From Spirochaetia bacterium (lineage in GTDB: Bacteria; Spirochaetota; Spirochaetia; UBA9216), in NCBI GenBank assembly GCA_965140585.1, contig OZ223269.1, positions 384,001-448,000 on the forward strand: DNA of 64,000 nt. Direction: 5' to 3'. The position numbers and the translations under genes are program-made. The notes under the pieces were generated by a model that had not been told where the DNA came from, made no database searches, and worked only from the letters and a program-made list of their open reading frames with translations. Shown in pieces: positions 1-64,000 of this stretch (position 1 is its first letter; the number at the start of each line of letters is the position of its first letter).

Positions 1-1320
1 TACCTTTCCAATGTCATGTAATGGAGCAAATACCTTAATATCTCTGCAGTATTTTTGGGACATTTTTAATTTCTGGGCAATTAGATAACAGAATTCACCA
101 ATCCTATTCATATGCTTCCCAGTCTCGTTATCTCTTTGTTCAGCTAAAGCAGCAATCGCTTTGTATGTGTCTAATCTTCTAAGATCCTCTTCTTTTCTAT
201 GCTCTGAAATATTCACATTACTTGCAATATATGCCATTTTTTCCCCGCTATCATCCCTAACTGTAGAAATATAAAGATTCACCAGAAGTAATTTTCCATC
301 TTTGGTTTTATTGAGAACTTCACCCTCCCAATATCCAATGTCAGAGTTAGTGATTGCATCCCATAAACCTTTGAAAATCAAGTTATAATCGTTATCTGAA
401 TAGCCAAGTTCATCTGAGTATGTTTTTTTTCCTGAATTATAAACAGTAGGATATTTTCCAATCAATTCACTTGCTTTGTAATTATATAATCTTTCGGTGG
501 CATTATTAACAAAATCAATTTTTCCATCAAGATTACAGATCACCATTGGGATTGTTGATTGATTTACAATTTGAAAATATTTGTCAAAATTTCGATTTAA
601 TTTGTGAATGGAATCGATATTTTGAAGTATTCCGGTAGCCCCACATACTCTTTCATCGCTAATTTGATATTCTAATACGTTCAGCATCACCCAAACTCTC
701 TTTCCAGTTACTCCGTGGATGATTCTATAAATAATTTTGGAAAGCCTTTTTGATGGTGTGATTGGATGACTAAATTCATTAAGGAAGTTATCTCTATCTT
801 CTGGAACTATAATGTTTAAATAGTTTTCAATTGTTAACTCAAAGTCACTCTTTGATAAGCCATGTAATTTATATGTGATATCTGACCATTCAATAATTTT
901 ATTCTTAATGGTGTATTTCCAGCTACCAACTTCAGAAATCGATTGAATGTTTTCCGTGTTAAACGCTTCCTGTCCTTTTAGTATTTCTTTAAAACAGGAG
1001 ATGTAATCATTATTCTGAGCTGGTATAATAGACCAATTTACTTTACGTTCAATTCCGTCATTTGATTTAATTTCAACTTGAGAATGTCCAATAAAACCTG
1101 TCTTTTCTATATTTGAGATTTTTTCAACCACTCCGGCTCGTTCCTGGGCAGGAAAAATATTTGAAATACTTTTACCCATATAATCCACAATTCTATAATT
1201 TAAGAACTCTTTTCCCTTGTTGTTAATATCAATTATGTCCCCATTTGAAGATATTAACATGCAAATATGAGGATTATTCATGAAGAAATTTAGATAAGTA
1301 GAGGAATATGGTTTATTCAT
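1..1320 (-). CDS. Multi-PAS HD-GYP domain protein (probable cyclic di-GMP phosphodiesterase), 3' end runs off the window
   Basis: Not in the ORF track. Manual translation from ATG at 1320 gives PAS/PAC motifs (FVNNATERLYNY..ELIGK, WEGEVLNKTKDG), then AALAEQRDNETGKHMNRIG...FAPLHDIGKV, the HD-GYP N-terminal signature. Confidence 0.88.
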   Translation of the reverse strand, partial: MNKPYSSTYLNFFMNNPHICMLISSNGDIIDINNKGKEFLNYRIVDYMGKSISNIFPAQERAGVVEKISNIEKTGFIGHSQVEIKSNDGIERKVNWSIIPAQNNDYISCFKEILKGQEAFNTENIQSISEVGSWKYTIKNKIIEWSDITYKLHGLSKSDFELTIENYLNIIVPEDRDNFLNEFSHPITPSKRLSKIIYRIIHGVTGKRVWVMLNVLEYQISDERVCGATGILQNIDSIHKLNRNFDKYFQIVNQSTIPMVICNLDGKIDFVNNATERLYNYKASELIGKYPTVYNSGKKTYSDELGYSDNDYNLIFKGLWDAITNSDIGYWEGEVLNKTKDGKLLLVNLYISTVRDDSGEKMAYIASNVNISEHRKEEDLRRLDTYKAIAALAEQRDNETGKHMNRIGEFCYLIAQKLKMSQKYCRDIKVFAPLHDIGKV

Positions 1321-1491
1321 ACTAAGTAGACCTTGTTGGTTGTAAAGTGATAAATAAACAATACATTAAAAAAATATAAAGATCAAATAGAAATTTTCCT
1401 GATTTTACATTCAAAAATTTGAATACCACAACAATAATTACAATAATTGTAATAGTACAATATATAAGATTTAATACATTTGGAGGCAAAA

Positions 1492-1887
1492 ATGAAATTT
1501 ATGGAATGGAGTCCAAAATTTGAGCTTGGTATACCTGATATAGATAAACAACATCAACGTTGGTTAGAAATTTTAAATAACTTCTATGAAAAGATGGATA
1601 ATAATGAAATGACAGAAAATTTAAAGATTCTGATCGGGGAAGTTCTAGAATATACCAATTATCATTTTAAAGAAGAAGAAACATTTATGGATTCAATACA
1701 TTATCCTGAAATTGAGTCTCATAAAAAGAGGCATATTGATGTTATCAATACCATTCAGGAATACCAAAAGAAAGCGGAGACTGGGAAAATCATCATCTCT
1801 ATGACTCTTACTTCAGAGTTGAAGAATTGGTTTAAAGAGCATATTCTCATTGAAGATAAGAAATACTCAGACTTTTATCTGAAATAA
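1492..1887 (+). CDS. Bacteriohemerythrin (single domain)
   Basis: W..ELGIPDIDKQH, HFKEEE, HKKRH and HILIED give a complete di-iron ligand set. GGAGG RBS precedes ATG 1492. Confidence 0.92.
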   Translation: MKFMEWSPKFELGIPDIDKQHQRWLEILNNFYEKMDNNEMTENLKILIGEVLEYTNYHFKEEETFMDSIHYPEIESHKKRHIDVINTIQEYQKKAETGKIIISMTLTSELKNWFKEHILIEDKKYSDFYLK

Positions 1888-2153
1888 GCATTACTTCTAT
1901 CCTTTCAATTGATATTTAAAAAAGTGTACAATGCCCGTTATATTTGCTTTTTACTTTTAGTTACGTTCTAAAAAATAAAAATTTTATTTAAATATTACAT
2001 TTTGTCAATCTGAAGGTAAATGAATTATTTTTAAATCTAAGTTGATATTCGAATTTGATTATCTTATGATTTGGTTTGTAGGATTACATTGTAGGAACAG
2101 TAAAATAAAATGTGATTTCCTATTGAAATGATTTTTGTATAGAGGTATAGGTT

Positions 2154-2550
2154 TTGCAAAATCATAATTCAAATAAATCAGAATTGGGTGAAAAAACTAT
2201 TCTGTTGGTTGAAGATGAGGTTATAATAGCTTTAGCTGAAACATATAGGTTGGAAAAGTTAGGATATATCGTTATAACTGTTTATAAATGGAAATGATGC
2301 TATCAAAGAGGTGCTTAATAATGATATTGATTTGATTTTAATGGATATAGATCTTGGAGCAAATAAAATTGATGGTATTGAGGCTGTTCGGAAGATAAGA
2401 GAAGAAAAGGAGATACCTGTTATTTTCCTCACAAGTCATTCAAAATCTGATTATAAACATAGGATTGAAGATGTTTCAGAACATGAATATATTTCGAAGA
2501 ATAGTGGAGATATCGTGCTTTTTGATGCTATGAAAAGATTTTTATATTAA
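2154..2550 (+). pseudogene. Stand-alone response regulator receiver with a frameshift near 2285
   Basis: TTG 2154 follows an AGAGGT RBS. It reads KTILLVEDEVIIALAE...GYIVITV, then continues in another frame as NGNDAIKEVLNNDIDLILMDIDL...IFLTS. There is one extra A in tataaatgg. Confidence 0.75.
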
Positions 2551-2558
2551 AAATTGAT

Positions 2559-4265
2559 TCAGATATTAAATTTCATTAAACAAACAGCCCCTGATGAATT
2601 AAAGGCAAGAAAAGTCCCATTTAGTTGTTTGACCAGGGACATCACTATTTTATACCCAATTTTTGAATCTTTAGTAGCGTTGAAATTGGGTGGAAATCCA
2701 GCTCCATTATCAGAGAATGTTAATTCAATCATTGAATCCTTGTCATTTTGTATATTCAACTTAATAAATCTATTCTCTTGATCATTAAAAGCATATTTTA
2801 GTGAATTAGTAAGCAACTCATGAATAATTAGACAAAGTGCTATTACATCTTTGTTTTCAAGGAATAGATTATTGGCTTGAAAGTTAATTTGAAAATCAAT
2901 CTCTTTTGGAACATGTATTATAAATATTCTATTTATCAAATACTTTAAAGTTGAATGCATTTCACTTTTGTGTGTAGGATACTCGCGCGTATATTCCTCT
3001 TGTACAATGGAGAGCGTCCTTAACCTTTCAATAATATTTTTAAGCTGCAGTTTAATGTCTATATTTTTAGTGTCCAGAATTTGCATTTCAATTATGCTCG
3101 AAAGGATAGTCAAATTGTTTTTAATACGATTGTTCATTTCATTGTAGAGATAAGACTTTTCCAAAAACATGGTTTGGAGTTGGGTAGTTTGCTCTTTCAT
3201 TTTTACATTAATTGAATAATATCGTTTAAACTGAATAAAAATTATAATGGTTGTGGTTATGAAAAAAAGTGCAATGAAAGTTATACTTTCCTTATAATGT
3301 AAGATGAAAAAAGGGATTGGCTTATTTAAAATAATTGCATCTGGTGGTATGCTTTTATATTTAATTTTGAACCGCTTTATAGCTTTCCAGTTGATATATG
3401 TTTGATTAGTTTTATAAGTATTTTGAAATTTGTGATGTTCAATAAAATTTAAAGCCTGTAAAACACCTTCTTTTGATATAACTTCAGCATCTATCATACT
3501 GCCACCAACGCACCCAGTATTTGCTAAACTACCCCAGAAAGTATAGATCGGGGCGTTGCTTATTTCTGACAATTTCTCTAATACATCAGCCGGTACAAAT
3601 TTTTTACCCGTTTTATCTCTTGAGACTAATGTATAGATTATAATTGTGTTTGGTGTACATTTCTTCACACGATCTTCCAGTTCGGTTAAAGAAAAATTAT
3701 TGTATACTTCAATCTCGACCCCATTCTCTTCCAATTGAAGTTTTATTATCTCTATGGTTACCTTAGTTGCGGGATTTTCTCCGTCAATTATCAATACTTT
3801 TTTACTTAAAGGATTCTGTTCTGTAGCCAATTTAGTTGTTTCAACAATGGCTGCTTCAATTTGAGGTGAAATATTTAACTGATAATTCGTTGAATTATAC
3901 GATCTCGGTGAATATATAATTTGCGGAATCGAGTTGCAAAGATCTGGAACGGAGTAAAAAATTTTTGCTGCTGGATCGGAATCTGCAATAACAGCTTGAA
4001 AAATAATGTCAGAGTACTTTTTTTTAATATAATCAGCAAATTCAACTTCAGATAATGAATTGCCAACACGTGAATAATCAATATATTCTGTAAAATATAT
4101 TATGTCTGGATGGGCTTCTTGAGCCTGGAGAAGTCCCTTTTGAAAACTTTTTGTCCATGGGAAATCTAAAGCATATGTATGAACAACTAATATGTTAATC
4201 GAGTTCGCAAAAATCGAAATATTGATAAGGAAAAATAAAATTACAGAATAAACTTTTTTATTCAC
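2559..4265 (-). CDS. Membrane sensor kinase: periplasmic ABC-binding-like domain + HisKA_2 + HATPase; H-box His absent
   Basis: Signal peptide, TM helix, EMNNRIKNNL (degenerate HisKA_2 H-box), ELLTNSLKYAF, DNGAGFP. Confidence 0.8.
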   Translation of the reverse strand: MNKKVYSVILFFLINISIFANSINILVVHTYALDFPWTKSFQKGLLQAQEAHPDIIYFTEYIDYSRVGNSLSEVEFADYIKKKYSDIIFQAVIADSDPAAKIFYSVPDLCNSIPQIIYSPRSYNSTNYQLNISPQIEAAIVETTKLATEQNPLSKKVLIIDGENPATKVTIEIIKLQLEENGVEIEVYNNFSLTELEDRVKKCTPNTIIIYTLVSRDKTGKKFVPADVLEKLSEISNAPIYTFWGSLANTGCVGGSMIDAEVISKEGVLQALNFIEHHKFQNTYKTNQTYINWKAIKRFKIKYKSIPPDAIILNKPIPFFILHYKESITFIALFFITTTIIIFIQFKRYYSINVKMKEQTTQLQTMFLEKSYLYNEMNNRIKNNLTILSSIIEMQILDTKNIDIKLQLKNIIERLRTLSIVQEEYTREYPTHKSEMHSTLKYLINRIFIIHVPKEIDFQINFQANNLFLENKDVIALCLIIHELLTNSLKYAFNDQENRFIKLNIQNDKDSMIELTFSDNGAGFPPNFNATKDSKIGYKIVMSLVKQLNGTFLAFNSSGAVCLMKFNI

Positions 4266-4455
4266 GATTTAAATAATAGTTTATCGACTATAAGAAAATC
4301 AAATTGATTTATACCTTTTAAGATAATAATCATGATTTTTTCCAATTTAAAAAACATACTGCAACAATTAACAATTAAAGATTTGCATTTTCCATTAGTT
4401 ATTCATTAGAATTATTTCATAATAGTAGATGTTAATGATTGGATAGGAGGAAAAA

Positions 4456-4854
4456 ATGAAATTTATGGAATGGAGTTCAAAATTTGAGCTTGGTATACCA
4501 GAAATGGATACACAACATCAACGTTGGTTAGAAATTTTGAATAACTTCTATGAAAAGATGGATAATGACCAAATGTCGGATAATGTTAAAATATTAATCG
4601 ATGAAGTATTAGAGTATACGAACTACCATTTCAAAGAAGAAGAGAGCTTCTTAGCATCTATTCATTACCCTGAACTTGATGTTCAAAAACAGATGCATTC
4701 AGATATCATAGACTTGATAAAAGGATATAGAAACAAAGCAGAGCAAGGAAAGTTGATTATTTCAATGACATTGACCACAGAACTTAAGCGATGGTTTAAA
4801 GAACATATTCTTATCGAAGACATGAAATATTCAGAATTTTTTCTAAAAAAATAG
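4456..4854 (+). CDS. Bacteriohemerythrin paralog
   Basis: Close paralog of 1492..1887. It has DTQH, HFKEEE and HILIED, but the HxxxH motif reads QKQMH. Confidence 0.9.
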   Translation: MKFMEWSSKFELGIPEMDTQHQRWLEILNNFYEKMDNDQMSDNVKILIDEVLEYTNYHFKEEESFLASIHYPELDVQKQMHSDIIDLIKGYRNKAEQGKLIISMTLTTELKRWFKEHILIEDMKYSEFFLKK

Positions 4855-4857
4855 GTA

Positions 4858-4995
4858 CACCCCTTATATGTTCAAATGACATCGCATAAAACTAAAAGAG
4901 CGGGTATATGTACTATGTAGATTTAGATCTTCGTGATTTTTAAGCCTATCCCCATGAGGGAAGAAGAGGATGGGACTGGCGGTCAACCAGTCCCA
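4858..4995 (-). other. Putative phage cos-like/packaging region downstream of the HNH gene, with a 9-bp perfect hairpin
   Basis: Minus strand reads TGGGACTGG-ttgaccg-CCAGTCCCA, then GGGGATAGGCTTAAAAATC...ACCCGCTCTTTT...AAGGGG. This resembles sequences between HNH and terS in cos phages. Confidence 0.35.
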
Positions 4996-5048
4996 ATGGC
5001 AAGTTAATAAAGAAGGATACTTTTTTAAATGAACTTTAAATATGTGAA

Positions 5049-5444
5049 TCAATCCAATTTCATGGACTTCTGAAACTGTTCTTTAACCGTCTTCTTACTG
5101 TGACAGCTCTTGCATAATGCCTGAAGGTTGAGGTAATCAAAGAACAGCTTAAGATCTCCATGATGGGGAGTGATGTGATCAACTTCAGTCGACAATCTCT
5201 TCTCGCAATCCTGGCAGATTGGATTATCATTAAGCTTCTGCTTGCTCATCCGTTTCCACTGAACGGAGTTGTAAAGCTTGATATACGGCCGGTTCTCAAG
5301 TTTTCTCTGGTAGGCTTCCGGACCTTTCTGAGATTCTTTCTGTTTCTCAAGCTTATCCAGATACATATTGTAGTGAAGCGAACAATATCCAGTATCTTTA
5401 TCAGCGATTCTGCCGCAAACTGGTCTAAGACACAGCTTTTTCAT
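5049..5444 (-). CDS. Phage-type HNH endonuclease (HK97 gp74-like, terminase-associated class)
   Basis: N-terminal C..C...YC..H; CQDC; EVDHITPHHGD..LFFD..NLQALCKSCHSKKT. Confidence 0.88.
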   Translation of the reverse strand: MKKLCLRPVCGRIADKDTGYCSLHYNMYLDKLEKQKESQKGPEAYQRKLENRPYIKLYNSVQWKRMSKQKLNDNPICQDCEKRLSTEVDHITPHHGDLKLFFDYLNLQALCKSCHSKKTVKEQFQKSMKLD

Positions 5445-6039
5445 ACATTTTCTCCCTGGTGGCTTTCACTGCTTCAATGAAGATTGTTCGTTCTTTTACC
5501 TTCAATTTGTACAATCTTTTGTGATAATCCTTACCATCGGCTTGCAGTTCGTAGATAAAAGCTTTTATGTTCGTTTCTGCAGCTGTTTTGTCATTGATTG
5601 AGGATAATTCAAGATTTGATTGTATTTGATGCTCAAGTTCGGTTATCACACTCTGACATAGAAAGGTATTATTGATTATGTCGAATTGTTCATCATCATA
5701 GGCGAAGAAATCAAGTATTTCACTGTCATAGACCATCTTATCTTTCTTCTGGGCTTTCCTGTTGAATAGAAAGTTCCAGGTCATTTTGTAGGTGTAAGTA
5801 TATGGATTCTCAATATAGAAGTCCGGTCGACCGAGGTAGTATTCATACAGCAGGAATTCTACTTCTTCCCAAATTTCACCATACTTGGAATAACTCAATG
5901 AAAAGTTGGTTTTATTTGTGATGATAGAGATTATTTTAGCATAAAGGGGTTTAAAGCAGTTAATGAGGGTTATGAGGTTGGAATCGGAAGGATTAGAAAT
6001 GTAATTGTTTTGATGCTGTAAAATCTCTCTTGTTGTCAC
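5425..6039 (-). CDS. Hypothetical protein with a sigma-70 region-2-like segment (possible phage late activator)
   Basis: LINCFKPLYAKII...EIWEEVEFLLYE...NPYTYTYKMTWNFLFNRKAQKK resembles ECF sigma region 2. The gene overlaps and lies upstream of the HNH gene. Confidence 0.45.
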   Translation of the reverse strand: MTTREILQHQNNYISNPSDSNLITLINCFKPLYAKIISIITNKTNFSLSYSKYGEIWEEVEFLLYEYYLGRPDFYIENPYTYTYKMTWNFLFNRKAQKKDKMVYDSEILDFFAYDDEQFDIINNTFLCQSVITELEHQIQSNLELSSINDKTAAETNIKAFIYELQADGKDYHKRLYKLKVKERTIFIEAVKATREKMYEKAVS

Positions 6040-6111
6040 TTAAAGCCTTATCAATCGTTCTGTCCATATAATAAAGCCTGTTGTAGTGACATTTCCTTAT
6101 AGAGATTGACA
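6013..6111. repeat. ~99-bp direct repeat, copy 1
   Basis: Aligns ungapped to 8376..8474 with 11 mismatches by manual count. It covers the upstream region and first codons of 5425..6039. Confidence 0.92.
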
Positions 6112-6288
6112 ATATTCTTTCTAAATCAAGATTTTTAGTTCAGAAAGATTAGGTACACAATCCTTTAGACTTCATGCACATAAAAAGTATACATAGTAAC
6201 AACCTGTAAAAGTACTTTTAACTTATCTTTTTGCCTAATTCGATAAATAGTTTGACAATTATCCAACTCTCACTTAAAATTTCTTAAT

Positions 6289-8301
6289 GTGTCAAATATA
6301 AAGAAAACTCAAGACTTTTATAATGAAGTTCTATATTGTATAGTCTTGTGTTCTGTTGTATATACTAATGAAAAAATAACTGATTTAGAAATAGTTGAAG
6401 CAAATTCAAAATTTGCAACATTAACAGGAATAATTCCGTCTATTGGTTTAAGAGCCAGTAACGTAATACCAACCCTATTTTTACATGAATCTGAATTAAT
6501 AAAGAAAATAGATCGTGTAATAAAATCCGGAAAGTCTGAAAAGTTTGAACAGTATATTGAATCATCTGATTTATGGGTTAGAATCAATCTTTTTAAGAAT
6601 AATGACCATTCTTTCTATGCTGCTCTTGAGAATATATCTGAATTAAAACAAATCGAGAATGATAATTATTTATTGGAGAGTAACCTCCGAAAGGCTCAAA
6701 TTTTCGCTAATATGGGGAGCTGGCAGTGGGATATTAAGCATGACAAAGTAAAGTGGTCAGAGGGGATGTTTGAAATCTTTGGTGTCGAAAAAGAGAACTG
6801 GGTAAGTGATATTCCAAGCATTATCAATAAATATATCTATAAAGATGACCGTGAAAAAGTAGTAAAAATCCTTTCAAATATAAAGAAGACGAAGAACACA
6901 GAAATTGTTGAATACCGAATCATACGACAATCTGATAAGGTTATTCGAACAGTCTTAACAGAAGGAAAGGAATTGATTCTTGATTCTGATAATCAACCTA
7001 AAATGCTCTCAGGTTATGTAATTGATATTACGGAGAAAAAAAATGCTGAATTTGAGAAAAATACTACAATACAATTTTTACAAATAATTAATAAATCAAC
7101 AGGCATAGAAGTTTTACTTAAGGATATTACACAGTTTATTCATTTGACTACTGGTTGTGAGGCTGTAGGCATCCGGTTAAAAAAAGGTGAGGATTATCCA
7201 TATTACGAAACTAGAGGTTTTGATAATGATTTTATAAAAGCTGAAAATACATTATGCAGATTAGATGAAAATGGAGATCTTATAAGAGATAAGGATTATA
7301 ACCCAGTTCTCGAATGTATGTGTGGAAATATACTTTGTCGAAGATTTGATTCAAAAAAAGATTTTTTTAGTGATTTTGGAAGTTTTTATTCTAATTCCAC
7401 TACAAAATTGTTGGCTACAACTACGGATGCAGATCGCCAGGCAAGAACAAGAAATAGATGTAATGGGGAGGGGTATGAGTCCGTTGCGCTCATCCCACTA
7501 CTTTCGGACAAGAAGGTACTTGGATTATTACAAATTAATGATCGTCATGAAAATATGTTCAATCCTGAACTCATACAAATGTGGGAACGATTGGCAGGGT
7601 ATCTATCTATTGCCATCAGAAAACTTCAAGTTGAAGAACAGTTATCACAGAAATTGAAAGATAGAGAGGTTTTATTATCCGAGATTCATCATAGGGTAAA
7701 GAATAATTTACAAATAATCATTTCACTTTTAGCTCTGCAGAAAGAAAACTCAAGTAATGACGAATTGCATGATCTTTTAAATATTAGTTGTTCAAGAATA
7801 TTTTCAATGTCTTTAGTGCATGACTGTCTTTATAATTCAAAAGATTTTGAACATATTTCGCTTACACAATATATCAATTCATTAGTCTCATATATTGATG
7901 GAGAAACTTTAGATCTGAATCAGAAAATTGACTATCATATCGACACTTGCGACGAACACTTATCGATTGAAATTATGGTTCCACTTGGTTTGATTATCAA
8001 TGAATTGATAGCAAATTCCATACAACATGCGTTTATTCAGATTAAAAAACCAGAAATAGTAATACAGATAAAAAGAATTTCAGATGATGGGTTAAAGTTT
8101 ATCTATCGCGATAATGGTTGTGGGATACCTAATAATGATAGATTGGAATTGAAAAAATCAATAGGATTGTCTCTTATACGGAATCTTACTGAGCAAATTG
8201 GTATTATAGAATCTTCAACTATGAGCATAGGCTATGAATATTCATTTAAAATTGCTGTTAATCAAATGTCACGTTCAAACTATAGAAGTGATAAATATTA
8301 G
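6289..8301 (+). CDS. Cytoplasmic PAS-PAS-GAF HisKA_2 histidine kinase
   Basis: AQIFANMGSWQWD PAS_3; Cys-rich GAF ending GYESVALIPL; EIHHRVKNNLQII; ELIANSIQHAF; DNGCG. Confidence 0.9.
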   Translation: MSNIKKTQDFYNEVLYCIVLCSVVYTNEKITDLEIVEANSKFATLTGIIPSIGLRASNVIPTLFLHESELIKKIDRVIKSGKSEKFEQYIESSDLWVRINLFKNNDHSFYAALENISELKQIENDNYLLESNLRKAQIFANMGSWQWDIKHDKVKWSEGMFEIFGVEKENWVSDIPSIINKYIYKDDREKVVKILSNIKKTKNTEIVEYRIIRQSDKVIRTVLTEGKELILDSDNQPKMLSGYVIDITEKKNAEFEKNTTIQFLQIINKSTGIEVLLKDITQFIHLTTGCEAVGIRLKKGEDYPYYETRGFDNDFIKAENTLCRLDENGDLIRDKDYNPVLECMCGNILCRRFDSKKDFFSDFGSFYSNSTTKLLATTTDADRQARTRNRCNGEGYESVALIPLLSDKKVLGLLQINDRHENMFNPELIQMWERLAGYLSIAIRKLQVEEQLSQKLKDREVLLSEIHHRVKNNLQIIISLLALQKENSSNDELHDLLNISCSRIFSMSLVHDCLYNSKDFEHISLTQYINSLVSYIDGETLDLNQKIDYHIDTCDEHLSIEIMVPLGLIINELIANSIQHAFIQIKKPEIVIQIKRISDDGLKFIYRDNGCGIPNNDRLELKKSIGLSLIRNLTEQIGIIESSTMSIGYEYSFKIAVNQMSRSNYRSDKY

Positions 8302-8375
8302 ATTTACAGTTAAAGAATATTCTAATGAATCAATTTATTTTCTTGAAATTTTGCATAAAAAAAGCAATTATTTTT

Positions 8376-8474
8376 ATGCTGTAAAATCTCCCTTATAGTT
8401 ACTTAAAGCCTTATCAATCGTTCTGAACATATAATAAAGACTATTGCAGTGACATTTCCTTATAGAGTTTGGCA
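8376..8474. repeat. ~99-bp direct repeat, copy 2
   Basis: Second copy of 6013..6111. The GTG start is changed to GTA and the homologous frame closes quickly. Confidence 0.92.
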
Positions 8475-8541
8475 CTTATTAACTATTTTAGTTTATTAGA
8501 AAATAGATTGATTAGATGATAGTTTTAATATAAATAGATAA

Positions 8542-8910
8542 CTATTTAACTAATAAACCTTCTATTGTTTTCAACAAATTAGAAAAGATTACGGGTTTAC
8601 TGAAATTTGCATATGATTGAACAGAGACAGCCCTTTCGATAAATTTTTCATTCATAAAGCCGGTAATGAAAATGACAGGAATTGTTTCATCGTTCATGTG
8701 TATTAGCCGGGTTGTTTCAATACCATCAATTGCCCCGGCTAGATTTACATCCATGAGAACAAGTGATGGTTTATAATCTTTGATAAATTCTACAACTTCT
8801 TCTCCTTTTGCAAAAACCTTAATGACATTATACCCAGCTCGAAGTAATCGTAACCTTAAATCGAAGGCGATTAAACCTTCATCTTCAACTATGATAATTG
8901 CTTCATTCAT
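8542..8910 (-). CDS. Stand-alone response regulator receiver
   Basis: IIIVEDEGLIA, LVLMDVNL, IFITG, KP. Confidence 0.92.
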   Translation of the reverse strand: MNEAIIIVEDEGLIAFDLRLRLLRAGYNVIKVFAKGEEVVEFIKDYKPSLVLMDVNLAGAIDGIETTRLIHMNDETIPVIFITGFMNEKFIERAVSVQSYANFSKPVIFSNLLKTIEGLLVK

Positions 8911-8928
8911 TTTTACGTCCCATTAAAA

Positions 8929-9924
8929 TCATTTTCCAAATCTTATTGCACATTTAAATCCTTCTTTGCTCTCAATAACCACGTTACCCTGCAATTGATA
9001 TTTTACGAGCAGGTCAATGGAATTTAATCCAAATGACTTATTTGCAGAGCTACTGAGATCGGCAGGTATACCAATACCATTATCTGAATAAATTATATCA
9101 ATATTATTCATTTCAGGATTATAATCCAAATATACAGAAATTTTACCTCCTGTATTATCCGGAAATGCATATTTTAAAGTATTTATAAACAATTCATTTA
9201 GAATCAATCCACATGGTATAGCTTTTGTAATTGATAAATAGACATCTGATAGCTGATAATCGATTTCAATGTTATTTTGCTCGATTGAAAAACTGGAGAG
9301 CAAATTGGAAAACATGTTTACAATATAATCTTTCAAGTTAATTTCTGACAAATTATTCGATTCATACAACATTTGATGCACCATTGACATTGCATGAAGT
9401 CGATTTTCAATTTTATTAACAAAATTATCTACTTCCTCTGAATCAATGTAAGAAGCCTGAATGGAGATTAATGAGGAAATTAAAGTCATATTGTTTTTTG
9501 TACGATGATACAGTTCTCGAATCAATAATTCTCTTTCTTCTAAGGAGTCTTTTGTTGATTTAAGTAAATTATATTCTGTAGTTACATCCATACCATACAA
9601 ATTTGCATAAAATGATTTTTTTACAGGTGCTATAGCGAAAGTGTAGAATCTGTTGTTAGAATTTAGATTGATCTTCATCAAGCTATTGTTTTTGATTGAC
9701 TCAATGACGGGTTTAGTAATTAATTCAGAAACTACAAAACCTACCTTTAGATTTAGATCTTGGAGTAAATTTAAGCTAGCATTATTCGCATACAATAAAA
9801 TTCCATTTAAGTTCACCCTCAGTACCGGATAGGGATTTTCAGAGGGAAACCGACTTAACTCAAGAATCTTTTTATTCATTTTAAGGTTTTGCTTTCTGCT
9901 TCTAATAGAACGTTTTTGTTTCAT
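8929..9924 (-). CDS. PAS HisKA_2 histidine kinase
   Basis: FPSENPYPVLRV PAS-like segment; ELYHRTKNNM; ELFINTLKYAF; DNGIG. Confidence 0.88.
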   Translation of the reverse strand: MKQKRSIRSRKQNLKMNKKILELSRFPSENPYPVLRVNLNGILLYANNASLNLLQDLNLKVGFVVSELITKPVIESIKNNSLMKINLNSNNRFYTFAIAPVKKSFYANLYGMDVTTEYNLLKSTKDSLEERELLIRELYHRTKNNMTLISSLISIQASYIDSEEVDNFVNKIENRLHAMSMVHQMLYESNNLSEINLKDYIVNMFSNLLSSFSIEQNNIEIDYQLSDVYLSITKAIPCGLILNELFINTLKYAFPDNTGGKISVYLDYNPEMNNIDIIYSDNGIGIPADLSSSANKSFGLNSIDLLVKYQLQGNVVIESKEGFKCAIRFGK

Positions 9925-10143
9925 ATTAATAGAATAATAAATAGGATATCATAATTCTACTATTCCTTGATTTTCTGCATATATTTTTATGGATTTCTAA
10001 ACGGTTATCTTCAATGAGGTTATTTGTATGAGAACAGGAAATGATCACTCTTACCAAAAAACAGAAGATCTTGGGTAGTAATATTCACAATATGCTCATC
10101 TTCTTATAAAATACAACCAAAAGATGTATATTAAGGAATTCCC

Positions 10144-10539
10144 ATGATAAAAAGAGCTGTATTGATATTTCTTATGATTTTTTGTGTAGAAAGCCTTTTT
10201 TCTGCAGATCTCTTCATGTACAAGTACAATAATGAAGTAATATACGCTGCAGCCATTCAAAAAATAAACAATATAGAGGGTGAATATATTGTTGGGTTGC
10301 TTGAGATCAATACCTCCGGAGATGAATGGTGGACCATATCAACTCATTCATATATAGATAAGGATTTTAACATCATTTCGAAAATAGATTTAAATTTCCC
10401 AACATTGAGGTTTAACGGTCCCTATCTTGATGCCCAGATAAACAGCCGAAATAATACGATTTTACATATGGAGAAAGTTGAAACCATATTATACAAAGGC
10501 TGCGACATTAAACTTCCTGATATATTCAACCAACAATAA
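10144..10539 (+). CDS. Hypothetical secreted protein
   Basis: AAGGA RBS and signal-peptide-like N-terminus; no recognised motif. Confidence 0.55.
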   Translation: MIKRAVLIFLMIFCVESLFSADLFMYKYNNEVIYAAAIQKINNIEGEYIVGLLEINTSGDEWWTISTHSYIDKDFNIISKIDLNFPTLRFNGPYLDAQINSRNNTILHMEKVETILYKGCDIKLPDIFNQQ

Positions 10540-11113
10540 GGATTTTATATTGAAACAGGCATTTTCTCAAATCAATTCATTTCAGTCCAACATTACTGAT
10601 TATAAATATTGTCCATGTTGTGGTAAAGAGCTCATATCGGATACGAATAATAGCTGTCCATCATGCAAGTTTATTCAGTACAAGAATCCTCTTCCTGGAG
10701 TTTCTGTCTTAATAGAAAATTCCAACAATGAAATATTGGTGGGAAGAAGGAGAGGTGATCATGATCTTTGGTGTATGCCGTGCGGATTTATTGAAACAAA
10801 TGAGAATTTTCTACAAGCCGGGCATCGAGAAGTCTTTGAAGAAACAGGATTAAAGATAGAAATCAAATCAATAATAAATGTTACAACAAATATTATAAGA
10901 GCCGATCTCGAAACTCTGGTTGTCGTTCTTTATGCCTCTGTTGTATCAGGGAACATGGAGGCTGGTGATGATATTACTAAATTAGTATGGGTTAACTCCC
11001 AAAAAATCCCTCGATTAGCATTTAATTCTGATAAGTATATTATTGGTGAATATTTTAAAGGAAAGTTGGAGTTTTTAAGCGTTGATGAAGCTTTTAGACG
11101 TCAAATCCAGTGA
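10478..11113 (+). CDS. NUDIX hydrolase with N-terminal zinc ribbon (true start probably downstream)
   Basis: YCPCCG...CPSC..QYKNP; Nudix box GFIETNENFLQAGHREVFEETGL. Confidence 0.88.
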   Translation: MKPYYTKAATLNFLIYSTNNKDFILKQAFSQINSFQSNITDYKYCPCCGKELISDTNNSCPSCKFIQYKNPLPGVSVLIENSNNEILVGRRRGDHDLWCMPCGFIETNENFLQAGHREVFEETGLKIEIKSIINVTTNIIRADLETLVVVLYASVVSGNMEAGDDITKLVWVNSQKIPRLAFNSDKYIIGEYFKGKLEFLSVDEAFRRQIQ

Positions 11114-11548
11114 TTATTTAATATTCTTCTGTTTATTAGTTGTTTTTTGTGTTTCAACAACAGGCTCACTATTTTTTTCACTTAAAGCAGAAAGTATCGA
11201 GTAGGCAAATTGCTTATTACCAATCGGTTTTGTTAAAATCATATTTGGTTGAATATCTGATAGCCTCTCTGAAAGACTATCATTATGAGCATCGACGATA
11301 AAAATGACCTTTATGGAGTCATCAATCTCAAGCATCTTTTTCACTGTTTCAGTTGCCAGGTTTTCATCATTTTTTTCTACATCAACTATGATTAAATCAG
11401 GTCTATTCAATTTAAATTCTCTTTTTGCCTGGTTATAATCTGAATAAATTTTATCAACTTTTAAGCCCAGAGCATGTATCCTGATTTTCATATCAATGGC
11501 TAGCGGAAAGTCTCTTTCAATTACCATTATCTTGTCTATACTTCTCAA
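11114..11548 (-). CDS. Atypical stand-alone receiver domain
   Basis: KIMVIERD, PDLIIVDV and TKP are present. The conserved Thr/Ser position reads IFIVD. Confidence 0.7.
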   Translation of the reverse strand: MRSIDKIMVIERDFPLAIDMKIRIHALGLKVDKIYSDYNQAKREFKLNRPDLIIVDVEKNDENLATETVKKMLEIDDSIKVIFIVDAHNDSLSERLSDIQPNMILTKPIGNKQFAYSILSALSEKNSEPVVETQKTTNKQKNIK

Positions 11549-11749
11549 GGGTTGCTCCTTTTGAAATTAAATATTAAAGAAATAAGTGGAAGGCAAAGAA
11601 GAAATGCAGTAATTAAATTTTAATATTTCATTACCTGAAAGTCAAATTGGTATATCATGATATAACTCTTCTTAATGTCCGAATTGAAATTTTATACTTT
11701 TGAGATAATTTCTTTAATGTAATCGTTTGTTTGGCTCCAGGCGTTGAGC

Positions 11750-12535
11750 CGGATAGTTTCAAGTGCCGGAGGCGCAAGGTCGAGAAATTTTCGATGGAAC
11801 AGTTAATCATGGTCCTGATTACACATACTGGCTTTTAAAGTTCGATTCAGATAATAACAGCGATAAGGATAATATTGATCCTGTATGAATGCCTGTACTT
11901 GAATATATTTACAGTTTGCTTGCAAAAATGCAGGAATAGAGATGCCGGAAACAGATTTGGTTTCGGCCGGCAGCACGCGTCATTTTCTTATTGAGCCTTT
12001 CGACAGGATTGTAAGAAACAAGAGGCTTGATAAACTTCATTATGTGTCATGGGCAGGCCTGGCTCATGCGGATCGTGATGCAATTAATTCATATGAGCAG
12101 TTAATTCTTCTTTTACGGAAGATGAAGATTGGGCAGGAGGCTGAAACGCAGCTCTTCCGGAGGGCTGTATTTAATATAATTGGAAGAAATCATGATGAGC
12201 ATACAAAAAATACTGATTTCCCAATGGATAGGAGGGGGACGTGGAAACTTTCGCCAGCATTTGATATAACTTATTCATATGATCCGTTCGATCGATTCAC
12301 AATAAATCATCAATGCCGGCTGAACAGCAAAGATAATGATTTTGAGTATGATGATTTGATAAAATTCGGACGTTACTGTAATTTGAGTGAAAACAGAGCA
12401 GGGAAGATAATTAAACAGATTGGTAATGTCTTTTCCGAATTCCCGGGGCTTGCTTCAGATTATGATTTATCAGAACCATTAAAGCTGACTGTTGAGAAAA
12501 ATCTCCGGCTCAGGTTGCTGTTAAAAAAAGTATAA
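11750..12535 (+). pseudogene. hipA: HipA-family toxin kinase, 5'-truncated and disrupted
   Basis: Upstream fragments SAGGAR, YWLLKFD and EYIYSLLA are separated by frameshifts and a stop. The ORF has FLIEPFDR, FNIIGRNHDEHTKN and WKLSPAFDIT. Confidence 0.8.
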
Positions 12536-12560
12536 ATAAATTTAACATAAGGAACTATCA

Positions 12561-13412
12561 ATGCCATATAAAATAATTACTCATGACGGAAAAGCTCATA
12601 TGGATGAGCTTCTTGCTTCGGCCCTGCTTGCTCTTCATCTTGATGAGGAGCCGGAAGAAGTTCAGAGAATTGATTCACAGGAAGCGGCGAATCTGGTAAG
12701 TGTAGGAGCATATGACGAAAACACATATTTCATTGACTGTGGAATGGTTTTCGACAGTGCAAGGAAAATGTACGACCATCATCAGGACCGGGACTGCAGC
12801 AGCGCCGGGCTTCTGGTCTTCGATGAATTTTTTCCTCATCTCAAAGATACAGATTTACACAAGTATATGGAACTCGTATCAAAAGTAGATACAAGGGGAG
12901 CTATGAGTCTCGATGATTTTGAGCATATAAGCGAGAGCCGCGACTATCTCACCTTCAGTCAGGGGATACTTCTCCGAAGTTTTTCTGATGATCCCATGCC
13001 AGTACTTCGAATATTTATAGAAGGTCTGCGTGATAAAATTGAATTCGAACAGCTGAAAGCTGAGGCTGTAATGTGGCTTGAAGAAGACGGAAATATAGAA
13101 AGTGAAAGTATTGAGGGATTGAATATAATGCGCTACCTTATACAGCCGCCTTCCAAACTTGTTTCACCTCTACGCTCGGCTATTGGACGTTGGGTCGATG
13201 AACATGAAGTTTCGGCAATTCTCTCTTTTGATGATAAAATACCCGGTGTAATGACTTTATATCGAACTGATTTCGGTCATAATCTGATCGATCTGTCTAA
13301 ATCTGAACCAGCACAACAGATCTTCAACCATTACGGTGGATTCCTCATGAAATTTAAACCCGCTGATGAGAATGAGTGGAAAGCATTGATTAGAGCAGCT
13401 ATTAAAATGTAG
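12561..13412 (+). CDS. MYG1 family (DHH-like) metal-dependent hydrolase
   Basis: IITHDGKAHMDE, IDCGMVFD, YDHHQ, SSAGL, VDTRG. Confidence 0.75.
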   Translation: MPYKIITHDGKAHMDELLASALLALHLDEEPEEVQRIDSQEAANLVSVGAYDENTYFIDCGMVFDSARKMYDHHQDRDCSSAGLLVFDEFFPHLKDTDLHKYMELVSKVDTRGAMSLDDFEHISESRDYLTFSQGILLRSFSDDPMPVLRIFIEGLRDKIEFEQLKAEAVMWLEEDGNIESESIEGLNIMRYLIQPPSKLVSPLRSAIGRWVDEHEVSAILSFDDKIPGVMTLYRTDFGHNLIDLSKSEPAQQIFNHYGGFLMKFKPADENEWKALIRAAIKM

Positions 13413-13465
13413 ATGTTAATTCTTAGCAAATTCTGTTTTAAGGTGTATACTAAAATCTACAGTCA

Positions 13466-14770
13466 TTGAGAAAAACCATTTTCAATCTGGATCTTAGAAC
13501 AATATTTTTAACCAATTCAGGTCTGCTGTTTTTTATAGAAGTTTTTTTATTTGTGCTCTGGATCGAACATCGAAAAAAACGGAAAGGTATAGATCTGATA
13601 TTAGCCGCAATTTTATCGCTGACTCTCGGAACTCTTGGCATGGGAATCCAGAGTCTGCTTCATCCTGTATTTACTGTTGTTTTAAGTAATACCCTTATTG
13701 TTCTGGCATACATAATTCCTGCAGCTGCTTTGCGGCTTTTCTATCGTCAGAAAGTCTCAATGGCTGTCAGAATAACCGTGATGGCATTTATAGTTATTAC
13801 TTTTGCAGAACAGTACTGGTTCGGTATTGTAAGACCCGTTCTTATCATCCGTATCATCACAGTCTCGGGTTTGATTGCTGCAGGTGCCATTTTAACAGCA
13901 TTGTTTCTTATCAGGAATTCGCACTATTCTGCGCCGTCAGAAAAAGCGCTTATATTGAGTTTTCTGATATGTGCATTTACCCTCATATTCAGGATCCCGG
14001 TGTCAGCTTCTCTTCAAGTAACCGGTTCGTTTATGAAGTACTCGGGTGCTATATCCTTTTCCATGCTGCTCACCGGTCTCACAAGCATCGGCTGGGCTAC
14101 CGGTTGTATGCTCCTTGTTGCTGCTCAGGCGGCCCGAGACCGGGACCTTTTATTACGGGAATTGTCTCACCGGACAAAAAATAATTTTTCTGTGATAATT
14201 TCAATGATAGAACTGCAGAAAATTTATTTCCATGATAAAGCTGCTGCTTCTGTTCTTAATGATATCCGCGACAGAATAAACTCAATGGCATCTGCACAGA
14301 GTCAGCTTTACTGCAGTGATTGTGTATTGAAGGTTAACCTTCATGTTTATCTGAACAATCTGGTTGAAACACTATGTACTTCCCACCTTGCAGAATCGGA
14401 TAATATCGATATTTATCTAAATACTTTTTCAGCTGCTCTGCCTAATGATCTTGTTGTTTCAATAGGATTGCTGGTCACCGAACTGACGACAAACTCACTG
14501 AAACATGCCTTCCCTGATCGGTGGGGCCGCATTGATATTGAAATCTCTTCCAACGGTGAATTTTTAATACTCAAAGTGTCTGATGACGGTATAGGTCAGA
14601 ATACTGTAAAAGTAAATGAGCGCAGCAAAAGTATGGGAATGGGAATTATTAAAGAGCTGGTTGGACAGCTTGGAGGCACATGGACTGTTGATTCATATGG
14701 AAAGTCCTCCAGCTGCGAAGGAACAACTACGACGATAGTTTTACCTTATGATTTTTCTCAGCATTCATAG
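13466..14770 (+). CDS. Multi-TM HisKA_2 sensor histidine kinase
   Basis: About 7 TM helices; ELSHRTKNNF; ELTTNSLKHAF; DDGIG. Confidence 0.88.
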   Translation: MRKTIFNLDLRTIFLTNSGLLFFIEVFLFVLWIEHRKKRKGIDLILAAILSLTLGTLGMGIQSLLHPVFTVVLSNTLIVLAYIIPAAALRLFYRQKVSMAVRITVMAFIVITFAEQYWFGIVRPVLIIRIITVSGLIAAGAILTALFLIRNSHYSAPSEKALILSFLICAFTLIFRIPVSASLQVTGSFMKYSGAISFSMLLTGLTSIGWATGCMLLVAAQAARDRDLLLRELSHRTKNNFSVIISMIELQKIYFHDKAAASVLNDIRDRINSMASAQSQLYCSDCVLKVNLHVYLNNLVETLCTSHLAESDNIDIYLNTFSAALPNDLVVSIGLLVTELTTNSLKHAFPDRWGRIDIEISSNGEFLILKVSDDGIGQNTVKVNERSKSMGMGIIKELVGQLGGTWTVDSYGKSSSCEGTTTTIVLPYDFSQHS

Positions 14771-14779
14771 ATATAAAAT

Positions 14780-15454
14780 TTAATCTGACTCAAGCTCTGT
14801 TTCCAATTTAGATATATCAGCAATATTTACCATTCCGTTTGAATAAACGAAGTATCCTTTTTTTTTCATATCATGAAATGCTGCGGAAAGAGAAGGCCGC
14901 TCTACGCCCATATAAGCGGCTAGGGCAGACATTGTCATGTCAAGTCTGAATGTGCCGCCTTGAATACTGTAAAGTTCCAAAAGGTAATGGGCAATCTTCT
15001 TTTTTATAGTATGCAGGCTCAGGATTTCAAGTCTGCTTGAAAGATAATTGAAACGGTTGGCACATATTCTTAAAAAATTATCCAGAAGCAAGGGATATCT
15101 TTTCATAAGTTCCATAAAATTCTTCCGGCTCAGTTTTAATATCTGACTTCTTTCAAAGGCCTTGATATTCATCAGCGTCTTTCTATCACTGAATATCATT
15201 GCAGGTCCTAAAAGCTCAGGACTTTTTCTCCGGTTAAGAGTCAGCCTTCTGCCGCTTTCAGTAATTACGATGCCCTCGACACCGCCTGAAATGAGTATCA
15301 TCAATGATTCCAGATTTTCATGCGGATAGTGAATAGATTCTCCCCCATTATAGATTTTTGAATGCCAGCCGTGATGGGACAATATCGTATGTATATCGCT
15401 TTTCCTGATATTTTTGAATAATTCCATATTTTCTAGCTGTTTGATTCTATCCAT
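14780..15454 (-). CDS. Crp/Fnr family transcriptional regulator (HcpR-like)
   Basis: cNMP-binding fold followed by HTH LAAYMGVERPSLS. Confidence 0.88.
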   Translation of the reverse strand: MDRIKQLENMELFKNIRKSDIHTILSHHGWHSKIYNGGESIHYPHENLESLMILISGGVEGIVITESGRRLTLNRRKSPELLGPAMIFSDRKTLMNIKAFERSQILKLSRKNFMELMKRYPLLLDNFLRICANRFNYLSSRLEILSLHTIKKKIAHYLLELYSIQGGTFRLDMTMSALAAYMGVERPSLSAAFHDMKKKGYFVYSNGMVNIADISKLETELESD

Positions 15455-15482
15455 GCATATATTTTAACATAAAAATTGTAAT

Positions 15483-15502
15483 AGTGTAAGAAATCTTACA
15501 CT
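15483..15502. promoter_or_regulatory. Palindromic operator, likely for the adjacent Crp/Fnr regulator
   Basis: AGTGTAAGA-AA-TCTTACACT is a perfect 9-bp inverted repeat between the divergent regulator and permease genes. Confidence 0.7.
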
Positions 15503-15545
15503 TATATGAAGTTCTCAACTATATATTTACTTCAGGAGGAATGTA

Positions 15546-16022
15546 ATGACCCTATACATCTTAATAGGTATAACACTGATCGGATTGATAGTTTCAATTC
15601 TGAGATCCAGACCCAGAACATTAAAATCAATGAAAATGTCGCTGAAAATGGGTAAGGGGATGGGGCTTGAGCTGCTTTCTCTACTTGCCTTAATTGCTTT
15701 GATCCTGGCTTATCTTCCCGAAAAGCAGATCGCAAAATATCTGGGTGACAGCAGTGGTTTGCTGGCTTCTGTTTATGGAGCAGTTATCGGGTCTGTAACT
15801 ATACTTCCGGGAGTAATTGCTTTTCCGCTGGCGAAGCAGCTTGTTGTGTCAGGAGCTTCGCTTGCAGCTATAGCTGCATTCATAACTACTCTTACAATGG
15901 TAGGGCTTGCAACATCACCGCTTGAAAAACGATATTTCGGTCTGAGGTATACAGTACTTAGAAACAGCATCAGTTTTATTTTTGCAATTTCCATAGCTCT
16001 CATTATGGGGGTAATCCTGTGA
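15546..16022 (+). CDS. Permease, DUF318/ArsP_1-like, subunit 1
   Basis: Hydrophobic; IAKYLG..SG, GSVT.LPG..AFPLA, E.RYFG. Confidence 0.75.
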   Translation: MTLYILIGITLIGLIVSILRSRPRTLKSMKMSLKMGKGMGLELLSLLALIALILAYLPEKQIAKYLGDSSGLLASVYGAVIGSVTILPGVIAFPLAKQLVVSGASLAAIAAFITTLTMVGLATSPLEKRYFGLRYTVLRNSISFIFAISIALIMGVIL

Positions 16023-16666
16023 AAAAGAAAAAACTTAATCCGCTGACCATTGCAGTAATTGTTCTATGGCTTATTGTCATTATCTTTGATCGGGAGCGTG
16101 CTCAGAGCGGTGGTTTGATACTTCTCTCATTTCTTAAAGAGATGGTTCAAATTCTTCCCTTTGTTTTGATACTCTCTGCTCTTGTAGGAGAGTGGATTCC
16201 TGCACAGACTGTTAAACGTCATCTTGGTGACGATTCAGGTATCAGAGGCGCGGTTTTTGCATACCTGTTGGGGAGTCTCTCAGCGGGGCCTGTGTATGCA
16301 GCATTTCCGGTATGTATTGCGCTTAAGAAGAAGGGTGCTTCGGTAGGTAATCTAACTATCCTGATCAGTTCCTGGGCTGTAATAAAAATCCCGATGCTTT
16401 TTATGGAATTGAAATCTCTGGGCCTTCAGTTTACTGCCCTTCGGTATGCTCTCACAGTTCCTGTAATTTTTATTCTCGGCCATATTATGAACCGTCTGGT
16501 TTCAAACTCTCAGATGACAGGAATTGTTGATCCAGAGCAGGGGAATGAAGCTTATTTGCCGGGAAAAAACTGCGGAAGCTGCGGTTTCGGAAGCTGTGAG
16601 GAGCTTTTTCAGGCGGTCAAAGGTGATAAGGTGATGTTTAAGAATAAATGCTGTTTTATGGACTGA
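16019..16666 (+). CDS. Permease, DUF318/ArsP_1-like, subunit 2, with C-terminal putative Fe-S domain
   Basis: SAGPVYAAFP..LKKKGAS, WAVIKIPM; C-terminal LPGKNCGSCGFGSC...CC. Confidence 0.78.
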   Translation: MKKKKLNPLTIAVIVLWLIVIIFDRERAQSGGLILLSFLKEMVQILPFVLILSALVGEWIPAQTVKRHLGDDSGIRGAVFAYLLGSLSAGPVYAAFPVCIALKKKGASVGNLTILISSWAVIKIPMLFMELKSLGLQFTALRYALTVPVIFILGHIMNRLVSNSQMTGIVDPEQGNEAYLPGKNCGSCGFGSCEELFQAVKGDKVMFKNKCCFMD

Positions 16667-17717
16667 GCCTGTACAGATAGCAGAACCCGGGGCCTTCGGC
16701 ATCAGCACTGTTACGAAGATGAACTGAGTTGCCGAGGCAGTAATCCCATTCGTTGCAGTCGGTGCATATTCCGGTTTTTCTCCATGAAGGAGAACGGTAC
16801 ATCTTGAAATCATTCTCCCAGATTTCACTGAAATCACGGTCGGCTATGTTACCCTGGTAATAGGCCGGACCGTTGTTATTACAGCCGGTTACCGTACCGT
16901 CGCTGAGTATTGAGGCATAATTAATACCCGAGCGGCAGAAAAAAGGTTCATCCCTTACACTCCGGTCAAGTTTCCATGGCAGGTAGCCTTCGCAGCTGAA
17001 AGATACATTCAGTCCTTTTCTGCCCAGTTTCTTCCTGTTTTCCTTAATCCAGTTAACCAAAAATCCGCTTTGTTCAAAATCAAGGATCAGATCCGGATTC
17101 TGTACGGCTTTTCCCTTTGGAAAGATCCTGAACATCCTCCAGCTAGTCATTCCGTGTTCAATCAGAATATCAGCGGTCTCTCCCAGCTTTTTTAGATTGC
17201 CCGGATACACGCAGGTTACCGCATCCTTGAACTGCAGCTTTTTCCTGCTTATAAGATCCATAGCGCTTATAACCTTTGCATATGATGAAGGATTTTTACG
17301 GATGTAGTGGTGATTATCCTCAGGTCCGTCAAAGGAAAGTGTAATACTGTTCAGTCCGTCTGCACATAGTCTGTTCAGTTTATCAGAATCAAGTGTAAGG
17401 CCGTTGCTTACTATACCCCAAGTGGCTTTCTGCCGCTTCAGTTCGTCTGTTATATCAAATAAATCTGCACGTACAAGAGGCTCTCCGCCGGTAATTACAA
17501 AGGCCGGCCGGTATTTTTTCTGCATATAGCGGATAACAGACTTCCAGGTTTCCGCAGTCATCTCCCTCATTGTTGAGTCGCTTGAGCAGTCGGAACCGCA
17601 GTGCCTGCAGCTAAGGTTGCAACGTCTGGTGATTTCAAGAAAGAGATAGCGTAGATGGTGATCTTTTGTTTCCCGATCTGTATAGATGCGGTAGAATCTC
17701 TGTCTGACTGAACGCAT
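16656..17717 (-). CDS. Radical SAM/SPASM enzyme of the rSAM/lipoprotein system (TIGR04133-like)
   Basis: CNLSCRHCGSDC; TGGEPL; SPASM FFCRSG...GC, YQGNI, CTDC..WDYCLGNSVHLR...C. Confidence 0.85.
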   Translation of the reverse strand: MRSVRQRFYRIYTDRETKDHHLRYLFLEITRRCNLSCRHCGSDCSSDSTMREMTAETWKSVIRYMQKKYRPAFVITGGEPLVRADLFDITDELKRQKATWGIVSNGLTLDSDKLNRLCADGLNSITLSFDGPEDNHHYIRKNPSSYAKVISAMDLISRKKLQFKDAVTCVYPGNLKKLGETADILIEHGMTSWRMFRIFPKGKAVQNPDLILDFEQSGFLVNWIKENRKKLGRKGLNVSFSCEGYLPWKLDRSVRDEPFFCRSGINYASILSDGTVTGCNNNGPAYYQGNIADRDFSEIWENDFKMYRSPSWRKTGICTDCNEWDYCLGNSVHLRNSADAEGPGFCYLYRLSP

Positions 17718-17719
17718 TT

Positions 17720-18100
17720 TTATTCAGATTCAAGGCGAAGGACATCTATGCTGTCATCATCAGCGTCAATGGTTTTCACCGTAAGAGCCGGGTACATACC
17801 GTTTTCTGAATCGTCAACATCCTCGATTATGACATTGATTTCATCAGTATAAGATGTAAACAGGTTATATGAAATCATCCCATAAGAGTCTGTGTAGTCA
17901 AAGGATCCGTCTTCATCCTCATAACTGACTTTAAGTCCTTCAATGGGGTCTTCAGTATCTGAGTCAATTATCTGAAATGAGCCGGAACGGTCGTATACAG
18001 GCATTCCGTACATTGCGGCGTATGTCCCGTAGCAGGCTGCAAGAAGCATCGTTGCCGAACCCGTAGCAAGAAGTTTAAAAAACAGTGATAACTTTTTCAT
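17720..18100 (-). CDS. Radical SAM-associated lipoprotein with YG motifs (TIGR04134-like)
   Basis: Lipobox LLAAC followed by YGTYAAMYGMP; acidic beta-rich body; ends 2 bp before the rSAM gene. Confidence 0.78.
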   Translation of the reverse strand: MKKLSLFFKLLATGSATMLLAACYGTYAAMYGMPVYDRSGSFQIIDSDTEDPIEGLKVSYEDEDGSFDYTDSYGMISYNLFTSYTDEINVIIEDVDDSENGMYPALTVKTIDADDDSIDVLRLESE

Positions 18101-18673
18101 ATGTTCATTTCCTTATTAAAGGCTGTTCTATAAGTATATCCGAAAATGAATTTTAGATAAACAATAATCAGTTTTTTCCAGTACCATTTGTCAGTGTACA
18201 TACTGCCCTGGCTGTGATATCCTCCTATGATCCACGGTCTGTTCTGATAGACTGTACCGCAATGGCCTATCCGGGCTTCCCAATGATTTTCGGTTTCATA
18301 TTCATTCCAGGTTTCTCCGTCAGGACTGGCCCAGACATCGCTGAAATAGGTTGTCGTCATATTTCCAAGAGAATAGCTTCCCAGGTCTCCGGCAATATAT
18401 ATTTACCATCAAAGGATGAGCATCCGAATGATTGTCTTTCATCCCATATTATTCCGGAAGACGGGACTGCCTCCGGCCGGTAGCTGCTGTCTGAACTATA
18501 CCAGACATAATTTAAATTTGTCGTGGAACCTGCTGCCTGTTGAATTAAGCTCCAGATTGCATGAAAAAGTATAACTGCTGTTATAATACCTGAAATATAA
18601 CCTGAGTATCCGGATAAAGTAAAATCATTAACAGTACTGAAAATAGAATTGAATTAACAGAATAATTTTTCAT
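18097..18673 (-). pseudogene. Degraded Kelch/'DVWxSxDG' repeat beta-propeller protein
   Basis: Fragments YVWYSSDS and DVWASPDGETW..WEARIGH..VYQNRPWIIGG lie in different frames, with a signal-peptide-like start near 18673. Confidence 0.6.
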
Positions 18674-18911
18674 GCTTGTCTCTCGTGTTTCTGTCTCCGC
18701 CATTGTATTCCAGTCAATCGCGGTAGTAATGAAGAACACATTGAGGTACATCTTGATTAGCAGTGTATGTTTTTTTAAATCGACTGCTTTTTAGAAGAAA
18801 ATATCATAAATCAGTGTCCAGATATGAGAAAAATACAATTTTTTTATAATAGTATTTGCAATTAACCGTAAAGAGTCTTTAAAATAATATAGTTAAGAAT
18901 GTGTAAGTACT

Positions 18912-19709
18912 ATGAAAAAAATATTAGCGGTATTAGTTACATCCTTACTTATTCTCAGCTGCAGCAGTGAATCTCCTCTGCTTGGTACTCTTTATTTGAA
19001 TTTTGTATATGCCGAAGACGGTTCGACTCCTCTTTTCCCGGGAAGCGACAGCCGGACTTATCTTCTGAATTTCAATGAAGAGGAAGTTGAATTGACCGGA
19101 ACGAGTTATGTCATAAAGGATGTACCATACGGGACTTATGATCTGACTTGCACAGCTACCGACAGTACAGGTTATATCTGCGGTTCTCTTGAGACTGAGG
19201 TAGTTGTTGATTCAAAAAATGTCACTGTAAATCTTAGTTTAATATACATTGAGCCAGAAGCAGTACAGGAATATCCTGAAGTTACCATGGGCGGATTAAC
19301 ATCAGGCGATATTCAGCCTTCCGGGGGAACCAAATTTTCCTACAATTCAGCAATTTTCAGATTTAAATATCTTAATGATACTGTAGACGTGGAATTTCTG
19401 GATCATACAGATGATTCAGATGAAATCACTATAAAAATCAATTCAACAGTGTATTTCGGAAGCACAGATTTTCTGAATGACTGTAATTATGAGATTGATA
19501 TGATTTGGCTTGATTCATCAGATACAGAGCTTGAGGCCCAGATTTTCTCAGGTACTTTTTCTGCCGATACATGGGGCAAATCATCCACAAGTACTGGTGT
19601 ATATGATATCAAAGAAGACGATGACGAATATATAATCGGATTCAAATCTATACGCATCAGCATGCCGGACGGGCATCAGCTTGTCGATTGGACCAATGCC
19701 CTTTATTAA
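18912..19709 (+). CDS. Hypothetical acidic lipoprotein
   Basis: Lipobox LILSC; Ig-like beta-rich composition. Confidence 0.7.
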   Translation: MKKILAVLVTSLLILSCSSESPLLGTLYLNFVYAEDGSTPLFPGSDSRTYLLNFNEEEVELTGTSYVIKDVPYGTYDLTCTATDSTGYICGSLETEVVVDSKNVTVNLSLIYIEPEAVQEYPEVTMGGLTSGDIQPSGGTKFSYNSAIFRFKYLNDTVDVEFLDHTDDSDEITIKINSTVYFGSTDFLNDCNYEIDMIWLDSSDTELEAQIFSGTFSADTWGKSSTSTGVYDIKEDDDEYIIGFKSIRISMPDGHQLVDWTNALY

Positions 19710-19715
19710 CCGCTT

Positions 19716-20888
19716 TTACTCCACGTAAACCGTCAGACACTTCAGGTAAACACCCTCAGGATGATTTATGCTCACAGGATGATCAAAGGCCTGTGAACGC
19801 ATTTCAATTATTCTGAGGTATCTTCCGGCATCCTTTGCCGCGTCATGAACAATCTTCTGAAAAAATCCTGCATCAATGTGCTGAGAACAGGAGCAGGTTA
19901 CAAGTATTCCACCGGGCGCAATTATCCGCAGAGCCTGCAGATTGATTTCCTTGTAGCCTCGTGCCGCTGATTTAATTGCATCACGGCTTTTTGCAAAGGC
20001 GGGAGGATCCAGTATAATCATATCAAAGTTTTCATCATGGAAGATTTTAAGCTTTTCAAAGACATCTCCGGTCAGATAGCGGTGATTCTCTGAATCAAAT
20101 CCGTTAAGTTTCATATTGGCTTCCGCAGCTCTCAGTGCATCTTCGGAGATATCAAGGCTGACGGTTGCTTCTGCTCCGCCGGCTGCAGCATATACTGTGA
20201 ATCCGCCAGTGTAGGAGCATGCATTAAGGACCTTCCTGCCTTCTGACAGTTTCTTTACAAAATTACGGTTTTCACGCTGGTCAAGGAAGAACCCTGTTTT
20301 CTGCCCGGTCCGGACGTTGACCATGAATTTATAGCCGTTTTCAGTGATGGTAATCTGTTCCGGAATTTCTCCGGAGTATACTGCCTCGTACAGGGGGAGT
20401 TTCTCATGCTTTCTTGACAGCAGATCGTTTTTCTCATAGATTCCGGAAGCGCCTGTCTTTTCCAGAAGGATTTTAAAAATCTCATCCTTGACCTTTTCCA
20501 TTCCGCTTGTAGAAACCTGTACCGCAAGATAATCACCGTATTTATCAACTGTGAGTCCGGGCATCATATCGCCCTCACCATGAATTATCCGGTATGAATC
20601 TGTTTCGTCGCCGATCAGGTGTTTGCGCAGCTTTAATGCACTGTCTATACGTTTCTCCCAGAAGGCGCTGTCAATTGCTTCCTCGTTAAACGACAGAAAG
20701 CGCACAACCAGAGAGTTGCCCGGGTTGATAAAACCGGTACCGACAAAATTATTTCTGCTGTCATACACAGCTGCAATGTCCCCCTTCTGAGGTGATCCGG
20801 TGATCTCATGAACAGCACCGGAAAACAGCCATGGATGGTGGTTCAGGACAGATTTTTCTCTGCCTTTTTTTAGTACCAGTTTTATCAT
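19716..20888 (-). CDS. rlmI: 23S rRNA m5C1962 methyltransferase RlmI family
   Basis: HPWLFSG PUA domain; GQKTGFFLDQRENR; SYTGGF; LDPPAF; CSCS. Confidence 0.85.
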   Translation of the reverse strand: MIKLVLKKGREKSVLNHHPWLFSGAVHEITGSPQKGDIAAVYDSRNNFVGTGFINPGNSLVVRFLSFNEEAIDSAFWEKRIDSALKLRKHLIGDETDSYRIIHGEGDMMPGLTVDKYGDYLAVQVSTSGMEKVKDEIFKILLEKTGASGIYEKNDLLSRKHEKLPLYEAVYSGEIPEQITITENGYKFMVNVRTGQKTGFFLDQRENRNFVKKLSEGRKVLNACSYTGGFTVYAAAGGAEATVSLDISEDALRAAEANMKLNGFDSENHRYLTGDVFEKLKIFHDENFDMIILDPPAFAKSRDAIKSAARGYKEINLQALRIIAPGGILVTCSCSQHIDAGFFQKIVHDAAKDAGRYLRIIEMRSQAFDHPVSINHPEGVYLKCLTVYVE

Positions 20889-20910
20889 CAGTTTATATTT
20901 TCTCCAAAGT

Positions 20911-21525
20911 TTAATAACCGGCTATATAAGGAAGCTCGGACGCACGTTTTTCGATAAGCTCCATATTTACAAGCAGTGATGCTGTTGAATCCCAGCTGCC
21001 TTCAAGAAAGGTGGATCTCGCCGCAGGCTGCATTCCTGTTTTGATCTTCAAATCTCCTGCTGTAATTTCCATATTCTGCAGATCAATTGTGATTGAAGCC
21101 TCAGGATTAGATTCTGAAATCTTCATCAGCTTTTCAATATCCTCTGCAGAGGCTGTCACTGCAGGAATTCCCATGGAACCGCAGTTGCCTGCAAATATCT
21201 CGGCATAGGATTCGCCGACAACGGCCTTTATTCCCCAGCGGTTGAGTGCCTGCGGGGCGTGCTCACGGGATGAACCGCAGCCGAAGTTTTTATTCACTAT
21301 AAGTATTTCGGCACCGGCATACGCTTCTTCTTTGAAGGGGTGCTTCTTTTTATTGCCTTCCTGATCAAAACGCTCATCCTGAAAGGCAAATTCACCGAGT
21401 CCGTCAAAGGTTACAACCTTCATGAAACGCGCAGGGATGATCCGGTCGGTGTCGATATCGTTGCCTCTGACTGTAACGGTTTTTCCGCTCAATTTTTTTA
21501 CTACCATTGCTTCGTTAACCATCAT
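20911..21525 (-). CDS. leuD: 3-isopropylmalate dehydratase small subunit
   Basis: DIDTDRIIPARF, NFGCGSSREHAP; start adjusted to the ATG following the leuC stop and RBS. Confidence 0.95.
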   Translation of the reverse strand: MMVNEAMVVKKLSGKTVTVRGNDIDTDRIIPARFMKVVTFDGLGEFAFQDERFDQEGNKKKHPFKEEAYAGAEILIVNKNFGCGSSREHAPQALNRWGIKAVVGESYAEIFAGNCGSMGIPAVTASAEDIEKLMKISESNPEASITIDLQNMEITAGDLKIKTGMQPAARSTFLEGSWDSTASLLVNMELIEKRASELPYIAGY

Positions 21526-21532
21526 CTTCCCC

Positions 21533-22933
21533 TTATTTATATTCTCTGATATCAGTAACTTTTCCATTGAGCGCTGCAGCTGCTACCATTGCAGGACTCA
21601 TAAGCAGAGTTCTTCCGGTAGGTGAGCCCTGGCGGCCGATGAAGTTACGGTTGGATGATGAAGCCGACAGCTGGCGTCCGGAAAGTTTGTCGGCATTCAT
21701 TGCCAGGCACATGGAACATCCGGCATTTCTCCACTGAAATCCAGCCTCGGAAAAGATCCGGTCAAGGCCCTCAGCTTCCGCCTGCCTTGCAACCTGTTTG
21801 GAGCCTGGAACAACAAGCGCCTTTACATCGGAATTGACCCGCTTTCCCTTTACAACCGAGGCTGCTTCACGGAGATCGGATATTCGTCCGTTTGTACAGG
21901 AGCCAATAAAAGCTACATCTATCTTCTTTCCGAGTATCTGCTCGTTCTCTTTAAAGTCCATGTGAGCATAAGCCTGCCTTGCTGTATCACGCTCTTCAGG
22001 AGAGAATGAATCAAGTGCCGGCATCTTTTCATCAACTTCAACACTCTGTCCGGGATTTATTCCCCAGGTAACCATCGGGCCAAGGTTTGATACATCAAGA
22101 TCCCAGCGTTCGTCATATTCTGCATCGGCATCAGATTTCAGGCTGTCCCAGTAAGCTTCTGCTTTTTCATAGCTTGCAGCGTCCGGAGCATATTTTCTGC
22201 CTTTAAGGTATTCATAGGTAATGCTGTCAGGATTGACATAGCCGGCTCTGGCCCCGCCTTCAATACTCATGTTGCATATTGTCATTCTCTCTTCCATGCT
22301 TAACGCGTGGATTGCAGGACCGCCGTACTCGTAGGCAAGTCCAAGCCCGCCCTTAACACCAAGCTCTCTGATTATTTTAAGGATAATGTCTTTTGCATAA
22401 ACACCGTCTTTCAGTTTGCCGTCAACATAGATAAGTTTTACTCCCGGACGTGTGATAGCCATTGTCTGCGTTGCAAGGATGTCGCGTATCTGAGAGGTCC
22501 CTACTCCGAAAGCGATTGCACCGAAGGCTCCGTGAGTTGATGTATGCGAATCTCCGCAGGCTATAGTCATTCCCGGCTGTGTAAGTCCAAGTTCGGGTCC
22601 TATAATGTGTACAATTCCCTGATTCTCTGTAGTCGGGGAGAAAAACTGTATTCCTGCATCCTTTGTGTTTTTTTCAAGCGCCTGCATCATTTTTTCTGCA
22701 AGTTCATCTGCAAAGGGCCTTGCCTGACTGTCGGTCGGAACGATGTGGTCGACTGTAGCGAAAGTTCTGTTCGGATATTTTACCTTCAGGCCCCTTTCTT
22801 CGAGCATTGCAAAAGCCTGCGGTGAGGTTACCTCATGAATAAGGTGAAGTCCTATAAACAGCTGATCCATTCCTGAATCGAGAGTCTTTATTTTATGCAG
22901 GTCCCATACTTTATTGAAAAGGTTTTTTCCCAT
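21533..22933 (-). CDS. leuC: 3-isopropylmalate dehydratase large subunit
   Basis: [48 protein letters not shown]. Confidence 0.97.
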
Positions 22934-22953
22934 CTGTTTTCTCCATAAAAAGA

Positions 22954-24189
22954 TTGTTCTTAAAAGATTATAAAATATATATGATATTGCAAGTAAAAAG
23001 AACTACATTCATACTAACTATTGTAATGAAACCGGAGTCCAATTTGAATAAAGATATTGAAATTACTTTTGTTTTAAGAGGCATTCTTCCAGTTTTAACT
23101 GCGTTAATTCTCACTTTAAGTCTTTCCTGTACAACACAGGAATTCCCTTTTGAAGACTATGATTATACCCTTGATTCTCTTGAAATCGGAATCGCTTTCC
23201 CGAGTGTAAGAACACCATCGGAGCTGAGTGAAACCATAACTGCTATGACCGACCTGGGGACGGACTGGGCCCGAATAGGCTTTGACTGGTCTTTCAGAGA
23301 ACCATCGGAGGATACCTATTCATGGGATGCGCTTGCAAACAGGCTGAATGCCTTTGCCGACGCCGGCATCAAGGTACTGCTTACAGTGGAGACCCATTCC
23401 TGGCCTGACTGGCTGCCTGTTGACGCCGAACATGACGACAGTGTGACTCTTGCCCAGTTCCGGGAGCTAATGGCTGATTTTCTTACAGCGTACGGGGATA
23501 AGGTTGCCCGGATTCAGCTTGGTAATGAATGGAACTGGGAAATCGATGATTATCTAAACGGTTCTGAAGAGGCTTTTATTTCATACACGAATATTCTATC
23601 AGAGGAAGTAACAAATTACCGTACTGCAAACAGCAGTTCGACACCGACTTTAGTTCTCGGAAGTTTTTCAGCAAGACATATGCTTGCCTATGATCAGGGA
23701 CTTGCAACCGAGGTAACTATTGAGGGGCAGTCTGTTTTTGAAGATCAGGTAGCCGAGTATGCCGCTCTGCCTGCCAGTGAAAGGATGACCGTCCGGGTTG
23801 AGAATATTCTTTCAAACACGAATGTCGAAATGCTTGATATTCATTTCTATGATGACAATGATGACTGGTCAAAGCATATGCAGGCTTTCAGAACAGCAGC
23901 TCAGAATTCAGGACTTGATTACAGCATTCCTGTAATCGTTAGTGAATTCGGAGGCCCCTGGCCAGAAAGACTCTATGATGAACTGGGCCGGCCTTCCGAA
24001 TACGATCTGGCAAGCAGGCTTCCGGGCTACATGCATACCCTTGATTCTCTTGATGTTGAAGAGGTGTATTTCTTCAAACTGAAGGAGGGCAGCACTGACA
24101 TCCAGCATCCGGATTCATACCTGCTTGACAGCAGCGGTAATAAAGCCTTCGCCTACGGAGTTATAAAGCGTTTTTTATCCATGAATTGA
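22954..24189 (+). CDS. Clan GH-A-like glycoside hydrolase lipoprotein (start probably downstream)
   Basis: LSLSC lipobox; WARIGFDW; QLGNEWN acid/base motif; DIHFY; VSEFGGP nucleophile motif. Confidence 0.65.
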
Positions 24190-25555
24190 TATATTCCAGG
24201 ACTTCAGGCGCAATAGTCTCTTCAATGCTTCCGTACTCCGAAGGAAGTCCCTTAACAGCGGTCTGAAAAAGATGGTTCAGGCCGTCAAATTCCTTAATTG
24301 TAAAATCGGATTTTCCGGACTTTGCAAGAATCCTGCTTATAGCCGTCAGGTTTTCATCTGCCGGCACCTGAAGATCAAGTGAACCGTTAACTGCCAGTAC
24401 CGGGATACTCAGTCTGATTAATTCCTGTTCAGGATTGTAGGCGGTAAAATATTTAAACCATGGTGAAGTCAGCTGCTGCATCTGCTGTTCTGCCTGATCT
24501 TCTGACAGTCCCGCAGACTGAAGCAGAGGAATAATCTGATTTTTAATTATTTCATCATCTGTTTCATTCAGCAGAATGTCGTAAACCTTCCTGTTGATTT
24601 CTGAAGTCTGTTTAATTGCCGCTTCCGAGGCACCGGCCGCCTTCATGATTGCCTCCGACTGACTCATCAAAAGCTCATCGCCTGGTACACCGGGGCCGGC
24701 AAGCAGTATGACAAAATCAACCAGTTCATTGCTGTTGGCAGTAATCGGGGCAATTAAACCGCCTTCACTGTGTCCGGCCAGTCCGATTCTCTTAACCTGA
24801 ACAAAATCCTGCTGAGCCATGAAATTTACCGCTGCATCTGCATCAGTAGCCAAATCTGCACTTGTTGCATCAACCGCATCACCGGTGGATTCCCCGTATC
24901 CCCGATCGTCATACCGCAGAACAGCTATTCCCTGTCTGGTAAGATAGTCGGAAATCACAAGGAAGGGACGGTGGTTCATAAGTTCCTCATTGCGGTCCTG
25001 ACTTCCCGAACCTGAAATCAGAATGACTGCAAAGTCTGCCGTACCGGAATTCGGGTAGGTAAGTGTCCCTGCAAGAACAGCCTCCTGTTTCATATTTTGG
25101 AAAGTAACATCAACTGATTTATATGGATAGGGTTCTGCCGGATCCTGAGGTCTCCTGGGTGCGGTAAGAGCAGATTTTCTACGCTGTAGTGTAAGATCGT
25201 ACTTTCCGGGGCCTTGCTTCCATGAGCCTTCAAGGGTATCGTTTCCAGTCAGTGATGCTGTATAAACTGCGTTTATAGATTTAAAGTTAATTTTCAATTC
25301 AGTCTCAGTGAGAGTGACCTCCTCTGCTTTTATTCCGTTTACACCCTGGGTTACGCTGTCCATTACTGCAGTAACCTCACCCTTGTCATTTTTGATGTGG
25401 AAAGCCAGCTCAAGATCCTGTCCGCCCGCCTTCATTGTCCCGGACCATTCACCTGCTATTGTATTAGCATCTACAGGCATTGATGCCTGCTCTTTTTTTG
25501 CAGTACATGAGAGCAGCAAAGCTGCAGATAAAATTATGAGTAAAGCTTTTTTCAT
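24161..25555 (-). CDS. Alpha/beta hydrolase lipoprotein
   Basis: LLLSC; SGSGSQDRNE; RYDDRG; GHSEGG; DLQV; LNHLFQ. Confidence 0.9.
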   Translation of the reverse strand: MKKALLIILSAALLLSCTAKKEQASMPVDANTIAGEWSGTMKAGGQDLELAFHIKNDKGEVTAVMDSVTQGVNGIKAEEVTLTETELKINFKSINAVYTASLTGNDTLEGSWKQGPGKYDLTLQRRKSALTAPRRPQDPAEPYPYKSVDVTFQNMKQEAVLAGTLTYPNSGTADFAVILISGSGSQDRNEELMNHRPFLVISDYLTRQGIAVLRYDDRGYGESTGDAVDATSADLATDADAAVNFMAQQDFVQVKRIGLAGHSEGGLIAPITANSNELVDFVILLAGPGVPGDELLMSQSEAIMKAAGASEAAIKQTSEINRKVYDILLNETDDEIIKNQIIPLLQSAGLSEDQAEQQMQQLTSPWFKYFTAYNPEQELIRLSIPVLAVNGSLDLQVPADENLTAISRILAKSGKSDFTIKEFDGLNHLFQTAVKGLPSEYGSIEETIAPEVLEYINSWIKNAL

Positions 25556-25614
25556 AATAATCTCCCTATCATCATCTACAGGTTTTGACTGCGTATATTC
25601 GGTTGTTTAGTGAT

Positions 25615-26445
25615 TTAATTGAGCATCGCCTGAATCTTTTTGATTGTGAGCGGAGCGCAGCCTTCATAATGATTATTTACGTTTATACTCAGTATCTTTC
25701 CTCCGGAATAGAGATCCTGCGTCATCTGTATAATATTTATAAGCTCTTCTTTCGGCTGTACGATCCTGTCCCAGGTATTGTTAGTCAGCAGCTCGATAGC
25801 CCGTCGTTCGCCGCCTAACAGCCTGATAATAGTATGCGGGGCGAGAAGACTTCCGAATCTTTTGTATACTTCGGTAATCGGAGGCATGTATATCTTCTCT
25901 GAGAAGACATGCCCGATATTATTTTCACGCAGGAAGCTGAAATATTCACTGGAAAGGTAATTAGGATTTCTTATTTCGAAGGCAACAGGTATATCCCTGG
26001 GAATCTGCCTGATAAAAGCCTCTGCTTTCTTTATAAATATCCCGGAAGAACCCATCTTCTGCTTATTGAGGTATTCAAACTCAAACATTATGCACCCCAG
26101 TTTACTGTGAACAGGTTCGGTACTTTTCAGGAAATCGATGAACAGTTCAGGGGATAGAAATTCGGGGTTTTCCTCGGGCGGACGGTTTTTAGATCCCCTT
26201 AGATGTGTGAGCGTCAGCCTGTTGGTGACCTTGCATGTGAATTGAAAATCTTCACCGACTTTTGAAGTATAATCTTCCGCCTCGGCCGGGTCGGGGATTT
26301 TATAAAACCAGCTGTCAATTTCAACTGTGTTATAGTGCTTTGAATACTCAGGAAGGTAGTCTGCAGCCCTGCTCATCCTGCTGCTGTACACAATGCCTGA
26401 CCATGAAGGGTAATTCCATGAACATGTTCCCAATCTTACTTTAAT
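25615..26445 (-). CDS. DUF72 family protein
   Basis: GTCSWNY..W, YNTVEIDSWFY, FEIRN, NNHYEG.AP; start uncertain (26433 TTG or 26445 ATT). Confidence 0.85.
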   Translation of the reverse strand: MKVRLGTCSWNYPSWSGIVYSSRMSRAADYLPEYSKHYNTVEIDSWFYKIPDPAEAEDYTSKVGEDFQFTCKVTNRLTLTHLRGSKNRPPEENPEFLSPELFIDFLKSTEPVHSKLGCIMFEFEYLNKQKMGSSGIFIKKAEAFIRQIPRDIPVAFEIRNPNYLSSEYFSFLRENNIGHVFSEKIYMPPITEVYKRFGSLLAPHTIIRLLGGERRAIELLTNNTWDRIVQPKEELINIIQMTQDLYSGGKILSINVNNHYEGCAPLTIKKIQAMLN

Positions 26446-26532
26446 ACTTATCCTCTGCTATAAATATATTTCAATTGATGTGGCAAAGTAAAATATTTCT
26501 TGCATTATTCAATTGCGTATTGTAATGTAAGT

Positions 26533-26570
26533 AGCCGACTGTATGGTCAGTAACCGACTCTTGGGTCAGT
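26533..26570. promoter_or_regulatory. Tandem 19-bp imperfect palindromic operators upstream of the liv-paaK operon
   Basis: agCCGACTgtatGGTCAGT followed directly by aaCCGACTcttgGGTCAGT. Confidence 0.6.
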
Positions 26571-26601
26571 TTAGGTCTGTGCAGTCATTCTGGAGGAGAA
26601 G

Positions 26602-27753
26602 ATGAAAAAAATAACAGCTGTTCTGTTAATAGCAGGATTATGCACAGCCTCACTGTTTGCAGGAGGTCAGAAAGAGGAAGGAACAATAAAGATTGGTGCT
26701 ATTTTTGCAGTCACGGGAGGTGCTTCATTTTTAGGCGCACCGGAAGCTAAGACTGCAGAGATGATCACGGAGGAAGTTAACGCCGCCGGAGGCATTAACG
26801 GAAAGATGATAGAGCTTATAATCAAAGATTCAGCTGGAAATCCTGAAAAGGCTATTTCCTTTGCAAAGCAGCTGATTGAAGAAGACAGGGTTATCGCAAT
26901 AATTGGTCCTTCAACAAGCGGCGAAACTATGCAGATAAAGGATCTCTGCCAGTCATACCAGACTCCGCTCCTTTCCTGTTCCGCTGCAGAGGCAATTGTT
27001 GAACCGGTTGCAAGCTATGTGTTTAAAACACCTCAGAAGGATAATTATGTCGCCGAATGGATATTCTCTACCATGAACGATATGGGAATAAGCAGAATCG
27101 GTATTGTAGGTGCAAACACCGGGTTCGGCAACGCTGGACTGGCACAGCTTGAAAAATATGCTCCGGAATACGGGATTGATATTACTGCTTCAGAAACATA
27201 CGACAGTGCTGCTACAGACCTCACTGCGGTTCTTACAAAGCTGAAGTCTCAGAACATAGAGGCTGTAGTTAACTGGTCAATAGTACCGGCACAGTCAATT
27301 GTTCCGAAGAACATGAAGCAGCTTGGTATGGATATGCCCCTGTTTCAAAGCCACGGATTCGGAAATATCAAATATGTTGAGGCTGCCGGTGCAGCTGCAG
27401 AAGGCATTATATTTCCAGCTGGAAGACTTCTTGTCGCTGAAAAACTTCCCGAGGGGCATCCGCAGAAGGCAAATCTTGTTGCCTACAAGTCTGCATATGA
27501 AAGTAAATACAGTGAAGATGTAAGCACATTCGGCGGACATGCATATGATTCCATAATGCTGATCATTGAAGCGCTTAAAGCCTCAGGAGCAACTGATCGC
27601 GACGGCCTGCGGGATGCAATTGAAAAGATCGACGGTTTTGCAGGAACAGGCGGAATCTTTAAAATGACCGCTGCCGATCACAACGGCCTGGACATAGATT
27701 CGCTTGAAATGCTCACTGTCAGAAACGGTCAGTTTGATCTCTTAAATCCATAA
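26602..27753 (+). CDS. livK: Branched-chain amino acid-type ABC substrate-binding protein
   Basis: IKIGAI...TG..S.LG, NAAGGING, IIGP; GGAGG RBS. Confidence 0.85.
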   Translation: MKKITAVLLIAGLCTASLFAGGQKEEGTIKIGAIFAVTGGASFLGAPEAKTAEMITEEVNAAGGINGKMIELIIKDSAGNPEKAISFAKQLIEEDRVIAIIGPSTSGETMQIKDLCQSYQTPLLSCSAAEAIVEPVASYVFKTPQKDNYVAEWIFSTMNDMGISRIGIVGANTGFGNAGLAQLEKYAPEYGIDITASETYDSAATDLTAVLTKLKSQNIEAVVNWSIVPAQSIVPKNMKQLGMDMPLFQSHGFGNIKYVEAAGAAAEGIIFPAGRLLVAEKLPEGHPQKANLVAYKSAYESKYSEDVSTFGGHAYDSIMLIIEALKASGATDRDGLRDAIEKIDGFAGTGGIFKMTAADHNGLDIDSLEMLTVRNGQFDLLNP

Positions 27754-27761
27754 AACAAAAG

Positions 27762-27790
27762 AGGGGAGTCAAAGGCTCCCCTGATTTTTC
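27762..27790 (+). terminator. Hairpin (terminator or mRNA stabiliser) after livK
   Basis: AGGGGAGTC-AAA-GGCTCCCCT followed by gattttt. Confidence 0.65.
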
Positions 27791-27803
27791 CATTGGGTAA
27801 GCA

Positions 27804-28694
27804 ATGTCATTACAGCAGATACTTCAATACATTTTTTCAGGTATAACCGTAGGCAGCATTTATGCACTGGTTGCCATAGGTTATAACATCATTTATAACG
27901 CCACCGGAATCATAAACTTTGCCCAGGGTGAGTTTGTTATGCTCGGGGGGATGATTGCTTTCAGCCTATCGGCAGTAATGCCTCTGCCTGCAGCAATTGT
28001 TCTGGCAATTCTGATTACCTCGCTTATAGGCGGGCTTATCGAGAATGTCTTTATCAGAAGGATGAAGGAATCCTCGGTACTGGGAATGATCGTTATTACG
28101 ATCGGGATATCAATCCTGATAAGGGAAGCAGCGCTTTATATATGGGATGAAAAAATAAGGGCTTTGAGATTTTTTACAGGTAATGAAATTTCATCTGTCA
28201 GTATTCTCGGCGCAAGAATTTCTCCTCAGGTTCTTTGGGTTTTAGGGGTAACAGCGGTTGTTGTTACCGGGCTGTATCTTTTTTTGAAATACACCCTTAC
28301 CGGTCAGGCCTTACGAGCCTGCTCCGAGAATGCCCGGGCGGCCAATTTATGCGGTATCAGAACATCTAGAATGATAAATCTGTCATTTATGGTTTCTGCC
28401 GGAATAGGTGCTCTCGGCGGATGCGTTGTATCCCCGCTTACCCAGACTCATTACGCAATGGGCAGTGATCTTGCTGTGAAGGGATTTACCGTCGCGATAC
28501 TCGGTGGGCTCGGCAATCCGATTGCTGCAGTAGCCGCCGGACTGCTTCTCGGCATAATAGAAAGTTTCAGCATAAGTCTGATGCCCATGGCATACAAGGA
28601 TGTTGTTTCAATAATTATTCTGCTTATTATTCTGGTAGTACGTCCCGGCGGGCTCTTCGGCTCAAGTGCTGCCGGTGCACTCAAGGACTATTAA
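27804..28694 (+). CDS. livH: Branched-chain amino acid ABC permease
   Basis: GSIYALVAIG, INFAQGE, G.ALRA.SEN, AILGGLGN. Confidence 0.9.
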   Translation: MSLQQILQYIFSGITVGSIYALVAIGYNIIYNATGIINFAQGEFVMLGGMIAFSLSAVMPLPAAIVLAILITSLIGGLIENVFIRRMKESSVLGMIVITIGISILIREAALYIWDEKIRALRFFTGNEISSVSILGARISPQVLWVLGVTAVVVTGLYLFLKYTLTGQALRACSENARAANLCGIRTSRMINLSFMVSAGIGALGGCVVSPLTQTHYAMGSDLAVKGFTVAILGGLGNPIAAVAAGLLLGIIESFSISLMPMAYKDVVSIIILLIILVVRPGGLFGSSAAGALKDY

Positions 28695-29723
28695 ATGAAA
28701 AGATATCTGCCGGTTTTCATACTGGCCGGAGCCGCCGTATTAATACAGATTCTTACGGCAATAACCGGGACGGCTTACCTTTTAACTCAGCTTACAATGT
28801 CCGCCTACTATGTTCTTACAGCCCTCGGTCTCTGCATGGTTATGGGATATGCAGGCCAAATCTCATTGGGACAGGCCGGATTCTTTGCTATAGGCGGCTA
28901 CCTTACTGCTTTTTTAACCACAATAGATTTTTCTGCGGTTTCTGAGGCCGCAGCAGGTAAAACCTTCCTCAAATTAGGAATCCTTGTTTCAAGGGAATCA
29001 TTGTATGGAGATAAGATAATTCATATCACCCCATGGGTTTCTTTGATTGCCGCAGTACTGCTCTCTGTCGCCGCTGCATTCGCTATAGGTATTCCGGTTC
29101 TAAAGCTGAAAGGTCACTATCTGGCCATGGCAACTATGGGGTTCGGAATAATAATATACCGCATAGTCCTTGGAACTAAAGCCTTCGGAGAGGCGGATGG
29201 AATTACCAATGTACCGCCGTTTAAAATAATACCGGGACTTTCAGTCAGCGGAGATTTTCAGACCCGCATATCAAATTACTATATAGCCTGGGTCATTGTG
29301 CTCATTGCGGTTCTGCTTCTGGTCAACCTGATAAACTCACGAACAGGCCGTGCACTGCGTTCGCTTTATGGCGGCGAAGAAGCAGCTGAAGCCATGGGTG
29401 TTGATACTGCCAAATATAAGGTTAGAGTCTTTGTTATAGGTGCCGTATTTGCCGCCGCCGCGGGTTTTTTCCTGACGCATTACAACGGCGGTATAGGACC
29501 TTCGGAAGCGTCTGTTGCAAAGTCAGTCCGCTACGTTGCTATAGTTGCAGTAGGCGGAATGGCGAATATATGGGGAACACTGGTGATGGGCCTGGTTCTG
29601 AACTTCCTGTCACTGCGGGGTGTTTTCGGACATTTTGATGATGCCGTTTTCGGAGTAGTGCTAGTACTTATGATGATGTTCATGCCTAAGGGAATAATAC
29701 GCAGGAGGAAAAAGAATGGCTGA
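28695..29723 (+). CDS. livM: Branched-chain amino acid ABC permease
   Basis: GYAGQISLGQAGFFAIG, LKGHYLAMAT, SRTGRALR. Confidence 0.9.
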   Translation: MKRYLPVFILAGAAVLIQILTAITGTAYLLTQLTMSAYYVLTALGLCMVMGYAGQISLGQAGFFAIGGYLTAFLTTIDFSAVSEAAAGKTFLKLGILVSRESLYGDKIIHITPWVSLIAAVLLSVAAAFAIGIPVLKLKGHYLAMATMGFGIIIYRIVLGTKAFGEADGITNVPPFKIIPGLSVSGDFQTRISNYYIAWVIVLIAVLLLVNLINSRTGRALRSLYGGEEAAEAMGVDTAKYKVRVFVIGAVFAAAAGFFLTHYNGGIGPSEASVAKSVRYVAIVAVGGMANIWGTLVMGLVLNFLSLRGVFGHFDDAVFGVVLVLMMMFMPKGIIRRRKKNG

Positions 29724-30492
29724 AAACACTCATTTCCTCTCTGTAAACGGAATTGATAAAAGTTTCGGCGGTCTTCATGCAGTTGATACGGTGAGCTTTA
29801 ATGTAGAGCAGTCCACAATCAAGGCTGTTATCGGTCCCAACGGGGCAGGCAAAACAACGCTGTTCAACATTCTTGCAGGATATATTCCGCCTGACAGCGG
29901 TGAAGTCTCGTTCCGGGGAAACAATGTAACAGGCAAAAAGCCTCATGATATTGCGTCTGAAGGAATACTCCGGACATTTCAGAATCTCAAACTCAGCAGC
30001 AATCTAAGTGTTCTGGACAATGTACTGCTTGGATATCATACCATAACAAAGGCTGGATTTCTGTCAGGAATGCTTTCTACAAAAGCTTCACGGAAAGAGG
30101 AGAAGGACGCTGTCGATGCGGTAATGCCACTGCTTCAATGGCTGGGAATTGATAAGCTTAAAGATGAGGAAACCGGAAGCCTGTCATTCGGAAACCAGAG
30201 GGCTGTAGAGCTTGCCAGGGCACTTGCTCCTGATCCGGCAGTGCTTCTGCTTGATGAACCTGCCGCCGGATTGAATATGCATGAAACAGAAGAGCTTGCC
30301 GGTCAGCTTCAGGACTTAAGAGCGCAGGGCAGGACAATTCTTATCGTAGAGCATGACATGAGCCTTGTAATGGATATCTCTGATGAAATAGTCGTTCTGA
30401 ACTTCGGTCGAAAAATAGCTGAGGGAAACCCTTCTGAAATCCAGCGGAACGAGGATGTGATCAGAATATATCTTGGCGGTGACTATGCTTAA
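29716..30492 (+). CDS. livG: Branched-chain amino acid ABC ATPase
   Basis: FGGLHAV, GPNGAGKTT, RTFQN, LLDEPAAG, VEHDM. Confidence 0.92.
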   Translation: MAENTHFLSVNGIDKSFGGLHAVDTVSFNVEQSTIKAVIGPNGAGKTTLFNILAGYIPPDSGEVSFRGNNVTGKKPHDIASEGILRTFQNLKLSSNLSVLDNVLLGYHTITKAGFLSGMLSTKASRKEEKDAVDAVMPLLQWLGIDKLKDEETGSLSFGNQRAVELARALAPDPAVLLLDEPAAGLNMHETEELAGQLQDLRAQGRTILIVEHDMSLVMDISDEIVVLNFGRKIAEGNPSEIQRNEDVIRIYLGGDYA

Positions 30493-31228
30493 AATAAAAA
30501 ATCTGGAAGCAGGCTACGGTAAGCTGAAGGTCCTCAAAGGCATCAGTCTTCACGTTAACGGCGGCGAGATAGTTACTATCATCGGTGCAAACGGGGCAGG
30601 TAAATCGACTCTTCTGAATACTGTTTCTGCACTGATCCAACCCTTTTCAGGTGAGATAAAACTTGCAGGCGCCGATGTCACAAAAGCTGAACCTCACACA
30701 GTAGTTAAAGCCGGCTGCGCATTAGTCCCTGAAGGCCGTCAGCTGTATCCGGCAATGACTGTATATGAAAACCTTATTCTCGGTGCATACACTCTTATCA
30801 GAAGCGGCAGGAGGGAAATGGTTATGAATACTCTAAAAGAAATTTACGAACTTTTTCCTGTTCTTGAGAAACGCTCAGGTCAACTAGCAGGGACCCTGTC
30901 GGGCGGTGAGCAGCAGATGGTTGCCATTGGCCGTGCATTGATGTCCGAACCTCAGCTTCTGCTTATGGATGAACCTTCCATGGGGCTTGCTCCGCTTATT
31001 GTAAGGGATATTTTCAAAGTAGTAGAAAATCTAAGGGAGCAGGGTAAAACCATATTAATAGTAGAGCAGAATGCCAGAGCAGTGCTCGAGATAGCTGATC
31101 GCGGATATGTAATGGAAACCGGTATGCTTATGCTTGAAGGTACAGCTTCGGAACTGCTGAATAACAATGATGTGAAGCGGGCGTATCTTGGAAAGGATTA
31201 CCGTTCATTTACTGATGAGGAGGAATGA
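30485..31228 (+). CDS. livF: Branched-chain amino acid ABC ATPase
   Basis: GANGAGKST, VPEGR, LSGGEQQM, DEPSMGLAP, VEQN. Confidence 0.92.
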   Translation: MLKIKNLEAGYGKLKVLKGISLHVNGGEIVTIIGANGAGKSTLLNTVSALIQPFSGEIKLAGADVTKAEPHTVVKAGCALVPEGRQLYPAMTVYENLILGAYTLIRSGRREMVMNTLKEIYELFPVLEKRSGQLAGTLSGGEQQMVAIGRALMSEPQLLLMDEPSMGLAPLIVRDIFKVVENLREQGKTILIVEQNARAVLEIADRGYVMETGMLMLEGTASELLNNNDVKRAYLGKDYRSFTDEEE

Positions 31229-31229
31229 A

Positions 31230-32534
31230 ATGATTTACTCACGAGAATATGAATCCATGCACAGGGAGGACCTTCTTGAACTTCAGCTTGAACGTCTTCA
31301 GATTGCACTGAACCATGTTTACCGGAATGTCTCTTTTTATAAAAATCAGTTTGATTCTTCCGGCATCGATCCAACATCTATTCGATCTATCGATGATTTT
31401 CAAAAGCTTCCGTTTACCACACGGGCTGATCTTACAAAAAGTTATCCCTATGAAGCCTTTGCTGTTCCGCTGCGCGATATTGTACGGATACATTCAACTT
31501 CAGGAACAAAGGGTGTACCGGTTGTTGTAGGATATACAAGAAACGATATTGCAATATGGTCTTCGCTTGTCGCCCGTGTACTGACTGCTGCAGGTGTGGG
31601 CGGAAACGACCTTGTACAGATAGCCTTCGATTATTCACAGTCAACCGGAGGCCTGGGCTTTCATTACGGAGCAGAGAAACTCGGAGCCTCGGTAATACCT
31701 GCGTCTGGTGAAGAAATCCTGCGGCAGATAAAAATAATGAAGGACTACCGCTCATCGATCCTTGTTTCAACACCGGGGTATGCTCTGCATCTATTATCAG
31801 AGCTCGAAAGAAGGGGAATAAACTCCCAGGAACTCAACCTTTCGACAGCAATACTCGGCTCTGAGCCATGGAGTGAAAAACTTCGCAGTGAGATTGAGGC
31901 CCGGCTTAAAATTAAAACTTTTGATAACTACGGGCTCAGTGAAATTATCGGTCCCGGTGTTGCCTTTGAATGTGAAGAGCATTGCGGAATGCACGTGAAT
32001 GAGGATCATTTTATAGCCGAAATAATTAATCCCGAAACACTGGAAGTTCTTCAAGACGGTGAGAAGGGGGAACTGGTTTTTACAACACTTACCAAACAAG
32101 CTTTTCCTCTGATTAGATACCGCACAGGTGATATTTCAACGATCACCCGGGAAACATGTGTCTGCGGAAGAACTACGGCCAGAATTGAGCGAATAGGCGG
32201 AAGAATTGATGATATGATCATCGTTGAAGGCAATAATCTTTTTCCCTCACAGATTGAGGCCATCCTTATAGACATTGAAGGTGTTGAACCGCATTTTCAG
32301 ATCGTGCTTGATCGGGAAGAGGGCAGAGACAGTATTGAACTGAAGATAGAAGTAAGCCCTGACTTTCCTTCGCTTGATGAAGTTAAACATATAGAGAGCT
32401 TCAAGGAGCGTGTAAGAGAGGACTTGCGGGTATCAGCTGGAATGCATGCCCGCATTACGCTGACTGAACCGGGAAGTCTTGGAAGGTCCTCCGGCGGCAA
32501 GATCAGGCGTGTTATTGATAAACGGGAACTGTAA
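31230..32534 (+). CDS. paaK: Phenylacetate--CoA ligase family protein
   Basis: IHSTSGTKG.P.VVGYT, YGLSEIIGPGVA, RYRTGD, GR.DDM; RBS-supported ATG at 31230. Confidence 0.85.
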   Translation: MIYSREYESMHREDLLELQLERLQIALNHVYRNVSFYKNQFDSSGIDPTSIRSIDDFQKLPFTTRADLTKSYPYEAFAVPLRDIVRIHSTSGTKGVPVVVGYTRNDIAIWSSLVARVLTAAGVGGNDLVQIAFDYSQSTGGLGFHYGAEKLGASVIPASGEEILRQIKIMKDYRSSILVSTPGYALHLLSELERRGINSQELNLSTAILGSEPWSEKLRSEIEARLKIKTFDNYGLSEIIGPGVAFECEEHCGMHVNEDHFIAEIINPETLEVLQDGEKGELVFTTLTKQAFPLIRYRTGDISTITRETCVCGRTTARIERIGGRIDDMIIVEGNNLFPSQIEAILIDIEGVEPHFQIVLDREEGRDSIELKIEVSPDFPSLDEVKHIESFKERVREDLRVSAGMHARITLTEPGSLGRSSGGKIRRVIDKREL

Positions 32535-32590
32535 ACTTCAGGTTTGAGTTTGATGCTTAAGCTGAGGGCTTAAAATTGAGCACTAAAGCA

Positions 32591-32812
32591 TCAGGCTGAT
32601 TTCGTCAGAATCTCCATCGCCTTATCTTTCATGTTCGGATACAGTGTATTGGGAACCGCATCCCTTCCCAATTTTTCAAATACCATATGACGCGCACAGG
32701 TTGACCAGTTTCCCTGACAGTAGGTTTTTTTCATCAGGTTTGCTGTAGAAGGCATATCACCCATTTTATCATTGAAAAACGGACATCCTGGAAGGCATTC
32801 ACAATCGGCCAT
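32591..32812 (-). CDS. Small Cys-rich hypothetical protein
   Basis: GGAGG RBS; CECLPGCPFF...YC...CAR...VP..LYPN. Confidence 0.75.
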   Translation of the reverse strand: MADCECLPGCPFFNDKMGDMPSTANLMKKTYCQGNWSTCARHMVFEKLGRDAVPNTLYPNMKDKAMEILTKSA

Positions 32813-32929
32813 ATTTTTCCTCCAATAATTTCATTACTGATTTAAGTATAGTTAACAAAATATCCATTGCAAGTTAATAGTAAATTTTATGGTATTTTAT
32901 TTCGATAATGAGAGGGGAGAGCAGATAAA

Positions 32930-33844
32930 TTGAATTTAGCGGCATTTATCGCACTGATATTGTCAATAATTATCCAGTTTGCTGCTGTAGTCCTTGCAAT
33001 CCGTTTTATCAGGCTAACCGATTACAGAGTATTCTGGCTTCTCATTTCAGCAGGTCTTGTCCTTATGATTGTTCGAAGGATAGCCCCTCTTTATTACCTG
33101 GTTTCAGATCCTGAGTACAAGATTGCTCTCTCAAATGAAATACTTGGAATTATAATATCGACACTTATGTTTTTCGGTCTTCGAGGTATAGGTGTCCTTT
33201 TTATGGAGCATCTTAAGATCGAGAAGGATATTAAGAAACTGCTTGAAGAGAAGCAGCTTTTATTGAAAGAAGTACATCACAGAATAAAAAATAACATGAG
33301 TACAATCAGCAGTCTTTTGTCGCTGCAGGCGGCACCACTTGAAGACCCTGTGGCTGTTGAAGCGCTTGATGATGCACGGACTCGTGTTGAAAGTATGACG
33401 CTTCTTTACGATAAGCTTTACCGGTCTGAAAACTTCTATGACGCTGATATCAGCGAATATATAGAATTGCTTGCAGATGAAATTATTGCCGGGTTTCCAG
33501 GGTCAGAGGCTGTGACTGTCAAAAAGGAACTGGAGAGTATCAATCTCGATGCCCGAAGGATACAGACTCTTGCTATTCTGATAAATGAGATACTTACCAA
33601 TACAATGAAGTATGCTTTTGGAAAAACAAAAGAACCTGAGATTGTAATAAAATCCTGTATCTCCGGTGATAAGGCAGTACTTTCTATTCATGACAACGGC
33701 AAGGGGATTCAGAAAGAACTTAATAAAAATAATTCTTCAGGATTCGGTATGACGCTGATATATGGTCTTGTTCAGCAGCTGGAAGGCACTTACAGCATCG
33801 TCCGCAACGGTGGTACCGAGGTAACAATCGAATTTAAACTTTAA
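32930..33844 (+). CDS. Membrane HisKA_2 sensor histidine kinase
   Basis: Three TM helices; EVHHRIKNNM; EILTNTMKYAF; DNGKG. Confidence 0.9.
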   Translation: MNLAAFIALILSIIIQFAAVVLAIRFIRLTDYRVFWLLISAGLVLMIVRRIAPLYYLVSDPEYKIALSNEILGIIISTLMFFGLRGIGVLFMEHLKIEKDIKKLLEEKQLLLKEVHHRIKNNMSTISSLLSLQAAPLEDPVAVEALDDARTRVESMTLLYDKLYRSENFYDADISEYIELLADEIIAGFPGSEAVTVKKELESINLDARRIQTLAILINEILTNTMKYAFGKTKEPEIVIKSCISGDKAVLSIHDNGKGIQKELNKNNSSGFGMTLIYGLVQQLEGTYSIVRNGGTEVTIEFKL

Positions 33845-33898
33845 TTCCCGAACTTCATCAGGGTTGTTTTTTTGCCCTTTTTCCGGTATGGTCAAGCC

Positions 33899-35530
33899 AT
33901 GTTAACTGTTAGCGATGTCTCCCTTTCTTTCGGCGAAAGGGCTCTTTTTAAAGACGTAAATATCAAATTTCTGCCGGGAAACTGTTATGGTGTTATCGGG
34001 GCAAACGGCGCCGGTAAATCGACTTTTCTTAAAATCCTCTCAGGTGAGCTTGAAGCTGACAAGGGAGATATTATTATAGGTCCAGGAGAACGAATGGCCG
34101 TTCTTAAGCAGGACCAGTTCGCCTTTGATGAATATTCACTGCTTCATACCGTTATAATGGGTCATCAGAAACTCTATGAAGTTATGACTGAAAAAGATGC
34201 CATCTATGAAAAGGCTGATTTTACTGAAGCAGACGGACTTCGAGCTGCTGAGCTTGAAGGTGAATTTGCTGAAATGAACGGCTGGGAGGCAGAAAGTGAA
34301 GCCGCTATTCTTCTAAGCCAGCTTGGAATATCCGAGGATCTTCACTACAAGGACATGAAAGACCTGGAGAGTAACCAGAAGGTACGAGTTCTTCTGGCTC
34401 AGGCCCTTTTCGGAAATCCTGACATCCTTCTTCTCGATGAGCCCACCAACAACCTGGATCTTGAATCAATTGCATGGCTTGAAGAGTTCCTTTATAAGTT
34501 TGACAACACCGTTATTGTAGTCTCACACGACAGACACTTTCTTAACAGGGTATGCACTCATATAGCAGATGTTGATTTCGGAAAGATTAAACTATTTGTT
34601 GGAAACTATGACTTCTGGTACTTGGCAAGCCAGCTTGCCCTGAAGCAGATGAAAGACGACAAGAGAAGACGTGAAGACAAGGTTGCGGAACTCAAGGAGT
34701 TTATTCAGCGCTTCAGTTCAAATGCGTCAAAGGCCAAGCAGGCAACCAGCCGTAAAAAGCTTATTGATAAACTTACTATAGATGATATCGAACCTTCCTC
34801 AAGGAAGTTTCCCTATGTTGAGTTTAAGCCTGACAGGGAGCCTGGAAATAATATACTCACTATTGATGGCCTGAATAAAACCGTTGACGGTGAGCATGTA
34901 CTTAAAGATTTCAGCCTGACAATGAACCGTGATGACAAGATCGCCTTTGTTGGCCCCATGCACAGCACTAAGACCGCGCTGTTCGACATCCTTTCAGGCA
35001 ATATCGAAGCTGATTCAGGTGAATTCAACTGGGGCGTTACCATAACTACCTCATACTTTCCGAAAGACAATTCAGAATTTTTTGATGTCGATATGTCGAT
35101 TGTAGACTGGCTGACCCAGTACAAGATTGATGATGAAACCGATGTCAGAAGCTTTCTGGGACGGATGCTTTTCAGCGGTGAAGAATCACTTAAAAAGGTC
35201 AAGGTTCTTTCCGGAGGCGAGAAGGTCCGCTGTATGCTCTCAATGATGATGCTCAAGGGCGCCAACGGCCTTATTATGGATGAACCGACAAACCATCTGG
35301 ACCTTGAATCTATAACAGCACTAAACAATGCGCTTATCAAGTTCCCGGGAGTTTTAATGTTCAACTCTCATGACCACCAGTTTGTTCACTCAATAGCCAA
35401 CAGGATTATAGAGTTCACTCCCGAGGGTATAATTGACCGGATGATGCCGTTTGACGAGTACCTTGCAAGCGAGGATGTCAGAAACCTCCGAGACTCAATG
35501 TGGCATGGTCATCACGGCCTTGATATCTGA
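33899..35530 (+). CDS. ABC-F family ATPase (YbiT/YkpA-like)
   Basis: Two ABC domains and no TM segment; GANGAGKST, LLDEPTN, VSHDRHFLN, LSGGEKVR. Confidence 0.92.
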   Translation: MLTVSDVSLSFGERALFKDVNIKFLPGNCYGVIGANGAGKSTFLKILSGELEADKGDIIIGPGERMAVLKQDQFAFDEYSLLHTVIMGHQKLYEVMTEKDAIYEKADFTEADGLRAAELEGEFAEMNGWEAESEAAILLSQLGISEDLHYKDMKDLESNQKVRVLLAQALFGNPDILLLDEPTNNLDLESIAWLEEFLYKFDNTVIVVSHDRHFLNRVCTHIADVDFGKIKLFVGNYDFWYLASQLALKQMKDDKRRREDKVAELKEFIQRFSSNASKAKQATSRKKLIDKLTIDDIEPSSRKFPYVEFKPDREPGNNILTIDGLNKTVDGEHVLKDFSLTMNRDDKIAFVGPMHSTKTALFDILSGNIEADSGEFNWGVTITTSYFPKDNSEFFDVDMSIVDWLTQYKIDDETDVRSFLGRMLFSGEESLKKVKVLSGGEKVRCMLSMMMLKGANGLIMDEPTNHLDLESITALNNALIKFPGVLMFNSHDHQFVHSIANRIIEFTPEGIIDRMMPFDEYLASEDVRNLRDSMWHGHHGLDI

Positions 35531-35548
35531 TTAAACAGAGGTGCCGCC

Positions 35549-36196
35549 ATGGTAGTTCTCTACTATCTTGATATTTTCGGTACTGTAATTTTTGCAATAA
35601 CTGGCGCCTTTAAGGCTATCCGGCATGAGCTTGATATCCTGGGCGTCTGTGTACTTTCACTTATCACCGGAGTAGGAGGGGGAATCTTTCGCGACCTGCT
35701 TCTGGGTGATACCCCGCCGGCAGCCTTCCGTAATGAAACATATTTTATCGCCTGTATTGCCACAGGTATTCTTACAGCCCTTCTTGCCCCGCGAATAGCA
35801 AAAATATGGAAACTCGTAAAAGTGCTCGATGCTGTAGGGCTTGGTGTATTCACGGCTATAGGCGCAGCGAAGGGCGCCGCCTTTGATCTCGGCATAGTAG
35901 GAATACTTCTTACCGGAGCACTCACTGCTACCGGCGGCGGAATGCTGCGTGATGTCCTTGTCCGTGAAATCCCCGGCATTATCAGCCGTGATTTTTATGC
36001 AACAGCCTCGTTTGCAGGCGCCGGGGTATATATCCTCTCGGCACATATTGGAATGTCTCCGGACCTCTCCATTTTTACTGCTTTTGCCTTAACCACAGTG
36101 TTCAGGCTGCTTGCTATGAAGACCGGCCTTTCTCTTCCGAAGGTAAAACGAATTCCCGGTTTTAAAGGAAGTTCGAAAGACTTCGAAGAGGGGTAA
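35549..36196 (+). CDS. TRIC/UPF0126 (YadS-like) membrane protein
   Basis: FAITGA, GVGGG..RD.L, DAVGLG.F, TGGG.LRDVL. Confidence 0.88.
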   Translation: MVVLYYLDIFGTVIFAITGAFKAIRHELDILGVCVLSLITGVGGGIFRDLLLGDTPPAAFRNETYFIACIATGILTALLAPRIAKIWKLVKVLDAVGLGVFTAIGAAKGAAFDLGIVGILLTGALTATGGGMLRDVLVREIPGIISRDFYATASFAGAGVYILSAHIGMSPDLSIFTAFALTTVFRLLAMKTGLSLPKVKRIPGFKGSSKDFEEG

Positions 36197-36237
36197 AATA
36201 GTTGTCTTTATCAATTTTTATAGCTATATTTCTATAG

Positions 36238-37419
<1,182 letters not shown>

Positions 37420-37433
37420 TCCGGAGACTATCA

Positions 37434-38399
37434 ATGGGAAAGAAAGATTTAATTGGAGGTTCCCTCTGGGAACAGTATTCAGATAAAGTAAGCAGCAGAA
37501 TGAATGAGCCTAAATACATGGGTGAAATTACCGAGGCAGAGGCTGCTGCAAAAAATGCTAAGCTGATAGTTGCGGATTACGGAGCTGATGCCTGCGGCGA
37601 CGCTGTTCGTCTGTACTGGATGGTTGACACAGCTACCGATAAAATCCTTGACGCAAGATTTAAGAGTTTCGGCTGCGGAACTGCTATTGCTTCAAGTGAT
37701 GTAATGGCAGAAATGTGTATAGGGCTTACCGTTGATGAAGCAGTAAAAATAACAAACCTTGATGTTGAAAAGAATCTGCGTGATTCACCCGATACTCCTG
37801 CGGTTCCCCCCCAGAAGATGCATTGTTCGGTTATGGCCTACGATGTAATCAAGAAAGCCGCATCATTATACAAGAATGTTGATATGTCTGTTTTCGAAGA
37901 GGAAGAGATTGTCTGTGAATGTGCAAGGGTATCACTCAGTACTATCAAAGAGGTTATTAAACTCAATGATCTCAAGACTGTAGAAGAGATAACCCAGTAT
38001 ACAAAGGCCGGTGCTTTCTGCAAGTCCTGTGTGAAACCGGGCGGCCATGAAGAGAGAAAATTTCATCTTGAAGATATACTGCGCGATACAAGGGCGGAAA
38101 TGGAAAAAGACAGACTCAACGCCGGTCCTGAAGACAAGGCTTTTTCAGAGCTTACTCTGATACAGAAGCATAAGGCTGTAGAAAAGGCAATAGAAGAGTC
38201 AATTCTGCCAATCCTTAATGCTGACGGCGGAAGCGTTGAAGTCGTTGATATGAAAGACGAAGATGATTTTACTAATATTTTCATAAGGTACAAGGGTGCA
38301 TGCGCAGGCTGTGCAGCCAGCAGAACCGGTACTTTTGAGGCAATTAGCGATACTCTTAAAAACAAGGTAGATAAATCAATCAAGGTCCATATATTATGA
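37434..38399 (+). CDS. nifU: Fe-S scaffold NifU (IscU + BFD-like + Nfu domains)
   Basis: CGDA, FKSFGCGTAIASS, PPQKMHCS, VCEC...CKSC, DGG...GACAGC. Confidence 0.93.
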   Translation: MGKKDLIGGSLWEQYSDKVSSRMNEPKYMGEITEAEAAAKNAKLIVADYGADACGDAVRLYWMVDTATDKILDARFKSFGCGTAIASSDVMAEMCIGLTVDEAVKITNLDVEKNLRDSPDTPAVPPQKMHCSVMAYDVIKKAASLYKNVDMSVFEEEEIVCECARVSLSTIKEVIKLNDLKTVEEITQYTKAGAFCKSCVKPGGHEERKFHLEDILRDTRAEMEKDRLNAGPEDKAFSELTLIQKHKAVEKAIEESILPILNADGGSVEVVDMKDEDDFTNIFIRYKGACAGCAASRTGTFEAISDTLKNKVDKSIKVHIL

Positions 38400-39331
38400 G
38401 GGCTGATAATGTCGCCGGACTAATCGGTAATACACCACTTGTTCGTATAAACCGTGTCTGCGGCAGCAATGCCGAGGTTCTTGCTAAACTCGAATATTTT
38501 AATCCGGGCAGTTCTGTAAAAGACAGAATTGCCCTGGCTCTTATAGAGGACGCTGAAAAGCGCGGACTTTTAAAAGAAAACACGGTTATAGTTGAGCCGA
38601 CAAGCGGCAACACGGGAATAGGCCTTGCAATGGTCTGTGCTGTCAGGGGCTACCGGCTTGTTCTAACCATGCCTGATACAATGAGTATTGAACGAAGACA
38701 GGTTCTTGCCGGCTTCGGTGCAGAACTTGTGCTTACGCCCGGAACAGAAGGCATGAAGGGTGCTATCAATAGAGCTGAGCAGATTGCTTCTGAAAGTGAA
38801 TCCTCCTTTATCCCGGGTCAGTTTATTAATCCTTCCAATCCTGATATGCATTACCGGACTACTGCAGCTGAAATCTGGAAAGACAGCAATGGTCTTGTTG
38901 ATATTCTTATTGCCTGTGTAGGAACCGGAGGAACCCTCAGCGGTACTGCAAAGGGTATTAAGGAGCTTAATCCAGATCTTGAAGTTATTGCTGTAGAGCC
39001 GGAAACCTCTCCGGTAATTACTCAGAAGCTGGAAGGTAAAGTGCTGAAGCCCGGAAGTCATAAGATTCAGGGAATAGGCGCCGGCTTTATTCCTGATAAC
39101 CTTGATCTCTCCATTGTAGACAGTGTTATAAAAGTAAAAGACAATGATGCCATGGATTTCTCAAGAAGACTGATGAAAGAAGAGGGCATCTTCTGCGGGA
39201 TATCAGCAGGTGCTGCTGCATACGCAGCCTTTCAAACTGCATCGCTTCCTGAAAATAAAGATAAAACAATTGTATTCATAGTCCCTGATACCGGTGAAAG
39301 ATATCTTTCTTCCGGACTTTTTACAGAATAA
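38396..39331 (+). CDS. cysK: Cysteine synthase A
   Basis: NPGSSVKDR, EPTSGNTG, GTGGT, HKIQGIGAG, PDTGERYLS. Confidence 0.95.
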   Translation: MRADNVAGLIGNTPLVRINRVCGSNAEVLAKLEYFNPGSSVKDRIALALIEDAEKRGLLKENTVIVEPTSGNTGIGLAMVCAVRGYRLVLTMPDTMSIERRQVLAGFGAELVLTPGTEGMKGAINRAEQIASESESSFIPGQFINPSNPDMHYRTTAAEIWKDSNGLVDILIACVGTGGTLSGTAKGIKELNPDLEVIAVEPETSPVITQKLEGKVLKPGSHKIQGIGAGFIPDNLDLSIVDSVIKVKDNDAMDFSRRLMKEEGIFCGISAGAAAYAAFQTASLPENKDKTIVFIVPDTGERYLSSGLFTE

Positions 39332-39352
39332 ACTCACACCACAGGAGTCAGA

Positions 39353-40249
39353 ATGTCAGAATCGCAAGACATAAAACTTGATTTACAGAAAGTTGTTTCA
39401 GAACTGTGTCAGCCTGAATCATATAAAAGAGTATTCTTTAAATCACATCATCACGACATGCATATGCCTGATGTTGAAGAACTTAAGAAGGCTGTTGAGC
39501 TGCTGCGTTCTGTTCTTTTTCCCGGATATTACATACATACCGAACTGCGGGAAGATACAATGGATTTCTACATCGGTGCAACTCTTGATAAGTGTTACTC
39601 TATTCTTGCTGAACAGCTTCGCCGCGGATTCTGTTTTTCCTGTATAAGTGATTCTGTATGCTCAGTCTGTGAATCAAGTTCACAGAAAGCTGTAAAAGGC
39701 CTTTTTGAAAAATTGCCGTATATCCGACATATGCTGGTCACCGATGCCGAAGCGGCCTACGAAGGCGACCCGGCAGCACGAAGTATCGGCGAGGCTATAT
39801 TCTGCTACCCGAGCATCCGGGCACTTACAAATCATCGTATCGCCCATGAGCTGTATAAACTGGGCGTACCTATTATTCCGCGGCTGATTAGTGAAATGGC
39901 CCACTCCGAAGCGGGAATAGACATTCATCCCGGTGCAACAATAGGCGAGCGGTTCTTTATTGACCATGGAACAGGAACCGTAATAGGAGAAACCTCAATA
40001 ATCGGACGGAACGTAAGGATCTACCAGGGGGTAACTCTAGGAGCAAAGAGCTTTCCAAAAGATGAAGACGGTAACCCCATTAAAAACATTCCCCGCCATC
40101 CGATAGTTGAAGATGATGTGATAGTTTATGCAGGTGCCACAGTTCTGGGCCGTGTAACCATCGGGAAGGGTGTAGAAATCGGTGGTAATGTATGGATTAC
40201 AAGGGATATCCCTGCCGGAGAAAGAGTTCTGCAGCGACGGGGAGATTAA
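39353..40249 (+). CDS. cysE: Serine O-acetyltransferase
   Basis: GDPAA, HRIAH, DIHPGA.IG..FFIDHGTG, RHP. Confidence 0.92.
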   Translation: MSESQDIKLDLQKVVSELCQPESYKRVFFKSHHHDMHMPDVEELKKAVELLRSVLFPGYYIHTELREDTMDFYIGATLDKCYSILAEQLRRGFCFSCISDSVCSVCESSSQKAVKGLFEKLPYIRHMLVTDAEAAYEGDPAARSIGEAIFCYPSIRALTNHRIAHELYKLGVPIIPRLISEMAHSEAGIDIHPGATIGERFFIDHGTGTVIGETSIIGRNVRIYQGVTLGAKSFPKDEDGNPIKNIPRHPIVEDDVIVYAGATVLGRVTIGKGVEIGGNVWITRDIPAGERVLQRRGD

Positions 40250-40495
40250 AAGAACCCGTCGAGAGTCTCTGCCGGGATGGTAATCACTTCAAGCCTGTCC
40301 AGATAAAGCCGGCATTCAGAAATCTTTTCTTCGGGCATAGTCCGGACAACAAATTTGCTTATATACAGAGGGAACCGGTTTGATACTGCAACGTCTCGCT
40401 GAATTATATAATCCGGTATTTCAGCTGAGAACTCTTCCCCTCCTGTATATTTTAGGCTTGATTCAATATGTTTCCCGTTTGCAGGATCGACCCTG
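40246..40495 (-). pseudogene. 3' remnant of a FlaA-like (flagellar filament outer layer) gene
   Basis: GKH...LKYTG...SAEIPDYIIQRD...FVVRTMPEE....LYLDRLEVIT...DG resembles a spirochaete FlaA C-terminus. No credible 5' part is present. Confidence 0.4.
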
Positions 40496-40501
40496 AATGG
40501 T

Positions 40502-43500
40502 TTGAAAGAATTTGAGCTTTTTTTTAAAAATATGCCGAGTACCAATAAAGCCGCTTTTGTTATTATTCAACACCTGTCTACAAATCACAAAAGTATCCTC
40601 GCGGATATTTTAAGCCGTTATTCAAATATGGAAACACATCAGATTGAGGACGGTATGAAAGTCGAACCGGGGAAAGTATACATTATTCCGCCTAATAATC
40701 TGGTTTTTCTGGAAAATGATAAACTAATTCTGAAAAAACGCTATGATAAGCCTATCGTAAACCAGCCGATTGATGTTTTTTTTAATTCTTTAAAAGAAAA
40801 TAATGCCAGACGTTCAATAGCTGTAATTCTTTCAGGAACAGGTTCTGACGGCTCAGTTGGAATTAAAGCAGTGAAACAAGCAGGAGGGCTTACGTTAGTA
40901 CAGCAGCCGGACACTGCTGATTATGATGGTATGCCAATAATTGCAATAAGGACCGGTCTGATTGATTATGTAATTGCTGTTTCTGACATGCCTGAGGTTA
41001 TCCTTGAATATATAAAAAATGATTTTAAACAGGCTAAATTAATATCGGACGATGAGAATACGGAAAAGGAAATAAATCAGATTTTTGAAATTATTAAAAA
41101 TCATACAGGTCACGATTTTTCAAATTATAAACGTAATACAATAATCAGGATAATTGAAAGGCGCCTCACCGCCAATATAATGGGTAATCTGTCATCATAC
41201 ATTGATTTTTTAAAAAAAGAAGAGCCTGAAATTAAATTGCTTACAAAAGACCTTTTGATAAGTGTAACAAGTTCTTTTAGAGATACAGATACTTTCACTT
41301 ATATTGAAAGAAGTGTCATTCCCGAAATCTTCACGGATAAACAAGGTTGTACTGTTAGAGTCTGGGTTCCCGCCTGTGCAACAGGCGAGGAGGCGTATAC
41401 ATGGGCTTTGATGCTCAAAAATTACATAGATGAGAATGATTTGGAAAATGAGATTCAGGTTTTTGCTTCTGACATTGATACAGAGGCTTTAGATAAAGCC
41501 CGGGAAGGTTTGTATTCCGAGAATATTGTTTCAGATGTACCTGTAAAAATTCTGGAAAGATATTTTATAAAAGAAAGCCGTGGATTCAGAATAAAAAAAG
41601 CAATTCGTGAAACTGTAATATTTGCTGAACAGAATCTTGTGCAGGATCCCCCGTATTCAAGACTGGACATAATCAGCTGCAGGAATCTGCTTATTTACCT
41701 TGATAACTATCTTCAGTATAAGGCAATATCAATATTCCATTATGCTTTAAATAGCAACGGATGTCTGGTTCTTGGAAATTCTGAAAGTCTGGGAAATTCG
41801 GCTAGATTTTATAAGGTGGTAGATAGAAAAAATAAAATTTTTCGAAAAATTGACAGCAGTGAAATGGTGGCTAAGGTATGGAATATGAAAGGCAGAACAG
41901 TTAACTGGATGATAAAAAGACTTTTAAGGAACCTATTTCAGAAATTGTAAAGGATTTTGTTCTTGAAAAATTTGCACCCCCGGGAGTTGTGATAGATGAG
42001 CAGGGTACCATGGTGTTCGCCCTGGGGAAAACCGGGAATTATCTTGAAATTACAACCGGTAATGTAACCAATAATATAACTAAAATGGCAAGAGAGGGGA
42101 TTAAGTTTCCTCTTTCTAATGCTATTCGTAATGCAAGAAAATCAAATTCAGAAGTAATTGTTCACAATGTTAAATTGGATATCAACGGGATATTGATATT
42201 ATAGTCTCTCCATTAAGCTATCAGCAGAAAGATACGAAACTTTTTTTTGTAGTTTTTAAGACTGTGGAACCCTTCAGCAAACAATTGCTGGAAAATAATA
42301 TTAATATACCTGATACATCCGCCATTTTTGAGCTTGAAAAAGAGCTGGCTGAGAAAGAGCAGTATCTTCAGCATACTATCGAAGAACTGGAAACTACTAA
42401 TGAGGAATTAAAATCCTCTAATGAGGAAGCCCAGTCAACTAATGAAGAGTTGCAGAGCACTAATGAAGAACTGGAAACATCCAAGGAAGAGCTTCAGTCG
42501 GTTAATGAAGAACTGACTACAACAAATAATGAGCTTTCGCTGAAACTGGATGAACTTAACAGATTAAATAGTCAGCTTAATAACCTTCTCTCTGCTACAG
42601 AAATTGCAACAATTTTTATAGATAAGGAGCTGAAGATCTTTAATTTTACTCCTGCTATTTCTATCATCACTGAACTACTCATTTCCGATATCGGGCGCTC
42701 AATTAAACAGTTTACCAACAATCTGAAATATAAAAATCTTATACTGGATATTAACTCAGTGCTGAATACTTTAATACCAAAAGAATCGGAAGTTGAAAGT
42801 GTTGACGGCAGATGTTTCTGGATGCGCATTATTCCATACCGTACTATCGATGATAAAATAGAAGGAGTTGTGCTTACTTTTACCGAAATTACCAGGCGTA
42901 TTGAAATTGAAAAGGCCCTGAAAGAAAGCGAAGAAAAATACCGAGAGACCTATGAAAATTCTCCAGACTCGATAATCATCCATGATCTTGATATGAATAT
43001 AGGTGATTTGCAAATATTAAATGGATTTAACGCAACTTTAAAATATCAGAATTATATAAAAAAGGACAGAACAGCGGCGAATTTGAATTTATCAGTAAGC
43101 AGGGTGACAGGAAAACAGCATTGTACAGAGCAATTCGTGTTCATAAGGATTTTAATGTAAGCATGCTTTTTGATATCACAGAAAGAAAGAACGCAATGCA
43201 TGAGCTTAAGGTAAACCAGCTGTTCCTCCAGAAAGCGCAGGAGATTGGAATAATAGGGACCTGGCATCTAAATCTCGAAACTAATGTACTCTTATGGACA
43301 AAGGAGAATTATAAAATATTCGGTATTAAAGAAAATACACCAATCAATTATGAACTTTTTATAAATTGCGTGCATCCTGAAGATCGGGTTTATGTTGATG
43401 CTGAATGGAAAAAAGGCATTGATAAAAAATATTATGATATTGAGCATCGGGTTGTAAGCAATGGTGAAATCAAATGGGTCAGGGAAAAAGCCGATTTTGT

Positions 43501-44302
43501 TTTTGATGATTCGGGAGCCCCTGTCGAGGCCTTCGGCGTTACTCAGGATATTTCCAAAAGTAAAGAATATGAACTTAAATTGAAAGAATATACAGAGCAG
43601 TTAAGTATAATGAATCAGGACAAGGATGATTTTATTTCAATACTTGCACATGATCTTAAAAATCATCTCCATGGTCTTGTAGGCATTTCAAATACAATTT
43701 TAAAGAATTTTGACAACTTTGAAAAATCGAGTATTAAAGAGTATATGAATATGATTCATGAGTCAGCAACAAAGACCAAAAATCTGCTGCTTCAGACACT
43801 TCAATGGGTGAACCCTGAAACAAATGTACTTAAAGAGCAGAAAACTGAATTTTCAGTTTTGGAAGCAGTAAACGCTGAATTGAATCTTTTAATGCCGGTT
43901 GCTGAAACTAAAAATATCAGTATTTCAACGAAGGTTGAACCCGATTTGTTTCTGTATATGAACAAGGGAATTTTTGATGTGGTTACACGTAATATTATTG
44001 GCAACGCAATAAAATTTACACCCAGAGACGGACGAATTGAAATCAGAGCCATAGCAAAGAAAGAGAAGACTAAAATCAGTATTTCCGATACGGGTGTCGG
44101 GATGACAGAGGAAAATATTGGAGATCTTTTCAAATCCACTTTACGTAATTTCAGGCATGGGACTGATGATGAAGAGGGTACCGGACTTGGATTGAGGATA
44201 TGCAACAAACTTTTAAAAACAATAAACAGCAGGATTGAAGTTCAAAGTTCTCCCGGAAAAGGTTCTACTTTCTCATTTTCAATTTCGAATCAATATGAAT
44301 AA
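40502..44302 (+). pseudogene. CheB/CheR-coiled coil-PAS-PAS-histidine kinase hybrid, 5'-truncated and split by frameshifts
   Basis: CheB (IQHL, LSGTGSDG) lacks the GASAGG start. CheR (VWVPACATGEEAY, CRNLLIY), NEELQS heptads and PAS_10 follow, then PAS_3-HisKA (AHDLKN)-HATPase. These are spread over ORFs 40502, 41989, 42264 and 43121 with frame breaks near 41900, 42200 and 43000. Confidence 0.8.
43121..44302 (+). CDS. PAS histidine kinase portion of the hybrid (uninterrupted frame)
   Basis: GTWHLN..VHPEDR PAS; ILAHDLKN; NAIKFT; DTGVG; GTGLGL. Confidence 0.6.
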   Translation: MYRAIRVHKDFNVSMLFDITERKNAMHELKVNQLFLQKAQEIGIIGTWHLNLETNVLLWTKENYKIFGIKENTPINYELFINCVHPEDRVYVDAEWKKGIDKKYYDIEHRVVSNGEIKWVREKADFVFDDSGAPVEAFGVTQDISKSKEYELKLKEYTEQLSIMNQDKDDFISILAHDLKNHLHGLVGISNTILKNFDNFEKSSIKEYMNMIHESATKTKNLLLQTLQWVNPETNVLKEQKTEFSVLEAVNAELNLLMPVAETKNISISTKVEPDLFLYMNKGIFDVVTRNIIGNAIKFTPRDGRIEIRAIAKKEKTKISISDTGVGMTEENIGDLFKSTLRNFRHGTDDEEGTGLGLRICNKLLKTINSRIEVQSSPGKGSTFSFSISNQYE

Positions 44303-44528
44303 AAATTATAAAAATGTGAGATCAAAATCCAGGATCTGGGAAATAAACACTGCATTGCTCTGGCCTGAACCAAGCCTGACAGTTTTTGCTTCAGTCATTA
44401 ATGCAAAAAATCAGGGTATACAGATCTTCTTGACTATGGTTGCGGATCAGGCAGGCATACATTACAGATACGCCATATTGATGATTGTCTTATTGAAGGC
44501 CGTATCCAAGCAGGCAAACACTACTTAG
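44295..44528 (+). pseudogene. Class I SAM methyltransferase fragment
   Basis: An alternative frame near 44410-44480 reads GYTDLLDYGCGSGRHT (motif I); no complete ORF. Confidence 0.45.
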
Positions 44529-44538
44529 TTCTATCAAC

Positions 44539-44568
44539 AAAAAAGCTGCCAGTCAAAGGCAGCTTTTT
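44539..44568. terminator. Bidirectional rho-independent terminator
   Basis: AAAAAGCTGCC-agtcaaa-GGCAGCTTTTT between convergent genes. Confidence 0.8.
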
Positions 44569-44593
44569 ATATTTTAAAAGTTATCAGTTCTAA

Positions 44594-44959
44594 TTACTTC
44601 ACTTCAGAAACTGTCAGTACATTCTTGTCAGGATCATAAAACTTAAGCATCCGCATATCCTGCTCGGGGAAATCCACTATATCACCGTAAAGTGTAACTT
44701 CTTCGGCAACAAGGTGAGCCTTGAATGCATCTATGTCTTCTATACCGAGTGTCAGAAACTCGTTGACCGGGTAGGTTCCTTCCTTGCTCCACTTGTTAAC
44801 TGCAAGGTAGGTGTTGGTTGTTCCCGGAACCGCAAGTTCAGTCCATCCGTCAGATTCAAATGCTTTTTTGAAGCCTAAAATTGCAGTATAAAAATTAATA
44901 GTTTTTTCAGGATCTCTTGCCCATACATAAGAGATGATGTTTTTATAGCTAAGATTCAT
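44594..44959 (-). CDS. VOC/glyoxalase family protein
   Basis: RDPEKTINFYTAILGF...FYDPDKN; AAGGAG RBS. Confidence 0.85.
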   Translation of the reverse strand: MNLSYKNIISYVWARDPEKTINFYTAILGFKKAFESDGWTELAVPGTTNTYLAVNKWSKEGTYPVNEFLTLGIEDIDAFKAHLVAEEVTLYGDIVDFPEQDMRMLKFYDPDKNVLTVSEVK

Positions 44960-44993
44960 TCTAACTCCTTTACTTCATTCATATTCCTGTATA

Positions 44994-46229
44994 TCAGGTA
45001 GGGTAGATTACATTGATGACATTGTCAATTTTTTTCAGTTCAGATTCAAGGCTTTTTAACTGATTTTCGGATAAAGCCTCTGCCTTTGATATTTTCTCAA
45101 GCTTCTTAATTATTGTGTGTACAGCATCAAAACCCTTGCCCAGTGAAAGATCTTTATCAAGCTGCTCTGAAAAGGCGGGATTGATACTATCAATCAGTTC
45201 TCCGGCTGCGATGCTGTCTTCTTTTCCGCCGCCTTTTACCGAATCAATAGCGTTTCTAAAATCATGCAGGATTTTAACCGTCTTATTAAAATGCTCTTCG
45301 GTATAATTCAGCTTCTTCCGGTAATGCCGGTAGGTGAGGAAAAAACGGATTTCTTTCCAGGAGTGACCCTTTTTTACAAGGTCTTCAGGGTAAACGATAT
45401 TGCCCCGGCTCTTGGACATGGAAATTCCGTCAACTACCAGGTGTTCGCCGTGCATGTAGTAGTTTGCATAGTCTTTACCGGAATATCCCTCCATTACTGC
45501 TATATTGTAATCATGGTGGCGGTAAATATTATCAATACCTCCACAGTTTATATCAACCTGATCTCCAAGGGTCATTATTACAATGGCTGGATCCTGAATA
45601 TTCCAGGAAGGACGCCCTTTTCCTATTTCTGTGTCCCAGACAGGCCCGTATTCTTCTCCGTCTGCATGCCACAGTATGAAATCACCTAGGTTCCACCTGT
45701 TACCGTTATAAGTGTCACGACGGAAACGCCTTTTCTCTTTAGGCCAGCGCTTCATATCAAGCTGAAAAAGTTTTCCGAAATTATCAATTTTCAATGGATC
45801 GAAAAAATAATCACCGTCAAGTTCATAGGCAATTCCCTTCTCAACAAGGGTTTTAATAATTTTTACTGTGGAGTCAATGCTTTCTGTAGCTGGAATGAGG
45901 TGTTCCGGCATAACAAAATCAAAGCCGTCCAGACTGTCTCTGAATATAGCAAGCACGTCGCCCGTAAGCTCGTGAACTGCAACTCCCTTCTTTTTAGCTT
46001 CCGAGATGGTTTTATCTTCAATGTCGGTAAGGTTCATCGCCCGTTCAACATGGTAACCGCTGAACTTGAGATACCTTACCAGCAGATCTTCATAAAGAAA
46101 GGTTCTGTAGTTGCCAAGATGAGCTTTCTGATAAATTGATGGTCCGCATGTAAATATTTTTACGTTTTTCCCATTCCTCGGCCTGAATTCCTCAAGCTCC
46201 CTGGCCATGGTGTTATATATTTTAAGCAA
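44994..46229 (-). CDS. Cysteinyl-tRNA synthetase paralog, C-terminally truncated, with non-canonical active site
   Basis: YNTM, CGPSIY..AHLGN, NLTDIEDK, DFILW, GRPSWNIQD, GGIDNIYRHHDYN, SMSKSRGN, HYR; ends after the DALR-like helices at 411 aa. Confidence 0.85.
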   Translation of the reverse strand: MLKIYNTMARELEEFRPRNGKNVKIFTCGPSIYQKAHLGNYRTFLYEDLLVRYLKFSGYHVERAMNLTDIEDKTISEAKKKGVAVHELTGDVLAIFRDSLDGFDFVMPEHLIPATESIDSTVKIIKTLVEKGIAYELDGDYFFDPLKIDNFGKLFQLDMKRWPKEKRRFRRDTYNGNRWNLGDFILWHADGEEYGPVWDTEIGKGRPSWNIQDPAIVIMTLGDQVDINCGGIDNIYRHHDYNIAVMEGYSGKDYANYYMHGEHLVVDGISMSKSRGNIVYPEDLVKKGHSWKEIRFFLTYRHYRKKLNYTEEHFNKTVKILHDFRNAIDSVKGGGKEDSIAAGELIDSINPAFSEQLDKDLSLGKGFDAVHTIIKKLEKISKAEALSENQLKSLESELKKIDNVINVIYPT

Positions 46230-46363
46230 TGTTCATAACCTCGTTTCTATGAATATATACAAAAAAAACTCCAAAGTCGATATAAAAAGAAAGATTAAGA
46301 GCTTTGGATAATTACGTACTGTATTACTCGAAAAAAAAATATATAAGCGTTATACTAATCGTC

Positions 46364-46978
46364 ATGGGAAGAATTGAGATACTTAAAAAACATTACGAAC
46401 CCAGAATTGAGAAATTCAGTGAAAACTCAAAAATCCTTGACTGGGAGAGCCCCGAGGCTCAGAAAACAAGGTTCAGTATTCTTACTGATAATATAGATTT
46501 GAACGGGAAATCGATACTTGATGTAGGCTGCGGCTGCGGAGACCTTCTGGACTGGCTGAAATCCATTGATGTGAATGCTGATTATTTCGGTGTTGATATA
46601 CTGAAGAAAATGACTGACAGGGCATCAGAACTGCATCCGGAAACTGTATTTGCGGCGGCGGATATTTTTGACGGGGGCTTTAAGTCAGAGGATGTATTTG
46701 GAAAGCCCTCTTTTGATGTTACCTTTGTGTCCGGCATTTTTAATCTGAATGCAGGAAATAATGAAGCCTTTCTAAGGGCTGCAGTACCCGTTCTTGCGGC
46801 ACTGGCAGATAAATACTTTGTTTTCAACCTTCTTGATCCGGCATCTCCTGACAGGGATGAAAATTATTTCTACTTTGAACCTTCCGAGGCAGAAAAGCTT
46901 GCATCGGCTTTTGCAGGTTCTGTAAAAATAATAAGCGGATATCTGTCAAACGATTATACCGTCATAACTGCCAAATAA
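46364..46978 (+). CDS. Class I SAM-dependent methyltransferase
   Basis: W.S.E.Q..RF, ILDVGCGCG, GVDI, SGIFN. Confidence 0.85.
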   Translation: MGRIEILKKHYEPRIEKFSENSKILDWESPEAQKTRFSILTDNIDLNGKSILDVGCGCGDLLDWLKSIDVNADYFGVDILKKMTDRASELHPETVFAAADIFDGGFKSEDVFGKPSFDVTFVSGIFNLNAGNNEAFLRAAVPVLAALADKYFVFNLLDPASPDRDENYFYFEPSEAEKLASAFAGSVKIISGYLSNDYTVITAK

Positions 46979-46987
46979 GGAGTAAAT

Positions 46988-47812
46988 ATGTCTGTATTCA
47001 ACCTTGCACTAATCCAGATGCTTGTAGAAACTTCAAAGGAAAAGAATCTTGAGCATGCAGAGAAGATGATAGACTCAGCCGTGGAATCCGGTGCCGATGT
47101 GGTAGTCCTTCCAGAAATGTTTAATTGCCCCTACGATAACTGCTGTTTTTCCGATTATGCGGAAACTGATAACGGAAAAACAGTAAAAAGATTATCACGG
47201 CTTGCAAGTGACTATAAAATAGTTCTTATCGGCGGTTCCATTCCTGAAAAAGCTTCTGACGGTAAAATCTTCAACACCTGCTTTTGTTTCAACAAGGACG
47301 GTGATCTTATCGAAAGACACCGGAAACTTCACCTTTTTGATGTTGATATTGAGGGCGGAATCAGTTTTCATGAGTCTGAAACGCTCAGTCCCGGAAACAG
47401 GGTAACGGTTATTGATACTGAGTTCGGTAAAATCGGGGTTGCTATCTGTTTTGACATCAGGTTTGCCGAAATGTTCCGCGAAATGGCGATCCAGGGTGTT
47501 CACACCATTATCGTTCCCGGTGCATTTAATATGACAACCGGGCCTGCACACTGGGAGCTTTCATTCCGTATGCGGGCGGTGGATAATCAGGTCTTTATGG
47601 CTGGATGTGCACCAGCCCGAAATCACGATGCCGGATACCTATCCTGGGGCAATTCACTGATAACCGATCCCTGGGGTGATGTTATGGATTCGCTGGATGA
47701 GGAAGAGGGAATTTTAATCAGGGAAATAAACACTAAAAAGGTCTACAGCTACAGAGAACAGCTTCCTATCCTGAAGGGATTCAGAAAAGACTACAGCGGA
47801 ATTCTGATGTAG
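46988..47812 (+). CDS. Carbon-nitrogen hydrolase (Nit2/omega-amidase-like)
   Basis: LPEMFNCPY, HRKLHLFD, ICFDIRF, AFNMTTGPAHW, RAVDNQ. Confidence 0.92.
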   Translation: MSVFNLALIQMLVETSKEKNLEHAEKMIDSAVESGADVVVLPEMFNCPYDNCCFSDYAETDNGKTVKRLSRLASDYKIVLIGGSIPEKASDGKIFNTCFCFNKDGDLIERHRKLHLFDVDIEGGISFHESETLSPGNRVTVIDTEFGKIGVAICFDIRFAEMFREMAIQGVHTIIVPGAFNMTTGPAHWELSFRMRAVDNQVFMAGCAPARNHDAGYLSWGNSLITDPWGDVMDSLDEEEGILIREINTKKVYSYREQLPILKGFRKDYSGILM

Positions 47813-47835
47813 AATCTTCTGCCGTTAAAGTCGTT

Positions 47836-48114
47836 TTATTTCTCTGTTCCGGTCAACCGTTCGAATTCCGGAGATTTTTTCTGATAAGCATTCCTGTAAA
47901 CATGCATCAGCCTTTCCTTTTCATTCGGACCGATTTTACGGTATTCGCCGTCAAGAGAATTTACAGGAACCAGTGTGAGTATTCTGACTTCTTTCAGCGC
48001 GTTTTCCGGATCCCTTGTATAATGTCCAACCAGATCATGAAGATCGTCAAAATTTTCAAGGAATTCTACATATTCATTAGTACCGAGATCGAAAATATCA
48101 CCCTTTTCAGGCAT
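47836..48114 (-). CDS. Hypothetical protein
   Basis: AGGAG RBS; fills the gap between flanking genes. Confidence 0.65.
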   Translation of the reverse strand: MPEKGDIFDLGTNEYVEFLENFDDLHDLVGHYTRDPENALKEVRILTLVPVNSLDGEYRKIGPNEKERLMHVYRNAYQKKSPEFERLTGTEK

Positions 48115-48219
48115 AAGGTCTCCTCTGAAGGATTTATAATAACAGCATAAACAGAATATCTGCTTTGCGCAATAAAAAGGTGCTTTGAACTGTGGGGTTT
48201 TTAATTTATAATCTGACCC

Positions 48220-48681
48220 ATGATTCCAGCTGATATAAAAGAATTCCTTACGGCAAACGGACTCAAGGCTATTGAGTTCGAGGAAGGAAGTACACCAACA
48301 GCAGAAACTGCTGCATCGATGCTGAAAGTAACAGTAGGGCAGATAGCAAAATCGATATTATTCAAAGGCAAGGATGGTAACTTTTACTTGGTTGTCTGTG
48401 CCGGAGATAAGAAGATTTCTACAGCAAAACTGAAGGCTTTAACAGGAACAAAGACAAGGATGGCAAATGCCCAGGAGCTCTATGACGTTCTTGGTTTCAG
48501 ACCGGGTGAGGTCTGTCCGTTTCGTAAAACAGATATCCCTGTCTATATTGATGTAAGTCTGGCGGAATATGAAACAGTATATCCTGCCGCAGGCAGCGAT
48601 TCGTCAGGTGTTCCTGTATCCTTCGCAGGACTGCTGGATATTACGGGTGCTCTGGAATGCGATGTTACTTCAGAAAGCTGA
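48220..48681 (+). CDS. YbaK/EbsC (INS superfamily) tRNA-editing-like protein
   Basis: TAETAA..L....GQIAKSILF, G..PG.VCPF, AAG. Confidence 0.87.
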   Translation: MIPADIKEFLTANGLKAIEFEEGSTPTAETAASMLKVTVGQIAKSILFKGKDGNFYLVVCAGDKKISTAKLKALTGTKTRMANAQELYDVLGFRPGEVCPFRKTDIPVYIDVSLAEYETVYPAAGSDSSGVPVSFAGLLDITGALECDVTSES

Positions 48682-49976
48682 CACTGCTTCTTATTCTCAC
48701 GCTGTTTGTCTTTTCATGTAACGGCAGCCCGGGAATAATTTTTCCTGATTATTCTTTTTTATCTGAATCATCACCTTCAACAGATGCAGTAAGAGTTCTG
48801 CATAATCTTTATTCCAGCGAACTGGATGCTTTAGATGAGCTGGTCGGAAGGTTTAACAATGAGAATGAATACGGGATTCGGGTTGTTCTTGAAAAAAGAT
48901 CGGTAAATTTTGTCCCGGAAGATTCAAATATTATTCTGACTTCAGCCTCTGAATCTGAAGAATTACTTAAGGCCGGAAAAACTTCTGAGCTTTCTCCCTT
49001 TTTTTATCATCCTCTCTGGGGAGAACAGTTCGGTAGAATGGGTTTTTATGCTGTCGCCAGGGGACAGACCGATTACTGGGAATGGAGCCGAAAGATAAGT
49101 TCTGTACCACTGCTAATGGATGCAGGTGTAATGATTATCAATGAAGATCTTCTGGCAGATTCCGGATATGGAAAATTCCCGGGAACATGGTTTTTCTTCA
49201 ACAGGCTTGTTAAAAAAGTCAGCCGATTGACAGGTTTCCCGGCTTTCGGAATAGATCTAAATTCACAGTCATATGTATCTTTAATAAACGGAAGGGGCGG
49301 TTCCATCCTTCGCCCAAATCGCTCAGCATACAGTTTTAACAATCCAACCGTTATTGGTGCCGTCAGTCTGATTAAAAGTCTCATCAAAAAAAATGCAGTA
49401 CTCTATCCTGCTGCCTCTTATGAGAATCAAACTTCCTTTATTTCAGGAAATATGCTCTGTTCACTGACAGGAATAGAAGGGTTAAAATACTACAATACTG
49501 TGCTGAAATCAGTTAATCCTGAACTTGACTGGTCGGCGGTTCCTGTTCCATCAAGACGTCTGGGAAACAGTTTTGTGCTTGATGCCGACTTGACCGCAGC
49601 TATTATGAAAGGTGAGGCCGGAGAACAGCTTTCTTCATGGATTTTTATACACTGGCTTACGGAAGAGTCGCAGCAGATCTATCTTTCTTCTCAAACCGGA
49701 AAATTGCCTGTAAAAGCTGATGCATTAAAAGCTGTACTGTCAACAGACCCGGCTGATTCCGGGCTTCCAAAGCAGTGGTATGAGATTGCCGGAATAATTC
49801 TGAACTCACATAAAGAGCCTGCTCCTGTTTTTGCAGATTATCCTGCTGTAGCCGGAAAATTTGAGAATATGATTAAGAGAAGTTTTGACGGCGGATTTGT
49901 AATTATTGAGTCCGTACGGCTGAACCGTGAGGTTGCAAAATACCGCAAGTCTTTGGAGGGGGATGCTGCAGAATGA
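48657..49976 (+). CDS. Extracellular solute-binding lipoprotein (family 1, UgpB-like)
   Basis: FVFSC lipobox; FN.EN, N.DLL...G, AW.FI.WL-like motif, TG.LP. Confidence 0.7.
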   Translation: MRCYFRKLTLLLILTLFVFSCNGSPGIIFPDYSFLSESSPSTDAVRVLHNLYSSELDALDELVGRFNNENEYGIRVVLEKRSVNFVPEDSNIILTSASESEELLKAGKTSELSPFFYHPLWGEQFGRMGFYAVARGQTDYWEWSRKISSVPLLMDAGVMIINEDLLADSGYGKFPGTWFFFNRLVKKVSRLTGFPAFGIDLNSQSYVSLINGRGGSILRPNRSAYSFNNPTVIGAVSLIKSLIKKNAVLYPAASYENQTSFISGNMLCSLTGIEGLKYYNTVLKSVNPELDWSAVPVPSRRLGNSFVLDADLTAAIMKGEAGEQLSSWIFIHWLTEESQQIYLSSQTGKLPVKADALKAVLSTDPADSGLPKQWYEIAGIILNSHKEPAPVFADYPAVAGKFENMIKRSFDGGFVIIESVRLNREVAKYRKSLEGDAAE

Positions 49977-50290
49977 AAAAAACTCTTGTATTGTCAAATA
50001 CCTGGCGGCCCGAAAAAAATGAAGAACACTGTATTAAGTGCGGTGAAAAAATTGAATACAAATGGGGCGAGTACTCCTTCCGCTACTATGAGAAGAAGGA
50101 TAAATCGGATATCGCTCCAATGTGTAAGGCCTGTGCTTCAGATCTTAAAAATACCGATCCTCAGGTAAGAGTAATCAGCAGGTCCATGATTATGGAATTA
50201 ATCAGTTTGAAAAATTCCGCCTGGAAAACTCAAAAGTATAAATGGTCAGCTGGATCTAAAGTCAGTACGGATGATAAAGAGAAGACTTAG
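49973..50290 (+). CDS. Hypothetical protein with two CxxC motifs
   Basis: CIKC...CKAC; start overlaps the upstream stop (ATGA). Confidence 0.6.
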   Translation: MKKTLVLSNTWRPEKNEEHCIKCGEKIEYKWGEYSFRYYEKKDKSDIAPMCKACASDLKNTDPQVRVISRSMIMELISLKNSAWKTQKYKWSAGSKVSTDDKEKT

Positions 50291-51517
50291 AGCTGCCAAT
50301 CCTGCAAGAACGCCGAATAATATCCTGTATGAATCAGCTCCGGTATATGAAAGGACATCAAGCATTTTACCGCTGAGTACTGATATTCCAAGGCTCAACG
50401 GAAGCATGAGTACTGGTGCTGCAGCAAAATGACTTGTCGCATCAGGCTTTCCTGAAATAATTTTGATTGCCGGAGCATAGATCAGGCTTCTGATCGATCT
50501 TGCTAAACCCAGAAGAAGACTGGCAGCCAGAAATCCCGCAATATTCGTGCAGAAAATCAATATAATGATCCCGGGCACACTGAAAAAACGTGAAAGTATA
50601 CATTTATTTTTCAAGCTGAGCAGATTAAAACTTCCCAGTAATACATTTGAGATAATCTGTCCAAGGAAATAGACTCCGACAAATATACCTGCTGCAGCAG
50701 CGGCCGAGATGCCGTGGTACTGAACAGCATAATTAGCATAGAATGAAAGCACGGTGATAATAGCATAGAGCTCAAGATCTCCGAAAAGGAATTTCAGAAG
50801 GTTTCTGTCTTTAATAATAATCTCGATGGAATTAAGAATATATTTAAAAAAACCGGTTCCCATTGCGTCCCTGGTTTCGGCAGAGTCCTCTGTTTCAGGT
50901 TCTTTTGTGAGCAGAAATCCGAATGAACCGAAAAAGAATAAAGCGCCGCAGAGCAAAAACAGTATCGTAGATGATTCAGGTGTAACCTCTTTGTCTGTAA
51001 AATATCCGGCAAGCAGGAAACTGCTTATAAGTCTTCCGGCTGTCTGAGCAATAAACATCACTGAAAGTGCCGGAAGGACCGTTTTCTCTGAAAAAAGTTT
51101 AACCAGATAATTCTGCCAGACCGGAAGAACCATTCCAATTCCGAAATTGAAGACTCCGTAACTTATAAAAAATACAGGCAGAGTGTATTTTGAAAATCCG
51201 GATGTTGCTAATAGAAAAAATCCAAAACCTGAAATAAAGATAGCAGGGTAAAGATGATAAAGCAGTACCGAGCGTCTTTTTTTGGTCAGTGCTCTGGTTC
51301 TGTAGGCAGACACCAGACCGAAAAAGGCCTGACCAATGAAAAAGAATCCGGGAACAAAGGAGATAAGAAAACTGCTTGCACCAAGTTCTTTTAAAAACAG
51401 CTGGAGGAATGTAGATTCAAGAACAAGAGGCAATCCGAGTCCCCAGAAAAATTCAACTGTAGAGATCCCGGCTGTATTGAGTGTAAAATTCCCGACTTCA
51501 TGTTTGTGGTCTTTCAT
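50246..51517 (-). CDS. MFS transporter
   Basis: About 12 hydrophobic helices. Start set at ATG 51517 because the longer ORF overlaps the divergent HAD gene. Confidence 0.8.
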   Translation of the reverse strand: MKDHKHEVGNFTLNTAGISTVEFFWGLGLPLVLESTFLQLFLKELGASSFLISFVPGFFFIGQAFFGLVSAYRTRALTKKRRSVLLYHLYPAIFISGFGFFLLATSGFSKYTLPVFFISYGVFNFGIGMVLPVWQNYLVKLFSEKTVLPALSVMFIAQTAGRLISSFLLAGYFTDKEVTPESSTILFLLCGALFFFGSFGFLLTKEPETEDSAETRDAMGTGFFKYILNSIEIIIKDRNLLKFLFGDLELYAIITVLSFYANYAVQYHGISAAAAAGIFVGVYFLGQIISNVLLGSFNLLSLKNKCILSRFFSVPGIIILIFCTNIAGFLAASLLLGLARSIRSLIYAPAIKIISGKPDATSHFAAAPVLMLPLSLGISVLSGKMLDVLSYTGADSYRILFGVLAGLAALSLLFIIRTDFRSS

Positions 51518-51568
51518 TAAGCGCGATATTATACTAAAGTAAGTCTGTAAATCAACGGGGAGCTGGGA

Positions 51569-52252
51569 ATGAAATTCAAACTCCTGATCTTTGATCTGGA
51601 TAATACTGTTTTTGACTACAATATGGCAGAAAATTTTGCACTTGATGAAACATTTCGTCATTTCGAATTGGAAACCTCTGAAGCGTTGAAGGAATCGTAC
51701 CGCGTTGTAAATGAGGCAACATGGCAGCGGTATGAAAAAGGTGAGATTACTTCCGAGCAGCTGCGTATAAAAAGATTTGAGACATTCGGAAGCCTGCACG
51801 ATTTTAACTGGGATGCCGCGGTAGTAAGCCGTGTATACCTGGAAAATCTCGGAAAGGGCGGTTTTATGATAGATGGGGCTGAAGAGATAGTCTTTGAAAC
51901 CGCTGAAAAATTCAGAATAGCTTCTGTTACAAACGGTATTTCTGATGTTCAGAGGTCAAGACTGACCAACTCACCTCTGAAGGATATATTTAATCCGCTT
52001 GTCATTTCCGATGAAGTAGGTGTTGCAAAACCCAATCCTGAAATATTCAGAATCCTCATGGAGAAATCCGGAATCAATGAGTCTGACAGTATTCTAATGA
52101 TTGGTGACGGACTTTCTTCAGATATTCAGGGTGCTATTAACGCAGGTATAAAAAGCTGCTGGTTCAATCCTGATGATGCTCCGTTACCTGATGGAATAAA
52201 ACCGGATTATATAATAAAAAAACTCAGCGAACTGAGAGACATTATTTACTGA
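51569..52252 (+). CDS. YjjG-like HAD nucleotidase
   Basis: FDLDNT, TNG, KPNPEIF, IGDGLSSDIQG. Confidence 0.9.
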   Translation: MKFKLLIFDLDNTVFDYNMAENFALDETFRHFELETSEALKESYRVVNEATWQRYEKGEITSEQLRIKRFETFGSLHDFNWDAAVVSRVYLENLGKGGFMIDGAEEIVFETAEKFRIASVTNGISDVQRSRLTNSPLKDIFNPLVISDEVGVAKPNPEIFRILMEKSGINESDSILMIGDGLSSDIQGAINAGIKSCWFNPDDAPLPDGIKPDYIIKKLSELRDIIY

Positions 52253-52269
52253 GAGGAATTAAAGCGCAA

Positions 52270-52650
52270 ATGGCATATTCAGATGATTTTATAAGACAGG
52301 CTGAAAGAGGAATTAAAAAAGAGGGCAGGCTTGATCCTGAAAAAATAAGAGCAATTCTGTTCAGCTTTCTCGATAATATTCCTGAAGACCTGTGCTGGGA
52401 TATTTTTAACCGTTTTAGTGAAGCTGTTAATGAGGCAGCTGAAGACCGTTCCAAAGCCGACAGTCTGTTAACCCTGCTTGCAGCAGTGGTGGATCTGTTT
52501 GAAGGTGAATATGATGAAAAATCGGGACTGATTGGCGATGAAAATCTTAAATACATCAGTGAAGGTGTAAATGACTATGCGCTTGACATGTCCGATGATA
52601 TTTTGATGAATGTAATGGGCGTTGCAGTCTCAAGAAAACTGCTTGATTAA
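52270..52650 (+). CDS. Hypothetical acidic protein
   Basis: GAGG RBS; operon-like spacing. Confidence 0.7.
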   Translation: MAYSDDFIRQAERGIKKEGRLDPEKIRAILFSFLDNIPEDLCWDIFNRFSEAVNEAAEDRSKADSLLTLLAAVVDLFEGEYDEKSGLIGDENLKYISEGVNDYALDMSDDILMNVMGVAVSRKLLD

Positions 52651-52665
52651 AGGAGTACCTGAAAA

Positions 52666-53295
52666 ATGATCAAAGTTGAACAATTTACACTCGGCGCATG
52701 GATGGTTAATTCATACGTAGTTTATCCTGAAGGTCAGAAAAACTGCTGGATTATCGACGCTGGTTTTGAGCCTGAACCAATGATAGAGGCTTTAAAGGCT
52801 AAAGATTTGAAGCCTGAAATGCTTATATATACACACGCGCATCTTGATCATATTGCAGGCGGCGAGGCTGTAGCAAAAGCATTTCCTGGAATTAAATCGG
52901 CTATCCATACCGATGAAGCTGCATTTCTATCAGATTCTTCACTGAACATGTCCTCCCAGATGGGGATGAATATAACTGCACCTGCAGCCGAGCTTATCCT
53001 TGCCGACGGTCAGGAGCTTGAAATAGGCGGCAGTACCTTCAAAGTAATTCATACACCCGGTCACAGCCCCGGCGGTATCTGTCTTTACTGTGAAGATGCC
53101 AGACTGATGTTCTCGGGCGACACACTCTTTGAAGGTTCAGTAGGCCGTTACGACTTTCCGACCTCCGATGGTGAAAAACTGTTTAAATCGATTAGAGAGA
53201 AGCTTCTGTTTCTGCCGGAAGATACGAAGGTATACCCGGGGCATGGTAATTCCACACGAATAGGCCGTGAAAAGAGGTCCAACCCCTTTTTATAG
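52666..53295 (+). CDS. Metallo-beta-lactamase fold hydrolase (glyoxalase II/YcbL-like)
   Basis: THAHLDH, HTPGHSPG, SGDTLF, PGHG. Confidence 0.92.
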   Translation: MIKVEQFTLGAWMVNSYVVYPEGQKNCWIIDAGFEPEPMIEALKAKDLKPEMLIYTHAHLDHIAGGEAVAKAFPGIKSAIHTDEAAFLSDSSLNMSSQMGMNITAPAAELILADGQELEIGGSTFKVIHTPGHSPGGICLYCEDARLMFSGDTLFEGSVGRYDFPTSDGEKLFKSIREKLLFLPEDTKVYPGHGNSTRIGREKRSNPFL

Positions 53296-53377
53296 GTTCC
53301 AGAGCGGTTGAAAAATTGTAGAAAATCTCCGGTCCTGATGCTATATTACTGAATATAAAAAGTCTTTATGACCGGAG

Positions 53378-54556
53378 ATGTCATTGAAAAAAAGTTTGAT
53401 TCAGTTTCTGATTATTTTACTATCTGTCTTTATGTCTTTATCCTGTATTATTACAGGCCTTCCATGGCTGACCCCTGATAATGCTCCCGAGCTGCCTCTG
53501 GTTCAGCAATGGAAAATAGAAATTGACGCCGCATCTTACGGCAACCTGATTATTCATCAGGATGATTATTTCTATTTTTATAATAACCGTTATGAAAGTC
53601 TTTATGTTATCAACCTCATAGACCATGAAATTATTAACACGTTCAAGCTGGAAGACTGCAGAGCAATGGCCGTTTATGAGGGCAGTATTTACCTTTCAAT
53701 GCCGGTTTCTGATCTATGGTACATTGTAGTTGCTGATCTCTCCGGGAATTACATTGGCAGAATTGAAATTGATGAACAGTACAGTGACTGCAATTATATT
53801 TTTCGGGAGGTTGGCGGCTGCCTCTATTGGGAAAACGGCGGTTATGTGGAATCTCTTGTCCGGCTTGATCTGGATACCGTATCACTTCTTTCAGGTTCGT
53901 CATACACTGCAGAAATAACTGAAGTAGTTGATACGGCTTACGGCATGTCGGAGTATTCAAAGCCTTCGGTTATTGACAATACCGTATATGTCCTGGCTAA
54001 TGAATACGATGCTGAGCCATCCGCCGGCGCAAAAACCAGGCTGATATCTTTTCCGAATACCGAAGATTCATTACTGACTGCTAAATGGCTTGATTGCTAT
54101 ATACCCCTCTATTTTGATTCAGGAATAAAGTATTTTAATTATTCAGCTTTCTATGATAATTACGCACTGGACCTTGTAATGGCAAGCTCTGATGAGCTTT
54201 TTACACGCAGTGAGTACGGTATATGCTCAAATACATCAGATGACTACTGGCTGAATGCTGTAAGCGGAAATACATTATATAAAATTGATTCATACTATAA
54301 GGACGTTAAATGGAGTTTTGAATATTCTTCCAACGAATATGTTTTTGATATTAACCTTCCTCCGGTAGAAATACACGGCGTTGATTATCTGATTACATCG
54401 AATGAAATTCTATTTATTGAGGCTTATACAGGATATGTTATTGCAAAGGATTCTTCTTTTTATGATTCCGGTTATGAAGTAAATGCAATTGCATACGGAG
54501 ACCTGCTTGTTGTTCAGGATCAAACCGGAATTACGGCATTTCAGGCAAGGTGGTAA
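53378..54556 (+). CDS. Hypothetical lipoprotein, PQQ-like beta-propeller
   Basis: MSLSC lipobox; repeated beta-blade patterns (QQWKIE, VKWSFE). Confidence 0.6.
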   Translation: MSLKKSLIQFLIILLSVFMSLSCIITGLPWLTPDNAPELPLVQQWKIEIDAASYGNLIIHQDDYFYFYNNRYESLYVINLIDHEIINTFKLEDCRAMAVYEGSIYLSMPVSDLWYIVVADLSGNYIGRIEIDEQYSDCNYIFREVGGCLYWENGGYVESLVRLDLDTVSLLSGSSYTAEITEVVDTAYGMSEYSKPSVIDNTVYVLANEYDAEPSAGAKTRLISFPNTEDSLLTAKWLDCYIPLYFDSGIKYFNYSAFYDNYALDLVMASSDELFTRSEYGICSNTSDDYWLNAVSGNTLYKIDSYYKDVKWSFEYSSNEYVFDINLPPVEIHGVDYLITSNEILFIEAYTGYVIAKDSSFYDSGYEVNAIAYGDLLVVQDQTGITAFQARW

Positions 54557-54567
54557 CGGAGATAGCA

Positions 54568-55898
54568 TGATGATAAAAAAAGTAAAAATTGCAGCAGTCA
54601 TTATTTCCCCTTTACTGATGTTCGCATGTTTTTTTGATACCTACTATGAGCAGACACCATTGATAAGCAGGGCCGAATTCGGAACAATTACCGCAGACGG
54701 CACTGATATTACTGCGGCAGTGGAAGCTGGTGAATACTTTCATATTACCGGGGCCGGTGCTGTAGAGTATCAGTTTACCGCCAATGATTCTGCAGGGGTA
54801 GAGTTTGTGAAATGGGCTCTTCACGACGGCTACGATTCAGCGGTTTTACCTGATGGGGAATCGATAGTTATTAACGATGAAAACGGCAGCTGCATCTATC
54901 CGTATATAAATATGCCGCACTTTGAGGAGATTTATGCTGATTCCCTAAATGATGAATTACTTGCGGTATGTGTCGATAATGACGGCAGCAGCAGTTTTAA
55001 AATAATTTCATTCAGTTCAGGCCTGCCCACTTTAATTAGTGATGTTGACGTTGAGCTTGATGAAATACAGGGGTTCGCAGACGGAATTATATACTATCTT
55101 TCAGACGGCACGCTCCGGGCTTTGTCTGTTTCCGATTTACAGGATAGTTCAGTAATCATTATTGAATCCATGAAAGCCGACACATCAGCGGACTTCGACT
55201 ACTGGCTATACTTAAGCAGCGGATATATCCTGTTTCGGAATATTTATTCTGATGATACAGCCGATTACACCGTTTATAATATAAGCACAAAAACTTCCGA
55301 TTCTTACACCGATTCAATTCAGACCGGACGGGAGGCTCCTGTTCTTTCTGAAGACGGGCTTGTTATTCTTTCTGCCGAATACAGCGGAAGTGTTTCAAAT
55401 ATAAGCAGTATTGACCTTGATACTGATACTAAATTAAGCCTTGTTGGTCCGGATGCTGAAGGCCGGCTTAGGCTGACCGATTTCCGGAAAGACCTGGGGG
55501 AGTTTTCCTATACCAGAAGTGTTTTAGAATATGACAGCGGTACAAACAGTCTTGCGGCCTCTACAGAGTATTATCTTTATACCGGCGGAAGTTCCACTCA
55601 GTTGGATACGAGGGCTCAGTACTCTCCGGCGGCTGGATGGATGCAGGTAGATAGCCGAGACAATCAGACGGTCTTTCTCAGTATCAATACAGCTGATATG
55701 AGTACCTCTGAAATCTTTTCAGTTGATATTCCCCAGAATGATATTGAAGAAATTCTTCCAGGGGTTTTTACCGGCACAGATATTATGCTTAAGGATCTTG
55801 ATACTTATGCTCAGAATGGTGGATTTAATAAAATTATGATCTATAGCAGGGCCGATAACAAGTTGCAGGATTATTTCGCAGTTTCAGTATTTGAATAA
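54568..55898 (+). CDS. Hypothetical acidic beta-rich lipoprotein
   Basis: MMIKK...LMFAC lipobox after a GGAG RBS. Confidence 0.6.
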
Positions 55899-55981
55899 AA
55901 ATATCCTTCGGGAAATAATTTTTAAAACCTCTTATAAATGATATACTATGTTGTTCAAATTGATTTAAAGAGAGGTGTTGT

Positions 55982-57688
55982 ATGGCCAGAACCAAAGATA
56001 ACCCCAGACCCTGGGAGAATCTTCTACCGTGGAAAGGTAAACTTTATACAGGTGAGTTTCCGACCCTGCCGGAACTGTTTGCTGTTTCCGTAGACCGTTA
56101 CCCTGATCGCAGGTGTTTCACCTGCTATGATCCTACAGAGATGGTTTTTACCTACAGCCAGGCCGCTGAAAAAGTGGATACCATCTGTAACTATCTGCTT
56201 AGTCTGGGTGTTAAAAAAGGCGACAGAGTCGGATTGACCGGTAAAAATTCGCCCGAGTGGGCAATCTCCTATCTGGCGATCTTAAATACAGGCGCCGTTG
56301 TAGTTCCGGTTGATTACGCATTAAAGACCGATGAAGTTTCAGGTTTGCTTGAATTTGCAGACGTGAATGTAATTTTTGTCGATGAAGAAAAATATGACAG
56401 TTTGACGCCTGAAACGCCATCAGGAAAACTTGTCAAAATTTCACTTTCACCTAAAAAAGACAATTATGTGCTCGATATTGATTTTTCTGAAGAAATTGAG
56501 CATGAAAAAGCAGGTGAAGATGATCTTGCCGCTATCCTATTTACCTCGGGAACAACCGGGGATCCCAAGGGTGCAATGCTGACCCATAAAAATTTCGTCT
56601 CCGACTGTTTTATGTTTCAGGGCAATATGAATATCTACCATACTGACGTTTTTTATGCCCTTCTGCCTATTCATCACTCATATACCATGCTCGCGGTATT
56701 TATTGAGGCAATCTCTGTAGGCGCAGAACTTGTTTTTGCCAAAAAAATCGTTGTACAGCAGATATTCAAGGATCTTAAAAAAGCCCGCGTGACTATGTTT
56801 CTCGGCATCCCGATGCTGTATAACAAGATTATTAAGGGTCTGATGAACGGAATAAGGGAGAAGGGTATTGTTGTATATGCGGTGATCAGAGCTCTGATGG
56901 GATTCAGCGGACTTATAAAAAAACTTTTTAATGTAAATATAGGCAAGAAACTTTTTAAGGGGATACTTTCAAAAGTTTCACTTGATACTAACCGTATCTG
57001 TATATGCGGAGGAAGCCCTCTCCCTGCTTCCACATTTAAATATTTTAATCAGTTCGGAATTGACTTTGTTGTCGGCTATGGGCTGACCGAAGCAGCGCCT
57101 GGGCTGACCCTCAATCCGATTTATGCCTATCGTGAAAGTTCAATAGGAAAAATCATTCCCCTCGTCGAGATGAAAGTAATTGACCCCGATGAAGACGGCA
57201 ACGGTGAACTTATTGCTTCCGGACCTAATATTATGAAGGGATACTTTAAAAATGTGGAAGCAACAAAGGCTGCCTTTACTGAAGACGGCTGGCTGCTCAC
57301 AGGTGATGTCGGTTATATAGATGATGAACGATATGTTTATCTTACAGGCCGAAAAAAGAATATGATTGTTACCGAGGGCGGAAAAAATGTATACCCTGAA
57401 GAGATAGAGGACGAGTTCCAGCTCTATGATGAAATTGAACAGATAATGGTAAAGGGATACATTCTTGATGAGAAGATGAAGACTGAAGGAATTGAAGCCT
57501 ATATTTATCCATCCGAAGCCTACTCAAAAGACAACACTGCTGAAGAGATGAAAGTCCGCTTTGATGAAATCATTGCCGAAGTAAACCGGGCACTTCTTCC
57601 TTATAAAAGAATAACGCGAATTTCCGTTCTTGATGAGGCCATGGAGATGTCTTCAACAAAAAAAATTAAAAGGTTTACAGTAAAATAA
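55982..57688 (+). CDS. Long-chain fatty acid--CoA ligase (AMP-binding)
   Basis: FTSGTTGDPKG, GYGLTE, TGD.G, GRKKN.IV..GGKNVYPEE. Confidence 0.9.
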   Translation: MARTKDNPRPWENLLPWKGKLYTGEFPTLPELFAVSVDRYPDRRCFTCYDPTEMVFTYSQAAEKVDTICNYLLSLGVKKGDRVGLTGKNSPEWAISYLAILNTGAVVVPVDYALKTDEVSGLLEFADVNVIFVDEEKYDSLTPETPSGKLVKISLSPKKDNYVLDIDFSEEIEHEKAGEDDLAAILFTSGTTGDPKGAMLTHKNFVSDCFMFQGNMNIYHTDVFYALLPIHHSYTMLAVFIEAISVGAELVFAKKIVVQQIFKDLKKARVTMFLGIPMLYNKIIKGLMNGIREKGIVVYAVIRALMGFSGLIKKLFNVNIGKKLFKGILSKVSLDTNRICICGGSPLPASTFKYFNQFGIDFVVGYGLTEAAPGLTLNPIYAYRESSIGKIIPLVEMKVIDPDEDGNGELIASGPNIMKGYFKNVEATKAAFTEDGWLLTGDVGYIDDERYVYLTGRKKNMIVTEGGKNVYPEEIEDEFQLYDEIEQIMVKGYILDEKMKTEGIEAYIYPSEAYSKDNTAEEMKVRFDEIIAEVNRALLPYKRITRISVLDEAMEMSSTKKIKRFTVK

Positions 57689-58848
57689 TGACAGGGATAT
57701 CTAAAAAAGTAATTTTTACGGCATTAGCTGCAATACTTTTCTTTGTTTCATTTCATTTTATTTCTGCAGAAGAAATATACATGGAAGATCTTGGTTTTGT
57801 TGTGGATCTTCCAATTGGCTGGGACGTCATGGATGTATCTGAAACAAGGTATACTTTCAATGATTTTACCGGAGATGCCTTTCTTCAGATAAAGGTTTAT
57901 CCCGGAGATACCTACGAAAGTGCCGAGACCATGTTTGATGAAGTTGGGAAAAAGCTTCAGGCCTCCGGAGAGGGGGAGCTGTTTGACTACTACGGGCGCC
58001 AAGCAATATTTGCAATTATCAATTTTGCATCCGGTAATTTTCAGTACAGTGGTTACGGAATTTTTGCGGACGGTCTGGATTATGATCTGGCGGTTATTTC
58101 ATTCTGCTCGCCTGAACAGAGTACAAAACTAAATGACTATATAGTTTCTGCGCTTGATTCATTCTCACTGAATACAGGAGGACGTCAGCTGCCGGGGCCG
58201 GTCAGCACTTATTACCACTCTTCATACACGGAGAAAGAGCGTAAAACAGCCGCAACCGTTTTCGAGGGCGAGCCTTTAACATGGCAGGTTGATATGCATG
58301 CTGTTGAAACTTCACAGACTCTGATTGAACGTGAAGCGAGGATATTGGCAGACTACCGTCCGCAGGATTCCGCAGGAGTTGAAGCATGGAAGCGCTTTTA
58401 CAGGATGATCTACCGCGACTGCTATTCAAAACTTGATTATCCTGCAGCGCTGATCGAGGAGCGGCTTGCGGACAGTAATGATTCTTATAACACAGCAGTC
58501 CGTCTTCTTGACTGGCTGCAGGGCTTTAATTATTCAAGAACCGGCGGATCAGACCTGCTCAGTCCATTGTATGCCGCCGCTTTTGAAGACGGTGACTGCG
58601 ACAGCCGTGCACTGCTTTACACAATCCTGTTAAATCATTATGGTATTGATTCCGTCGTCATGGTTTCGGCAGTACACAGCCACGCAATGGGTACTGCTGA
58701 TGTACCGGGGCCCGGAGCCAGGATGAGATATAAGGATAAGGCATATCTGGTTGCTGAGACTACAGCTGATGTTGCACTGGGACAGATTGCTTCCGACATG
58801 TCAGATCCGGCAAACTGGGTAGTGATTCCATTTTTGGAGGGATATTAA
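57688..58848 (+). CDS. Secreted protein with C-terminal transglutaminase-like domain
   Basis: Signal peptide; GDCDSRALL...HA...ETT Cys-His-Glu/Asp pattern. Confidence 0.6.
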   Translation: MTGISKKVIFTALAAILFFVSFHFISAEEIYMEDLGFVVDLPIGWDVMDVSETRYTFNDFTGDAFLQIKVYPGDTYESAETMFDEVGKKLQASGEGELFDYYGRQAIFAIINFASGNFQYSGYGIFADGLDYDLAVISFCSPEQSTKLNDYIVSALDSFSLNTGGRQLPGPVSTYYHSSYTEKERKTAATVFEGEPLTWQVDMHAVETSQTLIEREARILADYRPQDSAGVEAWKRFYRMIYRDCYSKLDYPAALIEERLADSNDSYNTAVRLLDWLQGFNYSRTGGSDLLSPLYAAAFEDGDCDSRALLYTILLNHYGIDSVVMVSAVHSHAMGTADVPGPGARMRYKDKAYLVAETTADVALGQIASDMSDPANWVVIPFLEGY

Positions 58849-59157
58849 TTGGAACTTAAAGGTTATCAGAGAAGTTATCTGACAAAACTTGCACACGATA
58901 TTAAACCGCTTGTCATGATAGGAGCGAAGGGGCTGACAGATGCTGTTGTTAAACAGGCCGAGCAGGTTCTTGAATTAAACGAGCTTGTAAAGATTAAGTT
59001 TGTTGATTTTAAAAGCGGCCGGAAAGAAATTTCTGTAAAGCTAGCAGCGCTTACACACGCAGAATTGATTCGGGTAATTGGAAACACAGCAATACTCTAT
59101 AAAAAAGCTGTGAATCCGGAAAATCGCCAGATTTCAGTCCCCGTAAAAAAGAAATAA
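58849..59157 (+). CDS. yhbY: CRM-domain RNA-binding protein YhbY
   Basis: QR.YL..LAH...P.V.IG..G, ELVKIK, IGN..ILY. Confidence 0.9.
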   Translation: MELKGYQRSYLTKLAHDIKPLVMIGAKGLTDAVVKQAEQVLELNELVKIKFVDFKSGRKEISVKLAALTHAELIRVIGNTAILYKKAVNPENRQISVPVKKK

Positions 59158-59161
59158 CAGC

Positions 59162-59653
59162 CTACTGATTATCGTACTGGAGTACTTCATCTTCAACATA
59201 CTCCAGTGAAACACCGGCTTCCAGGAACATCTGCTCCGATTCCCCGCCGGCGTGATATTTTTTTTCACAGACAACGCGTGATATTCCGCAATTAATAATA
59301 AGCATCGCACAGGTCCGGCAGGGAGTCATTCTGCAGTAAAGGGTGGCTCCGTCTATCGCTATCCCGCGTCTTGCCGCCTGACAAATGGCATTCTGTTCAG
59401 CGTGTACTGTTCTCACACAGTGCTGGGTAACGCTTCCGTCCTCATGCATCATTTTTTTCATCTGGTGGCCGACCTCATCGCAGTGCGGAAGTCCTGTCGG
59501 GGAGCCCACATAGCCTGTAACAAGAAGCTGTTTTTCTTTGGCTATAACACAGCCGCTGCGCCCGCGATCACAGGTAGCCCTTTTTGATATGGCGTTTGCG
59601 ACTTCCATGAAGTATTCATCCCAGCTCGGTCTTTTGTATTCAGTTTCAGACAT
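59162..59653 (-). CDS. dCMP deaminase/ComEB family
   Basis: RPSWDEYF, HAEQNA, PCRTC. Confidence 0.92.
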   Translation of the reverse strand: MSETEYKRPSWDEYFMEVANAISKRATCDRGRSGCVIAKEKQLLVTGYVGSPTGLPHCDEVGHQMKKMMHEDGSVTQHCVRTVHAEQNAICQAARRGIAIDGATLYCRMTPCRTCAMLIINCGISRVVCEKKYHAGGESEQMFLEAGVSLEYVEDEVLQYDNQ

Positions 59654-59798
59654 CTATGACTCCTGCAGACAGTATATGTCGAAATAGACAGGTCTTACAA
59701 GAAATTTTACATATAACCATAAAGTGGTATTTTCCCAACTAAGTAAAAACCGATATAAATCAATGTAAATAAACTAATTCATAACAGGAGCCTTTTTA

Positions 59799-60272
59799 AT
59801 GTTCAGAAAAAACAGAACCTTGCTTATTCTTTTCTTCCTGCTGATGATATTTTCTTCATGCAGCATTGTCGGAAATTTTATTTTCCCGCAGATTGGAACA
59901 TGGCTGATGGAAGAAGAAGAGGAAGCTTACGGCATGACTTTTGTTTTTCGCTATTATATGACTCTCGATATGAACCAGTATAAATTGGTTATCCAGATGG
60001 GCGATGGTGACGAGTTTATGGATATGTATGCTTTTCTTGGTACCTACGAAGTTGAGGACGGAAGCATGTATGTAACTATCCGTTATACTAAAGATGCTGA
60101 ATATAATGAGTCAACCGGCGAGTACGTTCTTCCTGATGACTGGACTGAACTTCCCTCAGAATCTATTACAATCGATACATCCACTTATATGATAGATGGC
60201 GACACTTTAACACTTTCATATTCTGTTGATTCTGAAACTGTAACAGAAACTTATATCAAAGTTACTGAATAA
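59799..60272 (+). CDS. Hypothetical lipoprotein (lipocalin-like barrel)
   Basis: FSSC lipobox; IGTW, GTYEV, DGDTLTL. Confidence 0.65.
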   Translation: MFRKNRTLLILFFLLMIFSSCSIVGNFIFPQIGTWLMEEEEEAYGMTFVFRYYMTLDMNQYKLVIQMGDGDEFMDMYAFLGTYEVEDGSMYVTIRYTKDAEYNESTGEYVLPDDWTELPSESITIDTSTYMIDGDTLTLSYSVDSETVTETYIKVTE

Positions 60273-60283
60273 TCCCGCCAAAA

Positions 60284-60313
60284 AAAAGCCGTCCGGATGT
60301 CCGGACGGCTTTT
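60284..60313. terminator. Bidirectional rho-independent terminator
   Basis: AAAAGCCGTCCGGA-tg-TCCGGACGGCTTTT. Confidence 0.85.
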
Positions 60314-60335
60314 ATATGAATGAAATTAAAATACA

Positions 60336-61991
60336 TTATTTATGTTCAAGTGTAAGTGTCAAAGTAGGGGCATTGCATACTTCATCGGGTCCGTAGTACT
60401 GAATAGCACCGGGGAATCTGAATGATGTTTTCACTGCCCACTCGTCTCTTTTGGATGCGAATTCCTTAAAAGGAGCACCGTCGAGCTCCACAAGAGCCTT
60501 TTTAATTACGGGCTTATCCTTTCCATGTCTTCGCTCAAGATTCATCATCATAGTTACAGGAATACCTCCGGCAATCCATTCAGCCGCAGGTTTTGAAAGA
60601 TTCTTGACAGACGACATATAACCTGTGAGACCGTTTGCAATGAGAGCAAAGGCTGTGTATCCGAGTACGTAGCAGTAATCGGAATCGAAGTTTGACGGAA
60701 ATGCACAGCGGCCTTCATAACCGAAGAAGTGGTGCTGGTGGCTGAAAGCTCCCTTGAACTTGCCTTCACTTTTTAATTCTTTAAGTCTTGATTCTACCAT
60801 TTCGATAAGAAGCTGTTCAGTCTCAATTCTTGAAACCTGGACATTCCCGTGAGGATCTCTGTCCATAAGAAGCTGTCTCTGAATGTTTGATGGCAGTGAA
60901 GAAAAAGCATAGGAAGAATCTTTTGAAAGATTTTTATTTATCCATTCGGCCTGATCCTCGAAGGTATGAAGCGTATCATAGTAATCAGCCTTCTCTGCAA
61001 GCAGGTTGTTAAGTTCACTGATGAGTGCACCTATTTCAGGAATAAACTCGATCAGCCCCTCAGGAATAAGACCGACACCGAAGTTTTCTCCGTTCTCCGC
61101 ACGCCTGACGACAATGGCGGCGATGTCTTCTACGATCTGGTTGAGGCTCATTTTCTTTTCCTCTACCTCTTCAGAGATGAGGGTGAATGAAGGCTGAGTC
61201 TGAAGTGCACATTCAAGAGCTATATGTGAAGCGGAACGGCCCATCAGTTTGATAAAGTGCCAGTACTTCTTTGCGGAGTTTGCATCTCTTTCGATGTTTC
61301 CGATGAGTTCAGCATAAGTTTTTGTAGCGGTATCAAAGCCGAAAGATGTTTCAATGTGTTCATTTTTAAGATCACCGTCGATAGTCTTTGGACAGCCGAT
61401 AACTTGAACACCTGCATCCTTTGATGCAAAGTACTCTGCGAGCATTGCCGCATTAGTGTTTGAATCGTCTCCGCCGATAATTACAATTGCAGTTATATTA
61501 TTTTTTTTGCATACTTCAAGGCTAATATCGAACTGCTCTGTAGTTTCAAGCTTGGTTCGTCCTGAGCCGATAATATCGAATCCGCCCGTATTACGGTATT
61601 CATCAATAACAGCCGGTGTAAGTTCTATTTTTTTATCTTCAACAAGACCGGAAGGGCCTCCGAGAAATCCGAAAAGTTTTGATTCACTGTTTCCGGCTTT
61701 GATTCCGTCAAACAGACCGGCGATAACATTGTGACCACCGGGCGCCTGGCCTCCGGAGAGGATAACACCAACGTTTATCTTTTTGGATGCATCAGCATTC
61801 GCAGCTTCCACAAGTTTAGCTACCGGCATTCCATAGGTAGATTTAAAAAGCTTCTGTAATTCATCCTGATCGGAAACTGACTGTGTAGGTGCTCCCTTTT
61901 CGATGTTTATAGATCCGACACTCTTTTTTAAAATCTCGGGAAGGTGCGGTTTATAGTTATAACGCTCCTTCTGAAGAGGTGAATAACTCAT
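60336..61991 (-). CDS. pfp: Pyrophosphate-dependent phosphofructokinase
   Basis: [37 protein letters not shown]; AGGAG RBS before ATG 61991. Confidence 0.95.
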
Positions 61992-62117
61992 AAAATAACT
62001 CCTTTTATAGTTTACAGTGCAATATACAAAAAATATCAGAAAGGAACAAGATTCCGCTTTTGAAAGAAAAAGCATTAAATAGTGGAAAAATGTGCTGTTT
62101 TATTATAGCCTAGTCAC

Positions 62118-63371
62118 ATGGCCGTATATAAAACGAAAAATTCAATTCAGCCCTATGCATGGGGGTCTTCAACAGCCATTCCCGAGCTTTTAGGCTATGA
62201 AAATCCCGGAAACGAACCGATGGCTGAGCTCTGGATGGGGGCGCATCCCAAAGCTCCGTCAGTTATTTTAAAAGATGATAATACACAGCAGCAACTGAAT
62301 GATTACATAAGCGCTGCTTCAGATAGAGTGCTCGGCAAACGGATCTCGGAGCAATTCGGCAGGCGGCTTCCTTTTCTTTTCAAGGTTCTTGCTGCCGGAA
62401 GCCCTCTTTCAATACAGTCCCATCCGAATCTCAAGCAGGCAGCTGACGGTTTCCGGCGGGAAAATGAAGCTGGAATTCCGCTTGATGCATTCAACCGGAA
62501 CTATAAGGATGATAATCATAAACCTGAGATAATCTGTGCGCTTACAGAGTATTCCGCCATGCGCGGGTTCAGACCTGCCGGCGAAATAGCCTCCGCTTTC
62601 AGAAAGATAATGATACCGGAGCTTGAAGCTTCAGTTTCAGCGCTTGAGACAGTCGCTGCAGCGCCCGCAGTTTCAGGGGCTGCATCAGTTGATAGTGCAG
62701 CTGCCTCAGCAGTTAGAATTTTTTTCTCTGAACTTATGAGCCTGAAAGATGAAGCAAGAGAGAGGCTTCTTTCACTTGCGATGAAAGCTGCAGAGGCAGG
62801 TTTACTTCCTGAATCAAAATGGATCCTTGATTTTGCCGGCCTCTATCCCGGCGATACAGGCATAGTGAGTCCGCTGTACCTTAATGTTGTTGTTCTGCAG
62901 CCCGGCGAGGCAATGTATCTGCCAGCGGGTGAACTGCATGCATATCTTCATGGACTTGGAATGGAGCTGATGGCAAATTCCGACAACGTTCTTAGAGGAG
63001 GCCTTACACCTAAATATATTGATGTTCAGGAGCTGATCTCAACCCTCACTTTCAGCACCGGACGTCCGGAAATACTGCATCCTGTTAAACTGAATGAGTA
63101 TGAATCTGCCTATATAACTGAAGCCCCGGAGTTTATTCTGACAAGAATAGATCTTGACGGCTTATATGAAATTCCCGGGCAGATATATGGACCTGAAATG
63201 CCCTCTGTATTTATATGCCTGAAAGGGAAGGCGGAAATAAAAGATGGAGCCGGCAGATCTATTACATTATCCCGCGGTGAAACCGCTTTCTCAGAGCATG
63301 GAACAAGTCTTAGTTTAAACGGGAATGGGTTGTTTTATCGGGCATCAGTTCCGGCAAAGGAAACTGAGTGA
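62118..63371 (+). CDS. manA: Mannose-6-phosphate isomerase, class I
   Basis: YAWGS, AELWMGAHP, LSIQSHP, YKDDNHKPE, HAYL, MANSDNV.RGGLT.K. Confidence 0.95.
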   Translation: MAVYKTKNSIQPYAWGSSTAIPELLGYENPGNEPMAELWMGAHPKAPSVILKDDNTQQQLNDYISAASDRVLGKRISEQFGRRLPFLFKVLAAGSPLSIQSHPNLKQAADGFRRENEAGIPLDAFNRNYKDDNHKPEIICALTEYSAMRGFRPAGEIASAFRKIMIPELEASVSALETVAAAPAVSGAASVDSAAASAVRIFFSELMSLKDEARERLLSLAMKAAEAGLLPESKWILDFAGLYPGDTGIVSPLYLNVVVLQPGEAMYLPAGELHAYLHGLGMELMANSDNVLRGGLTPKYIDVQELISTLTFSTGRPEILHPVKLNEYESAYITEAPEFILTRIDLDGLYEIPGQIYGPEMPSVFICLKGKAEIKDGAGRSITLSRGETAFSEHGTSLSLNGNGLFYRASVPAKETE

Positions 63372-63826
63372 AAATATTTGTAGACGCCGATTCCTGTCCT
63401 CCGCAGATTCGGGACATCATATGCCGTGCCGCTGTCCGGAAGGAAATTCAAACTGTCTTTGCAGCCAATGTAAAACTCAAGCTTCCTGAAAATGAGTTTA
63501 TTGAAATGGTTGTTGTGGAAAAGGGGGAGGGTGTAGCCGATGATTACATTGTTGAAAACTGTATTCCCGGGGATCTTGCAGTCACCCGAGATATTCCTCT
63601 TGCTTCAAGACTTATAGACCATGGCATTGTTGTAATTAATGACAGGGGGAACCTTTTTACAACTGAAAATATCCGTGAACGGCTGTCTGTCAGGGATCTG
63701 ATGAAAGATTTTCGTGAAGCAGGCATTATGCCTCAGAGAGAAAGCAGTTTCAGTAATAAGGAAGTAGGGAAGTTTGCAAACTGTTTTGACAGGGAGCTGA
63801 CAAAGCTGATAAAAGCCGGGACATAA
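63368..63826 (+). CDS. YaiI/YqxD (DUF188) family protein
   Basis: IFVDADSCP, ADD.I, TRDIPLA, NI..RL..RD. Confidence 0.92.
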   Translation: MKIFVDADSCPPQIRDIICRAAVRKEIQTVFAANVKLKLPENEFIEMVVVEKGEGVADDYIVENCIPGDLAVTRDIPLASRLIDHGIVVINDRGNLFTTENIRERLSVRDLMKDFREAGIMPQRESSFSNKEVGKFANCFDRELTKLIKAGT

Positions 63827-63834
63827 ATCCCGGC
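63815..63834. terminator. Hairpin between convergent genes
   Basis: GCCGGGA-cataaa-TCCCGGC preceded by AAAA (U-tract on the minus strand). Confidence 0.55.
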
Positions 63835-63847
63835 ATAATTTGAATAG

Positions 63848-64000
63848 CTAAAAATCAGCGTTGTTGACAGTTCGCGGAAATGGAATTACATCTCTGATAT
63901 TCTGAATTCCGGTCATGTATTGAATTAGTCTTTCAAATCCGAGTCCGAATCCGGAATGCGGTACTGAGCCGAATCTTCTCAGATCCAGATACCACCAGTA
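63848..64000 (-). CDS. asnS: Asparagine--tRNA ligase, 3' end only
   Basis: Manual translation gives [50 protein letters not shown]. Confidence 0.93.

Follow-up and report, generated by a model that had tools for sequence, protein, structure and literature searches.

The paralog gene and its surroundings

On its minus strand, the window (the whole stretch of 64,000 nucleotides that was analysed) carries a gene for a 411-aa CysRS-derived protein, followed by a small VOC/glyoxalase-family gene. In the order of transcription, the locus comprises:

46252..46280, minus strand: promoter-like sequence TCGACT-17-TATATT, a consensus match only
46239..46242, minus strand: GAGG ribosome-binding site, read from the sequence, 9 nt 5' of the TTG start
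44994..46229, minus strand: CDS of the 411-aa CysRS-derived paralog, an ORF without internal stop and with a TTG start
44594..44959, minus strand: 121-aa VOC/glyoxalase-family gene (Pfam PF00903), 35 nt 3' of the paralog
44540..44568, no strand assigned: terminator-like GC-rich hairpin between A and T runs, past the VOC gene

A TTG or GTG start codon is common to five of five close relatives. The VOC gene is probably co-transcribed with it. At the terminator-like hairpin, Rfam returned weak look-alikes only, and it found no regulatory RNA upstream of the paralog in the window or at 18 further loci. One TPP riboswitch among the Rfam results is unrelated to the paralog.

The protein consists of a Rossmann catalytic domain, a CP1 insertion, a stem-contact fold and a helical bundle, and the anticodon-binding domain is absent. 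It matches Pfam tRNA-synt_1e at 2.1e-70. Its alignment to the cysS model TIGR00435 covers positions 1-399 of 466, the unmatched positions 400-466 being the missing anticodon-binding domain, and in the alignment to E. coli CysRS the last matched position is 392 of the 461 residues. Among solved structures, CysRS 8qhp (1.9e-59) and E. coli 1li5 (1.4e-58) come closest, and identity to canonical CysRS is 28-31%. An AF2 model of the paralog has a mean pLDDT of 92.2. The Foldseek TM score was 0.89 to 8qhp, 0.83-0.89 across CysRS structures and 0.80-0.82 to the MshC structures 3c8z and 8hfm. The ORF, Pfam, TIGR00435 and the 1li5 alignment thus bear out the original prediction of a CysRS fold with adenylation motifs, encoded as 411 aa in a clean frame and lacking an anticodon domain.

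MshC, the cysteine:GlcN-Ins ligase of mycothiol synthesis, which hands its activated amino acid to an acceptor other than tRNA, is likewise derived from CysRS, is about 410 aa long, has no anticodon domain and keeps a WHIEC-type Zn site. The paralog has the size of MshC and, like it, is a CysRS-like core without anticodon domain. However, its sequence match to MshC (1e-36) is weaker than that to CysRS (1e-59). Furthermore, it scores 210.3 bits against the MshC model TIGR03447 (cut-off, 485.1) and 300.7 bits against TIGR00435 (cut-off, 340), and there are no matches above the TIGR03447 cut-off in the whole genome. Falling below both curated cut-offs, and forming a clade of its own (see below), the protein is distinct from both normal CysRS and MshC, as had been proposed. 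Among the curated NCBIfam models it passes none, the database label for its family is only "class I tRNA ligase family protein", and the ESM Atlas names are similarly generic. No fused forms of 721-2055 aa were found at E<=1e-60, a weak indication of a stand-alone protein.

Substrate pocket, ATP motifs and CP1 segment

The residues expected to contact ATP, the amino acid and the acceptor are encoded as follows:

46146..46148, minus strand: codon of C28, by alignment the equivalent of E. coli Zn ligand C28 (119/120 homologs, the remaining row being a gap)
46110..46121, minus strand: HIGH-type motif HLGN, residues 37-40, with H37, G39 and N40 kept in the clade
45684..45767, minus strand: CP1 segment, residues 155-182 (FQLDMKRWPKEKRRFRRDTYNGNRWNLG), a clade-specific basic and aromatic acceptor-side insertion
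45588..45605, minus strand: WNIQDP, residues 209-214, replacing WHIECS, with D213 at the position of Zn ligand C209
45504..45521, minus strand: RHHDYN, residues 237-242, replacing PHHENE, with H238 kept and N242 at the E238 position
45408..45422, minus strand: KMSKS-type loop SMSKS, residues 270-274, with M271, S272 and K273 invariant in the clade

The class-I machinery for adenylation, namely HxGN, xMSKS and GGxD, is retained. Both ATP motifs, HLGN and SMSKS, are present, and canonical CysRS has the same residues at H37, G39, M271 and K273. The original prediction read HLGN as the HIGH motif; HxGN is canonical in this genome too (HIGN in its own CysS). In the alignment, the contacts to the alpha-amino group of a small amino acid (G29 and T68) and the substrate-packing Trp are kept as well, the Trp being invariant.

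The specificity residues are another matter. We take the Zn ligands of E. coli CysRS to be C28, C209, H234 and E238. Relative to the canonical enzyme (1li5/1u0b), the paralog keeps the same fold and, besides the ATP motifs, the equivalents of C28 (C28), T68 (T68), W205 (W209) and H234 (H238). In contrast, the clade is fixed for seven replacements: H206 to N210, E208 to Q212, C209 to D213, P233 to R237, E236 to D240, N237 to Y241 and E238 to N242. The canonical Zn/thiolate shell WH[IL]EC...HHxNE is hence broken, with C28 and H238 kept and C209 and E238 replaced. Glutamate occupies E. coli position 238 in every one of 107 full-length canonical CysRS (100%), versus asparagine in the paralog clade. 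The joint change of the specificity motifs that had been noticed, with Asp for C209 and Asn for E238, is therefore confirmed by the E. coli alignment. The additional "new Cys" nearby did not hold up: this residue, C229 in DINCGG, is not new, as the genome's own canonical CysS reads DIHCGG, as do many canonical CysRS. With pocket geometry taken from the alignment only, the rebuilt metal and side-chain shell reads as C28, D213 and H238 together with N210, Q212, R237, D240, Y241 and N242.

An aspartate at the C209 position also occurs, within a WHIED motif, in 7 of 270 screened proteins (6 of these of at least 380 aa), CysRS-like proteins that pair it with a Cys at position 236. Because of this, the aspartate alone is no proof of a new substrate; indeed, cysteine may remain the amino acid, since Asp is able to bind metal and Cys, Asp and His together may still coordinate one. 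We separately considered a CARS-type persulfide synthase and dropped it: its motif is presumably KIIK, and the paralog reads KTIS.

The CP1 segment is equally distinctive. Its net charge is +6.6 in 123 paralogs versus -1.3 in 116 canonical CysRS, and its aromatic residues number 5.0 versus 0.9 in the same sets, so that a basic and aromatic CP1 stands against the acidic one of canonical enzymes. Whole-protein charge differs similarly (+8.8 in paralogs versus -6.9 in canonical CysRS). W162, P163, F169, T173, G176, R178 and W179 are fixed in the clade, and the AF2 pLDDT falls to 57-87 within the segment. Such a strongly basic, aromatic CP1 suggests an anionic acceptor. It would also fit a protein that has lost the anticodon domain and grips the acceptor stem of a tRNA more tightly.

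Conservation of the clade and its coexistence with cysS

Among the 120 closest database homologs, which are 49-100% identical to the paralog, D213, H238, H239, D240 and Y241 are present in 120/120, Q212 in 119/120 and N242 in 118/120. dN/dS was 0.088 relative to the nearest relative (L006; dS 0.17) and 0.055 relative to L007, for which dS (2.8) is saturated. In a quick tree, 15/15 paralog rows formed one clade with an SH-aLRT of 100 and a stem of about one change per site. We found 25 of 411 positions to be fixed in the clade and present in at most 5% of the 107 full-length canonical CysRS. All of them lie within residues 1-310 (catalytic domain and CP1), leaving 311-411 without any; in the catalytic part, another 41 positions are common to the clade and canonical CysRS. 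The pocket, CP1 and ATP-motif features are under strong purifying selection.

These data bear on the possibility that the gene is a decaying or non-catalytic cysS duplicate under relaxed constraint, as the loss of the anticodon domain and of two of the presumed Zn ligands might suggest. A dN/dS of 0.088, pocket motifs identical in every one of the 120 homologs at 49-100% identity, intact ATP motifs and a family present in many species of several phyla make this extremely improbable, and we rejected it on the selection and conservation data. Similarly, the concern raised beforehand that WNIQD and HHDY might be private to this sequence is not borne out, as both are clade-wide.

We defined the clade by a length of about 405-440 aa, the motifs WN[ILV]QD[PA] and RHHDY[NT], and a basic CP1 of the form W-P...R-F..DTY.G.RWN, all of which the window protein has. 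Members occur in many species of several phyla, including Spirochaetota and Desulfobacterota and, unlike MshC, not in Actinomycetota, and sequences from different phyla are still about 50% identical. Cultured carriers include Desulfoferrobacter suflitae and Salinispira pacifica. The paralog is patchy in its own phylum (3/151 sampled genomes) and was found in 55/81 sampled genomes of one Desulfobacterota order. Our literature search found no paper on this clade. Overall, this is a real, neofunctionalised aaRS paralog family without prior characterisation. Given the rebuilt pocket and the widespread, tight conservation, its members very likely do a job different from that of CysRS.

The original prediction had named the lack of any other cysS, together with charging of tRNA-Cys by the protein, as an observation that would count against it. 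The same genome does carry a canonical cysS, about 14.7 kb past the window end, which encodes 474 aa with the motifs WHIECSAM and KMAKS. Paralog and canonical cysS were found together in 8/8 paralog-bearing genomes checked, namely 3/3 from the 151-genome phylum sample and 5/5 distant carriers.

A rival reading is a second genuine cysteine-tRNA ligase, either an anticodon-independent isoenzyme (a back-up with a Cys/Asp/His site that spares metal or tolerates oxidation, for instance) or an enzyme for a special tRNA. We consider this unlikely, although C28, H238, W209, T68, HxGN and xMSKS are all kept, the WHIED proteins provide a precedent for Asp at the C209 position and the basic CP1 could grip an acceptor stem. 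On the other side stand the fixed replacements of the invariant E238 by Asn, of H206 by Asn and of P233 by Arg, and the cysS model score below cut-off.

Two known kinds of extra CysRS provide further precedents. In Desulfobacterales, CysRS* is a second cysS copy that has no anticodon-binding domain, carries CP1 changes and charges a tRNA; its gene sits downstream of selB* and of an 8/4 selC* tRNA-Cys(UCA) (Mukai et al. 2017, PMC5389517). That paper reports changes in CP1 and the anticodon-binding domain only. By this description, the paralog resembles CysRS* in lacking the domain, but no selB*/selC* context accompanies it in the window, the genome or the 80 related loci. The genome has 46 tRNAs with a single, ordinary tRNA-Cys(GCA), no tRNA-Sec-like gene above the Rfam cut-off and no SelB wing domain; furthermore, the window holds no tRNA gene, and the 80 loci hold only one (Leu). 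The second kind, the Zur-regulated CysRS paralogs of beta- and gamma-proteobacteria, also represents an extra cysS copy beside the housekeeping gene. According to Haas et al. 2009 (PMC2770081), however, these keep the Zn-binding residues and lie in Zur/COG0523/znu clusters. The clade alters the Zn residues, and that context is absent, a ZnuA-family gene lying near the paralog in only one locus (L025; 180/247 neighbour clusters annotated).

Gene context and a possible reaction

To compare neighbourhoods, ORFs within 8 kb on each side were clustered for 80 related loci and the window, 75 of which grouped with the target, against 6 that stayed apart. Pfam was run on representatives of 180/247 neighbour clusters (from 74 loci). 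Within this scope (75 clustered loci, Pfam on 180/247 clusters), no partner gene shared across lineages was found. Of the comparison of homologs that had been proposed, the motifs hence proved to be conserved as a clade and the neighbourhoods did not yield a common partner; without one, the context gives no acceptor.

Scattered context of this kind is usual for RNA-modification enzymes. GluQRS (YadB) is a truncated GluRS paralog that glutamylates the queuosine of tRNA-Asp. By analogy, the clade might place an amino acid on a modified nucleoside or another RNA site rather than on A76 for translation. Like GluQRS, which a review describes as a class-I core without anticodon domain (PMC9437257), the paralog is a stand-alone class-I core with no operon partner, although its parent synthetase is CysRS and not GluRS. 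The very basic aromatic CP1 loop and the basic protein overall would also fit an RNA substrate. However, no co-occurring modification pathway was identified, and presence in 3/151 genomes of the phylum is unusually patchy for a core tRNA modification, even if 55/81 genomes of one Desulfobacterota order have the gene. We rate an RNA-modifying ligase as unlikely as well.

We consider it probable that the clade is a CysRS-derived orthologous family that works beside the normal CysRS as a ligase in the style of MshC or GluQRS, and not as a translational synthetase. Such an enzyme would use ATP to form the aminoacyl-adenylate of cysteine or of a closely related small amino acid, which may be kept in place by hydrogen bonding or by a metal in the harder Cys/Asp/His site. 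The aminoacyl group would then pass to an anionic acceptor whose recognition does not run through a tRNA anticodon, candidates being an RNA end or a small molecule with phosphate or carboxyl groups. More tentatively, the clade may represent a new aminoacyl ligase of anaerobic Desulfobacterota and spirochaetes, with a cysteine-derived low-molecular-weight thiol, an aminoacylated anionic metabolite or an aminoacylated RNA nucleoside as its product; the re-tuned metal site may be selective for an analogue of cysteine, such as one with an oxidised, phosphorylated or amino-substituted beta-substituent.

Truncated synthetase paralogs have each revealed new biochemistry: a redox buffer for MshC, RNA modification for GluQRS, protein modification for EpmA and recoding for CysRS*. 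The clade is comparably distinct, with its rebuilt specificity pocket and acceptor site and no curated family. Identifying its amino acid and acceptor would probably add a new metabolite or modification to those known from sulfate-reducing and syntrophic bacteria, and would also reveal how the Zn-thiolate selectivity of CysRS can be re-tuned.

A link to a bacillithiol-type pathway was considered and is unsupported: among five genomes examined, neither BshA (0/5) nor BshC (0/5) scored above cut-off, and a PIG-L deacetylase was present in 4/5. Redox and sulfur genes recur as neighbours (an OsmC fusion, AhpC, rubrerythrin, DsrE, a rhodanese-reductase, cysK in L085 and nifS in L022), and they could not be shown to be more frequent there than in anaerobe genomes at large. 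The context varies by lineage and is cysteine-themed in the source lineage only. A CNNM/CorC transporter neighbours the gene in 19 loci of Syntrophobacteraceae, an ABC ATPase in 9 loci, and a cluster without Pfam hit, patatin-like by sequence reading alone, in 7 loci. VOC and methyltransferase neighbours were found in 6 loci of the source lineage, the VOC gene being present in 6/75 clustered loci (the window, L006, L008, L009, L011 and L023) and adjoining the paralog only in that lineage.

Fold, family scores and pocket of the paralog

The paralog and its upstream signals were located as follows.

44994..46229, minus strand: paralog coding sequence, 411 aa, TTG start, no internal stop
9 nt upstream of the TTG start, minus strand: GAGG, read from the sequence
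46280-46252, minus strand: promoter-like TCGACT-17-TATATT upstream of the paralog, a motif match

A TTG or GTG start was found at the same residue in all five close relatives. Pfam tRNA-synt_1e matched the protein at 2.1e-70. The NCBIfam cysS model (TIGR00435) scored 300.7 bits, below its 340-bit cut-off, with only model positions 1-399 of 466 aligned, and the MshC model (TIGR03447) scored 210.3 bits (cut-off, 485.1). Both values are in agreement with the original prediction that this is neither a normal CysRS nor MshC. The closest solved structures were CysRS 8qhp (1.9e-59) and E. coli CysRS 1li5 (1.4e-58), followed by the MshC structures 3c8z and 8hfm (1.1e-36). The structural comparison proposed with the prediction was run on an AlphaFold2 model (23-sequence alignment; mean pLDDT, 92.2; pTM, 0.91) whose confidence was reduced solely in residues 161-200, and Foldseek ranked CysRS at the top (8qhp, TM 0.89), with MshC close behind (TM 0.80-0.82).

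We take the Zn ligands of E. coli CysRS to be C28, C209, H234 and E238. Aligned with this enzyme, the paralog retains C28, T68, W205 (W209 in the paralog) and H234 (H238), while H206, E208 and C209 of the WHIEC region are replaced by N210, Q212 and D213, and P233, E236, N237 and E238 of the PHHENE region by R237, D240, Y241 and N242. The review PMC7373986 describes CysRS as selecting cysteine via a tight Zn-thiol interaction. Overall, the ORF, the family scores, this alignment and the model bear out a CysRS-fold paralog with an altered pocket and no anticodon-binding domain. The KMSKS motif reads SMSKS. HLGN had correctly been recognized as the HIGH motif, but it is not a departure, HxGN being also the canonical form in the host genome. 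Similarly, the "new" cysteine of DINCGG is not new: the canonical CysS of the same genome reads DIHCGG, as do many canonical CysRS.

Seven of 270 screened proteins were CysRS-like with a WHIED motif, that is, with Asp at the C209 position, and the HHECE form occurred among them. These WHIEDTA proteins (P0147, P0155, P0220, P0227, P0247, P0259 and P0270) span 307-858 aa, four being 455-474 aa long. HHECEI, which adds a Cys at position 236 to this Asp, was present in four of the seven, a pairing suggestive of a Zn ligand that has relocated naturally.

A conserved clade with a rebuilt pocket and CP1

A word-indexed search scored 8000 candidates and returned 2602 proteins at E<=1e-20, the best 120 of which were aligned by MAFFT. 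These 120 shared 49-100% identity with the paralog and were mostly 399-446 aa long (one was a 350-aa fragment), and their fullest names were "class I tRNA ligase family protein" or "cysteinyl-tRNA synthetase". T68, D69, W209, N210, D213, H238, H239, D240 and Y241 were present in 120/120, Q212 and R237 in 119 each and N242 in 118; C28 was found in 119, the other row having a gap. WNIQD and HHDY are thus conserved across a clade, which is what the check proposed with the prediction had asked. In an exhaustive search of representatives, full-length clade members (P0121-P0125) scored 411-336 bits and, after a gap, canonical WHIEC CysRS of about 470 aa at most 292 bits. Furthermore, the 15 paralog rows formed one clade (SH-aLRT 100) when 48 rows were placed in a quick, midpoint-rooted maximum-likelihood tree; the stem of this clade measures about 1.0 change per site (0.9 plus 0.11).

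The alternative that the substitutions are private to this sequence and under relaxed selection failed: they are clade-wide, and dN/dS was 0.088 against the 96%-identical ortholog of locus L006 (dS 0.17). The value against L007 was 0.055, at a saturated dS of 2.8, and more distant relatives were saturated too.

Across 123 paralogs and 107 full-length canonical CysRS, 25 positions carry a residue that occurs in >=95% of the former and <=5% of the latter; all lie within residues 1-310 (catalytic core and CP1) and none in 311-411. The two sets have 41 invariants in common, including C28-G29-P30, H37, G39, T68-D69, D72-K73, W209, G230-G231, D233, H238-H239, M271, K273 and S274. The canonical set was chosen by the pattern W[HS]xEC, so that 100% E/C at positions 212/213 is built in; this selection does not bear on its E at 238 (100%), P at 233 (95%) or K at 188 (94%).

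The acceptor-side insertion, CP1, was also changed.

Paralog CP1 segment, residues 155-182: FQLDMKRWPKEKRRFRRDTYNGNRWNLG
CP1 net charge: +6.6 (sd 1.5) in 123 paralogs, -1.3 (sd 2.5) in 116 canonical CysRS
CP1 aromatic residues: 5.0 in 123 paralogs, 0.9 in 116 canonical CysRS
Net charge of the aligned protein: +8.8 in 123 paralogs, -6.9 in 116 canonical CysRS

W162, P163, F169, T173, G176, R178, W179 and H188 are fixed in the clade. In CysRS and MshC, the acceptor enters on the CP1 side of the active site. The basic, aromatic rebuild of CP1 would point to an anionic acceptor, which may be an RNA end or a phosphorylated or carboxylated small molecule alike.

Seven further short proteins (about 405-413 aa; e.g., P0138, P0148 and P0139) fell outside the clade, on the canonical side of the tree, and most keep WHIEC or a near variant. 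P0138, P0139, P0148, P0260 and others of this length lack the anticodon-binding domain and have WHIEC-type pockets; such forms may include CysRS* (the second cysS copy of Mukai et al. 2017) or housekeeping CysRS without this domain. In the ESM Atlas, clusters of about 400 aa were seen in Chloroflexota and archaea.

Canonical cysS, tRNA complement and distribution

The host genome (G000; 4.85 Mb, 10 contigs, 98.5% complete), in which the window is C6:384001-448000, harbors a further PF01406 match (335.5 bits) on the same contig. It is a 474-aa canonical cysS with WHIECSAM and KMAKS, and its ORF starts about 14.7 kb past the window end, which settles the expectation of a canonical cysS elsewhere in the genome. 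We counted 46 tRNA genes plus tmRNA, including a single ordinary tRNA-Cys(GCA). No tRNA-Sec-like gene of this genome exceeded the Rfam cut-off, the top matches being tRNA-Ser genes, and the SelB wing domain was absent from it.

Among 151 evenly sampled genomes of the phylum, matches above 600 bits occurred in three (G000, G083 and G108), each also with a canonical-strength match (304-364 bits); the others had one match of <=404 bits each, and one genome had none. Similarly, in all five distant carriers a canonical PF01406 match (350-456 bits) outscored that of the paralog (243-260 bits). Because a canonical match co-occurs in 3/3 phylum and 5/5 distant carriers, the paralog is an addition to cysS and never its replacement in the eight carriers checked.

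A one-genome-per-species scan matched at least 599 stretches; by tblastn, 548 of those listed encode a relative, an upper figure, since of the two search patterns one could in principle also catch canonical genes. The 80 loci kept (45-96% identity, most near full length, a few partial) were labelled Spirochaetota (including Leptospira MAGs and Thalassospirochaeta), Syntrophobacteraceae and other Desulfobacterota, an Acidobacteriota MAG, a Dissulfurispiraceae MAG and a few MAGs labelled archaeal. Of 81 genomes sampled from the order to which Desulfoferrobacter suflitae (L036) belongs, 55 carried the paralog (E<=1e-130). The clade is a real, large and distinct family.

L049 (CP070751.1), L080 and L082, labelled Thermoplasmata or Methanomicrobiales archaeon, encode a bacterial-type paralog (46-48% identity), and one archaeal-labelled record is a 5.2-Mb "chromosome"; these labels may reflect mis-binning or mislabelling. 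Third PF01406 matches (G151:C53:233129-234043, G152:C1:5026300-5027208 and G154:C12:18624-19535; 159-300 bits) were seen in genomes of Syntrophobacteraceae and Acidobacteriota, within open frames of about 800-813 aa, and may represent a further, fused CysRS-like paralog.

Putative reaction and gene neighborhood

The class-I adenylation core and the alpha-amino-acid contacts are intact and the anticodon domain is lost, while the side-chain/metal shell and CP1 were rebuilt in concert and are fixed under purifying selection alongside a coexisting cysS. We propose that the enzyme would make an aminoacyl-adenylate and then pass the aminoacyl group to an acceptor not selected through an anticodon. 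A Cys/Asp/His metal site competent for thiolate could be built from C28, D213 and H238, and the WHIED-motif proteins, which also carry this Asp, weigh on the side of cysteine; the joint alteration of seven shell positions, with the new R237 and Y241, instead fits a changed or derivatised side chain. Cysteine and another small amino acid appear about equally probable as substrate.

The paralog would work like truncated synthetase paralogs such as MshC and GluQRS, yet is a member of neither. The gene context of CysRS* (PMC5389517) is missing for the paralog. The Zur-linked paralogs of Haas et al. 2009 keep their own Zn residues, unlike the paralog (PMC2770081). CysRS* and MshC are the only CysRS paralogs given in a review of duplicated synthetases (PMC9437257). 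A full-text search, whose coverage mostly excludes subscription journals, found no paper on the WNIQDP/RHHDYN clade.

A VOC/glyoxalase-family gene (121 aa) follows the paralog by 35 nt in the window, L006, L008, L009, L011 and L023. Divergent from the paralog lie genes for a SAM methyltransferase and for a carbon-nitrogen hydrolase; among NCBIfam models the latter most resembles deaminated-glutathione amidase, at a score far under the cut-off.

36241-40249, plus strand: nifS, nifU-like, cysK and cysE/EpsC-type serine acetyltransferase genes, convergent with the paralog-VOC pair
40502-44302, plus strand: CheB-CheR fusion, then PAS and PAS-histidine-kinase ORFs, between cysE and the VOC gene
44540-44568: hairpin terminator after the VOC gene
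48220-48681, plus strand: stand-alone aminoacyl-tRNA editing domain of the YbaK/EbsC-like type (PF04073; score below the equivalog cut-off), 2 kb from the paralog

NifS (606 bits) and CysK (434 bits) exceeded their cut-offs and CysE passed the EpsC model; NifU was under its cut-off. The CheB-CheR/PAS block looks like an insertion common to the window and L006, since in L008, L009, L011 and L023 a much shorter gap, of 93 nt to about 2.7 kb, separates cysE from the VOC gene. The neighborhood with the YbaK-type domain was kept only in L006, L008, L009 and L023.

The proposed comparison of neighborhoods thus gave a divided answer: a cysteine theme was found in the window lineage, but no universal neighbor was found across the 75 clustered loci, and Pfam on representatives of 180 of 247 neighbor clusters returned heterogeneous functions. 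The cysteine/thiol flavor is suggestive, yet not conserved beyond the window lineage. No riboswitch or T-box was detected before the paralog in the window or in 18 related loci, no tRNA gene alongside it in the 80 related loci except one tRNA-Leu in L074, and no fused long form of it among proteins of 721-2055 aa at E<=1e-60.

Isolated cases of the cysteine theme elsewhere were cysK in L085, nifS in L022 and nifU in L040. The window also holds the following gene.

33872-35530, plus strand: ABC-F family ATPase of the translation-factor-like kind (660 bits to NF011646, under cut-off)

Positions 1-12000 of the window have a GC content of 0.29-0.34, compared to 0.40-0.47 in most of the remainder, and may represent foreign DNA or an island.
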